DNA of 64,000 nucleotides, taken from Podarcis cretensis (lineage: Eukaryota). The stretch spans positions 59,458,001 through 59,522,000 of the forward strand of contig OX638153.1 in NCBI GenBank assembly GCA_951804945.1, written 5' to 3'. The notes beneath the pieces were generated by a model. The model saw only the letters and a list, made by a program, of their open reading frames with translations. It was not told where the DNA came from and made no database searches. Shown here in pieces: positions 1 to 64,000 of the stretch (the first letter of the stretch is position 1; every line of letters starts with the position of its first letter). The position numbers and the translations under genes are program-made.

Positions 1-342
1 TGGGGCTGTTATGCCTAGAGCAGGCGAGCTGGGGCTCACGCGGAGGTGGAGCTTTAACCTCAGCTGATCTCCTTTTTCTTAGAAAATATAGTGGAGACAA
101 AATCCCATCCCCCACCCCACTGGGAGCCCATTGACTCACCCACGCAGGTCTCGCTGTCTCATAGCCATCTCAGTGCTTAATCTTCCCTTGTGTGACTTCT
201 GCTGTTGCTGCCATCTGCTAGAGGGGCAATGCTGCCTTCAGAAATCACCCTTAATCCGTGCTCAGGAAGGATGCCAGCTCTGCTCAACTGGCAGAGAATG
301 GGCCGAGCTCTGGGTGCATGTGACTACCGGCAGAGACAATGC

Positions 343-343
343 T

Positions 344-390
<47 letters not shown>
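343..390. repeat. (CT)n(GT)n microsatellite
   Basis: Seen directly. Confidence 0.95.
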
Positions 391-396
<6 letters not shown>

Positions 397-1096
397 CTGC
401 TGTAATGTCAACACAGAAGGGCTGCTGTGTGTGAACACTTTTATCTAGCTGCATGTGAGCTGGTACACTTTGCCGGAAAGCTCTAATTTTGACTCTAAAT
501 GTATTGCCTCATGAAAACTAATTATGTGATATTATTATTATTATTATTATTATTAAATAAATCTCAAAGTGGCTTACAACAATGCATTCTGTTGTGGACC
601 ACGTAAAATAATCTATTTGCCTTGGGGGTGGGGGAGAGACTTGGAGGTGTTCTTGCTATTTATTTGGCTACTGGGCAGAGCGCTGCAGGGATTCTGCAAC
701 ATGTTGCTCAATTTTACCAAAGTTTCTACAGAAGCAGAATTAAGAAGATCCAGAACTATGCTGATCCTCTCCCCTCCCGTCCTTGTGAAAATACATTCAT
801 GTGTGAGAGGCTGTGTGTTATTGTCCCTGTTTAACGTGCAGCTATAACTTACCCTAAGATGAACCAAAATAGGGTCACTTGTGTTCAGACTAACTACAAG
901 GAATGTACTCTGTTGAGAGCACCAGAACACCTTTTTGAGGCAAGTAGAATTTGAGTGGAGTGAGAGGTTGCTAGTACAATAAGATGTAAGTGGAGATTGG
1001 GCATAATGGTTGCTGCAGAGTCAGCCATAGGCCTACTTTCCTAAGTTTAAAAATCATAATTTGATCTCTCGACAGTGGTGCCAAATTCCTTTTTAG

Positions 1097-1298
1097 GTCT
1101 CTTTGTTTCATTTCTGCACTGTGACCCCCTTACTAAGTTCCACCTTGCTGGTACTGTCACCACCCCTGAGGGGTTCGTAGGGTCACATTCTCGGTTAATA
1201 TTAATTGGCCAAGATCAGCTTTCTCCAGAGCTGGCCTAGCTCAGGTTCCCTCTTGCTCTTAGATTAGCTGCAGCTTGATGCTGGAGTTCTGCGAGCAG
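1097..1298 (+). other. ZDHHC16: Possible non-coding 5'UTR exon of ZDHHC16
   Basis: Consensus donor CAG|GTAAGT at 1298/1299 and pyrimidine-rich acceptor ttcctttttag ending 1096; no transcript evidence. Confidence 0.35.
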
Positions 1299-1585
1299 GT
1301 AAGTGCCATCATTTCGTTCCTCCTCTTTTATCATTTTGGCCTCCTTAGCCCTGCTAGCTTTAGTAGACAGGTCTAAATTGGATGTTTTCCCCAACTGAGG
1401 CAGAGATGTCAAGGGAATATGCTGAACTCTCTCAAGACCAGGACTGGGTTTGGGAAGGTATCACTGTTGGCTCCCTTTCGCCAGTCAATTCTTTCTTAAC
1501 CCAGAAATATTTTGCAGAGATGAAAGGATGCATGGCAGCAAGGATTCAATCTTCTCCCTCCCTGCATGTCAGCTCTCTAAATCTC

Positions 1586-2020
1586 TCTTTTTTTTAAATA
1601 TAATTTTTACCAATTTCTTTTTTAACACAATATTTCAGCATACCAATAACAAAACAAATAAATTCTTTGCTCTACTGAGCTCGTGACTTCCCTCCATCCC
1701 TTCAACCGGTTTTTAATTTTCAAATCTTTGTGTCGCACTTTATATCCTCTACTTCAGACCTTTATATCCTTATGATCAACTCTGTCTCAATGGTCTATAA
1801 AGTTTTGCGATTTAGAGTTTCTTAGTTGCAGAATTTATATCAATCCCGCTAGTGTCTTCACATTTTTACAATAATTATTCATATACTCAATAAATTTACT
1901 GTCTTTGAAACTTTTGGTCGTCTTGGTTCCGGATCTTGCCTGTCAGCTTGGCCAGTTCCGCATAGTCCATCATCTTTGTCTGCCACTCCTCAATTGTTGG
2001 TAGTTCCTGCAGTTTCCATC
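1586..2020 (-). mobile_element. 5'-truncated L1-like LINE 3' end
   Basis: 17-bp TSD TCAGCTCTCTAAATCTC (1569-1585, 2021-2037); A-tail; minus strand encodes WKLQELPTIEEWQTKMMDYAELAKLTG. Confidence 0.85.
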
Positions 2021-2915
2021 TCAGCTCTCTAAATCTCATAGGTGCTCAGCTCTATATGGGCTTGTCTTCTATTGTGGAAGGGTCCATCCCTAACTCAAGG
2101 TATCCCCCCTACTCTAAAAATTCTAGACTACACCACAGCAAACAACTTTGGGGAAAAGGCACTGTGTCCCCGCCACTCATGAGATGCCTGGTTTCCTCAG
2201 TCATTCTCTCCCTTTGCTATGACAGCTGAAGAAGAGCCTGCTGGACCAGGTAATGACCTGTCTAGTCCACCATCCTGTTCTTACAGAGGCCAACCAGATG
2301 TCTGGGAGGAACCTGCAAGCAGGACCTGAGCACAGAAGCGCTCTCCCCTTCTGCCCTTCTGCAGTTTCCAGCAATTGGGATTCAGAACTGGGGGCAGAGC
2401 ATAGCCATCATGGCTAGTAGCCACTGATAGCTGTTTTCTCCATTATGTTGGGAAAGGAACTCCAAATGCAAACTTCATAGATGTGCCTCTTTGGCCTTTG
2501 GGGTGCTGTGTGTGCTCTGGGCAATCTCTTGCCCTTTGAACTCAGTGTATATACATTCACGCAAGGAGCCTGGGTATTCCATCTCGGAAGATAGGCAGGA
2601 GAATTGGCAGAGCCACAGAGGGGACACGTTCAACTCTGGGTGCATTCTACTAGCTGTCATTACTCACACGGACAGCAGTGGGTGAGCAAAACCTTTCCAC
2701 CAATGCTGCACTGGAGTCATCTGAAGTGAGAGTGACTCTTCACCCTCAGCACTATCCTATGATCAGCCGTGACTCTTCCACCATCCTACATCCCTTAGCA
2801 TCGTGATTCTGGAGCAGTAGAATATTTGGCACCAAGCCTTTGCCCTCCATCTAAACCCGATGTCCAGTATCTACTTAACACTGCTTCCTCTCTCCACAGA
2901 CTCTGAGTGGCAGGG

Positions 2916-3152
2916 ATGAGGAGCCGCCAGAGGATGTATTCTGCTGTCATGCGCTTCTTCCTGAAATGCCTGCGGATAGGTCAGCGGCGTCGGTTCTGGC
3001 TGACTAAGCATGTGGGGCAGCTCTGGCTGTACGGGCGCCTCTGTTTGCGCTCCCTGGTGTACAACTCCTTTGCTAATGGCGACACTGCTCTCGACGCCCT
3101 CTTTGAGCCCATCTACTGGCTGGTGGATCACGTCACCCGCTGGTTTGGGGTG
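2916..3152 (+). CDS. ZDHHC16: ZDHHC16 coding exon 1
   Basis: MRSRQRMYSAVMRFFLKCLR...FEPIYWLVDHVTRWFGV; acceptor ccacag at 2899, donor gtgagt. Confidence 0.95.
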
Positions 3153-6100
3153 GTGAGTATCTCGGGAGGAAAGGCAGCGGAGTGCAGCTTCAGGCCCACT
3201 GGAGACATGTTCAGCTCTAGGAAATAAAGAGTTTGAGCCCCGGGCTTCAAGCCACCATCAAACATCCAAGCTGGGCAAGGAGATACATGACCTTGCAGAT
3301 GTGGGAGGAGATGGCACTGATGCTTCGCTGAATTCTTTTGTGGTCCCCCAGCGCTGCTGTTTTCTTCAGATTATGGGGAGACCAAGTTGGGTTTAGCGTG
3401 GGGATCCATCCACTGGAAACATTCCTTCATCGACAGGGCGGAGACTTGTCTGCAGTGTGTTGGTGGCTCAGACCTTTCCCCCTTCCCCCTCAACAGGTGT
3501 TTGTGGCTCTGGTGATCACTCTGACCAGCTCAGTGGTGGTCATAGTGTACGTCTGCCTCTTGCCTCTCGTCTTGCGAACCTACCCCCTTCTTTGGATCTT
3601 CTGGCATTTCATCTATGGTCACTGGAACCTCGTCATGATTGTCTTCCACTACTATATGGCCATCACTACTCAGCCCGGTTTTCCTCCGCAGGTAGGGTAG
3701 AGGTACCAATATCTCTGATTTCACTTTTATTAAGTTTATTTTTTAACACTGAGATCCATGGTAGGACATGATTTCCTACCACTTCTTCTTTCACTGGTGA
3801 CTCTTACACAGAACGTTATGGACAAAGGGCTGATCTCGAGTTGCCACTGTGTGCAAGCTCCAGAGGGCCCATGTCCAAATATGCTTGACCCAGTGTGTTT
3901 TGGGTTAGTGTAAGGGCCATGGCACTCTTGCAACCACGCTAAAGGCTACTGATGTTCCTTCCAGCAGCAGTTGAAGAGCGATGTCGCTGCTGTCTCCATC
4001 TGCAGAAAATGTATTGCCCCGAAGCCTGCCCGGACCCACCACTGCAGCATCTGCAACAGGTGGGCATTCCCCTTGTATCAGACCAGTGTCACGTGTGAAA
4101 ACCCGAACCCTTTAAAGATGCTTTATGGGCAGGCAGATAACCAGGGTCATTTATCTTTCACATTGTATGTGAGCATGAAATGTCTTGTGGTAGCTCATGT
4201 AGAATCCTATGTCTGGCAAAGACTCCTGAGAATTTTAGAAAGCTTTCTGAACTCCACATTCCCCTCTTGGCATATACTTCTTGCGATTCTCTCTTATATT
4301 TTCCATAAATATCCAAATACTTGTTTCAGAATAAAGCACGAGAATGCAGGAAGCATAACTCCTTGACTTATTGCACACTTTTGTGATCTTCATAATTTTG
4401 GATATGGAGTGAGAGTTTCCTCTGATGCAGAATTGCAATGACAATAATAATCTGGACATAGATGAATTGTTGCCTGTTTCTCATGCTGAAGTCTTGGAGT
4501 CCCTCTTTCAGCTGAGATATAACCTGTAAGAACATCAACAAAATTTCTCTGCACTGAAAAAGAAAGTACAGTAAATACAGGAAGGGCGGCATGGGAGCGA
4601 GAGAAAATAAAATTGTGTGGTTTTAATAAATTAGGCAAATATGTTCAGTCTGCAAATGTCTGTTTTGCATAATGTCTGCTACCTGTGGGATTAGGGATAA
4701 AGGACTATGCAGAACATCAGAGCTTGGGAAATGCTGCTCATTCCTCCTCCTCTTTGAATTTTCTTTGCTTTCTCCACTCACTTTAAACCTTTGGTTTTAT
4801 TTCCCAAGCCATAAAGGTTAGAAACTTGCCTTTTTAAATGAAAGAAAACATGCTCAAGAAGCTAAATTCTGCCAAATGCTGTGTAGCCTTGGGGTGCATC
4901 TGTGTACCTATAGACTATATGCATCTCTACCTTTAGGAACACCTGCAAGTTTGTGCAGAAGTCTCCTTACACTAAGGTAACATTGCCAAAGACTGCAGAG
5001 GGCTTTGTATTGAGGCCAGTGAGGAGCCAGTACCCAGCTCTCGCCAAGCAGCCTTCAGCCGGTCTCTTGCTTGCATGCACATTAAGGGATCGAGTGGTGA
5101 CTTGTTCTTGTTTTTCTTGCCTTGTGTTGCTGCACCGTGTCATGTTCCATAGCTGCATCATTTCCTTACTATTTAAGCTGCGCTGCGCTGTCAGCACCCC
5201 ATTCTCCTTCTGTCTCACCTCCAGTGTGCAATAGCGCCCTAACGCAAATGCTATTTCCCTTCCACAGGTGTGTGTTGAAGATGGACCATCACTGCCGTAT
5301 CCTTCTGCAGGCCCATAGCTGGACTGACTCCTGTAAGGTCACTTGTCCCAAGAACGCGATGATATATGCAAAGTGATAATATATATCCCCAGGGAAAGTA
5401 AAGGATGTCTTGAGATTAACTGGTCCAAGGGGGTAAACTCGCAACATTGAAGAGGAAAAGGAAAAGTATTTGTGCCGATCTCCTGTGAGGCATGTCTCAG
5501 TAAATGTTTTGGGAACAATCAGCTGCATTTCAGAGGGGGCATTCCTGTTTCAGCATCAAAGCGAAATGGTTCTTAGGCCAGAACTATTATTCCTTTTATG
5601 TGAAGCATCATCCCCTGTTCTTCTTACCTGCTGGGTTATGGCTTTATTAAAGTGTGTCCTGAGTAAGCAGATCTCCTCACTCCCCCAAACTGAAAGGAGC
5701 AGCAAAATTGGAAGGAGCCCAAACAGGTGGCATGGTATTAGGTGGATCAATTAAATCACCAGTACGGTTTGGGTGCAGATCCAGAATTGGCTATCCCCTG
5801 TTACACGGTGAGGAGGGTTGGGGATTTTTGCCTGCCTTTACAGACCTTTAACCCCAAGGGACAGCATGGCTAAACAACTGCGTGGGGCACTTCAACCACC
5901 GCTACTTCTTCTCCTTCATGCTGTTCATGACCATGGGCTGCATCTACAGCAGCGTCAGCGGCTGGGACCTATTCTGGGAGGCCTATGCTGCCATTGAGGT
6001 GAGGTTTCTGGCTGAACTGGGGTCTGTCTGGGCACATGGTGGCATGGGAGGGGGAGGGGCTCTTCCTCCTGGCCTGGTTAACTGCACGAGGAGTTACCTA

Positions 6101-8090
6101 GGCCGAGGAGAGCTGAGTGTGTGTAACTGGCAGCCTCTTTTCCATCCGATAGAAAATGAAACTGCTTGACAAGGGGAGACTGCACGTGACAGCCAATCAG
6201 GTGGGGTACCTGCTGCTCCGCTGCTCAAGTCAGGGACAGGGCAGAGCATGGTAGGGGAGCTTGCTGCTCTGCCCCAGCAATTGACTCTACAGCCGTGGCT
6301 GTGACTGCTCAGATTCCCTTTCCTGGGCAGAATCACTCCTTCCCTTCTTCCTCCTAAGGGAGCCCGAGCCCATTCAGCTGCAATTGGTTGTGCCATCGAG
6401 GGGAGGAACTGTTTGCACAACTGGCTAAGTGATGCTGTATTCTTGTCTTCCAAAAGAGATAATGTATGAATGGGGAGTAAGGGAAGTGAGTATTGAACCC
6501 CAGTACCCATGCTCTGCCCCATCGCTGATTCATGATCAAGACCCTTGCCTCCCAAGAGGTGTCTGTCTTGTGCTGTGCTGTCTGTCCACCCATTTGTCCT
6601 TGAAAGACCTCCACATCTCATTGGTTTGGGGTCACAGCATCCTCTGCTGCATCCTCGCATCTCTGGCCACCGCAACATCTGCTTTTTCCTTGCAGACTTA
6701 CTCTCAGACACCACCACCCACCTTCTCCTTCCGCCAGCGAGCTTTCCACAAGAGTATAGTGTATGCCTGGGTCCTCTGCAGGTAACTGATCTGGTTGTTT
6801 GGTGCTCATGGGGAAGAGGAGGGGCAAGTCTCTCCGGAAAGCTTTGAGAAAGCTGCCAAGTCAGCCTCTGGAGCACAGAGCTTTCTAGCTGTCTTATTCT
6901 CTGCTCTCTGCAAAAGCCTCATCCAGCTATCAGTGAGAGATAATAAGCTACTTGCTCCAGCTATTTCAGCTACTTGGTGTTTGTCCATCCGCTGCAACAT
7001 TCCTCTGTTCATTTCCCTGCAGTTCAGTAGCCTTGGCACTGGGCGCTCTCATGCTCTGGCATTCTGTCCTCATCACTCGTGGTGAGACCAGCATTGAAAG
7101 GCACATAAACCGCAAAGAAAGAAAGAGACTCCGACTAAAGGGCAAGGTGAGGAGGGCAAGGCTCAACCTTCAATGGGGGGGGGGGGAGAGAAAATGGAGG
7201 CAGAACAGCTGAGCTCACCTATTTGCTTGATGTGTGTGTCATGCTAAAGTTCCATCAGTTCAGGGTGTTTAGTCAGAAAAATAGCTAAAACAGGGCCTTT
7301 TCTCCTGCAGCCCCTTCCTATATAAACAAACTTCCTCTTGAGTTGACCCTGTTTTTCTCCGGATTCCAGAAAACACAAACTATTTTTAATCAGGCATGCA
7401 TTTGAATATTTTATTTGAATTAATTTTAATACATTATATAGAACTCAGCTACGTAAACAGGGAGACTTTTTTTTTTAAGAGTATCATTCCGTCACACTTA
7501 TTTTTGACCATTTGAATAATTCTGAAGTTTGACCATAGTCAGATTTCCCCAAGAGGGGTTGCTATGCAGAATGGAAGAATGAATAAATATGCCAGAACCA
7601 GGTCCTAGCAGAATATAATTTCATGCTACTTTTCCATTGGCCCTAGGTCTTCCAAAACCCATACAACTATGGTCCTTTGGGAAATTGGAAGGTTTTCCTG
7701 GGTGTGGAGACACAGAGGTGAGAACGGGAAATGCGCAGCTGGTATACTCTACATTTGCCCTGTCTTTTGGATAACAGGGTGCCTGGGGTTGGCTGGATCT
7801 TGACGAAGCAAAGTACTATTAGCACAGCTGAAGCTTCTTATTTTGCATTCCACAGTAATGCTGTAGCCCTCTAGGTTCTCTGTAATCTGGAAAATGCTTG
7901 GGCGGAATATACTAGCAAGCCTGTAAATGTCTTCCTGTGTTCCATTTATTCATTGAAAGATGTTCTCTTTTCTAGGCACTGGGTCACCCGAGTTCTACTA
8001 CCCTCCACACACACACCCTATGGATCTGGCCTGAGTTGGGAAACTCCACCCTGCATTGTGGAACAGAAGACTCCTCTCTTGACAATTTGA
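2916..8090 (+). CDS. ZDHHC16: Palmitoyltransferase ZDHHC16, full spliced CDS (10 coding exons, 1128 nt, 375 aa)
   Basis: join(2916-3152,3497-3691,3971-4059,5268-5296,5865-5998,6153-6200,6696-6781,7023-7146,7647-7717,7976-8090). All introns GT..AG with consistent phases. Contains the [51 protein letters not shown]; matches recalled human ZDHHC16; syntenic with MMS19. Confidence 0.97.
3497..3691 (+). CDS. ZDHHC16: ZDHHC16 coding exon 2
   Basis: VFVALVITLTSSVV...YGHWNLVMIVFHYYMAITTQPGFPPQ (TM helices). Confidence 0.96.
3971..4059 (+). CDS. ZDHHC16: ZDHHC16 coding exon 3
   Basis: [30 protein letters not shown]; triple CAG acceptor, so the start could be 3965, 3968 or 3971. Confidence 0.93.
5268..5296 (+). 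CDS. ZDHHC16: ZDHHC16 coding exon 4 (29-nt DHHC microexon)
   Basis: CVLKMDHHC; followed by U12-type donor GTATCCTT. Confidence 0.95.
5297..5864 (+). other. ZDHHC16: U12-type (minor spliceosome) GT-AG intron
   Basis: 5' end GTATCCTTCT; branch site CCTTTAAC at 5845-5852, 12 nt before the 3' end; no polypyrimidine tract. Confidence 0.93.
5865..5998 (+). CDS. ZDHHC16: ZDHHC16 coding exon 5
   Basis: [45 protein letters not shown]. Confidence 0.96.
6153..6200 (+). CDS. ZDHHC16: ZDHHC16 coding exon 6 (48 nt, symmetric phase 0, skippable)
   Basis: KMKLLDKGRLHVTANQ, resembles recalled human KMKQLDKNKLQAVANQ; tag/gtgggg boundaries. Confidence 0.88.
6696..6781 (+). CDS. ZDHHC16: ZDHHC16 coding exon 7
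   Basis: TYSQTPPPTFSFRQRAFHKSIVYAWVLC. Confidence 0.95.
7023..7146 (+). CDS. ZDHHC16: ZDHHC16 coding exon 8
   Basis: SVALALGALMLWHSVLITRGETSIERHINRKERKRLRLKGK (TTxE-like motif). Confidence 0.96.
7647..7717 (+). CDS. ZDHHC16: ZDHHC16 coding exon 9
   Basis: VFQNPYNYGPLGNWKVFLGVETQ (PaCCT-like motif). Confidence 0.95.
7976..8090 (+). CDS. ZDHHC16: ZDHHC16 last coding exon
   Basis: HWVTRVLLPSTHTPYGSGLSWETPPCIVEQKTPLLTI*; TGA 8088-8090. Confidence 0.95.
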
Positions 8091-8460
8091 TTTGATAAAG
8101 GGCAGAGTTGACCAGCTGCCGGAAGACGGGAAACCACAGGCTGCTTTCAAGGGGCAGCATAATGGACAGCACAGTTCCCCGAGGTGCTGGTGACATCACA
8201 TGCCACAATTGCACCAGCTGCAGCAAACTGCTCCAGCAGTCTTAGGATGAAGGTGGAAGAGGCCCCCCCCCCCAGCTGCAGGCAGCTGTGGTGAGACAGC
8301 AATGTCTTGCCCACACAATCCAGCCTATGTAGGATGAAGTATTGGTATTCCTGGTAGTGGAGGAAGGCGCAATATGCCCCCTGCCCCACCTCAGGACCCT
8401 GGCTGGTATGCCAGGGTCTTGTTACTCTTCCACTATGTAGGCAGGGATTTTTTAAATGAA

Positions 8461-8466
8461 AATAAA
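8461..8466 (+). terminator. Probable ZDHHC16 polyadenylation signal
   Basis: AATAAA about 370 nt after the stop, followed by GT/T-rich sequence. Confidence 0.7.
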
Positions 8467-9222
8467 AATCATTTTAATATGGTGTGGCATCTGTTCCTCT
8501 TTAGCAGAAGAGAAGGCACAATGGTGGCAATATCTTAAGAAACTGATTGATCTCTCTATAGCTCGCAACTGTCTTTTCAGAACAGATTCCAGGCAGTGCT
8601 GTTTTTACAGATAGTTGTAGGTCTTAAGAGATTTTGTTGGTCCCGGCCATTAGGTGTAAGGCCTTGGGGTGAAGTCTAAAAATATCTTTCAAAAGCCACA
8701 GATTGTCCCTACTCTTGTATATGTACCATTGCCAATTTTCCACTCTGTTCACCTCTCACCAAACTGCAGGTTTCTGTAGCCCTTTCAAGGCAGCAACATG
8801 AGAAGCTGATGCTACCTCTCAGTGTTCCGCCCTTCCATGTTTTTACAAATAATTTATGAGTAGTCCAGAACTAGTGGTACATAGTAGGATTAAAGGGGGT
8901 GGGGTGCTATGCAGGACTGGTTTTGTTTGACTACCTGAAACTCAGCTATGGAGCATGTATGAAAAGCAGCCCTGAGAAGTGTATGGTGGGGGGTTCTGTT
9001 ATAATAGCCAGGGGACATATGCCATTAAGCACTGCTTTCTTTGCAACCATCTACTTAAGAAGAGTAATTAGGCCTTTAACACAGCCCCAGGCCCCACCAT
9101 TAATTCAAGTTAAGGTGTGGTCAATGGCTAGACCAGTGTTTCTCAAACCTGGATCCCAACTCAAAACAAAATAAAAAAATTTCTTCCAGTAGCACCTTAA
9201 AGACCAACTAAGTTAGTTCTTG

Positions 9223-9260
9223 GTATGAGCTTTCGTGTGCATGCACACTTCTTCAGATAC
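9223..9260 (-). ncRNA. Second minimal hammerhead motif (mirror copy)
   Basis: Same core on the minus strand; stem I shortened to 4 bp (GTAT/ATAC). Confidence 0.65.
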
Positions 9261-9276
9261 GTGGTATCTGAAGAAG

Positions 9277-9318
9277 TGGTATCTGAAGAAGTGTGCATGC
9301 ACACGAAAGCTCATACCA
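9277..9318 (+). ncRNA. Minimal type I hammerhead ribozyme motif (Penelope-type)
   Basis: TGGTAT-CTGAAGA-A-GTGTG(CATG)CACAC-GAAA-GC-TC^ATACCA: 6-bp stem I, intact core, predicted cleavage after C9312. Confidence 0.8.
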
Positions 9319-9799
9319 AGAACTAACTTAGTTGGTCTTTAAGGTGCTACTGGAAGAAATTTTTTTATTTTGTTTTGACTATGGCAGACCAACACGGCCA
9401 CCTATCTGTAACTGGATCCCAACTGTTGGTGGACTACAATTCCCATCACCCCTGACCACTGATCCTGCTAGCTAGGGATGATGGGAGTTGTAGTCCAACA
9501 ACAGCTGGGGACCCAGGTTTGAGAAACGCTATTCAAGAGTAGGCACCTTGCCAGCAAACGTCTTACACCTAGGAAGGGTAAAGCATGGCCTCTCTACCAC
9601 TGAGGCTCAGCTGTTTTCCAGCATGTACAACGCTCTATGTCATGGCCAGTCATGTACTTTCATCGATTTTCAAATGCAGTTCTATTATGTTCATTAATGA
9701 GGGTTGTCACTGGAAAGACACAGCAGAGGAACTAGGGAGCTGTAACCTTTAATGCCATGTATAAATTTCAGATGGGCAGCAGTGGCACTCTTTAAAAAC

Positions 9800-9805
9800 T
9801 TTATT
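9800..9805 (-). terminator. Candidate distal MMS19 poly(A) signal
   Basis: AATAAA on the minus strand about 790 nt after the stop. Confidence 0.55.
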
Positions 9806-10324
9806 TGTAGAACACTTTCCAAACAAGCAAACTACCACCTCATTGCAGAATGCCACACAGGGGCTCAGGTGGATTTCTGAACTCATTTTACTGCCAAAGG
9901 CAGCTGCAGCTTCACCAGTTTAATACCAGTGGCTGATAATGAAGAAAGCAAACAACCACCAGCCTGCACTTACAGAAAAAGGCATACCAGATCAGTCAGC
10001 ATCTTCCTATGCTAGTTTGCTAGATTTCTCCAGCAGGTATCACATCAGACAGAACGTTCCTAGACACCTAGGCTCAGCTCTTGCAACTTGTATTCAGAAA
10101 TATTCTGTATTAAAGTAATTCACTGTTTGATCTTTGCATGAGAGGTGCTAAGTTCATGCAGTAGGCTTTAGTTCTATTAGCACATGAAAAATCTCTCTGT
10201 GCGCAGACACCATTATGGCAGGAAGGTGGGGAAGCTGCACTTAATATAAGGTGAAGGCAAGACCCTTATTTCTACTACTTCCCCACAAGAAGCACTTTTG
10301 CCAGAGGCTGTTAGCAAACAAGTT

Positions 10325-10330
10325 TTTATT
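10325..10330 (-). terminator. Candidate proximal MMS19 poly(A) signal
   Basis: AATAAA on the minus strand about 265 nt after the stop. Confidence 0.5.
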
Positions 10331-10593
10331 CTTCTGGCCCCATACATACATAATATATGGGGGTCCTGCCACCTCCACTCACTACCGCGCTGCAGCAGGA
10401 ACAGGGGCTGGCTGTTCCTTCCTACTGAACGCTGATGTTGTGATTAGGAAAGGGCAGTCCACAAAAAAGTCCTCTTCTGCCCAGAGCCTTGCTGCTTTGC
10501 ATGGAAATCTAGGCCCCAGGACATCAAGGCCGACAGCTTACCAGGTGAGTGGGGGCAGGTGAGATTGTCAGTCAGGATTTGCAGTGTGAACCT

Positions 10594-10621
10594 TCACCTG
10601 GCAGGTGTCCCAAGCAGAAAC
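10594..10621 (-). CDS. MMS19: MMS19 exon 31 (last coding exon)
   Basis: FLLGTPAR*; compare recalled human FLLGSPGS*. Confidence 0.94.
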
Positions 10622-13600
10622 CTGAAGAAAAAGACCACCACAGCGGGCTTTAGCAGCAGCAAAGCATGAACAAAAGGAACCCTTTTAAAAATCTATTTAT
10701 AAATAAATAATTACCATTTCTTTACAAATTTAAACACAACTTTACATCCAAATATCCTTGACTTCCCTTCCCCCTCCTCCCATCCCTGGTTCATTTTATT
10801 AACTCTTTTATGCTACATATTCTATCCCCCCCCCACCATTCTCGTTTTCCCAGTTTTATATCAAAATATTTCTTACTGCTGAATTTATTCTATTCCTGTT
10901 AACATTTTAATGTGTTTACAATAATTCAGATATTCTACATTTCTTTTCAAGTCTTCCTTATACTTTTTTTTCATCCTGATTGCTTAGTCAGAACCCAAGT
11001 TATTAATCCAAACCTCTACGCTCAATCAAAATGGCTTCATCACATCTGTACAAGGATATGTCAACCTACCTCCAATTTAATTACAGTGAGTCTCAAGGAC
11101 AGCCAAGTCGAGCACCTACAGTGTATTTAAGTTGGTACTGTTTTTTCTACGCTGTCCCCCAAGAGAAAGAGTCCTGCTCACCATTCTCCTCGTGCTGCCA
11201 CAGCTTCCTTCCGCACCAGCCGCTTCTTGTCATCCAGGGGTTTGGCCAGGGCTCGAATCACTCGTGGCTTGTAAGGTATCACCTGGTAGCAAGCAGAAGC
11301 CACCATCAATGAGGTTCCCACAGTTCCCATGGAGGTCTTAATACCTGTTTGTGCTAGCAACAGGAGACAAGTAGATCTTGGCACAAGTAAGGCAAATGTT
11401 GGAGCATCTGGCAAGCTATCGGGCAGATCCATTACTTACCACCGGAGTGGGGAGGGAGGCAAGTGCATGGAGGCACTGTAGCGCAGCAATGCGGATTGCC
11501 TGCAATATAAATGGTAGATTTAGTCTTCTGCTGACCATCCAGGAAGAAACCGGGAGTATCCAGCTGCATAAAGAGGCTACCCAGTACTCACCATAGCAGG
11601 GTTGTTTGTCAGGCTGATAAATTTGCCCACGAGTGTGTCGACGTGCAGGCTCATGACGTGCGGCGCCTCGAGCAACAGCGGCTGTAGGCAGTGCAAAGTT
11701 GAGAGCTGCACCACAAGGTCAGGACATGACAGAGCTTCCAGCAGGAGAGGTAGCAACTGGGGGATAAGAGGGTAGAGTCATGAAATCAACAGAATTATAG
11801 AGTTGAACGTGACCCTAAGGATCATTTAGTCCAACTCCCTGCAACGCAGCTGTCCCACACAAGGACTGAGCCTGCAACCTTGGCACCATGCTCTAACCAA
11901 CTGAGCTGTCCTAGCTGAAAAAAGGGGGGGGGCATCATTCTTCTCCATAATATGCCCCACCCACAAAATAATTCCCAAGAGTTCTTAGGGCCTGGTGCTC
12001 GGCACAGCTGCACACTCACCGTAGGCAGCTCTGTCACTAGCACTGGTTTGGGCAGGTGGTTCAGTATGTGAGACAGGCCTTTCAGGTAATTCGCCTTCAC
12101 ATCTAGGAAGAACAGAAGGGCAAGACTTAAATCTGTGGCTCCGAGGAGACTCATCCGAAAAGGTTATGACCATTTAGAAACTGAATAGCAAATGACCTCT
12201 ACAGAGCCTACAATGAAGACCACCTCTTGCCAGTAAAGAAAAGCCATTTGTTTGTCCCATGTAGCAGGCAGAGTAGGTGAGCTCACAGTTTTGAGCTCTC
12301 CTGCCCAAAATCATCTCCAGAAACTCCGAGGGGTCCTTGAAGAGGAAGAAAAAGGCGAGAGGCTCAGACTGCTCCTCTTGTTGTCGAGGGTTCAGAAGCT
12401 CCTACTGTCCAAAGAGGGCTACAAAAGGCAGGTCATGCAAGGAGTCCACAATTTCTGCAGACAAAAAAAATGCTAAAATGCTGCAGTAGCTTCCTCATTT
12501 CAATTTGACCATTATTCCAACTGTGCTCCTCCTGTTAATTCAGATGCTTTTCGTAAGGAATGGGACAAGAGGAAATTCTTACCAGGAGCTGCTGTGTGGA
12601 AACCCTGCACCAACTGCGGCACACACTCTGTGAAGAAGCGCTGGCGGAACATGAGGCGCACCTCAGCGTGGCAGCTCTTGCCCAGCACGTCTGGGGAGTC
12701 GGCCATGAGCAAGGCAAGGCCATCGCCCACCGCAGGGCCAAGGACCGTGTCCCCCAAAAGAATGAGGAGCTGTAAGGTAATAGACAGGAGCCATTGAATG
12801 TGGTAAGGGCACAGTGGCCTCCCTGAGGGTCCCAGGCCTTTCCCAGAAGCTCACCTTGTCCGTCAGGTGTGTGGTTAGCGGGTGGTAGCGTAGCAACAGA
12901 GCCTTGCTCACCTGCAGGGCAAAAATAAAGGAACATTGAGCTTTGTTTCTGGCAGAGACAGGAGGGATGGGGCATGGCAGAAACTCACCCAAAGCAGCAG
13001 AGTGAGCGCTTGGCTTTGATGAGGACCCTCATTTAGGCCATGCTCCAACTTGTTCATGGCCAGCTCCAACAGCTCATCTAACTGAGGCCCTGGAAAGGGT
13101 AAAGAGACTGGCTGTTTTTCTGAGCAACTTCTTGCATCAGTCAAGCAGGGCATCACTTAACACAGCCCAGCTCTGAGGTTTCACGAGCCTCTGAACAACA
13201 TCCCCAGCCCTTCAGTCCTAGGACAGACTCCATCGGTTACCTGCTGGGTGCTTGTTAACCAGTCCTGCAAAGCATTTGGCAGCAGCTGTGGCAGTGAAAG
13301 GGCAGTCACAGGAGCAGCTCAGGGCTAGCAGTTCACGTAGCAGGCGGTCTTGCTGAGGAATTGGAACCTGAAAGGAAGCCAGAGCGTGGGGAGGCATGGA
13401 GGCAACAGCAGAGCTTCAAGCTGCCGGTTCCCAGCATCACTTGCCTAGGGATCAGGCACACAAGGCAGGATGGGTAGATCTATTCTCGCAGCCATGAGGC
13501 AACCTCCCACCGTCCCCATCCCCCCCCCCCAGATCTTCCCCAGGACTCACATTCCTTGGCAGTGAGCAGACAAAAGCCATGAGGAGCGCAACAAGCCTTC

Positions 13601-16600
13601 TCTGGGCTGCCATCAGACACTGCCCATCCTGTAAAGGAAAAGAAATATTGTTTCCACTACCAAAGTCTCTGGCCACATTTCCCCATATGCAGCAGCAGCG
13701 CCTCACTCATACAAAATACCTGGAAGGGCTGGAAAGTGCTGGGAAAGGTGTTTCCAGGTTGGAAGGAAAGGTCTCCATCCAAGAAGAGGGGAACCACTTT
13801 GGAGACACTCTGGGCAGCCTGCCTGCCAGGAAGAAGAAACAAGAACACTGGTTTACAGCACATAATAATATAACAATTCATTATTTATATGCTGCCCATC
13901 TGACTGTGTTGCCCCAGCCACTCTGGGCAGCTTCCAACAAATTTAAACATCAAACTTCCCTATACAGGACCTCCTTCAGATGTCTTCTAAAAGTCAAGAT
14001 AGTTGTTTCATTTCCTTGACATCTGACAGTAGTATAGTATATTCCCCAAGGAGGGGAAGGGGAGACTGCCTGCACTTCTGTTCACCAAGTCATGCTAGAA
14101 CCTGACCTTATCCAAAAGCACAAAGATTGTGCATCACTACTTGTCACTCTGCAGGGACAGAGACCACAGGATGGCAGCAGCTGCTACTCACTCTGGTCTT
14201 AAGTGCGTACACGCACTGCTGATGACCGATACCATGGCTGATAAGGCTTCTTCCTTCAGCAGCACACTGCTTGGCAATGTATGGGAATTCTCTGAAAATA
14301 GTTATGAAGAAAAAAGGGGGGGGGGAATAAATGTGAGGGGATGGAGACAGTTCCTGGAATCCCATCAGCTGCCTTTCAGCTGGGAGCCAGTGTGGTGTAG
14401 TGGTTAAGAGCGGTAGTCTCGTAATCTGGGGAACCGGGTTCACGTCTCCGCTCCTCCACATGCAGCTGCTGGGTGACCTTGGGCCAGTCACACTTCTCTG
14501 AAGTCTCTCAGCCCCACTCACCTCACAGAGTGTTTGTTGTGGGGGAGGAAGGGAAAGGAGAATGTTAGCCATTTTGAGACTCCTTAAAGGGAGTGAAAGG
14601 CGGGATATCAAATCCAAACTCTTTCAGTTTGCCACCTGCATAATGGACACCTGACAGGGACACTGAGATTGGCCCCAAGTGGGTAAAGGCCAGCCCAGCA
14701 CAAGGGAAAGGTACCTCCCTTTCTCTCAAGTTCTAAAGTATATAGAACCCCACCTGAGCTATGGGTACTGGCCTGGTTCGGGGAGCACAGGGTCTGTGCT
14801 CATCTCCCCACCTTACCTTGCATTGCAGCCTTGACTGCTAAGCCCACCAAGAACGGCACCACAGCCTGGTGGAAGTACCAGTAACTCTGAGCATCTTGCT
14901 GGCACTCGAATGCTACCTGCTGCAGACTCTGGCACACCGACACCACAGAGTGGGTATCTGCAGGTATACTCCCTGCAAAATAAAATAAAAATCAAAAGAG
15001 CATTCAGGGTGGAGACTACCAGTTCCAATGTGTTTTTCTTTTTAAAAAAATACTAATACATTATCACCAGGGCCATTTAAAGGCATCACATTGTGTCAGA
15101 AATGGGTCATGGGCCAAAACAGTCAAAGACTGATGGTCCTAGGCTTCCAACAACAAGCTGTACTTCTGTCCCACTAATGACAGAATTATGGGACTGTAGG
15201 CACCTAAAGGTTACCAAAGCTCAGTGTACAAACAGCTCTCTACTAACCCCATCCATAGGAACAAGGAAGCTCTGCCTTACAAGGAGTCAGGCTCCTGGGT
15301 CTACCTAACTCAGAGCTGTCTACACTGACTGGCAGTGGATCTTCAGTGTTTCAGAAAGGAAGTCATGGAAACATAAATTGTAGGGTTGGAAGGGACCCTG
15401 GGGATCATCTAGTTCAACCCCCTGCAGTGAGGAATATGCAGCTGTCCCATACAGTGATCAAACCTGCAACCTTGCCATTATCAGCACCACACTTTAACCA
15501 ACTGAGCTATCCAGTCTTTTCTGGAGATGGCAGGGATTGAACCTGAGGCCTTCTCCATGTTTAGCAGATGCTCTACTACTGAGCTGCAGCCCTTCCCAAT
15601 CTTACACATCCTATTAATGAAACACAGATGCTGAGCCCTTCTGTTATTGCTGTCCCAAGCACTGGGCTAGGTTCCTCGCTTCCGAAGTATCAATAGTTTA
15701 TCATATACAATTTTTACACTACCTTGCTGAATCTGCTGGAAGTGCTGCAGGAGGACTGGAACTGTTTCCCTCACTATACTAGGGTGCGTGGACACAGCTG
15801 CTAGAGCCTGCAGGCGACGTTCCTGCTGGGATGGATTGCTGTCCTCCTGAAGCTCTGAAACAGCACACAGAACACAACAGCCAGTCAATGAATTTGTCCC
15901 TAGGGACAGGGCCATGGAGGTACCACCTTCTACCCCTCCACATGAACATGGATTTGGGAATGGTTGATTCTTCGACCTGGAGCTAACCTATCTGTCTGCC
16001 CATTTGGCCTTACTCACATACCTCAGGGCACAGAGACCGCGCAGATTCAAGTCAAAGCCCCCTGCAACGGCTCTGCCTACAATGCAGCTAGCACTCAGGG
16101 ATAGACACTTTGAACTTCTGCACAAATGCTTAGTAAAGGCAGCATAAGAGAGGACACCCACTTCCCCACAACCCGCCCACCTTGCATGCTGTACCTGATT
16201 GCAGCCCTTCTGAGAACTTCTGCACCAAGCACTTGCTGAAGGCTTGTGGATAGAGGGGAGCCAGGCGTCCGGCCGCCTCCATAGCTACCATGCTGCAGGG
16301 ATAAAGGAGTGTGTAAGGATGGATGAACTTGTTGGTCACTCAATACCGTAAAGCAACTCACAGTTCTTTATGGATTAATCTAATTTTATAATTGTAATAT
16401 TGAGCTGTGTGTGCACTACATTTTATAAAAATGTTCACTTGATTACAAGAGCTCTTTGGACAAGAACGCAGGTTAGACAGCGATGCAGACTGCCCAGGTT
16501 TTGTTAAGCTCACTCCGCCCGGGTTCATCTAAGAACTTATCAGAAGAGGGTAGGATTCTCACATCACTATAGAAACTATGAAAAGGAATCACTGGATTTG

Positions 16601-19600
16601 TTTGGGAACTGTCCTGTGACTCGCAGGTTTGGATGCACTGCGCACTGAATAGGAAATGCAGGAAGGCCAGAGGAAAAGATACAGCACTTGAAATCTTAAA
16701 ACAAACAACAGGATGTTACCAAGCTAGACATTTAAAAAAAAAAGATTTAAAGAATATTACACTATGAGGGACATTTTTATGGAAGAATGTTTAACTACAC
16801 TATTGGGTTCAGACTGAAATGAATCTGTGCTAAGAGAAGGAGGATATGAGCTCTATTCACACATTAGCATGATAAACCAAAGAATGTTTTAGTACAAAAC
16901 TTAAGATTGAAAAAAGATCATAAAAGCAGTATTAGTAAAGCCCTTCTCTTAATTAAAACACATGCAAACCTTAACAGATCAGTGTAAGACAACACCAAAC
17001 AGAAGCAGAATTTTGGATTAAGAAATGAGTAATTCATGAGACTGTATTAGAAACCTTGTCATTTGCCATTTACAGGTAGTGGACTAAAAGAATGTAAACA
17101 TTTTCAATATTTAGAAAGAGATAAGCCCAAAGACAATTCTGGGAAGTTCAACAATGCCTGCTGTTTCCCTTGCACCCACAGGGTCCAGCTTTGTTTCCAC
17201 CCCTCACCTGGTCTGGGAATCGTCCTCATGCAAGATTAACTTTGTAAGGTGATCCACAAACATCTCCACATTTGAGAGGGTCAGGAGCCCTGAAACGGAA
17301 GAGAGACTGAAGTCCAAAGCCCTTCCTTTCCCTGGTAGTAACACTCTGCTATCAGTGCCAGTTTTACTATATTGCATTCCACTTCCTAGAGGCTGCCTGC
17401 AGCCCATATAGTCCAAGTTATGCAAGGTGGGGTGGGACAGTACCTAATCTGATTCAAGTCCAGCTGTCTGGCTGCACACACATGATGGAAACAGGTCTGT
17501 GTGCACGCTAGATGGATCTGTAAAGGAATGCACACCAAGGGGAAAATCTCTAAACAAGCCGCAATTCTTCCATGACTCCTGGGAGTAACCCACAGATCAA
17601 CACATACCTTGCAGTGATCCTAGAAAGGTCAGAATCCGGATGCCAACCAACTGAAGTTGCACACTGGACTCAGAAAGTGCAGAGAACACCACGGAACACA
17701 GCGCGTCTTTGAAGCAAAGCAGTGGACTCTTGTCTGCAAGGGAGAGAAACAGGCACACAGGCAGTATCATGAGACTGACCATCCCGGGCACGAATCACTA
17801 GAAATTACAAGGTCCTTGGTAGGGGCACTTTAACTTTCTAACCCGGAGTCTGAGAGGATTGTGATCAGAATTTAGATAGTGAAGAATGAGAAACTTCCTA
17901 AAATTCTGAGTGGTCAGCAATGGTACAGATGGATTGCTCATTAAGAGCAGTCATCCACCAAGGTTACTCAACTGCAGTCACCATGTCATCCTGCAAAGAG
18001 CATTTCTACTTGGTCACTGAAAGCCAGGCTCAAAGAAACTTTGGTTCTGGAATATTTGGCTGGAGTCCCAATTGCATTGCATTTAAAGCACTCTCATGCC
18101 ACTTTAAACAGTCATGGCTTCCCCCAAAGAATCCTGGGACCTGTAGTTTGTTAAGGGTGCTGAGAATTGTTAGAAGAGGGATTGCTTGTTAAACCACTCT
18201 GGGAATTGTTGCTCTGTGAGGGGAATACTGATCTCCAAGGTGATATGATACTGCTTTAAATGTGTGTAGTTGGAACCCAACTCTTGTGCATACATTTTCT
18301 AAGACTTCTCTCACCAACCACAAGGGCTCGAATTTCTTCTGGGAAGCTATCCTGTCAAACTCTTTGTTTTTCAATTCTGTTGTCTCCGCATTTCTCTTCT
18401 CCCTATTACTGCACCTATCTCACTGCCCGCCCCCCTTCCCAGACAGGCCATTGCTAAATCCCATAGATTAAGGCGACTTTTCTCTGCAAACAACTGCTCT
18501 GGGCAAGACAGGAACATTGGAAGCCCAGGATGCTGCAGAAGGGCAGCCTTGCTGGTAGGAAACAAGAAGAATGGAGAACCATCTCACCGTCTTCCTCAGG
18601 CCCCCACTGTTGCCGCAGCTCCAAGAAACCAAGCAGCACTTCCAAGATTGTCCTGTGCTGGCTACTCTACAAGAGATCAAAAAGGGCAGAGGATGGGTTG
18701 AAGGGACTAAGACACAGAAGGAGAGACAAGATCTGCAGGTCATTGTCCTACATGGAATTTGAGCCCAAGTGTATGCCTGGGGCAGGTATATGCCACTAAA
18801 CGTCCCTTAATATGAGATTGCAATCACCTAAGCCCCTTTCACTACTCTCCACCACAAGCATATTCCGCTCCCATTTGTCCTCACCTGCTCATGCTTGGTG
18901 TACTGTTCCACCAGCAAGGGAAGTACACTGTATGTGATCCGGTAATAGGCTCGCAAAGAGGCCCCTGCAGCCGCCTGCAAGAGTTTGGCACTCGGCCACA
19001 CCAGCTTCATGTCAGGCTCACAAAGATGGTGTCTGCAATCTGAAACAGGTAAGAGCGCCTGGGAGAAACAGTATCACTCCCAATGCCACTGCAGAAATCC
19101 CAGCAAGAAATAGCACTACAGTGGTGCCTCGCAAGACGAAATTAATTCGTTCCACGAGTTTTTTCGCCTTGCGATTTTTTCGTCTTGCGAAGCACGGACT
19201 TTGGAAAAGCTTCAAAAATCACCAAAGTCTTCAAAAACCTCAAAAAAGGCTACCACACCGCGTGCTATGAGTTGCTCTTCGAAGTGAATGCACGGTTTTA
19301 AGAAAAAGGAAACAAACTTGCAAGACAAAGGAAACAAACTTGCAAGACGTTTTCGTCTTGTGAAGCAAGCCCATAGGGAAATCCGTCTTGCGAAGCAACT
19401 CAAAAAACGAAAAACTCTTTCGTTTTGCGAGTTTTTCGTCTTACGAGGCATTCGTCTTGCGAGGTACCACTGTACTTAATTCCACCAGCTTGCAAACTGC
19501 AAACAGTTTCAAAGCTTAGTGGAGAATTTGCTACCTTCCCACAAGTCAGCTCCAGTTTCCACCCCTTCCCTCCAGTCCTGTAAGCCAAATCATGGCTGCA

Positions 19601-22600
19601 ACAGCATGACAAGATATTTTTCCCTTGGGGGAAGTGGTCATTTCCTCCAAGCAGCAGTTTATGAATGAGAAATGGAAGGTCTTTCACAGGACTGGAAAGA
19701 TGCTAGAAAAGGGATGTTGCTCCAAAGGTTACCTCGCAGAATGCCTGTAAGGAAGGAATCTAAAAGATCCTCATCATCGGAACTGAGCACCAAGCGGGAC
19801 AGACATGTTGACAGAGCACGCAAAGCAGACAGACCTTCTGCTTCAATCTTCTCGCTTGCTGTCTGGAACACCTGTTGAGGAGCAGGAGGAGAATCAGCTG
19901 TACAGTGCAGACAATCCTGCAAATAATCCAGTCAGTGATCCCACAATCCAGCAAGTAAACCAGTGATCCAGCCAGTGATCATAATGAAGGGGGGTTATTT
20001 GCTTCTTTACAGATCCATCAAATATTACAACAGCCTGATAATTCACTGTAATGAAACTACTCTATTGGTCCGAATATAAGCCGTGCCTTTAAAATTCAAG
20101 GGAGGAAAAGGGAGGGGGATACCCGAATATAAGCCGCTTCCTTAAAATTCTGCATGCACTCACACTCGTTCCATTTTACCGTATATCTGTTTCAGCAGCA
20201 ATATCATAAAAGCCAATTTTTGTAAGGTCGTGAATGTAAATTTAAACCACACTTTAACTTTTCACGGTCGGAAAAAAAGTGAGGCTTATATTCAGGCCAA
20301 TGCAGTATACAGTGGTACCTCGGGTTAAGAACTTAATTCGTTCTGGAGGTCCATTCTTAACCTGAATCACCACTTTAGCTAATGGGGCCTCCTGCTGCCG
20401 CTGCTGCACGATTTCTGTTCTCATCCTGAAGAAAAGTTCTTAAACCGAGGTAATATTTCTGGGTTAGCAGAGTCTTTAACCTGAAGTGTATGTAACCTGA
20501 AGTGTATGTAACCCGAGGTACCACTGTATAATGTTTCAAGCAGTCCCCAGACACAGAGAGCAGGAACCATGTAATGGATGCACTTTCACAGAACACCAGA
20601 ACCACCTCGCTTTGGGAATCCTTGCTCCTCTCACCTCCCTACGCAGGGATGACCAAAGGCTGGGTAGGAATTCCTTCAGCTCTTTCTCCCCATAGATCAT
20701 GCAGGCAGCATTCTGCAAAAGAAAGGAAGTGGGGAGGGGGGAGAAAGAGTCAGACATGAGTCATCTGGGGTGTGCTGTTAATTTGCAGTCAAGATGCTGC
20801 ATTACCTAGAAGCAGCACCAAAGCCGCCGCCACCCCTTAAATCAGCTTTGAGGAAAGCTGCAGGAGCAGAGAGGGCTGCATGGCAACCTACTGTGGAGCC
20901 TTGATACTTTTGCTCAGTGCTCTTACCAAGGTTTGCAGGGAGTCCAGCTTGGCACTTTGTACGTCAGAGTCCATTTTCTCAATGAGCAACGGGATCAGGA
21001 ACTGTAAGGAGAGAAGATCCTGGAAATCTCAATATACTTTGCTCAGCATAATTTGGGGTTATAATATACCTCAGAAGATCAGACCAGCAGGCCTCACAAA
21101 ACAATGTAAAACCCATATAAAGAGCACAATGCAATACTCCCCACTGATACCACCTTGGTGGTGACTGGGTATTTGTGTTAGAATACTGCAGTCTGCTATC
21201 ATCTTAGCCAAAAGGGGAGTGTCCATCATTGTAGAGGGCCTAGATTCACTCATGCAGGCAGGAAGCTACCACTGGCAGTATCCACTAGAAAGCTCTGAGA
21301 GGGTCATCAGGCTCTCAGCTGCACCTGCCTGGAGCTAGTGTAGCAAAAAATCAGGAAAAAACACTCCCCACCTTTTGCATGGCATGGCTTTGGATATGAT
21401 GCTCAGGTGCTTCAGCTCTGCCCACTGCTGCCTGGCCAGGGTTAAGATTGCTCTGGCAGTTTCTAACTTTCTGACTTTATTCTAATTCTATGAGGGGCAA
21501 AATATACCTATCACGGCAGCAATTTGTGTAGCATATGGGCCATTTCAGAGAGCCATTAATCCCAGCTTTTTTAAATAAAAAAAGCAAATATTTATTTATA
21601 TCTATAAATCAAGCTCTCTGTCCAAAGTCTGATGGTAGTAGCAGTCTGAAAGATCAGTGTTGGGAAATGCAAAAGGACCAGAGAGTAAATTTACTCCCCA
21701 ACTCATATATCTGAAATAGACTGAAGTCTCAAAGTTAAGGGCAAAATTATCTCTACAATATGCTTGTTCTGGGATTAAATGCATTGGCTTATCCTAATGA
21801 AGGCTCTGACAATGTGATGCTCCCATCAAGAGAAGAAGGAATTTTCACCTTGCAACCGCTTTGCCCTTCAAAAATCTTGTCCTGAGCAGCATGAGAGGTG
21901 GTGTAAGGGGGAGGAAAGATCTGCAATCAATGTTCCCTTCCCCAACACCTATATATTCATAGAGGGCTTTTTAGGATCCAAATTGCTGTGCACCACTACA
22001 GCAACATCTTCTGTTGATTAGAATAAACTATTACAAATGGCTGCATTATGGGCCCCAGTAAGGGAAGTTTTTAATATTTGATGTTTTATTGTGCTTTTAA
22101 TTCTTTTGGAAGCCGCTTAGAGTGGCTGAGGAAACTCAGCCAGATGGGAAGTGTATGTATGTATGTATGTATGTATGTATGTATGTATTATTATTATTAT
22201 TATTATTATTATTTGTCCACCCCAACTCTGTCAATGTATTATTGCTCAACATGGTGTATCAAGATGGGAACCAACTCTGCTACAGGGTCTCAGGAAGAAC
22301 CCACAGGGCACAAAAAACAGACTTCAGCCATGATACACAATGGCCCTACCTCAGCAAAAATGGGAGTAGAGGTCAGCACTGCCCGCAGGCTGATGATCAA
22401 GTCTTCTCTCTGGATTCCATGAGGATCATTGGAGGGCTGGAACAGAAGCAAAATCGAAAGATTTAGACATGAATGTGCTGAATAAACCCATCTCCATATG
22501 GACACCCCCAGTTCCAGGCATTACACAAACTATCCTGCTCCAACACCCATATCCAAGCATTGTGGAGGGACAAAGCACCAGATTTACTCACTCACAGGGG

Positions 22601-25600
22601 TAAAGTCGATGGGGAAGTAGCAGGAAGTCACCTCAAACAACTCCTCTGCGAAGGGCCCTGAGAGGTGAAGACAGCAGTATGAGTTCTTTGTTTGACCAAA
22701 ACAGTCACTCACAAGTCTGGACATGGACTATTTAGTTGCATCTTATTTAGTGCTACCATTCTCACAGGCCACAAAGAGAGAGAGAGAGAGAGAAAGAAAG
22801 AGAGAAAGAAAGAGAAAGAGTGTGCTCCATGGCCTCAACAGCAGATATAACCTGTGGTTCTATGTTCAATGATTCCAAAGCTATGCACACTTTAACAAGC
22901 TCCCCATACAGCCTGCCTCCTCACACACCGCAGGCATGATAAGAAGTTTAACCAACCAACCAACCAACCACTGCCAACATGGGCTTCTCCACACTGACAA
23001 GGACTTGGACATACCCAATGCATAGCCCTTCACAATGATGTCTCGTACAATCTGGAAGGCTATTAACAGGTTGCGTGGGTCCTTCTCTCCATCCATCACC
23101 TGGATGAACCCGAAGGTGAAATCGGCACCCAGACCTTTCAGTTCTGCAGGAAAAAGCGTCAGGTAAGGAAATTCCCAGGGTTTTCCAGTAGGGTGTCTGA
23201 CTCAGCCCCTTCCACAGCCATCCATCTCACCTGCCTCTCGGTTGCTCATGAAGTTAGTAATGATACTGTAGATTGTATGGCGATCCGCTTGCAGCAAAGA
23301 CTGGAAGATAAGAAAAGCATAGCTGGGAAATAAAGCAGTATTACGTGAACCTGTTCCAAGCATTAGAGATTTATGGTTTTGTTCTGATCCTCTCCAGTTC
23401 ATGCTATCATACTCTGGTCCATAGATCTGGGTGCCTAATTTGCCAGAAAGACGATTAAGATACTGCAGGCAAGTCAGAAATTTACACAAACCCAGCTGAA
23501 GGCCAGGACCTTCCATAACATCCTCTCTACCTTTATTTTTAGTCTTGCTGAGAGTAGCTCCAATTACCTTAATGTCCCATGTGAAAAATCAAGATATACA
23601 CATTCACACCGGAACTAGAGGCATTTTCACAGCAGAATTTGCATACATTACCACACACAAAGGATACATGTGTCCACTCCTTTTACAAGGAGTAAAATTT
23701 CGTCTCGCCTCGCAAGACGAAATTAATCCGTTCCGCGATTCTCTTCGTCTAGCGGTTTTTTCGTCTTGCGAAGCAAGCCCATTGACGGCTTAGCGGATTA
23801 GCGCTATTAGAGGCTTATCAGTTTAGTGGATAAACAGTTAAGCGGCTTAGCGGCTTAGAAAAAGGGGGGGGGGAAGGAAAAAAAAGTCGGAAAAACTCGC
23901 AAGACATTTCGTCTTGCAAAGCAAGCCCATAGGGAAATTTGTTTTGCGAAGCGCCTCCAAAATGGAAAACCCTTTCGTCTAGCGGGTTTTCCGACTTGCG
24001 AGGCATTCGTCTTGCGGGGCACTACTGTATATTTAATTACTCAAGGCTAAGAGAAGTTGCCACGATCTCATCTTGTCCACCCACCCAACTACTCTTTCAA
24101 ATAAGGTTATTAATAAGGGCAGTGGGGTGTGGGTAAAGAATGGCAGCTAATATAGTTACTTGCCAAAGGCAACTTAACAAGTCATGATAAATTTGAACCT
24201 ATATCCAACTCCGGTGACCTATTCCCTCAGGCCATGTTTCATAGTTTTATTTATTTATTAAAGAACTATCTCTAGCCTGCCTTTCTTGGCAATGGCCATC
24301 CAAGATGACTTACAACAACGGCCCATTACAAAATATCAGTAATACAGCCATAAAACCACCAAGTCTCAGATTTTCTAATATCGTTTAGACAGTGTCAAAG
24401 AGCAGGGGATATGATTCTCAGAACTTCTGCCGTGACCCAGTGCTTCAATTCTCTTGACAGCAAGAAAATATCGATGAGCAGGTCTTAGTCAAGAGAACTA
24501 CTGTCTATTGTCCACCAAGAGGGACCTCAGGAGGTACAGGATACTTCAGGAACTAGTTTAATAATAATAATAATGAGAACAGAAAGGCTGAAGCATGGAT
24601 GTGGAACACAAAGGCAAAATTAGAGAGTCTATCAGGGCTTCTCTGACTTACCTGGACATGAACCTCCTGGAAAATGGCTTTGAGAACAGACACTGCCAGA
24701 CCTGGAGCCAACGCCACACACATACTCTAGAGACAAGGAAAGTAACGGTAACAACTCAGTACCCATCTACATGTAACAATGGCTACCGGTTAGCATGCTT
24801 AAGGCCTCAGTCTGCCCTGTATGGCATATTATCGGTCAGTGCAATGGAAACAAACAAAAGGAGCCCATCATTTAATCAATGTGACAGTGACCCAATCATT
24901 AAGAGAGAAAAGGGGGGGGGATTCACTGTTAACTAATCCCTATAAATCCCAAGTAGATTCAGAAAAGATTCTTTCTACACCAGCACCTACTACCTTAATC
25001 AGCCTGTCTTGTAGCAGCTTTCACTGGTCTCAGTTAAACGAGCCAGAGCTGTCAATCTGCTATCCTTGGGGCACCCCAATTTTCTACTACTGAGCAGATG
25101 AATAGATAGTGTCCCCAATTTTGCCACAAATTGCTATCACTAGATTATTTCTGCAAGGCTTCTTATGAAAATTATTTGCTTTTTTGCAATAATCTTATCA
25201 GGTGATCCATTCTGTATTTCTGTTTCTTTAATATATTTTGCTCCAATTTTATTGTGTTATGATGGTTTGGTTTTAACCAAGATTTAGGGCACCACATACA
25301 TATATTAAGTTGCAATATAGAAATGAATAAACGATAATGACTACCATGAAAACAATTCTCACCAGAGCTTTAAGTCCCTGCAGCACAGAAGAGATGACCA
25401 GGTGATGATCTTTCAGCCGGTTCTCATAGAACAAGACCAGGTGGGACACTGGAACAGACAAGCATTATCAGAAACTAGGGCTATGGTGGTAGTTGGGCTT
25501 AGCTAACACAAATAGAGATATCCATGGGGCATATTGGCATCCACATCAACCTCAGCATATTTGAAAGGATGAAGGAAAATGCAGAATCATTAGCGGCCAC

Positions 25601-28600
25601 TTGGCAATACAGGCATTCTCCCCCTACTCTTGGCTCCTCAGACCTATTTTAAAAAATTCATCTGATGACCGGTAAGTGGTTGCACACAAGCATAAAATAC
25701 CTAACACTATGACCAAAGAAACAGCAAGAGGACATTCTGAAAGGGAAACTGCAAGGTTACTGAACACTTAAGATCCCCCATTTCATAAGACATTCAGCGG
25801 TGCAGAACCATAGATCAGACTGCCACTAATCATGTGTTCTTGGGATTGCAGATATTATTATGATTATGATTATTGAAAGTTAACGATGAATATGCTACCC
25901 ACATAGCTCTGGACCACAGCATGGTAAGGAGGTTCCTGTCAAGCCACTCAGGGATGGACACTGCTAAGGCTCTGAAACTAGCTTATACTGTACACATTTG
26001 GGAAAACTTAGGCAGGAGTCTCAGTATTCCAGGAGAGTCATACCATTAAGTCAAACCCTCCCTCCATGTGCCACCCTAAAATCCATAATCCTCTTGAAAG
26101 TACAAAGTACATTACTCCTTACTGCTTCGGTAAGGCACTGCCTTCCATCTTCACTCTCTTCCAAACATTTAACTGCTTTCTAACAGAAAGTTAGAGCTTT
26201 CAATAAACCTGAGTTCACCCCAGTTACTCAGCAAAGAAGCATATGGCATGTCATAAACCACTGAGTCATTGAATCCTGCCTGCCTAACCTCCTGCTGCTA
26301 ATCACTACCTCAGGCATGATCCCTTGAAAGCTGAGGCCAGCTCCTGAAGCAGCACTCTCCATGGTTGCAAAAGAGTGAGGACTGAGCCCATATGTCCTAC
26401 CTTCCCGCTCTTGAAGGAGGGAGTAGCATTGCAGGAGGACTTCAGAAAGCGTTTGGATGCCCTGTGCACGCATTCGAGGATCTGCATTCTTAAGAGGAGA
26501 CCTGTATTTATAGACACAAAATGAAGATTTTACAGGCCATAGCAGGAAGAGAAGACAGTGAAATATGCTGTTTTAGCGAGTTTGTTGGGGGGGGGGCAAA
26601 GAGAGACAATATTCTGATTTAATTTGACGATTCAGTTAAGTGATCAGTTTCTCTTCCTTTTGCTCAGGGCTTCATAAATTATGGGCCAACATAAAAGTGA
26701 TTAGGAGAAAGGCTGTAGCTCAGTGGAAGAGCACTTGCTGTGCAGGCAGAAGGTCCCAAGTTCAATCCCCGGCTTCTCCAGGTAAGGCTGGGAAAAACTC
26801 CCTGCCTGAAACCCTAGAATGCCAATGCAAGACACTGTCAACAATACTGGGCTAGATGGACCAATGATCTGACTCTGCCCAAGGCAGGTTCCTATATCCC
26901 TACATTATGTGTTTGGCTTCCTCCCTTTTGTCCAGGGCATCATGATTTATTGGCTGGTTTGGGCTAGTTTAGCTTTAGGGAAATGGAGCCTAGGCCCCAC
27001 CAGGCTCACATGCTCCATCATCTGACCATTGTCTGGGCAACAGGAGTTCAGAAGCTTTGGCTTCTCTTCTTGATTAACTACAAGCTCGCTGCATCACTTA
27101 AACCTTGACAAACTGTGGTTAATCTTCACTGTGGGAAGTGGAAACAAGCCAGCTTCAAATCACAGTTAATGAAGTTGGCTTGTTTTCACTAACTATTAAG
27201 ATTAACTACAGTTTTGGGTTCACATGACATACTAAACCATGATTAATCTAAAACTGAAGTGAAAGTTTTCAATCAAGTGGTGACTGTGCCGGATGAGGCA
27301 TGGGGGACAGGTAGTGTGAAGTCTGTGGGGAGGCTAGGCTCAATCTAAATTGATTTGCTTATTTATTTTTAATTTGTACTTATAGCCCACTCTTCACCAA
27401 ATGGCCCCAAAAGTATCTCAATTAAAGCAATATCTGAATGCAACCTATGACTTGGATTTTGTAGCCAACCACTTTGTCATGGTAGCCTGTGCTGATGTCT
27501 AACCCTGCCGCAATATGCTCAGCATCAGCTACTGGCACATTACTGCCGATGGAAGACTGCTATACAGTTTGGTGTAGTGTGTGGTGTAGTGGTTAAGAGC
27601 GGTAGTCTTGTAATCTGGGGAACCGGGTTTGAGTCTCCGCTCCTCCACATGCAGCTGGTGGGTGACCTTGGGCCAGTCACACTTCTCTGAAGTCTCTCAG
27701 CCCCACTTACCTCACAGAGTGTTTGTTGTGGGGGAGGAAGGGAAAGGAGAATGTTAGCCGCTTTGAGACTCCTGAAGGGGAGTGAAAGGCGGGATATCAA
27801 ATCCAAACTCTTCTTCTTCTTCTTCTTCTTTAAAGTAGGGATCAGGGAGCTGTGGCCTTCTAGTTGTTCTAAGACCTAACCCTAACCCTAGACTCTCACA
27901 CATCCAGTCTCAGCCAGGATGGGCCATGGTCAGGGATGATGAAGGCTGCTGTGGTCCAACAACACTGGAGAGCCAAACGTTTGCAATTGTTTAAAGAACA
28001 CTGACGTGTCAATATATTCTTCTTTGCTCTGTTCTGGTCCACCACAGAGGTGCTCTTCACTCAACAGACTGCTTCCTTGCAATGAGCAATGACTACATCT
28101 GGCAGTCTGACCATCAGGATAAGAAAGGGAGTTTTCATTTTTCCCTTTCAGGCTGATTCCCACCAGAGCAATATACTCATATTAGGAATGTGAAGGGAGT
28201 GTGGAGGGAGAGCATTTGAGAGAATAACTACTTGTCTAGTAAATTTGTGGTCAAGGTAAAATTTAACCAATGATTTCCTGGCTTGCAATCCAAATTTAAC
28301 CTCTATGCTACATTGAGAGGAGGGCTCATCACCACCATTTAACGCAGCCACCAGCCTAGGCCAAACATCTACCCATTAGAGTGCCCTGCAGTTTACCTGG
28401 TTGGCTAAATGGAGGCGCTAGCAACTGCTCTGCCAACAATATGTACACCTAACTGCCAGATTGCAAGGGAAATACTGGGAAGACATGAAAGCATGTAGGC
28501 CAAAACCTTGAGTTATGCACTGTAGCTGAAATTCATCCCAATGTCAGGGAAGCAAAATGTTACACATTATCACCACCAAATCCATAATGCTATTCCAAAG

Positions 28601-31600
28601 TTTCAGGATACCCTAATCATGTAAGTCATTTTATCTGAGTGGAATTTTGCCCAGCATGGACAAAGGGCATCCATCAGGCGCCAGGCATTAAGCACTGAAC
28701 AACAAAATTCTAATGTTGTTGCAGTAGTGCAAAGAGTCATCCTCGACACTGGCATACATACATCCCAGAGCAGTAAGCTCTTACTTACTTACTTACCCCA
28801 AGTTTTCAACAACATCTAAGATGGTGCAGGTCCCAGCTTTCACTCCTAAGAAAAAGGAAGTATCAAAAGGTTAAATCACGATAGGTAGATAGTTACACCA
28901 AACTAAGCAGCGCTTCTTAAAACAAATTTAGACATGGGAATCCATGTTTCAGGTACAGTGCAACTTGCCTTTCTTGTTTGTACAGCTCAGAGGCAGAGCA
29001 CATGATCTGCATACAGAAGGTCCCAAATTTCCTTCCAGGCATATCCGGTTAAATGGACCTTTTGCTTGTATGGAGCAATGGCTCAACTGGTATAAGGCAG
29101 TTTCTTATACTTCTTATCACAAATTGAAAAGCATTTAATCTACAGGAAGAGGAGTGGGAAGATGCATTTGCTTCCCCACTACAGTGCTCTCCCCCCACCA
29201 CGAGCAAGCAACACCGTGCTAGTCTGTCTGTCCTAGTCTTTTGAAAATGGAAGGGTTAGCTAAGATTCCTTGCAGTGCTTCTTCCAGCCAGGAAAATAAT
29301 AACCAAGAAGCATACTGCCTCTCTTGGCTAACGGTAGATAACCATGTGGTCTCCAAATGTTCTAGACTAAAATTCCCATTACCCCTAACCATTAGGCATG
29401 CTGGATGGGACAGATGGAATCCATAAATTTTAGGAAGTGTCAGGGTGCCTACCCCTGCTCTAGGCCCTTAGTGAGACAGGCAACCTTTCCCAACTATTTG
29501 TAAAGAGGTCTACTTGCAAAAGTGAATGGCAAAGGAACATCAGTTCTCAAGCTAGTACTGACACATCTCTGAGATACTGTGCAGTTCATTTAATTTATAT
29601 GCCTTGGACCAAGTAAGACTTAATTAAGCAGGTGCTCATACAGCTACTTAAAAGCTTATCAAGTGCTACAGAAATCACAAAGACAGCATACAGAAGCAGA
29701 GCAACAACTGCTGGCAGTGAGCAAGGCACAGTTGACTTAGTTAGCTTTTCGTCTGGGGATGGTGCATTCTCCAGGGAAAGTAGCCTGCCAGATCACTATT
29801 CAAACAACCTCTTACACAAGCAAAAATGCATGTGTTTGTGACTCAAGGCAAACATTGCTTAACCCTGTCCCCAACCCTAAACAGTGGCATAATACACTTT
29901 CTTTTTACACCAGAGGAAAAAGCCCCGGTCAGCTTCTGTCCTAATCAACCTTGTGATTAGCAGTTCATGGGTAGCTGCCCTCCTTTGCTCAATTCACTTG
30001 AGCACTCACCTGCATTCCCAGTGACAAAGAGGAAAGGGCACCTGTCATTATACTGCACTGTGTTGCTGCATCCCTGCTGCTGGCAACTCCAAACATGGGG
30101 ACTTTACATCCCTGCAGGAGTCCAGGAGCAGTGAGTTGGCTGCATCGGGAGAGCCCTTATCGCAAAGGGCTGTAATGAGCCTGAAAAGGCACTGGCTGCT
30201 TGGGTCTGTGGAGCTGTATGTCTTTGCCACTTGAGTGCTCACTTAAGGACAACAGCTGCTTGACCTCAGATTATGGCTGTGATGATAAACACACTTATTA
30301 GAAAGTAAACCCAAAGAGTCCAATGAGACTTATTTCTGAGTAAGTTTGCTTAAAATTACACTATATAGCCAATACATTTTATATCTAAAGCTTCCCAAAA
30401 CTTCAAATGACGTTAGTCATCTGCTCCCCTAGTGACGTTATGTATGTATGCATGCATGCATCTCTGGACCATTTGCCTATGTTGCACAGCTTAATTTGTA
30501 GAGTTGCACAATACATTTTAAATGATGCAAAATTTCATCCAGATGCAGAAGATTTATTTCAAAACATTTATATACCACTTGATGGCAGAAAAATCTCAAA
30601 GTGGTTTACAAAAAGAAGTTCTACCACTGAAATTTAAACTGCCACCCACTTTTCACAAATTTCAATGTTTAAATTGAATTCTGAAAACTTATTTTAAGTT
30701 ATTCCAAAGCTCAAGTTCAGAAACTGCAAATCAAGAAGCCAGTGGCAACCATCCCATCCCAGCTGAGCAGTTCTCAAATTACCTCATTAGCAGTGGGGAG
30801 AGCTGTCCAGCAGCCTCCTTCGTTTTCCCTAGATAAAGGCATGAAACAACCTGTCGCTTGAAAATACTATCTCTCTTACAATTAGAATGGGGAGGTGGGA
30901 GGAGACAGCACGGGAGTACAGAATATCTTCAATCAAGTTTGGCACAATTTGTTAAAACATCTGATAGAGTGCTGAAAGAGCAGCATGAATGAACCAATTA
31001 TAAATCCTGCATTCTATTCTTTTTATCAGCATCTCACTCTCAAAAGTACAAGGCGTACTAATTAAAGAGCTGCAAGATTTATTTTCTTAGGAAACCATTC
31101 TGAAAGCCAGGAGAACCATATTTCCAAGAACACCTCTATACTTGAAGGCTGGCCCAGAATCTAATTTGGAGAGCCTGTGTTGCTTAAAAGGAAGGTTGTT
31201 TAAAAGTTACTGCACTCCTGTCCTCTTCTCAGCTGTATCTGGGGCAAGTTCAGATGTGTTAACTATGTTCAGTATATCATTATTCCCATTAGTAAAGGTG
31301 GTGTCCCGTATGCATACACATTGGATGCCAAAATGAGCCCAAAGAGAAGGCAGTGACAGGTTCTTATATACTGGGGGACCCTGAGATATGCAAGACAATA
31401 TTGGGTTTGTCTTTAAAGATCCTCAGCTCTTCCAAAACACAAGCAGGGTTCAAGGGCTGCACATGCACACTGCCCCCATGCTGCTCTGCAACACTGGCAA
31501 CAGAAAGCAGCACACAGAAACACAATGCCCATAGCCTCTGGAGTTGGGAGTTAACTGTGTTTAGTTATATGGGTTACCGTAACTTGCCTTCATGTGGAAA

Positions 31601-32659
31601 CATGGTAAAGCAGCTCTTCATACAGCTGCAGCTACATCATGATGGATTCCTAAGTGGCTATCACACCACAAATAGTCATCTGAATTATGATAAACTACCT
31701 ATATTTTCTTATAAAACGTTAAGTAAACAAGCCAGTGTTTCTAGGAAGAAAAGTATGCCTCTTCATGATGATGGAAACTCAAGAACACTTCAAAATCCTT
31801 TAACAGTCTTTAAATGATTCGTTCTTCTCTTGTATTTTTAAGGTAGCTTGGGTGATTAAGGGTTAGGTTTCCCTATCTTTTCATAGTTTTACAGTAGAGG
31901 CAAAGGAAATAGATTAATGAATGGTAGAAAAGAACAGGTCAAGGAAACAGGAAATTATATTGAATATGCCCAGGTCCGTAGGCTCTCTGTTGATCTGATC
32001 CCCTGGAAAAGTACATTCCTGCAAACACACATATGGTTTTATCTCTAGTCAGCCTTGCCTACAGCAGCCTCCTCATACCCAACCTCAACACACGCGTCCA
32101 GCTCATTATCGTCTCTGAAATAATCTTCAGGAGGCGAAACAGCTCGTTACTTTGCCCCTAATTAATGCCGTGCGTCACACTGCCTCGCCCGATCCACACC
32201 CTGCATGCGCCCACCGTTACCGCATGCCCGACTAGCCCAAATTAATGTCAGTACGTCTGATCCCGATGTGGGTGGATGGAATGAAGTTAGGCAGAGGCAC
32301 TCTGCACACGCCCAGAGAATCTCGTTTGCATTCCTTTACACACTCCCCCGAATGAATTCCGACAGTGAATTCCGATCTTGAGCATAGATCCAACTGGGCG
32401 ATCTTTCTCCCTGACACCTAAGCTCACCTCCTCCTCCTCCGTCCCCGCAGACGACCCCTCGAACCGCAGTTTCGGTTCCCCTCTCGCCCCGCCCGCGGCA
32501 CTGCCGGATCCCGCCGCCTGCTCCGCGGCCCCGGCCTCTGCCCCCCGCCCCATCCCCACACGCACCTTCCGCCGCCTCTCTGGCCGCGCCTTCCCGCTCC
32601 CAGCCCGGCAACAGGGACGCGTCCGCCCCCACGTCCACCTCAGCCCCTCCGGCCGCCAT
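10594..32659 (-). CDS. MMS19: MMS19 cytosolic iron-sulfur assembly (CIA) targeting component, full spliced CDS (31 exons, 3063 nt, 1020 aa)
   Basis: 31 exons with canonical GT..AG boundaries and consistent phases. Motifs DGEKDPRNLL, FEVTSCYFPIDF, EPDMKLVWPSAKLL, MFRQRFF and LDDKKRLVRKEAVAARGEW match recalled human MMS19. Confidence 0.97.
10683..11100 (-). mobile_element. Decayed L1-like 3' remnant in the last MMS19 intron
   Basis: AT-rich; shares the ttgacttccc..ccatccct 3'UTR motif with the two L1-like copies. Confidence 0.45.
11182..11282 (-). CDS. MMS19: MMS19 exon 30
   Basis: VIPYKPRVIRALAKPLDDKKRLVRKEAVAARGEW. Confidence 0.97.
11440..11499 (-). CDS. MMS19: MMS19 exon 29
   Basis: AIRIAALQCLHALASLPTPV. 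Confidence 0.96.
11592..11756 (-). CDS. MMS19: MMS19 exon 28
   Basis: LLPLLLEALSCPDLVVQLSTLHCLQPLLLEAPHVMSLHVDTLVGKFISLTNNPAM. Confidence 0.97.
12020..12102 (-). CDS. MMS19: MMS19 exon 27
   Basis: DVKANYLKGLSHILNHLPKPVLVTELPT. Confidence 0.97.
12583..12769 (-). CDS. MMS19: MMS19 exon 26
   Basis: LLILLGDTVLGPAVGDGLALLMADSPDVL...MFRQRFFTECVPQLVQGFHTAAP. Confidence 0.97.
12855..12911 (-). CDS. MMS19: MMS19 exon 25
   Basis: VSKALLLRYHPLTTHLTDK. Confidence 0.96.
12989..13089 (-). CDS. MMS19: MMS19 exon 24
   Basis: GPQLDELLELAMNKLEHGLNEGPHQSQALTLLLW. Confidence 0.96.
13241..13367 (-). CDS. MMS19: MMS19 exon 23
   Basis: VPIPQQDRLLRELLALSCSCDCPFTATAAAKCFAGLVNKHPA. Confidence 0.96.
13551..13628 (-). 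CDS. MMS19: MMS19 exon 22
   Basis: DGQCLMAAQRRLVALLMAFVCSLPRN. Confidence 0.96.
13720..13822 (-). CDS. MMS19: MMS19 exon 21
   Basis: QAAQSVSKVVPLFLDGDLSFQPGNTFPSTFQPFQ. Confidence 0.95.
14192..14291 (-). CDS. MMS19: MMS19 exon 20
   Basis: ENSHTLPSSVLLKEEALSAMVSVISSACTHLRP. Confidence 0.94.
14382..14622 (+). mobile_element. tRNA-derived SINE (Squam3-like)
   Basis: A box TGGTGTAGTGG, B box GGTTCACGTCT; near-identical to 27577-27830; short TSD CTTTCAG. Confidence 0.85.
14817..14972 (-). CDS. MMS19: MMS19 exon 19
   Basis: GSIPADTHSVVSVCQSLQQVAFECQQDAQSYWYFHQAVVPFLVGLAVKAAMQ. Confidence 0.95.
15363..15510 (-). mobile_element. Short tRNA-head / CR1-tail SINE
   Basis: AGCTCAGTTGGTTAAAG head joined to a CR1-like GGGTCCCTTCCAAC tail; relatives at 11785-11915 and about 61020-61155. 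Confidence 0.65.
15723..15854 (-). CDS. MMS19: MMS19 exon 18
   Basis: ELQEDSNPSQQERRLQALAAVSTHPSIVRETVPVLLQHFQQIQQ. Confidence 0.93.
16195..16292 (-). CDS. MMS19: MMS19 exon 17
   Basis: SMVAMEAAGRLAPLYPQAFSKCLVQKFSEGLQS; weak donor gtacag. Confidence 0.92.
16550..17120 (+). mobile_element. Possible decayed L1/Tx1 ORF2 C-terminal remnant
   Basis: A-rich; ESLDLFGNCPVTRRF resembles the ExxxHLFxxCP motif. Confidence 0.3.
17208..17289 (-). CDS. MMS19: MMS19 exon 16
   Basis: GLLTLSNVEMFVDHLTKLILHEDDSQT. Confidence 0.95.
17608..17733 (-). CDS. MMS19: MMS19 exon 15
   Basis: DKSPLLCFKDALCSVVFSALSESSVQLQLVGIRILTFLGSLQ. Confidence 0.96.
18588..18666 (-). CDS. MMS19: MMS19 exon 14
   Basis: SSQHRTILEVLLGFLELRQQWGPEED. 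Confidence 0.96.
18885..19039 (-). CDS. MMS19: MMS19 exon 13
   Basis: DCRHHLCEPDMKLVWPSAKLLQAAAGAS...EQYTKHEQ. Confidence 0.97.
19119..19472. mobile_element. Tc1/mariner-type MITE, family A
   Basis: TIR CAGTGGTGCCTCGCAAGACGAA; TA TSD; internal TCGTCTTGCG repeats. Confidence 0.9.
19733..19871 (-). CDS. MMS19: MMS19 exon 12
   Basis: VFQTASEKIEAEGLSALRALSTCLSRLVLSSDDEDLLDSFLTGILR. Confidence 0.97.
20060..20305. mobile_element. pogo/Tigger-like MITE, family C
   Basis: TIRs CTCTATTGGTCCGAATATAAGCC / GGCTTATATTCAGGCCAATGCAG, flanked by TA. Confidence 0.75.
20310..20526. mobile_element. Tc1/mariner-type MITE, family B
   Basis: TIR CAGTGGTACCTCGGGTTA; TA TSD; TAACCTGAAG repeats. Confidence 0.9.
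20635..20712 (-). CDS. MMS19: MMS19 exon 11
   Basis: NAACMIYGEKELKEFLPSLWSSLRRE. Confidence 0.97.
20927..21001 (-). CDS. MMS19: MMS19 exon 10
   Basis: FLIPLLIEKMDSDVQSAKLDSLQTL. Confidence 0.97.
22153..22212. repeat. (TATG)n(TAT)n compound microsatellite
   Basis: Seen directly. Confidence 0.95.
22350..22436 (-). CDS. MMS19: MMS19 exon 9
   Basis: PSNDPHGIQREDLIISLRAVLTSTPIFAE. Confidence 0.97.
22596..22657 (-). CDS. MMS19: MMS19 exon 8
   Basis: GPFAEELFEVTSCYFPIDFTP. Confidence 0.97.
22772..22820. repeat. (AG)n/(AGAA)n purine tract
   Basis: Seen directly. Confidence 0.9.
23015..23143 (-). CDS. MMS19: MMS19 exon 7
   Basis: ELKGLGADFTFGFIQVMDGEKDPRNLLIAFQIVRDIIVKGYAL. Confidence 0.97.
23231..23300 (-). 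CDS. MMS19: MMS19 exon 6
   Basis: SLLQADRHTIYSIITNFMSNREA. Confidence 0.96.
23707..24027. mobile_element. MITE family A with a damaged left TIR
   Basis: Homologous to 19119 and 45823; right TIR ends ACTACTG-TA. Confidence 0.85.
24652..24726 (-). CDS. MMS19: MMS19 exon 5
   Basis: SMCVALAPGLAVSVLKAIFQEVHVQ. Confidence 0.96.
25363..25448 (-). CDS. MMS19: MMS19 exon 4
   Basis: VSHLVLFYENRLKDHHLVISSVLQGLKAL. Confidence 0.96.
26401..26501 (-). CDS. MMS19: MMS19 exon 3
   Basis: SPLKNADPRMRAQGIQTLSEVLLQCYSLLQERE. Confidence 0.95.
26703..26900 (+). mobile_element. tRNA-derived SINE (GCTCAGTGG..GGTCCCAGGTTCAA family)
   Basis: A/B boxes; relatives near 15290-15597 (-), 28980, 38830, 49375, 53290 (-) and 60783. 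Confidence 0.7.
27577..27830 (+). mobile_element. tRNA-derived SINE (Squam3-like) with (CTT)n tail
   Basis: Near-identical to 14382-14622; older relatives at about 53975-54312 (-), 59150-59355 (+) and 63655-63845 (-). Confidence 0.85.
28797..28845 (-). CDS. MMS19: MMS19 exon 2
   Basis: GVKAGTCTILDVVENLG; 49 nt. Confidence 0.92.
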
Positions 32660-33060
32660 GATAAAGCGGAGAATAGCAAGGCAGGCGAGAAGCGCACAGC
32701 GCGCGTGCGCGTCCCCTCTGTCACGTGTGAAAACGACAGGGGCAAAGTGGGCATCACGTGGCAAGAGGCCACTCCAGCAACGGGCGCAGTTCGCGGGGAG
32801 GGCCGTGGAAAGGCAGGGACGCAGCCCGAAGGGAGGCGGCGGGCAGGCCCGTCAAAGGTCAGGGCGGGCCCCTTAGGCTGGGTCACAGAAGGGGTGGGTT
32901 TTGCTTTGCGTTAAGAGGGCGCGCAACACGCGGGAAGCGCAGAAGTGAAGCTCGATGCGGCTTCACACAACCATCCCTCCGATGCGAACAGGCTTCCACG
33001 CGCTCGAAGAAGGGGGAGGAAAGCGCTGCGTTGCGTCTGCTGGAGACGTAGAGGCTCTTC
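32090..33060 (-). promoter_or_regulatory. CpG island / MMS19 promoter
   Basis: Very GC- and CpG-rich. NRF1-like GCGCGTGCGC 32701-32710, two CACGTG E-boxes (32722-32727, 32755-32760), YY1-like ATGGCGG over the start codon, GC boxes. Confidence 0.85.
32566..32659 (-). CDS. MMS19: MMS19 exon 1
   Basis: ATG in CpG island; MAAGGAEVDVGADASLLPGWEREGAAREAAE; donor AG|GTGCGT in phase 1, matching exon 2; weakly similar to the human N-terminus. Confidence 0.85.
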
Positions 33061-35359
33061 ATTCTCGTAATGCCATCCCCGGATATACAAAGAATGCCAC
33101 ACGCACTTTTATGATTTTGTTATTAGAAACGGCGGCTTTGTGCCAAGATGCAGAATTGTTTTCCATTTGCTTTAGGAGGCCTAAAAATACCAGGCAAGAG
33201 GGCAAAACACGTGCATCCAAGGAAGGAAACACTCAGACCTCTGGTTTCTGTGAGGAAATCGTTTTAGCGATCCACGCTCCAAGTATAAATTATGGCAGCG
33301 GTTCTCACACGTATCCGCCCACCTGCCCGCGAACTGCAATGCACTTGGAGGAGGAGGAGGAATGCAGTGATCAGGACAGGGATCATTGTGGTTTGGTGTT
33401 AGTGGTGGAATGGATAGATCTCAGCATTCCGCTCCACCTATTTATCTTTCAGAAATCTGCTGTCTTTGCTGGTTATCATTGCCACCTTCATAAAGAAGTC
33501 CCACCTCCAGTGCTAAAGAATGAACAATTACAATACATTTCCAGTACATTTAATGCTTACAGTGGGCAAATGGTTAGGGTGTTTTTCAGTAGGATAAATA
33601 TGCACATCTAATCTTTTCCCCTGAGCAAAGGTCAGAGAAAGATTGCCCTCTGAACTAATGCAAGCACCAACACTAATGTTGTCTTGGCATTTACTAAAAA
33701 CTAATTAATTTTCTCAGGCCTTTGCTGGCTATTTATATATGTTGGTTTTATTTTTTTAACTTATGTCTGCCCTGGCCTATCAGCTGCTGCTTTATTTTAT
33801 ATTGTAATGTACCGGTATTTTTCATGTATTTTTTAAAAAATGTACACCATCTTGTGGTTTCAAATTAAAAAGAGCATGTAAAGATTTTAAATAAATAATG
33901 ACATTTGTTGCTTTTAAAATACATTATCCTTTTCTACAACAAAACAGTGCTTATTCCCAAGCAAATGTATTCTGCATCAGGGCAACACTATTCCTAAAGT
34001 TATGATGGTGCTATGATTTAAGTGCTCAAGTTTTCAAAAAGCAAAACTCTGCATGCTCTTTTTTATTTCTTTTTAGTATCTGGATTAGCAAAGTTTTCTC
34101 TCTCTTGCTTCAACATCATAGCAGTTGTAAGGCACCGGTGGCAGTTGGGGTGAGAAGAGGCATGTTAATTGTGTACTTCAACTGAGGTATACACACAACT
34201 ATCTATACCACACACACAACTCACACATACTTCAGAAAGGCCATTAAGTCCAAAAGGTCTGAAATTACCTAGCTGCACCACTTGCCAACGCAGCGTTGCC
34301 TTCAAAGGAAGAGTTATGAGATAAGAGATATAATGGAAGAAGTAGGATAGGTATGACATATCCAACACTCTTGATGGGACTAACAGCCTGAAAAAGTGAC
34401 ACCTGGATTTGAAAGTGTGTGACCCCATTTGAGGTTGGCCAGAATGGTAATTGACACCAGAGATCAGAACAAAATCCTGAACTTGCCAAGTCCTCTCTTC
34501 ATAGCATCCAGCATTATTATGTAACCATGGTCAGCTTTCCCAGTGGACACCTCTGCCGCACTAAGCTGGTTTCCCAGTGATAATCAAGGCCTAAGACTGA
34601 CAGGTCAGAGAGAGCATTAGTTCGATCATCACTCCTCAAAAGCAGATACACAACCTCTTTGCCGCCAGGCTGTAGCTATCTAAATTGTTCAACTAATACT
34701 GTACTAAATTATCATTAATATGTACATAAATATAACACGCTGCTTTACAGAGTAATAAAAGTAAAGACCAAAGTATTTCCCCAGCCCCATCATAGTAAAT
34801 TGAGGGCTGAGGTTTGAAAAGCTTCATGAAAAAGGCAGGTTTTTTTTAAAACAAACTGAGGGATTGGAAGGAAGGAAGGTGGCTCCCTTTCATGTTTTGA
34901 AAGGGAATCCTATGCACCCAGGGCAAAGGCGAGGCTCTTCCACTGCCCATAGGGTAGACTGCCATGTCAGTCTTGCTAAATCCAACTCCCATTCAGTACA
35001 ACAATAACATTGCCTGTTACAGATTATTGCTGGGCAAGCCAGCTCCTCTGCAAGGTAACAGGATTTTGGGATGCCAACCCCAGCAGGGCCGTCCAACTGC
35101 TCTGGTATTCATTGGCATATAAAGAGCCAGCCTTTGCAAATTATTATTATTATTAATTTCATTTCTATACCGTTTTATATTTTAAAGAAAAATCTCAAAG
35201 TGGTTTACAGAATATTAAAACATCAATAAAACAATCTGAAGAAAGTCAGATATAGAGTATACAGTCAAAGCAACATAATTAACAGAAAACTAAAATATTA
35301 TCTTAAAAGATTTCAAAATAAAACATTACAAATCTGGCTGCCCTAAATTGGGCCTGGAG

Positions 35360-36310
35360 GTCGCGCCTCGTGAGAGTTTTAGGAGGCGACGGCTAGCAGC
35401 CGCCCGCTACGAGCCCAGGCCAGCTCCCGCTGTCGGGGGCGCTGGCCCCGCTCGCTTTCTCCCGCCCCCGCCCCCTGCAGAGTGGTAGCCCGGGTCACGG
35501 ACGATCCTCTTCCTGGGGCTGGCAGATAGAGGGCGGAGTGGAGGCCGGGCTCCTGCCGCCGAGTCACATGCTCACCTGGAGAAGGAGGAGGAGCGCAAGG
35601 TGTCTCCCAGGGCCGGGGGATCCTCCCCGGCTCAGATCCCCAGCTCTTCGCGGAGTAGCGGCTGCAGCGGCGGCGGCGGCGGCGACGGCGGAGGCAGGCA
35701 TTGGAGCCGCTGGGCCGGCCTGGGCTGGATCCAACCTGAGAGGGCAGCAGACCTTAATCGGCGCCTCCCGTTCCGCAAGACTCCAAAGCCCCGTCTGGAG
35801 GGAGGCGGAGGCGGCAGCCGCGCCGCACAAAGTTTGCGTGCTCGTCCGGAGGGCGGATTGGGGATCCGGCTCCATGCGGAGCGGCAGAGCCCGGAGCCGG
35901 GCTCAGGCGGGTAGATCCATCGCAATCGCAGCCTGGGGTTGTCGCCATGGGCAGCTGCGTGGGGAGGCAACACCGAGAGCGGCCGACCACCCCGGGGCAC
36001 CCGCGCAAGAGAGCAGGTGAGCGCCGCCGGTCAGGCACCCTCTCGGTGCCGTGGCAGCCGGAACGGGCAAGGGAATCTGGGCCGCTGGAAACACAACCGG
36101 GGTTGGGCCCTTGCCGACACTCCCCTGGGGGCCCTTTGCTGGAGAATTAACTTGTCTCAGATTCCCCCACTCCCAACTGCCACCATAATCGGGCACCGAG
36201 ACCACTGCCAAGACTGGGAATAGGGCACCACTCTGTGATTGTCTTGAGTGGGCATCTGATCTTTCAGGATTGGGCCCGGATGAGGGCATAGCGGACCGGA
36301 CGGTAGTCTA
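35360..36310 (+). promoter_or_regulatory. CpG island / UBTD1 promoter, 5'UTR and exon 1
   Basis: CpG-rich; GC boxes (cccgcccccgccc at 35461); GGC repeat tract near 35667-35695. Confidence 0.85.
35947..36016 (+). CDS. UBTD1: UBTD1 coding exon 1
   Basis: Kozak gccATGG; [23 protein letters not shown]; donor CAG|GTGAGC. Confidence 0.96.
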
Positions 36311-39300
36311 TGTGCTTCCTCTCCTGTTAGCGATGGGAAGATTCGGTTTGGGGGGATTTTTAAATGACCTGGATCTACTGGGTGGTCTGTACTTCCTCGG
36401 GGAAGCGTGTGGGATGTGTGTTAGTAAATGTATTGGTGGAGTAAGGCTCCCTGGAGCAATTTGGGTTTCTACTGATCCCTTAACTCCGTGTTTAGGAAGA
36501 GTGTGTGGGATGTCCCAGAAACTCGCCTACCGGATTTATGTAAGAGCCAGTCCGGCCCGTCTCACCAGATGGGTTGGAAGTGCAAACTACTGTTTCCCCA
36601 CTGGCTCAGAAGTACAAGTTTGGGCTTGGGGCTGCTCTGAGGTCAGTGGGCTGCCACCTCAGGTTTCAAATAAGAGTAATTTTATTTATTATTGCAGATT
36701 TACTAAAAGCACTTTTATGCAGCTTTATGTGTTGTTGTGGAAACAAGTAGTGCACAAATCGTAATAAGATGCATTGTAAGCCATACAAAAATAAAAGAGC
36801 AATATAAAATCGAAATGATACAGTGTGCATAGATGTGTGGCTAGGTCCTAGCAAGAACATTTCCTTTTTTTTAAAAATGATTTTTATTCGTTTTTCAAAC
36901 AGATAACAAAAACAATACAAAACAATATAATTTCCAACTCATCATTTCATACCCTTCTTTCTTTTGACTTCCCCATACCTCCCCATCCCTGCATCCTTGT
37001 TTAAATGGTTCTTTAGCAACCCTTAGGTCCATTATCTTAATTCCCTTTCATAAAAGTTCCTTTAGTTTTTTGATTACTGCTGCAATTCTTTACCTCTTAC
37101 CCCCTGACATCTTAACATTCCTCAATTTTACAATTATTTTTAAGATATATTTTAAATTTCTTCCAGTCCTCTTCCACTGTCTCTTTCCCCTGGTCACGGA
37201 TTCTGCCCGTCATCTCGGCCAGTCCCATAAAATCAATCACCTTTGTTTGCCATTCTTCCAGAGTAGGTAGTTCTTGCGTCTTCCAATACTTTGCCAGTAG
37301 AATTCTTGCTGCTGTAGTGGCGTACATAAAGAAAATCCTATCCTTCCTTAACACCACTTGGCCAACCATGCCCAAGAGGAAAGCCTCTAGTTTCTTAGGA
37401 AAAGTCCACTTAAGGACCTTCTTAATTTCAACCTAGCAAGAACATTTCCTTTGCCCTTGCTGCTTGATTGGAAACTTGTCCTGCAAACCATCATCAGGTA
37501 CTCTGGTCCATGTGTGGGCTCCAGAACAGATACCTTCACAGCATGTGCTAAGGCCACATTTGCTGCTAGAGAGATTGCAGCCTTCTCTGAACCTAGGTGC
37601 AGAAATTCATGTCCATTTCCAGGTTCAAGGGCCCTCCCTGCTAAGTCTCCTGCAAAATGATAAGAATTGAGCTAGCTTAGGCTTTGCTGCCAGAGTCTGT
37701 GCATGTGACCCTGTGTGGTTTGTGCCCATGTGCGCAAGACCTGACCTGACTTTTCTTAGTCCAGGTCAGTCAAGAGTACAATTGGTTCCCACCCCAGACG
37801 GCTCAGATCAGCCTCACTCTGCTGGAGCTGCATTAGTTGGATCAATAGCAGAAACCGCTTTAACTCAACAAGCTCATCAGCAGTATTTGGCATCTGCGGC
37901 GGTGCACACACACATTGATGCAGGGTTTCTGGAGACAGAACAGTCGACTTCTCAGCAAGAGAGAGGCCTTTGTGGACATGAGAGCATCTAAGGTACAGTC
38001 TCTGTGTACGGCTGCTTCGGGTTGATTATGGTTTTTCAGATTATTGGTGGTGCTAGAGCCCTGATTAAAACCATGCGCTTGCACTGCCAAAGTGATAGGT
38101 GACACCTCCTCACATGCTTCCTATAAATGGGTATTTTGGGAAGTGTTGTTTAGGGGCCCCCAGGCAGCCACTCTGCAGTTGCTACTCTGATTTCACAAAG
38201 AATTGTGTCCTGAGGTGTCCCTCCACGATGCCGTGAGACTGGATTTAACTTTGCTGAGCCCTGCACATACACCGAGACCGGACCCCACCAGCAGCACACA
38301 CTGTCTGCTCTGATCTATAGTTCATGGTGGTCTGAACAGGGTATGCACCTCTGCATGTTCCCGCTGGAGAACTTTACCCACTCTAATAGAGATTGGGCTA
38401 ATAGGACTCCTTGGCAGAAACCCTGAAATGCTTTGGCACCATAGTGGCTATTTCACTGTGTGGCACGAAGGTTTATACTTGACACCCTGCTTTATATGAT
38501 ACTTGAAGTGCTCACTTCATGCCTCGGGTATAGGAAGCTGTTGTCTATGAAAGCACAATAAACTAGTCTTGAAAGTGCCATGGCACTTTAAATATATATA
38601 TATATATTGGTGCTACTGACCTAAATGCTTCCAACTACACTTCTGGAATTTATTTCTTGGAAGACCTGAGCATGTACTTTAAAACCAAAAGTAAACACTT
38701 GGCACAGTTTGTAAGTCTTTCTTGGCAAATCGCTCTGGGCAGGAATGCCTAGCTTTTGCTTGTGGGGAGCATTGGCTGGAATCTCTATTGCTGTTGGGTT
38801 GGGTTGTGAGAAACAGGAAACACTAGCTTCCTTGTAGAGCTCATGTTTTGCATGTAGAAGGTCCCAGGATCAACCCCTGCTATCTCCACAAATTGCTGGG
38901 AAAGCCCTCTGCATTAAATCCTGGAGAACATCTGACAGTAAGTGTAGACAATAGTGAACTTGATGGAGCAGTGCCTTGACTTAATACTTAGTTCCATGCT
39001 GGGAAAAGGATTTAAGATTTTGTTAGTCTAATATCTTATACAGCAGGGAGCTGGCACCAAGAAGCAGGATCTTCTGGGACAGGATACACTACTCAAAAAG
39101 AATAAAGTTTACCCTAATGCATTTAGTCCTTTTGTTTAACTGTTTTTGCAAGCACGTCAGACTCCTGCTTTTGTTGGGCTGTAGTCCTACCCACTCTTAC
39201 CAGGGAGTAATCCATATTGAGCACACATCGGGACTTGCTTTGAAGCGAAAATGCATAAAATTGTGTTCGTTAGGGAGCAGGCTATCTCCCTGCCGCAGAA

Positions 39301-39793
39301 ATCTTGAGCTGCTCTGAGGCTTTGTGGTGGTGTTTACCTTAAGTGCTTATGAAAAGTTGGGCTGGCACTCCTGGTGATGTATTGCTGGCATTTTGCAAAC
39401 GCAGGCAGTGTGAGCTGAGCTGAGTCTTCAAGAAACAGCAAAAACATGTCCCTGATCTACGCATCCAAGAGTGTGAACTGGAAACTGTGCAGTCAAGTGC
39501 AATGCAAGCGTTTTGGCTGATGGGATCTGCTGAGTTCTAGACTAAGCAAGTGTGGACTTTAAAAATATTTGGGGGTGTGAGTTGCACCAGAAGCTTAGAG
39601 ACCAACAAAGGGAAGCTCTTACAGAAGGACTCCTCTTTCACTAGAGAAAAATAAAAATAAAAGGGAAAAAGCCCTGATTGGGTTAAGGGCATTGAAGATC
39701 CCATGGAACTATGAAAATAATTTGGAGAACTGATACCATTGCTGAACTCCAGCACAAGAATACCCAGCCAGATGGGCGGGGTACAAATAATAA

Positions 39794-39833
<40 letters not shown>

Positions 39834-42800
39834 CTTTTTGCCTCCAGTTATGACATAGTGTCAACTTAAAGGCTATGATCTTGGCTTCCGGTTGTAAATT
39901 ATGGGTCCGTTACTATAAGTCACTGCACTTCATCCCAACAATGGGCTGGGTGGAATGATACTTAAGTTTCCCTATCCCAACTCTCTGAGGCTCAGGCTGT
40001 TTTGGACACTATGTTCTTGCAGCTTCAGGGTTGTTTCTTGTGTCTGCATGCATGGGTAAACATAATATGTAAATTGCTAACACATGGACCTGCTTTACTG
40101 ATAGGCCTATGAAATCCCATGATGATTTGGGAATTCTGGTTTTCACAGGTCTTTTGATGAGTCAGGCCCATATGTTACCAATTTACACATTCAATTTGCC
40201 CATGCATGCACATGACGTCACTGAAATGATTCCTACATATGCCACGCAAGTGTAGCGTGTGAACCTATCCTGGAAGAAACTCATCAGCTGGTTTGGATGT
40301 TGTGCAATGTGCAGTTGCCTGGCATGCTTCTTTCTCCAAGTACACCCTATCATAATCAGAAACTGGCCCCACCAAGGGACTGCAGGACTGACTCATGCCT
40401 TTGCTCTGCTCATGCAGCCACGGATTGCAACTGCCTGCGTGTTGCTCCCTGCAATAATTACTGTTTTGTAGGAGGCAGAGAAAGGGAAACAGGAAATGGG
40501 GAGGGCTGGGTAAGTGGGCTGAGAGCAACACTTGTAAGTTACACCTTCCCAAAGAGGAGGCTGACTGCAGCTGATCCATAAAGAACAAACAGGGGGGTTG
40601 GATATCATATGTAGAGGGAGAGAGGACTTCAGAGAATCATAGGGCTGGAGGAGAGGCGGGCTTATAGGCCACCAGGTCTCATCCCTGCTTGAAGAGACCA
40701 CCACCACCACCTTCCTTGATGAGAATTCTTCCTTGTGTCACCACAAGCGTATTGCTGTTGAGTCTCTTTCTTTTTGCTGACCCCTGCTTGCCCTGCCTCT
40801 GTTGATGTTATTGACTGATTTGCTTTGATGCTGTAGGTAGGCAGGGAGTTGACCTGTGCAGTCCAGGAGGTCATACCTGCCTTGGTGGCCGTTGGCTTAC
40901 CTACTCTGATGTCACAATGAGGCTTGCCTGGCTTGATTGTTTGCTGAGGCCTTGGAATCTGTTGGGTTCTGTGGACTGCAAGCGTCCTACGTGAGACCAA
41001 ACTGCTCTTCTGTGGCGAGATGGTATTTCACATGATACCATGTGGGTGCTGAGTCAGATCTGTTGAGCCATCCTGGGGCTTTTGAGAAAGAGGGACTTGT
41101 GGTTTCTAAGGTAAGGGAAAGCTAGAATGTTAAATACAGTGGTACCTCGGGTTACATATGCTTCAGGTTACATACGCTTCAGGTTACAGACTCCGCTAAC
41201 CCGGAAATAGTGCTTCAGGTTAAGAATTTTGCTTCAGGATGAGAACAGAAATCGTGCTCTGGTGGCGCTGCGGCAGCGGAAGGCCCCATTAGCTAAAGTG
41301 GTGCTAACGGTTAAGAACAGCTTCAGGTTAAGAACGGACCTCCGGAACAAATTAAGTACTTAACCTGAGGTACCACTCTACATGTGATTGACTCGTGTGC
41401 AACCGCATATACGTGTGGTGCCGGGAAATAATTAAATTGTTCAATTCAAACTTGGAAATGGTGGGAGAGCTGGAGAATCCTCATGGCTCATGAGGAGACC
41501 CTCCCTGGAGCCTGAAAAGGACGACAGTCAAGGCAGAGGAAGCCCCAAAGAGACTGCTCAACCTCCCCACCTAACAGCTGATGTGTGGAGTAGCGCAGCA
41601 GCAGCTACTTTCCCTCATGTCTTCCAGCCTCCTACCAGTCCTAGAGCTTCAATTCTAGTTGTGGATATTTCTGGTATGAATTGAAGAAGAGTGGCAGAGA
41701 GGTTGTTTAGAAGGTGCTCCCCACTTTATGCGATTTCACTTATGCACACGAGGGCCCAGAACGTAACCCACACATAAATGAGGGGGGTGCCTGTACTGAA
41801 CTATTCTATGGTGGTACAGTATTTTAGAATAAATGGCGCTGTAATGACCCTACCAGCCCTGCTGGGGTAAGACAATGGATTAGTAGACTGGGAAGTTTTT
41901 CTGAACTGGCTGAACTATGTACCAACATAGTGAGAGCTGATCAATGTGTTCTGATAGGGCCCAGCCCCTGGGCAAGCAGGTATTCTGTATTACTGTCTAT
42001 TTTCTGCCCTTTTTCATTTGTGTGATTAAATTCCCTGTTTTGGATTGAGCTTTGGTTTGGATTTATTGCCTGGTTCAGTTGAAGGATGGGTGCAGACCCA
42101 TGATCCTGGTTATCTTTGTGTCCCACGGGTCAGATTTTAACCCCCTGGTTATTTAGTGGAAGTCCCACCCTGTCTGTCTCTGTTACTACAAGAGCATCTT
42201 GCAAGGTTGGAAGCTGTGTGTCTCCCACCCTCTTTCTTCTTTGGCATGGTTCAGGTTTTCAGTAAGCTAGTCCTGTTACCTGCATGCAACAGTTCCTCTG
42301 GCAGGCTTTAATCTGTGCCCAGCCCCCAGCTCCCAGGCCTGATTGTTTGCTTAGCTCAGAAGGTGTTGCCCAGATGCCTCCCTGCAGAGCAGCTTAGGCA
42401 GGAATTCACACCTGGGAGCCTAAGTTTACACTTACTGCTGCTTGAGGGTGTGGCATAGTCAGTGGCCTTCAGAACCGTCAGGGAACAGATGTGCACAGGC
42501 TGTCAATTTAAAGGGGCAGATTTAGGGTATCTTATTGCAATGCCCCCTGCCTTGTGATTCATTCCTGTCCTGCTGCATCCTCAGTGTTGGTGAAAGACAA
42601 GATTGCCTGCAGCTGAGCCCGTTCTGTGTTGACCAGATCAAAATAGGACAGGATTTCTGCACCTTTAATAGTTGTGTAGAGGAGGAAATTTTGATGGCTA
42701 CAGCTTGTCACATTGCAGAGCTGAGAGAAACTGCACCCAGTAGAATTCTCCTGTCTGCTCAACTGTTTTGGGGCCATATCCTGAGCTGCGTTTGGTTAGC

Positions 42801-45800
42801 CTAGCTGACACACAAAGCTGGGGTCCTTATTTGCTGACAGGCTGGCGCGCCACTGCCTCTTCATTGTATTCGTAACCCTCCCCTCTTCTGCACCATGTGG
42901 CACTTCCCTAGAGTGCACAGGAAGAGCAGTGCCAACATGACTTCAGTTAATGTGGCTTTTTCAGCAGACTTCTTTCTTTCTTCTACTGTTTGGGCCCTGG
43001 AGTCAATTCTGCAAGGCTGGTGCTGGGAGACCGTTCTGGCTTTGCCCAGTCGAAACCAGAATACAGTTCTCAGGGAAACAAATGCCCTTTGCGACATAAC
43101 CCAGCATGGCTCATAAGAACATAAGAAGAGCCTGCTAGATCAGGCCAGCAGTCCATCCAGCATCCTGTTCTCACAGTGGTCAAACAGATCACTGTGGGAA
43201 ACACACTAGCAAGACCCAAGCCCGCCAGCACCCTGCCCACCTGCAGTTCCCAACAACTGATATTCAGAGATTTACTGCTTCTGGCAAAGGAGGTGCTACA
43301 TAGTTACTGTGGCTAATAAAGGTAAAGGGACCCCTGACAATTAAGTCCAGTCATAAACAACTCTGGGGTTGCGGTGCTCATCTCGCTTTACTGGCCGAGG
43401 GAGCTGGCGTACAGCTTCCAGGTCATGTGGCCAGCATGACTAAGCTGCTTCTGGGGAAACAAGAGCAGCGCATGGAAGTGCCGTTTACCTTCCCACCAGA
43501 GCTGTACCTATTTATCTACTTGCACTTTGATGTGCTTTCGAACTGCTAAGTTGGCAGGAGCAGGGACCGAACAACGGGAGCTTACCTCGTTGTGGTGATT
43601 AGAACTGCCGACCTTCCAATCAGCAAGCTCAGGGCTTAGTGGTTTACACCACAGTGCCACCTGCGTCCCTAGTTTCTAGTAGCCATCAATTTACCATCTC
43701 CTCCATGAATTTGTCTAATCCTCTTTTTAAAACCATCCAAGTTGGTGATCATCACTGCCTCCTTCAGGAATGAGTTCCACCGTTTAACTATGTGCTGCTT
43801 GAAGAAGTACTTTCTCTTATCTGTCCTGAATCTTTCAATATTAATTGTATGCCAATGAGTTCTAGTGTTGTGAGAGAGGGCGAAAAATCTTTTCTCCATC
43901 CACCTTCTCCACACTGTGCATAATTCTATGTCGCCTCCCACTTACCTTTCTCTAAACAAAAAGTTCTGGATGGCCTCATTAAAGGGGGGGGGGGCGGGAA
44001 TCTTGGATGATCCCGCAGCCAACTCTGACATTTTCCAGCACCATGTAACGTAATTCAGTGGGCAGGACTGTCCTTGGCTAATGCAACATGCATTTACCAA
44101 TCCTGGTGGTGGTTCCCTTCAGAAAATGCTGATCCCTTGCAGAATGCCTCTTTTGTGCACAGGCAATTTGTCATCCAAGGGCTCATGCAGGGCAGAAGGG
44201 AGAAAGAGAGTGGGCACAGCTGTGTCTGAAGGGCATGTCCAGGCAAGAAACGACAGAGCTGTGTTAACACAGTGCATGGGAGCATCTTGCTTCCAGCAAC
44301 ACAAAAAACAAAATGCTTATGCCCTGTGTGTATCCCCTTCTGTGACCACAGATGCTACGTTTATGCTGTGTTGTCCCCAGATGACTTCTGGATGTGCAGT
44401 ATTCCAGCCTCCTCTGTTCCTGTCAGGGTGCTTATTAATGTGTGTTGCTAAGGAGCTGTGCCTGCCCACCGGCAGATTCCCAAGGATGGGCAGTTGAGGA
44501 GTTGCGATTTACTGCATTCACACAAAACAGACAACACTTGTAGGGACAGATGTTCGGGATCCTGAGGCTTAGTTGTCATCTTCTGTACCTGGTTCTCTGC
44601 CTTGTCCTGGCAGGAACTCTTTCATTCCCAACTCATTTCCATATTTGCCACATGTGGTTTTATGAGGCTCCTAAATCATCCCTCCCTCCCTGTGTTTCTC
44701 TGTGAAACCTCTTCACCGGGGCCTAACAGACTGTTACTGATTGCAGGCTGCCCACCAGTCTTCAAGTCCATTGGGCTTTCTCCCTGCCTTCTGCTTTTGG
44801 TGCAGGAATTGCTCTCTTGTTTCCTTGCTATGCTGCGTGAGGGCACGCATGAAGCGTTTTGAAAACAGTAGCGTGCTATATGGGAACCATCGCGGTTATG
44901 TATATTTTCAGCTCAGGAATATTGCCGGCTCAAGAATAGCAGGAGGATTAACGTTCAATGTGTTGTTATCACATGCAGTCTCTACCTTCATAAGGACCTA
45001 ATAAGAGCCCTGCTAAGTCAGACCTAAGGCATCTTTAGCCCAGCATCCTGTTTCCCACACTGGCCAACCAGATGCTTATGGGAAGGAATCCCACAAGAAC
45101 TTGAGAACAATACAGTGGTACCTCGGGTTAAGTACTTAATTCATTCCGGAGGTCTGTTCTTAACCTGAAACTGTTCTTAACCTGAAGCACCACTTTAGCT
45201 AATGGGGCCTCCTGCTGCCGCCGCGCCGCCGCAGCACGATTTCTGTTCTCATCCTGAAGCAAAGTTCTTAACCCGAGGTACTATTTCTGGGTTAGTGGAG
45301 TCTGTAACCTGAAGCGTATGTAACCCGAGGTACCACTGTAGTCCTTTCCCACTGTCGTTTCCCTGCAACTGGTGTTCAGAGGAACTATAAGCACTATGTC
45401 CTGGTGTAGCAAGCAGCCATCATGACTGGTAGACTGTGAGAAGCCATGAATTTATTAACACCCCTTTTAAAGATTTTCAGCTTGTAACCATCACCACAAG
45501 CACCAGGAAACTAGAGTTTCTTAGGTTCTGCCAGTGGCATTCACAAGGGATCCTAACATTGGCTTTGAGGGTTTTGGCAGTGATATTTGGTACACCCTGA
45601 AGCAGTAGAAAGCATGTTGCATGATAATGGCCCACTGGGCTGAGGATAAATTCTGAGCTCGGCCTTGCCTGTCCTCTCCTTATTCCCTGTCCTGCCCACA
45701 TCTTTGTGGTCTTGGTGTTAAACAGCTGGTTCCTATTCTGTGCTGTCACCTTCCTAATTCTCATATTTCAGTTGGATCCAGCACGTTCCGTTTAACAGTT

Positions 45801-48685
45801 TGCTCTGTTTTGCTTCTGGGTACAGTGGTGCCCCGCAAGACGAATGCCTCGCAAGACGGAAAACTCGCTAGACGAAAGAGTTTTCCATTTTGGAGGTGCT
45901 TCGCAAAACGAATTTCCTATGGGCTTGCTTCGCAAGACGAAAATGTCTTGCGAGTTCCTGCGGGGTTTTTTTTCCTCCCCCCCCCTTTTTCTAAGCCGCT
46001 TATCCGCTTAGCCAATAAGCCGCTAAAAGCCGCTAAGCCACTAATAGTACTAATCCGCTAAGCCGTCAATGGGCTTGCTTCGCAAGACGAAAAAACCGCT
46101 AGACGAAGAGACTCGCGGAACGGATTCTTTTCGTCTTGCGAGGCACCACTGTACTTGGTTTCCAAAGGAATTAAGAATCACATATTCCTACATTGAAGCA
46201 GATGCCACCTGACTCAGGAGAGGCAATGGCAGAAAGACCACCATAAGTTGTCTTATGTTGTTCAGACTGGCTACATGGTTCCTCCCCCCTCCCCCCCCCC
46301 AGCTTGCCTGATTTAGAGTGAGATTTATTTCCCACGTTGCCAATGCTCAGTTTCAGAGGGGTAGTCAGGTCAGTCTATACAGTGGTACCTCGGGTTAAGA
46401 ACTTACCGTATTTTTTGCACCATAACACTCACTTTTTTCCTCCTAGAAAGTAAGGGGAAATGTCTGTGCGTGTTATGGAGGGAATGCCTACGGGTGGCGG
46501 GGGGGATCTGCTGCAGTTGTGAGCAGAGGATCCATGGTTCCCCTTCCTTCCCTCCTCTGTGGCTCGCTTTGAAACAGCAAAGCGGGAGAAGAGCCGCTGA
46601 GTGGGGAGGAAAGAGGGACAGAGAGCCTGCTTGCTTTAAAGGAGCAAAGCGGGAGAGGAGAGGCTCCTGTCCGGTTGGCTCCTTTAAAGCAAGCAGGCTC
46701 TCTGTCCCTCTCTCCTCCCCACTCAGCTCGCTAAATAGCATTATTAGCAGCATCCTTCTCCACACACACCATGCGTGCTCCTTGTCCCTTGAGTGCTTTT
46801 CCTTCCCTCCCCACTTAAAACGTGGTTACAAAGCACGGATCCACATGGATCCTCAGGATTTTTCCACTGGGTCACCCTGAATTCACCATCAGATCACATA
46901 GCATGTCCATGGCTACATCTTGCACCAAAAAAATCACGTACCCACTGTTGCCTGGGGTCGCAGTGGTGCAAAAACGTGGTTACAAAGCATGGATCCACAT
47001 GGATCCTCAGGATTTTTGCATTGGGCTACTCCACACTCACTGTCAGATCACGTCTGTGGCCACAGCATGAACCACAAAAATCATACATCCACTGTTTCGT
47101 TTGGAATATATTTTTTTTCTTGTTTTCCTCCTCTAAAAACTACGTGCGTGTTATGGTCTGGTGCATGTTATAGAGCGAAAAATACGGTAATTCATTCCGG
47201 AGGTCTGTTCTTAACCTGAAGCACCACTTTAGCTAATGGGGCCTCCTGCTGCTGCGCCGCCGCCACTTCACTATTTCTGTTCTCATCCTGAAGCAAAGTT
47301 CTTAACCCGAGGTAATATTTCTGGGTTAGCGAAGTCTGTAACCTGAAGCGTATGTAACCTGAAGTGTATGTAACCCGAGGTACCACTGTATTGTAGCAAA
47401 AGTAGCAAAAATACCTTTTTGTGGCTGTTGCCTACATATTTGGTAAGAGTCTGCCTCAGTTTTGTGCATTTTATGGTTACAATAGCAGGTACATGACTAT
47501 TTAAATATTTTCTGACCCGAGATCCTTAGTCCAACAGACCACAAACATTCATTTCTTCTCAGTGACACTTGTTTCTTGATTCACCTGAACAGAGGAAGAA
47601 AGACTTTTAAAACAGCCTCTGTGTGTGTGTGTGTGTGTGTGTGCGCGTGTGTGTGGTGTGTGCGTGTGTCCGTGTCCCCAGCATGAACTTAGTGTAGCTT
47701 GTCTCTTTCCTGTGTGCCATTTCACACAGGGATTCCATAAATCTAATATAATGGTTGTCTTGATATACGATCAAATGTTTTAATTCTTCTTTGTGAGGTT
47801 AGCGTAGGAGAGCCACTTTATCAAGTCATGAGCTGTTCCTTCCTGTCTCAAAAAGGTAGCTGAAGTCATTTTTTAAATGCCATGGTAAAACCAGTCTAGC
47901 AACTTGAAACCTGGCTTCCCCTCACCCACAGAGGAACACCTTGCTTCTGTAGTCAGCTACTGAACCTGCCTTCTGATTCCTTTGTCTAATGATTAAGAGT
48001 CCATTGCTTCCTAAGACTGTCCTAAAGACTGTCAGGTACTGTATACGTTTTACATTTGGCTCCCTCCTTCACACAGCCTTTGGGGTCACACCCTCCCATA
48101 ATCTGAGTAACGTTAGACATGCCATCATTTGTTTTGCACTAACAGGATGAACCATTTTAATATCATACCCCCAAGTAACCCAGAAATCAACATGTTTTCT
48201 TTGTAGCGTATAATTATGTCTGTAATTTTGGTCTTGTTTGCCACAGAGATGACTGGGCCAGGTGCAAACGTAAGTCCGGGGTGCTCTAGGTATCAAGAAG
48301 GACTGTCAGGCTTGAGGGTGCTGAGTTTGAAACATGGCAGATTAGAGATCTTGCCTGATTCCCTTCTGGCATGTTGCAAACACAGTGCATGTGCTGCCTG
48401 TACAGGTGAGCTTCCCGATGGTAGAGCTAGAGATTGTGTTTCTGGGGAATAAAGGAGAAAGAATATTGAAGTGGAGATGGGGGGGGGGCATTTAGGTTAG
48501 GCTTTGCAGAGCAGGAGGGGAGCTCAGCCCATTGTTCTCTGAAGAGGGAGACAGCTGGGGAGTGGGAGGCAGCCCATCCCCACTTAAGCTGGGGAGAGGG
48601 AAGTTTGGGGGGGTGCAGACTCAGGTCAACATGTGATAATGTGTCACTTATCTGAAAACACCCAATCAGGAGTTGGTGCGAAGCG

Positions 48686-48723
<38 letters not shown>

Positions 48724-51700
48724 CAGTGCCCTCCTGCCTTGGTGAAGGAGCCCCAGTTCCTTTGAGACTTGATAGTGATAGACAAGCAGGCTCCGCTGTG
48801 GGGAATCGAAGCTTGTTACAGGGCACAGAGAAGAGAATCTGACCCACTGCTGGCAATTTCACTTATCAGCTTGGCGAACTTGATCCTTCCACACTGCACG
48901 AGTGCTGGCTGGGCCCAGCAGCATCTCTAGTCTTCTTAAAAAATGTGGTTAGTTTTGCAGTACAGCAGGTTCTGCAGAGTGACGATTCCTTAGCATGTTT
49001 TTTAAACCTGTTGTCTGTTGATCTCCTCGGATGCCTCCCAGCTCTTATGATTATGATATAATAATAGTTGCCTCCACAGGGCTGATTGCAAGTGGAAGTT
49101 AGGTAATGGAGGGGGGGGGGGTTGGACAGATCTTGTTGTCTTTTCACCTGGGTTTGAAAAGGACCCGAATATTTCATTAAAGAAAACCAATAAATGGCTG
49201 CTGGCACAGATGGGACGAGGCTTTTCCTGAGAGTCCCTAGGTTCCCAAGAAGTTGAGGGTAGTGCCTATGCATTTGCACTTCTGCTGGAAATGGTGATGA
49301 AATATTTGGCTGGCCGGATCTGTAACCTGATACAATAAGGCTTTGGATACACTCCTCTCTGTAGTGTTGCTGCAACAGCCATGACTCAGTGGTGGAGCAC
49401 TTCTTTTGCATGTTAGAAAGTCCCATTCCCTGGCATCTCCACACAGGGCTGGGTTTGTTCTCTGTCTGAAACCCTGGACAGCCAGCAGACAATGCTGAGC
49501 TTGATGGTCCAGTAGTGTGACACTGTATAAAGCAGCTGTTTCCTGTGTCCTTGTGCCTTCTAGGAGGAGACACCCCAGGCAAGATATTTTCTCCCCAGAC
49601 TCATCAAATCTGGTACTTGGAGAAAGGAGGAAGGAGATTTCACACCACCTTCCACACACAACTGCAGTGTCAGGAATGAGTGGTCCGTCCTGAGCTATTG
49701 TGGGATTTTGGGGGAGCAAAAACCTACACATCACAAAAGGAACATCTTGCAGCAGGGTAAGGTGTCTAGAACCTGTGGCTGAACTGGCTGGACTTTGGTG
49801 GCAGTGTCATTAAATAGCAGCAGCTTTGCACTTGCTACCTAAGGTTGGTAGTGGTTGCCACTCACTACTTCCCTCTCTGCTTTCTGATCATGGATTGAGA
49901 GGCTGAAAACAATTGTTTGAGATGGATTCCTGTGCACCTTGTGCCTGGTTCTTGAGCTGAGCACCGACTTCATAAGAGACAAAGCAGAGGTCCCGGGTTT
50001 GGAAGTAAACTGGATGTCTCCTAGCTCCACCTCTGAACCAGAGAAGGGCAGACCCAACCTTTCATAATCCTGAAGCTCCTTCCGATAGGGACCACAAAGC
50101 TGCCTATCACTTTAAGAGCTCGGAGAAAGCAAGAGAGCCTGTGCCAGGCAGTGACAGTGCTTCCTGGGCAGAGGGACCATAGCTGCACACTCTCACTGCC
50201 TTCTGTCTTTTAAAGTAGCAGGCAGAATGGCCATAGTTGTTCTGATTAGTGCCTGATTGGCAGGTAGACCTAGAAGCTGTCTCAGGGTTGTCCAATGGGG
50301 ACCCAGCCTGCTCTGAAAGCAGCCTTTGTACCTCTTCAGTCAAAGACCATTTCCTCTGTGTGCTGAGTTGCCTGGAGCCAAAGGAATGGTGTCTCTTGTC
50401 TATGGAGGTGGCTGCTGCCTGCCTCTTCCTCTGCCTACTACTGAGCTAATTGTTCCCACGCTAATCTCCTTGAGAAGCTTAACTTAGCTGGGGGCTGGGA
50501 GAAGCCAGGAGACTCTACCTATGGCCTGGTAATGCCAGCGGCTTGCTGTAGAAAGCAGGTGGCCAAAATTTTGCAGTGATTTTGCAGTGCAAGTAGAAGT
50601 TATTTCCCTTTGCTCCTGTATTACAAGGTGCATAAAGGGAACTGTTTGCCCTTGGGGTTCAATTAGCTCCAGGGGGCCTTGCTAGCTGCCTCATCCTTCA
50701 TTGCAGAAGTTGTCTGCTAAAGATGCCACATAGCTCATTTTAAACAGGCCTGACCTGTTTTTACTTGCCATCTGCCCAGGTTTTTGTTTTAATTCAGCTT
50801 TAATGCCGGGCACCAGGCCATTTAAAAAGCAATTTACGTATTAAAATGGCGCAACTACAATAGTTCATATGCAAATAAGCCACCGCTCCTTTTGGCTGTG
50901 TAAATGTGGGAACCCCATTGCCAGGCCTGCCTCAGGTGCCCCTCCTCCTCCTCCTCCTCTGCAGGTAAAGGACCTCTAACCAAAGTATCCTGGTCCCTTA
51001 GTCATGAGGGCAACTCCCCCTTCCTATCCGGGGCAGCCATAAAAGGGTGCTACCTTGTATCGGTGGAGCCATCCTCAATGATGCAATGGCCATGTTTGGG
51101 GACAAGGGAAGGGCCACCCAAGTTTGGGCCTTGACTTGTCTCTTGCTTTTTCCAGCTTTGTTCTCTTTTTCTGAGAACACGTCTTGCCCCTGGCTTTTCT
51201 CTTCATCTACCCACCCTAATTAGACTTAAACCTGCAGCACAAGCTTCTTATACAGCTGACTTGAAGCTAAATCCCCTTGCAGAGCCAGCCTGGGCAGGGT
51301 CAGCTCAGGAAGCTGACCTTCTGCTTCCTCCACAGAGAGCGCTGAGCAATGCACCTCTGTGAAATGCATGAGGGGCGAGTGGTGTGGGGAGGCCTCCCCT
51401 CTGCACGCGCCTTGAATCTGGAGGACATTTTCCTGGGGGATGAAAGGGCCACAACAGCATTGGGGGCAGGGCGAGAATTATTGTCTGGAAAACGATGTTT
51501 ACTCTGTGTGCCTATGATTTCATTTTGCTTGCACTCATGGAATCCGTCACAGAATTTGGCACCCATAAATTCTCCGTTTTCCTGTTAAAACCACACATCA
51601 GTTGCTGTTACGGCTGTGAACAAAAGCTGGGACACGTGGGCAGTGTTGGGCGAATTCCTCGATGCCAGAGGACCCTGTGCAAGACTTCCAGCTTCAGGGG

Positions 51701-53040
51701 CGGGTGTGGGGAACAGGGACAGGAAGGTGTTTGGGTCTTCCCTTGGGTGTGTTGCTCCCATCTCCCTTGCATCTGACCATTCCCCAGATCAACTCATTTC
51801 AACGTTTCGATCTTGGAAGCAGAAGACAGTATGCGCACACACAAAAAGCAAAATACGTCATATTTTGCATGATTTCCATAATTTATTCAGGTCACCGAAT
51901 TTGAACCTCCTTGGTGCAGAAATATACACAGCCCTCATTGTTCGTCTTTCCTCCCAAGTACCAAGGAGAGGTTGTTGCGAGATAAGAGTCAAACAATATT
52001 GCATTGATTTTTCCAAAACAATTAGTCTCTATGATCTCTTCTGCTGCAGATAGTGACCCCACAACCCATGAGCAGCTGCTCCATAAAACTTACTTCCTGG
52101 TAACCTAGTGGTTACAGATTCTGTGCTGTGGTGCTTTTGTGGTGGGTGGGAGAAGTCAGCTGGGAATGAGATGGCAGCAGAGAGTCACTATTTGACTTTG
52201 TCCCAATGGGATCCATGCAGGACTTGCTCCCTTTGCTAACGTGGCACTTTTACCCAGGATGGGAGGGGGTAGCTTTTACTTTCCCAGCTATTTAGTGGTC
52301 TTATGAATATTACATGAGAATTACAGGCTCCTAAGAAGGGGAATGGCTCTATATTTCGCTCCCTGTTCCTTGGAAGCCAGGCTAGTGGCTAGCTGTCCAT
52401 TCTGGGATTCAAGGGCAGCCATTTCCCCCAGCAGTGTGTGTGACTTTCTGACCTGTTCCAGGGTTGTCATTGGCTAGCAAACTCTCCGTACAGGTTTTAT
52501 TTCTGCAAATGGTACTGAAGCACTGCTCTTTCTCACTGCTCCCATTAAACTGCAGCTACTTACCCCAATCAATGTCTTCCTGGCCATCTCTAGTACCCCT
52601 AGAGATTGTGGCTGGTTAATTACATCCTGGCGGCAGGTATTCCAGTCACCGCATCTCGTGGGGTTGGGCTGGATCAGAGTGCTTGCTTCCCGCACATCTC
52701 CCCCTCTCCCCCCACTTTCTCCAGACTGAACATTGCAAGGAGGCTGAAATCTACAGTGAAAAGGACACCAAAGTCTACAGCAAGCAGCAGCAGGATTCTG
52801 AGGGGCTGCTTGGGAAGCAGAGGAAGCCTTGCAGTGAAATCAAACCTTTGGTCCATCTGGCTCAGAATTATGGAGGCTGATTAGCAGCAACTCTCCAGGA
52901 TTTGAGGGCCAAACTGCACACGGCACTGAACGTGTCACTTGGAATCGTGTCAGGGGTGTTGTTGTTGTTTATTTAATATTGGTGCAGGGCCCTAGTTTTC
53001 ATCAGGACCACAGTGCAAGGGGTGGGGAGGTTGAACCCAG

Positions 53041-53085
<45 letters not shown>

Positions 53086-54507
53086 TTGTTAGCCTAGTAA
53101 CAACCAGTGGTTGGGGGAGTTCATTGGGAATGTGGGGAGGGAAGGAGTCTTCTTGCGCTTTACAGTCCTGATAAAATCAGGCCTCCTTGTGCCTGCTTTT
53201 AAAAAAACAACACAACCACCACAAAGTGTTTCCAAGTGATACATTTGGCATCACATGCAGTTTGGCCCTTTGACAAGGAATGTTTCCCAGCCCTTCCTGC
53301 AGATGCCAGGGGCTGAACCTGGGACCTCCTGCAGGAAAAGCATGGGCTCTGCAACTTGAGCTGCAGCTCTTCGGAGGTCCTGTGCCAAAGAAAACCTCAG
53401 GAGACCTTGCTCAGGGCTGCCCTCCGGTTGTATCTAAGATCTGTTTCCTGCTGCTCCTTGGGACCCATTGACATGACGTCTGACTGTTCACCCATGAGTG
53501 TAAGACTCCTAAGGACATGGCTCAGTCGGATCTTGTATTGTGCTCAGCCTTTGACCCCTGGTCTTATTTGTCATCCATAAACTTTGGTCTCCAGCTGTTT
53601 GGGACTACAACTCCCATCATCCCTAGCTAGCAGGACCAGTGGTCAGGGATGATGGGAGTTGTAGTCCAAAACAGCTTGTGACCCAAGTTTGGGAAACCCT
53701 CATACTCACTATTGCAGGCACGAGGAACATAGGATACTGTCTTACACTCAGTCAGACAAATGGTCCATACAGCTTAGTATTGTCTTGTCTGTTTGTTTGT
53801 ACCCTGCCCACCTGACTGGGTTGCCCCAGCTGCTCTGGGTGGCTTCCAAAATATGTATAGAAACAAGATGACATTAAACCTTAAAAGCTTTGCTATACAA
53901 GGCTGCCTTCAGATGTCTTCTAAAAGTTATATAGTTACTGCTCCTGGATTAACATCTTCCCCATTAAAGCTTTTATAACCCACTTTTTTTTCTCCAAGGA
54001 GCTCAAGGTTCTCCCCCTCCTCAGTTAATCTCCACAACAACCCTGTGAGGTAGGTTAAGCAGAGAGGCAGTGACTGGCCCAAAGTCACCCAGTGAGCTTC
54101 CTGGCCAAGTGGGGATCTGAACCCTGATCTCCCAAGACTTAGTCCGACACTCTAACCCAGCCTTTCTCAACCTTGGGTCCCCGGATGTTCTTGTACCACA
54201 ACTCCTATCATCCCTGAGCACTGGCCATGCTGGCTAGGAATGATGGGAGTTGTAGTCCAACAACATCCAGGGAACTAAGGTTGAGAAAGGCTGCTCTAAC
54301 CGCTACACCACACGGACTTAAAATAAAAATAAAAATCAGCATTTTAAAATTCTGCATTTTTTAAACTGTTGCCCTCTCCTTTTCTCACCCTCCTGTCCCA
54401 CCCCACTCCATTCTCTCATTCCTTTGAATGGTTAAATCAGACAGCTTTAGAATGGGATTGTACTTGTTGTGAGCCACTGTGGCAACTGTAGCCAAAAAGG
54501 TGGGCGC

Positions 54508-54539
<32 letters not shown>

Positions 54540-57500
54540 CTCTGAAGCATACTTGAGTTGGGGACTTTGTCTGAATGCACTGCCATGTGAGAGACTGTAA
54601 TGTGACTTGGCATTTTCAAAGGTTCTCTCTATATTCCCCTCATACTCTGGAGCAGAGAACATGACTCACAATTCCATCTCTCCCCCCACTAATTACGCTC
54701 TTAATGTTAGTGCTCCTTGGCCCCATCATTATACTCAGTGGCGGGTGACATTCACTGGGTTGTTTTGCAGAGCGCCAGTTATATCCTGAGTATTCTTATT
54801 TGTGGTTTCTGTGTAGACCCACCCTTGGGCTATGTGCCTCTGCTCATGAGAGCTGTGGAAGTCTGTAGAGCAGGGGATTCCCAAAGAGTGGTCCATGGTC
54901 TGCAAGCTTCATTCCGGGAGCTCACGGTGTGTCTGTGGATTTGGGCTGGAGACAGGAGCTGGTCCACCCATCACATTAAAACATTGGCATTGATTTTTAA
55001 TTGTATCTTAATGCTTTTTTATGGCAGTGGTTCCCAATTAGCTAAGTACTGCAGGCCCCCTGTACAGTATTTCAAAAGCCAAGCCATGGACCCCCGACTT
55101 TTAAAAATGTTGCTATCTCTATGGTAGCTTTTGTTACATGAATGGTGCCATGGATCCCATGGGTGGGTTATGAAACACCAACTGGGAATCACCGTTTTAT
55201 TGCATTATATTTTGAATTCCATGGAATTCTAATTGAAATACTGTTGACTCGCAGCTTATGTACATTTAACTTGTGTGATCCCAGTTTTAACTGGTTGTAT
55301 CCCAGAAGGCAGGGGGATGGCAGAGTGTGTGTGTGTGGGACCTTTGGCAACCCCCACTTCCCATTGCACACACCTTGGGAGAGCCGTTCAGAGGTGCAGG
55401 GAGAGTCTGTAGCTGCCTTGGAAGAGAGTGCAGAGGTGTAGGGAGAATGCTGCGCTGTGCTTTTTATGGTTTTAAAAACGTTGTTTTGACTATACACAAC
55501 TTTGGCTTTATGCGCTATAGCCCAGAATGTAACCCCCGCATAAATCGAGAGTCAACTGTACAATAAAATGCTACATATAAGAGATAAACCTTCAACATTG
55601 CACTGTTACCCTCCATTTCAACCATTTCTGCAACCATTTCTGGATAATCTTCCCTCTCTTCCTTCTTCCTCTGATTCTCCAAAGCAGATTTAGGGGAGGA
55701 GGTGCAGGGGGCCTGTGGAAGGAGGAAGGAAAGCCCCATCATTCTTGTGGGATCGTTTGCGTTGGCTTCCGCTAGCACACCAGGTTAATTGAATTTGGGC
55801 TAGAGGGTTGCATTCAACTAAGTCTTACTCAAAGTTGAGCCACTGAAACAAATGAACCTGAGTTAGTCATGTCCATTAACTTCAGTGTGTCTGCTGTGAG
55901 TAGGACTAATATTGAATACAACCCAAAAGAAGCCATAGAAACCATACAGCATCTAGCACAGCACATTTGCTGCAACAGGCGAAAATAATAATTGAAGTGC
56001 TGTACCGTGACCCTCAGCAATTTCGAAGTGGTCCCTGGGGGGAACGTTTGGGGACATAAGATGAGCCTTCCGGATCAGACCAATGGCTCTTGTAATCTCG
56101 CATCCTGTTTTCACAGTGGCAAAACCGATGCCTGTGGGAAGCCTGCAAGATGGACTGTTCCAGAAAATGAGCTGAGGAAGGGATGTGCCTGCCTCTCGGA
56201 ACATGCTCCAAGGGGGTGTAGCAAACACCTTCCTGTGTAGCCCAGAACATTCCTGGCAATTTCACATCTAGCCCAGTAATTAGGCTCGTAACGTTGGTAT
56301 TGTTTGGCACATCATTATCCCCAATAGTAGGTTGCAATCCCCGTATTATTTTGCAGAGCAACAGTTATGACCTTCCTGAGCTTGGATATGTTTGTTAATA
56401 TCTCACATGGCATTAGCTTTTTGTGCCAAATCATCTCAAAAGGTGGCTCATGTTTAGTTTGTCATTCTGTACACACACACACCAAGACTATCCACACAAT
56501 GCTGCTTCTGCAGGTTCTCTCTTCTTTATAGATGTACATTCTTGCAATCTTTCCAGTGTTATGCTCTGTATGTATCCTATTAAATTTCATCAGTTTTGTG
56601 TTCTCGGCACAGATCTGCCGTGTATCGAGAGCAAAAAGAAAGTTTGTCCTCTCCTCCGTGGGGCTTTTAGCCCCCTCCAGTTCCATACTCAATTAAAAGA
56701 AAACGTTTCATAGCCTTCTCTGTTTAATGCTGAGTTATTATTTCCCGAGACAGCTTTCCACTCAGATTGTGAGGCTCCCTGCTTTGTATTAGCTGTTCCT
56801 CAACTTGGTTGCGTGCACAGTTTTTGGATGACACATTTAGAAAATATTTGGAAGGCCAAAACAAAGCTAAGATGGAGAATGCAAGATTTTGTGCAGAGAT
56901 AAAAATGGAGGAAATGTGCCTGTTCAGAGAGGGAGATTGAGGAGAGATGTGGGAAGTATTGAAATGTCCCCCTTTTAAATCACTGTTAAGAAAAACGAGT
57001 TTCCTTTAGAAGGGAGGTATAGGGGTGTTTGTCGGCAGATATGCACCTGCTGGCTTTGTTTTGGGGTGCCTCATGGATCCTGCATCTGGTAAAGGAGCAG
57101 AACTTGGATAAGACACTCAAGAATCCGTGCCACAATTAGGAAGAGAACCCCGATGAACTGAACTTTTCTCAGAGGAGCCCCTGCCTTGCTGTAGCTCATC
57201 CTTTGCCAGCCTTGCGACTCACCAGACTCCAGCTCCCTGGCTTATTCTCTGGCTAATTCCCTGTGCTATAAATACTGCCTGGGGTGAAAAACTCCCTAAG
57301 GCTCCGGTCAGGGTGGTGGCCATGCAGGAAAACTCTGCCAGTGGCTACGTGACTCGTCCCAGGCTATGAAAAAGGTGGGGCAATGGCTGGCAGAGGAAAG
57401 AGTCTGGCTAGGGTGAATCTCTTGCTTTGGGACACCCCCATTTGAAGCCTCCCTCTCCCTCTGCAGGTCGCAATGAACCTTTGAAGAAAGACCGTCCCAA

Positions 57501-58785
57501 GTGGAAGAGCGACTACCCCATGACCGATGGGCAGCTGCGGAGCAAACGGGACGAGTTCTGGGACACGGCACCGGCCTTCGAGGGCCGCAAGGAGATCTGG
57601 GATGCGCTCAAGGCTGCTGCCTATGCAGTGGAGGCGAATGACCACGGGCTAGCACAGGCCATTATTGACGGTGCTGGAGTGACCTTACCCCACGGTATGT
57701 GATGGCAGGATGGGAAGTGGGCAAGAGAAGAAATAGCACAGGGCTAGTTCTTTCTGCCTTATCTCTTGCCAGAGGTAGAAATCATGCCCTGTGCTGTGAG
57801 CATAAAATGGGAACTTCTATCCAAGCAAAAATCATAAAGCAGGAATAGGCAATCGGTGCTCCTCTCCAGGTTCGTTGGACTGCAATCCCAGAATCCTTGC
57901 ATGGCTGTTGACCATGTTGGCTGGGCTCATAGGAGCTGGGAGTTGGAGTGCCAGAGATTCTCCCATCCCTGTCTTTAGGGCCTGAAATTCCTGTTTGAAC
58001 CCCCTTGCCTGCCTGCCACAGTACAAGCACACATGTGCACATGCAAACCCAAGATAGCAGCAAATGTGTGTTTCTCACCATGCATATTATGCAGGTTAGA
58101 CACACACGGAAGTAATAATTGGCCATGCCTTCCTGCTACTTGTCTCCACTGTGAGAAATGTGTTTACTGCCACAAAATATATGAAGTGTCCTCAGAGCTG
58201 GTACTTTCAGGATTCTTGAGCTCTTTTGATCCCTTCTGTACACATTTGTTCCTGGAATAAGGACAACATTCTCCCAAGACCTGAACAAACTGAGACAGCT
58301 TTGCACTGTACCTGCCACTTCACCTTCAGGAGGAAAGAGAAAAAGTGCCAACTTCATCCCTGTTACCCTGTGTACTAGTCTCCGTATGGATGAAGCATTT
58401 ATTTGTTTATTTATTAACATTGGATCCTACTCTTCCTCCCAAAGGAGCAAACATCAAAATGTTAAAATACAATCTTAAAAACAAAACAAAAAACATGTAC
58501 AACTTTTTGAAACAATTTAAAACTGTCTAAATATATTTAAAAGCAGTCACATACCCTCACAGTTACTATTTTTAAAGTTGCCACGGCCAGTACCCATCAA
58601 ATGCCTGTGTAGTGACACCTGCCCTGTGGAACACCCTCCCACCAGATGTCAAAGAGAAAAACAACTACCAGACTTTTAGAAGACATCTGAAGGCAGCCCT
58701 GTTTAGGGAAGCTTTTAATGTTTAACAGACTATTGTATTTTAATATTTTGTTGGAAGCCACCCAGAGTGGCTGAGGTATAAATAA

Positions 58786-58827
<42 letters not shown>

Positions 58828-59838
58828 AAACAGGGAAGTTTTAAATTTCTCCTGAAAGCCAATAATGAGGGAGACAGATGCACTTAATCCTGGAGGGGTG
58901 CTCCACAAATGGGGAGCCACAAACAAGAAGGCCCTGCCATGGGTCAGAATACCAACTGGGCAGCAGCCAGAGTTAGTATGACCTACAGGGCCTCACCTGC
59001 CAATCATAGAGCCTGAGGTGCTTAATGTTGCGGGAGATGCTCCTTTAAATACTTGGTTCCTGAGCTATTTAGGGCTTTGTACACCAGCACTCACATCTTG
59101 AATTGGGCTCAGTAACTTGCTGGCAGCTCACTGGCAGCTGGGGTGTGATAGGTGGCTGGGCAAACTTGTTTGGTTAGAGAGTTGGACTAGGACCTGGGAG
59201 ACCAGGGTTCAAATCCCCGCTTGACCATGAACTCACTGAGTGAGCTTGGGCCAGTTTCTTCTCTTAGCCTAGCCTACCTCATAGGTTTGCTGTGCAGATT
59301 GAACGAGGAGGTGGAGAACTACGTACGCCAGAAAAGGAAATATAAATAAATTAAATAAGGAGAGGAAATTTAGTTTGGTGGGGAAGAGACTGGGTTCCGT
59401 TCCCCCCTGTAAGCCTCTCATGCCCCCTGCTGGCGCTTTCTTTCCCCTGCAGGCTCCCTCACCGAGTGCTATGACGAACTGGGTAACCGCTACCAGCTTC
59501 CAGTCTACTGCCTGGCCCCCCCTGTCAACCTGATCATGGAGCGAAGCGAGGAGGAGGGCGTGGAGCCGCCTGAGCCAACGCCCAACACCCGGCGCGAATT
59601 CCCCCTCAAAGTCCGCCTCTCCACGGGCAAGGACCTGCGCCTGAGCGCCAGCATGACAGACACTATCGGGCAGCTGAAGAAGCAGCTGTACGCCCAGGAA
59701 GGACTGGAGCCCGCCTGGCAGCGCTGGTTTTTCTCGGGCAAGCTCCTGACGGACAGGAGCCGCCTGCAGGAGACCAAGATCCAGAAGGACTTTGTCATCC
59801 AAGTCATCATCAACCAGCCGCCTGCACCGAGGAACTGA
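35947..59838 (+). CDS. UBTD1: Ubiquitin domain-containing protein 1, full spliced CDS (3 exons, 684 nt, 227 aa)
   Basis: join(35947-36016,57467-57694,59453-59838). N-terminal MGSCVG, ubiquitin-binding domain ([36 protein letters not shown]) and C-terminal UBL; divergent from MMS19 as in human. Confidence 0.97.
36868..37431 (-). mobile_element. 5'-truncated L1-like LINE 3' end
   Basis: About 21-bp TSD CCTAGCAAGAACATTTCCTTT (36847-36867, 37432-37452); ORF2 C-terminus [28 protein letters not shown]. Confidence 0.88.
39795..39832. repeat. (ATT)n microsatellite
   Basis: Seen directly; tail of an L2-like fragment. Confidence 0.95.
41137..41378. mobile_element. MITE family B, reverse orientation
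   Basis: Same TIR and TA TSD. Confidence 0.9.
43112..43960 (-). mobile_element. CR1 LINE 3' end interrupted by a Sauria SINE
   Basis: HNTRT...[21 protein letters not shown]...TNLDGFKK resembles the CR1 ORF2 C-terminus; TTCTTATG-type tail at 43112. Related fragments at 2228-2445, 44989-45490 and 62385-62525. Confidence 0.85.
43317..43669 (-). mobile_element. Sauria SINE
   Basis: tRNA-like head GGGACGCAGGTGGCAC, ACCTTT-type tail; homologous to 61952-62311. Confidence 0.85.
45113..45338. mobile_element. MITE family B inserted in a CR1 3' fragment
   Basis: Perfect TIRs and TA TSD. Confidence 0.9.
45823..46151. mobile_element. MITE family A, reverse orientation
   Basis: TA-CAGTGGTGCCCCGCAAGACG...CGTCTTGCGAGGCACCACTG-TA. 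Confidence 0.9.
46380..47388. mobile_element. MITE family B split by a nested 782-bp element
   Basis: Host TIRs at 46380 and 47388; host sequence resumes exactly after a duplicated TA. Confidence 0.9.
46406..47187. mobile_element. Nested non-autonomous pogo/Tigger-like DNA transposon
   Basis: TIRs CCGTATTTTTTGCACCATAAC / GTTATAGAGCGAAAAATACGG; TA TSD. Confidence 0.88.
47620..47669. repeat. (TG)n microsatellite, imperfect 3' half
   Basis: Seen directly. Confidence 0.9.
48688..48719. repeat. (TG)n microsatellite
   Basis: Seen directly. Confidence 0.95.
53043..53082. repeat. (CA)n microsatellite
   Basis: Seen directly. Confidence 0.95.
53580..53700. mobile_element. hAT-like MITE (same family as 9134-9531)
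   Basis: Internal palindrome ggactacaactcccatcatccct / agggatgatgggagttgtagtcc; left TIR truncated. Confidence 0.75.
54158..54293. mobile_element. hAT-type MITE nested in a SINE
   Basis: 17-bp perfect TIR CAGCCTTTCTCAACCTT; 8-bp TSD CTCTAACC. Confidence 0.92.
54507..54540. repeat. (CAA)n microsatellite
   Basis: Seen directly. Confidence 0.95.
57467..57694 (+). CDS. UBTD1: UBTD1 coding exon 2
   Basis: [36 protein letters not shown]...GAGVTLPH. Confidence 0.97.
58606..58824 (+). mobile_element. L2-like LINE 3' end with (TAT)n tail
   Basis: [33 protein letters not shown]; relatives at 13865-14030 (-), 53790-53935 (-) and 39760-39832. Confidence 0.75.
59453..59838 (+). CDS. UBTD1: UBTD1 coding exon 3
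   Basis: [28 protein letters not shown]...[12 protein letters not shown]...[14 protein letters not shown]. Confidence 0.97.
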
Positions 59839-59918
59839 GCTGGAGGCGGGTGGTGCGGCGCCCGGCCTTCAACCCAGGGACTGAGATTGCAGGAGGCTGC
59901 TCTTGCGCCTGGAGGGCG

Positions 59919-59935
59919 GGCCAGCAGGTGGCGCC
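59919..59935 (+). promoter_or_regulatory. Candidate CTCF site in the UBTD1 3'UTR
   Basis: GGCCAGCAGGTGGCGCC, near-consensus CTCF core. Confidence 0.6.
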
Positions 59936-60570
59936 CTCGGAACCAGGGCCGGAAGGTTCCCCAGCGGCCCCTGGGAAATTGCACACACTCACTCGCTGCA
60001 AGAGGCAGCAGACTGAGTTGACAGCGCAGATGGGCAACATTGAAAGTGGTTTATCACCGTGGTTTCTCTCTCGGGGCCCTTTGGGGCCAATTTTTTTAAA
60101 CTTCCCAGAACCCCAAGGATTGGACCTCCCCCCTCTTCCCAAATTATCCAGGCTCTGGGCTCGGCTGGCACCGAAACACATGCCTCCCCCCCCCTTGCTC
60201 AGCTCCAGTCCGGGCTGAGCTGCCTGCACTTGAGCCTATATGACGGATTGTGGACGCTGTCTCCTGGGCACAGCTCTTGTTGTTTGGGCACTGAGAAGCT
60301 GGAGACCAAAGCGTCCCTGACACGAGGGACCAGGCTGGGCCCAGGGCTGCACTACGTGGGTCAGAAGACCCTGCCGGTTCTGGCTCCCCATTTCCAGGCC
60401 ACTGAATGAGACCTTGAGTAATGCTGTGGTTGGCCGTCTTTGCACAATTTCATGGGATGAGCCCAGCAAGGCAGCTGCTGCTCATCCTGATTTTATGGGC
60501 AGCCCTCAACCAGATAAGGTGCGATACGGGGGAAGATGGTTTGTATGTATAGGTATTAGTGTAATTTATC

Positions 60571-60576
60571 AATAAA
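60571..60576 (+). terminator. Probable UBTD1 poly(A) signal
   Basis: AATAAA about 730 nt after the stop, with upstream TGTA motifs. Confidence 0.75.
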
Positions 60577-61951
60577 GCCTTTTCCAACTAGCCTGGAGCC
60601 TGATTTCAGCCGGGAACTTGCTTTGGGTGCCTTCGCTTTCTGCAAGCGTCAAACGACTTAAAGAACCGGCCTTATGAACTTGGTAAGCTGGATTTGCTTT
60701 TGAAGGAAGAGGTTGTCAAGCAATGCAATGCCTGAGCATCTCCAGAAGGGCAATGGGCAATTTGCATGAGGCAAACCAGGTAGGAAAGGCTGTCGCTCAG
60801 TGGTAGAGCAATTGCCTTCATGCGGAAGGTCCCAGGATTAACCCCAAGTGGGGTTGGGAGGGATTACTTCCTGAAGCCGCGGAGAGCCTGTCAGTGTAGA
60901 CAAGGCTAAGTGAAGTAGACCAATGATCTGTCTCAGTATAAGGCTTCCTGTCTCTCTAGGAACCTGAAACTCAAGTGAAATCCAAATTTCAATGTGGAAC
61001 TAGAAGTTGCCTGGAGTAATGTAGCTGTTAACCAGAAGGTTGGTGTTCAAGGCTACCCAGGGATAGCTGTGGACAGGATTCCTGCATTGCAGAGAGGGGG
61101 ATGGACTAGATGGCCCTCAGGGTCCCTTCTAACTTACTATTCTGTGATTCTGTGAACTACATAGTGGCCACAATAACAAAAATGGGGGGCTGATGCAACA
61201 TGTGAGGAACCCTCTGCAGATGAGAGGAATGGCTGCTTATTTCCTCCTGTACTTCTCCATTCCAGGCCTTTTTCTTACCTTCTTACCTTCAGCTGGTCTT
61301 GTTTCCCTTTTCACAGCCTGGCTGGAAAGGGGAGAAATAGACACTGCCTGCACAGAAGAGGACCAGGCAGCGAAGGTTTGTGCACCACTTGTGCCTTTAG
61401 CAAGGGGAGGGAAATGTGGGTTGGGAGCCCCCAGGCTCCCCTTGTAAGGTCTGGCTTGGCCTTCTGATCCAAGTTCTCTGGCCACATCTAGTCAAGAGGT
61501 TTTTGAGACAACACACCAGACGAATGCATTGAAAAATGGTACCACTAACACGTCTTAGGCTTATCTTATTGCTACAGTGGTCTTTCTGTTTTTAAAAAGG
61601 ATGCCCGCCCTCTGTGTACAGGTGCTGATTGCCCACCTGCAAAGCACAAAGGAGAGGGGAGGGCAAGGGAAATGAAGAGAGCAGAACCCGTGTGGAAGAT
61701 CCACTTGGACAATCTCTGCTTGATGGAAGGTCAAGCATGGACAGAAGTGCTCAGCAGTTCACATGACTTGTGTACAGCACTGCTTCTGAACATTTACACA
61801 TGTGGTCTGCTGCATTACTATTTAATACTATTATTACTATAATCTGTAAATCTCAGGACAATATACATCATCATAATCTTCATTGTTATTATTTGTATAC
61901 TGCCCTATACCTGCAGGTCTCAGGGCGGTTCACAACATAAATATAAAGAAT

Positions 61952-62311
61952 GTAAAGGTAAAGGTACCCCTGCCCGTACGGGCCAGTCTTGACAGACTCT
62001 GGGGTTGTGCGCCCATCTCACTTAAGAGGCCAGGGGCCAGCGCTGTCCGGAGACACTTCCGGGTCACGTGGCCAGCGTGACATCGCTGCTCTGGCGAGCC
62101 AGAGCCGCACACGGAAACGCCGTTTACCTTCCCGCTGGTAAGCGGTCCCTATTTATCTACTTGCACCCGGAGGTGCTTTCGAACTGCTAGGTTGGCAGGC
62201 GCTGGGACCGAGCAGCGGGAGCGCACCCCGCCGCAGGGATTCGAACCGCAGACCTTTCGATCGGCAAGTCCTAGGCGCTGAGGCTTTAACCCACAGCGCC
62301 ACCTGCGTCCC
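61952..62311 (-). mobile_element. Sauria SINE, young full-length copy
   Basis: 12-bp TSD AATATAAAGAAT (61940-61951, 62312-62323); A/B boxes; (ACCTTT)n tail; CpGs retained. Confidence 0.9.
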
Positions 62312-64000
62312 AATATAAAGAATACAGAATGCATAATAAAAATAGGAACAGCAAGGAACCCCAAATCCCCCCTGTTATTCAAAGGCAGAGGTAGTGATGG
62401 CCACCAACGTGAATGGCTTTGGAAGAGGATTAGACAAATTCGTAGAGGATGAGACTATTATAGCCACTAGCCCTGGCGGCTATGTTCTCCCTTCACTGCC
62501 AGAGAAAGCATGCCTCAATACCAGTACTTACCAGTTTCTCCAAAGCAACGTACAAGATTTCATGTGAACCAGCATCCACATCTAGTTATTAAACGACCAT
62601 CAGTTCCCATCAGATTCATACATTGGTTTTGTTCCGTGGCACTCGTACAGCTGCCATTCTTTAAAAACAATGTGTGACTAAAATAATATGCATGCTTGCT
62701 CTCCTTATAGGTTGGTTTGGGGTCAGGACTGTCTAATGAAACAGGGCTGGTGACAAAAAGAGCACCCACGGATTTGTAAGATGGCCCAGGATATATTTGG
62801 AAGGTCCTCCTCCCCGCTGCTTGACTGCTGTGGCTCATCCTGGCCTCTTATCACCTCGGAAGCTGCCTTGCAGGCTTGGAAGGCGTCCCACGTCATTAAT
62901 TCTCAGACTGGTTATTGGGAAATGGGATGTTATCTCCATCCTGTTGTGCAGAAGAGCACCCTGGAGCTCAGGAACGACTTAAGTAGCACTGCTGTCACGG
63001 TACAATTGGGGGCTATGAGACTGAGAGGGATAGACTGATGTGTCTGTTGCCATAAATAACTTCCAGCTCATCCCTTCCTGGTGTCCTCTCACCTGCCCCC
63101 ACCCTCCCCAGTTCACCCGATGTTATTCATCCTGTTCCACTACACTTTCTGTTCCAGGCTTTGTGCCTATGTTAGCTGCTTGGCAGGTTGGTAAACTGTT
63201 TCCTGGCAGAGCCCAGTGGCTTGGGCTAGTGCCCTCCTGAGCAGGCCCCTCTGGAAATTTTGGCACCCACAGCAGAGGGCAGAAATGCCCTGCGGGTATC
63301 ATGTGTCTCATCACAGAGGCAGGAGTTCTATGCTGGGGGAGCAGCAGCTACTAAGGCTAGTGATGGAAGCCTTTTAGAAGACGGTTGGTTGGTTGGTTGG
63401 CTTAGTTGATTTACCTGCTGCCTTCACACAATGAGCTATGCCCAAAGTGACTTACAAGTTACAACAAACATTCACTTATCAAAATACAAAGCACTGGGGT
63501 GAAAGGCCAGTTTACAAAATGTATTGATAAATTCAGATACCTCTATTCCCAGGTAGCACTTTAAAAAAGGAGTTGCCCTTGATTCCAGAAGCTCATAGTC
63601 ATCGCAGGATGGAAACCCTTTAATTTTCACACTGGAATATCATTTATTACATTGATATACCTTTATCTTCCAGGGATTTCAAGGGGGTGTACATGGTTCT
63701 CATCCTCACAACAACCCTGTGAGGTAGATTAGGCTAAGTGATGGTGACTGGCCCAGGGTCACCCAGTGAGCTTCATGGCTGAGCAGGGATTTGAACCCTG
63801 TTCTCCTAGGTCCCAGTCCAACACTCTAACCATTACGCCACACTGAACAGAAGGTGGTGGACTCGCCTCTGCTAGAAGTTTTAAAGCAGTGGCTGGATTT
63901 TCAGGGATGTTGCTGGAGTGGTTTTCCTGCAATGACAGGTGGCTGAACTAGAGGAACTTTGGAGATCCCTCCCAACCTGATGGTTTTATTACGGCCATAT

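Follow-up and report, generated by a model that had tools for sequence, protein, structure and literature searches.

The 252-bp cassette at positions 9161-9412 of the window (the whole 64-kb stretch of DNA that was analysed) is, in our judgement, very probably a young, lineage-specific retrotransposon insertion of the Penelope-like element (PLE) type, whose hammerhead ribozyme motifs would serve the life cycle of the element and not the host. The lack of a host function is what we infer, whereas the inverted repeat, the motifs, the target-site duplication, the tail, the restored host repeat, the copy number, the energetics of the hairpin and a sister-species contig without the insert are direct results of the analysis.

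A repeat search found two arms of 100 nt each, 9161-9260 and 9279-9378, that are 100% complementary (0 mismatches over 100 bp) and separated by a spacer of 18 nt, which bears out the perfect 100-bp inverted repeat described in the first-pass annotation of this DNA. The parts of the insertion, and of the repeat into which it is set, are the following.

9128-9537 (own parts 9128-9160 and 9413-9537), unstranded: palindromic MITE-like host repeat, interrupted; recognized by its inverted repeats and by copies elsewhere in the window
9150-9160, unstranded: target-site duplication, left copy (TGGATCCCAAC); the identical 11-mer stands at 9413-9423
9161-9260, sense on the minus strand: left arm, a complete or near-complete copy of the mini-element without tail; 100% reverse complement of 9279-9378
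9170-9175, plus strand, and 9369-9364, minus strand: AATAAA hexamers, one at each entry of the cassette (hexamer search)
9261-9278, plus strand: head-to-head junction, GTG together with an additional copy of the element's opening 15 nt (GTATCTGAAGAAGTG); found by direct and inverted repeats and by TRF
9279-9378, sense on the plus strand: right arm, a mini-element copy; found by the inverted repeat, and starting at the usual 5' end of family copies
9379-9412, plus strand: one-sided, AC-rich tail of 34 nt (...CAGACCAACACGGCCACC...), after the right arm only and with no left counterpart
9413-9423, unstranded: target-site duplication, right copy (TGGATCCCAAC), identical to 9150-9160

The cassette thus combines an 11-bp target-site duplication, inverted arms of 100 bp and a one-sided tail of 34 bp, and this is the signature of PLE insertions, for which Craig et al. 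describe a target-site duplication, an adjacent inverted copy, a tail of 30-40 bp at one end and a hammerhead ribozyme in the pLTR. The target, TGGATCCCAAC, is not AT-rich. In the predicted fold, AGACCAAC of the tail pairs with GUUGGUCU at 9331-9338, at a z of -0.8, which is not better than shuffles. TRF reports the junction repeat with a period of 15 and 2.2 copies; this is the sole tandem feature of the cassette, and head-to-tail tandem units of the retrozyme kind are absent from it. Within the window, neither a pattern search allowing 3 mismatches nor blastn at word size 7 found further copies of the ~100-nt unit, and no reverse transcriptase or GIY-YIG ORF was found beside the cassette or elsewhere among ORFs of at least 140 aa. 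With no coding partner in the window, it is the architecture and the motif that tie the cassette to PLEs, and the element is classed as presumably a non-autonomous copy or a terminal fragment instead of an autonomous PLE.

Among the public contigs of several related species, the host repeat (...GGACTACAAYTCCCATCAYCCCT...AGGGATGATGGGAGTTGTAGTCC...) also reaches an extremely high copy number. Against Rfam mir-5408 and mir-3160, its score is 45 bits, which lies under the threshold and hints that these miRNA families may derive from MITE-like repeats of such kind. Annotation of the cassette as a miRNA precursor (MIR1222, mir-581 and others) was rejected, the matches being below the gathering score and reflecting the long hairpin only.

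Deletion of 9161-9423 in silico made the MITE-like repeat collinear across the junction with its window copies at 53579-53700 and 54157-54298. Evidence from public runs was taken from Logan contigs, the depths of which are rough only. One contig of 6825 nt from a sister species (organism B, contig 17) aligns to 8140-9129 and, 8 letters on, to 9412-9520, with the insert missing; it is ~1.4% diverged in the flank, and it terminates within the MITE, where it has 25 gap positions. Organism B therefore probably carries the empty site. For organism A, of the same species as the window, a contig of 135 nt crosses 9160/9161 with 26 letters inside the insert, where the junction threshold is 31 letters, and hints that the insert is present there. 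Given the target-site duplication, the empty site restored in silico and the sister-species contig that lacks the insert, the insertion is by all appearances young and not conserved. The identity of the arms would agree with youth and bound the age only loosely.

The family to which the cassette belongs is far from rare. In organism A, the summed contig depth over 9160-9412 was ~2 million, against ~70-130 in the unique flanks, and over the wider 9160-9567 (the insert and part of the MITE) it was 2-3 million. In organisms B and D, the depth over the cassette was ~1 million, against 7-18 in the unique flanks. Per run, 17,000-28,000 contigs were matched. Both the insert and the MITE that hosts it thus belong to very high-copy families in several related species. 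In many contig junctions, 9279 or 9296 is joined to one of various points in the left arm, which indicates that other copies of the family are also inverted pairs, with differing joints. In each of three species, 21-27 contigs begin their match at 9277-9279 after unrelated AT-rich letters. This common start of family copies lies at the base of helix I, which places it 34 nt upstream of where cleavage is predicted; hence, the 5' end of inserted copies is not produced by hammerhead cleavage. Two scans of metagenome contigs with ribozyme patterns of 25-26 nt found nothing.

The same contigs bear on whether the palindrome, or its perfection, is an artefact of assembly. Tandem and inverted PLE structures trouble assemblies (Craig et al.), and the short-read contigs break inside the repeat, leaving the central junction at 9261-9278 without independent confirmation. 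However, an independent same-species contig shows the left junction and extends 26 nt into the insert, three species have plenty of inverted junctions from this family, and a target-site duplication together with a one-sided tail forms a coherent biological signature. We therefore give an artefact almost no credence and retain the reading of the cassette as a genuine PLE-type insertion.

All conserved bases of a minimal type I hammerhead ribozyme (min-HHR) are found in each arm, giving one motif per strand.

9277-9318, plus strand: min-HHR motif, UGGUAU-CUGAAGA-A-GUGUGCAUGCACAC-GAAA-GC-UC-AUACCA
9223-9260, minus strand: min-HHR motif, mirror of the plus motif, with a helix I of 4 bp and predicted cleavage after C17 at 9227

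In the plus motif, helix I (9277-9282 with 9313-9318) encloses the CUGAAGA core (9283-9289), one extra A (9290), helix II (9291-9304), GAAA (9305-9308), G-C (9309-9310), U (9311) and C17 (9312). Helix II consists of GUGUG/CACAC and is closed by G9291-C9304, and AGCU at 9308-9311 stands in for helix III. Natively, stem I of the plus strand has 4 bp; it reaches 6 bp only via the junction-specific 15-nt duplication, in which 9261-9275 equals 9276-9290. The canonical type I core (C3-U4-G5-A6-N7-G8-A9, G12-A13-A14, A15.1/U16.1 and H17) was found on both strands. The sequence of helix II, 9291-9304, is a perfect palindrome of 14 nt (GTGTGCATGCACAC) with an ATG within it; from this ATG, at 9297, the frame closes after 9 codons.

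A loose CUGANGA...GAAA pattern had 6 matches in the window, where 7.3 were expected. Because this pattern is no rarer than chance, a strict min-HHR descriptor was written: CUGANGA, 0-1 extra nt after A9, GAAA, U16.1 and H17, with a helix II of at least 4 bp closed by G10.1-C11.1, complementary 15.2/16.2 and a helix I that is likewise 4 bp or longer. Across the 64 kb, its only matches were 9283-9312 (plus) and 9256-9227 (minus), and 300 random first-order Markov windows gave 0. The two matches are mirror copies of each other and count as one independent event. The right-arm hammerhead of the first-pass annotation, with its palindromic stem II and cleavage triplet at C9312, and its mirror on the minus strand with a 4-bp stem I, were thereby recovered. 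The search with hammerhead models was divided in its outcome, in that both motifs match the strict descriptor but no Rfam covariance model for a hammerhead matches at E≤10: none of the 25 matches from a scan of 8900-9650 at that threshold belongs to a hammerhead family, and a scan of the whole window at the gathering score returned no hammerhead. Neither motif has the closed helix III hairpin of canonical hammerheads with a curated covariance-model match. Since helix III is merely AGCU without a loop, it cannot close within one molecule.

These peculiarities are those of the min-HHRs of metazoan PLEs, which have no helix III loop, a palindromic 15.2-16.2, a residue that separates position 9 from 10.1, a G10.1-C11.1 pair, a long helix II, a short helix I and huge copy numbers, and which occur as paired motifs ~100-700 bp apart on opposite strands (PMC4209133). 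The cassette shares with them the CUGANGA and GAAA boxes, the unpaired nucleotide after A9 (between 9 and 10.1), G10.1-C11.1, the palindromic 15.2-16.2 in AGCU, the long helix II and the short helix I, as well as the massive copy number and the pairing of opposite-strand motifs a short distance apart. It differs from them in having no adjoining PLE ORF and in a helix II that is itself a perfect 14-nt palindrome. The reptiles named in that work are turtles and snakes, and the cassette family is likened to theirs by motif features, not by sequences. With this understood, the published hallmarks support the structural reading first given to the motifs, as Penelope-type minimal type I hammerheads of the kind that works as a dimer (PMC4209133).

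A closer look at the likeness is offered by Poseidon_Ac, an anole PLE. At its unit junction, the Repbase consensus reads CTGAGGA-T-helix II-GAAACGTC, and its ORF starts at an ATG within helix II. The hammerhead layout of the cassette, CTGAAGA-A-helix II-GAAAGCTC, is like this one, and so are the ATG in helix II, the optional tail of 30-40 nt and the ending of copies in an AC-rich region ~70-100 nt downstream of the cut site (PMC11167929). In vitro, the Poseidon_Ac protein nicks and extends both DNA strands, and reverse transcription begins at two internal start sites in an AC-rich stem-loop, the tail being the stretch between them (PMC11167929); such nicking and extension on two strands would explain inverted double copies. 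By contrast, the two elements are not alignable by eye past the core boxes, the element of the cassette is non-coding, with an ORF of 9 codons, its target is not of the AT-rich kind that Poseidon_Ac prefers, and it forms an inverted pair whereas Poseidon_Ac is usually tandem (PMC11167929). The cassette is also like the non-LTR retrozymes, in that it is a short, non-autonomous, hammerhead-bearing repeat (PMC7229834; doi 10.64898/2026.07.22.740005). These are thought to be derived from PLE pLTRs and are enriched in intergenic DNA; however, they form head-to-tail arrays with canonical type I hammerheads and circular RNAs, whereas the cassette is a dispersed head-to-head pair with a loop-less helix III (PMC7229834; doi 10.64898/2026.07.22.740005).

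On the anole Poseidon model, the cassette may have arisen as follows. A protein-less mini-element of ~100-135 nt, with a minimal hammerhead at its start and an AC-rich region for the start of reverse transcription at its end, would have inserted into the MITE within the intergenic gap between ZDHHC16 and MMS19. The element's GIY-YIG endonuclease would have cut nicks in the two DNA strands, 11 bp from each other, and each 3' end so exposed would have primed reverse transcription of an element RNA. Priming at the distal start site would give the right arm with its 34-nt tail, and priming at the proximal start site the left arm without tail. Both cDNAs would then have reached the 5' end of the RNA and joined head to head with a slip of 15 nt, which would leave a perfect palindrome that bears a hammerhead motif on either strand. 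With the left arm ending at the position equivalent to 9378 and the right one reaching 9412, the arms fit two priming events at two start sites.

The first-pass annotation had proposed another role for the motifs, that of an aid to co-transcriptional cleavage or termination in both directions: a sense hammerhead would cut read-through RNA of either convergent gene and thereby limit polymerase collisions. The genes and signals concerned are given below; gene identity was taken from Pfam on single exons.

From 3971 and from 5882, plus strand: DHHC-domain exons of ZDHHC16 (Pfam PF01529)
End near 8136, plus strand: last coding exon of ZDHHC16 (reading frame)
8461 and 8889, plus strand: poly(A)-like hexamers on the ZDHHC16 side (hexamer search)
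9919, 9800 and 9748, minus strand: poly(A)-like hexamers on the MMS19 side (hexamer search)
11577-11756 and 15667-15915, minus strand: MMS19_C exons (Pfam PF12460)

The Pfam exon matches agree with the proposed position between convergent ZDHHC16 (plus) and MMS19 (minus). The distances given at the time, ~0.8 kb and ~0.55 kb past the poly(A) signals of the two genes, are roughly right, but nearer hexamers exist. With the complete min-HHR core on both strands, a cassette downstream of poly(A)-like hexamers of both genes is placed as such an aid would be. Transcripts may also come this far. In organism G, a relative that is ~4% diverged and whose small run is guessed to be RNA, contigs cover 8140-9127 continuously and so run beyond the two ZDHHC16-side hexamers (8461, 8889). 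Coverage of 9519-10442, where the depth falls, extends past the MMS19-side hexamers at 9919-9748. Transcripts may thus reach both edges of the repeat block in organism G, if the run is indeed RNA, and this may indicate 3' UTRs or read-through longer than the hexamers suggest.

RNA self-cleavage 3' of a gene as a means of shaping ends is an idea that the cassette would share with several known systems. The discontinuous hammerhead in the 3' UTR of rodent Clec2 genes and the CoTC element of beta-globin are locus-conserved and active as monomers. One engineered fast hammerhead cleaved co-transcriptionally and gave an exonuclease an entry point before termination; a poly(A) site and a pause element were likewise part of the construct. 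Unlike Clec2, CoTC and the engineered terminators, the cassette is a new copy of a repeat, sequestered in a hairpin according to the predicted folds and without a dimer partner. Moreover, the 5'-OH that hammerhead cleavage leaves is a poor substrate for Rat1/Xrn2, and in a tandem reporter, two efficient hammerheads do not stop Pol II from reading on.

The predicted folds speak against the proposal more directly. Taken alone, the 45-nt plus motif forms stems I and II in the prediction, at -12.5 kcal/mol (z -2.46), whereas with 37 nt of its natural upstream sequence it is predicted to form a 21-bp hairpin that pairs the CUGAAGA box, at -35 kcal/mol. The minus motif is weaker, with a predicted energy of -7.9 kcal/mol when alone (z -0.6); once 21 nt of its upstream sequence are added, a 15-bp hairpin of -22.5 kcal/mol is predicted to displace it. 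The whole cassette is predicted to form a single helix of 100 bp at -186.2 kcal/mol (z -26), so that the hairpin would beat the ribozyme fold by >170 kcal/mol. Transcription from either side makes the antisense arm first. This had been raised from the outset as a caveat; on the predicted folds, in which the hairpin displaces the ribozyme, it is decisive and not minor. Host read-through RNA would hold both ribozyme motifs paired and inactive in the hairpin.

Each transcript, furthermore, contains only one sense motif, and the cis dimer that a min-HHR needs cannot form. Dimerization through helix III was considered as a candidate and rejected, since in a two-molecule cofold it is the palindromic helix II that pairs in trans. 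For min-HHRs, cleavage is not detectable with a single motif and low with dimers (PMC4209133). The hammerhead of Poseidon_Ac cleaves only with its own protein present, and no RNA-seq reads start or stop at its cut site (PMC11167929). Neither orthologous conservation nor an accessible fold was found for the cassette: the sister-species contig lacks the insert, and the predicted folds pair the catalytic boxes. With one copy of a very high-copy mobile family, inserted recently and probably missing in the sister species, a role as host terminator finds no support and is in our view highly improbable.

An accidental effect on the host has a somewhat better, if still small, chance. The 100-bp double-stranded RNA could be diced into small RNAs directed at the element family, or be ADAR-edited, or an AAUAAA at either entry could act as a back-up poly(A) site. 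The perfect hairpin, at a predicted -186 kcal/mol and a z of -26, would favor the former and the AATAAA hexamers at 9170 (plus) and 9369-9364 (minus) the latter, and RNA may reach the repeat block in organism G. Yet organism G is the sole informative run, its RNA status is a guess, and an effect of this sort would have come along with a recent insertion rather than evolved as a function. Each entry AATAAA sits in the antisense arm, which is the first to be met by a read-through transcript from either side; these hexamers would be a candidate route to 3' ends that is more conventional than a ribozyme. For the host, the consequences are most likely none, or by-products such as a double-stranded hairpin in read-through RNA or use of the AAUAAA.

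If the cassette is a PLE-type insertion, a ribozyme cassette between convergent genes is ordinary transposon anatomy, and there is no case for pursuing it as a host terminator. As an insertion, it is a clean young example, which keeps its target-site duplication, its two arms, its head-to-head joint and its one-sided tail intact, and its anatomy agrees with the model of two-strand nicking and dual reverse-transcription starts that comes from the in vitro work on anole Poseidon. A very abundant and probably still active family of mini-elements is thereby flagged in the lizard lineage. A stronger reading, which we hold to be possible but doubtful, is that the locus preserves, nearly pristine, the trace of target-primed reverse transcription on two strands by a lizard PLE system that is active at present, and that the element is a SINE-like minimal parasite of PLEs with >10^4 copies, still mobile and polymorphic between sister species; since convergent read-through RNAs may meet at its site, its double-stranded RNA may feed small-RNA or editing pathways. 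Were this true, the cassette would hold two complete copies of ~100-135 nt, with the hammerhead at their extreme 5' end and a stem-loop for the start of reverse transcription at their 3' end, each copy from one staggered nick and from a different start site of reverse transcription.

Two further features of the window were observed around the neighboring genes. A tRNA-like sequence at 15522-15593 (minus strand), in an MMS19 intron, scores 31.2 bits, against an Rfam gathering score of 29, and has several non-canonical pairs; a functional tRNA is less likely here than a pseudogene or the head of a tRNA-derived SINE. The region 32287-36020 is G+C-rich, with long overlapping ORFs on both strands and translations rich in alanine, glycine and arginine. 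It resembles a CpG-island promoter region and perhaps marks the 5' end of MMS19 and a divergent neighbor.
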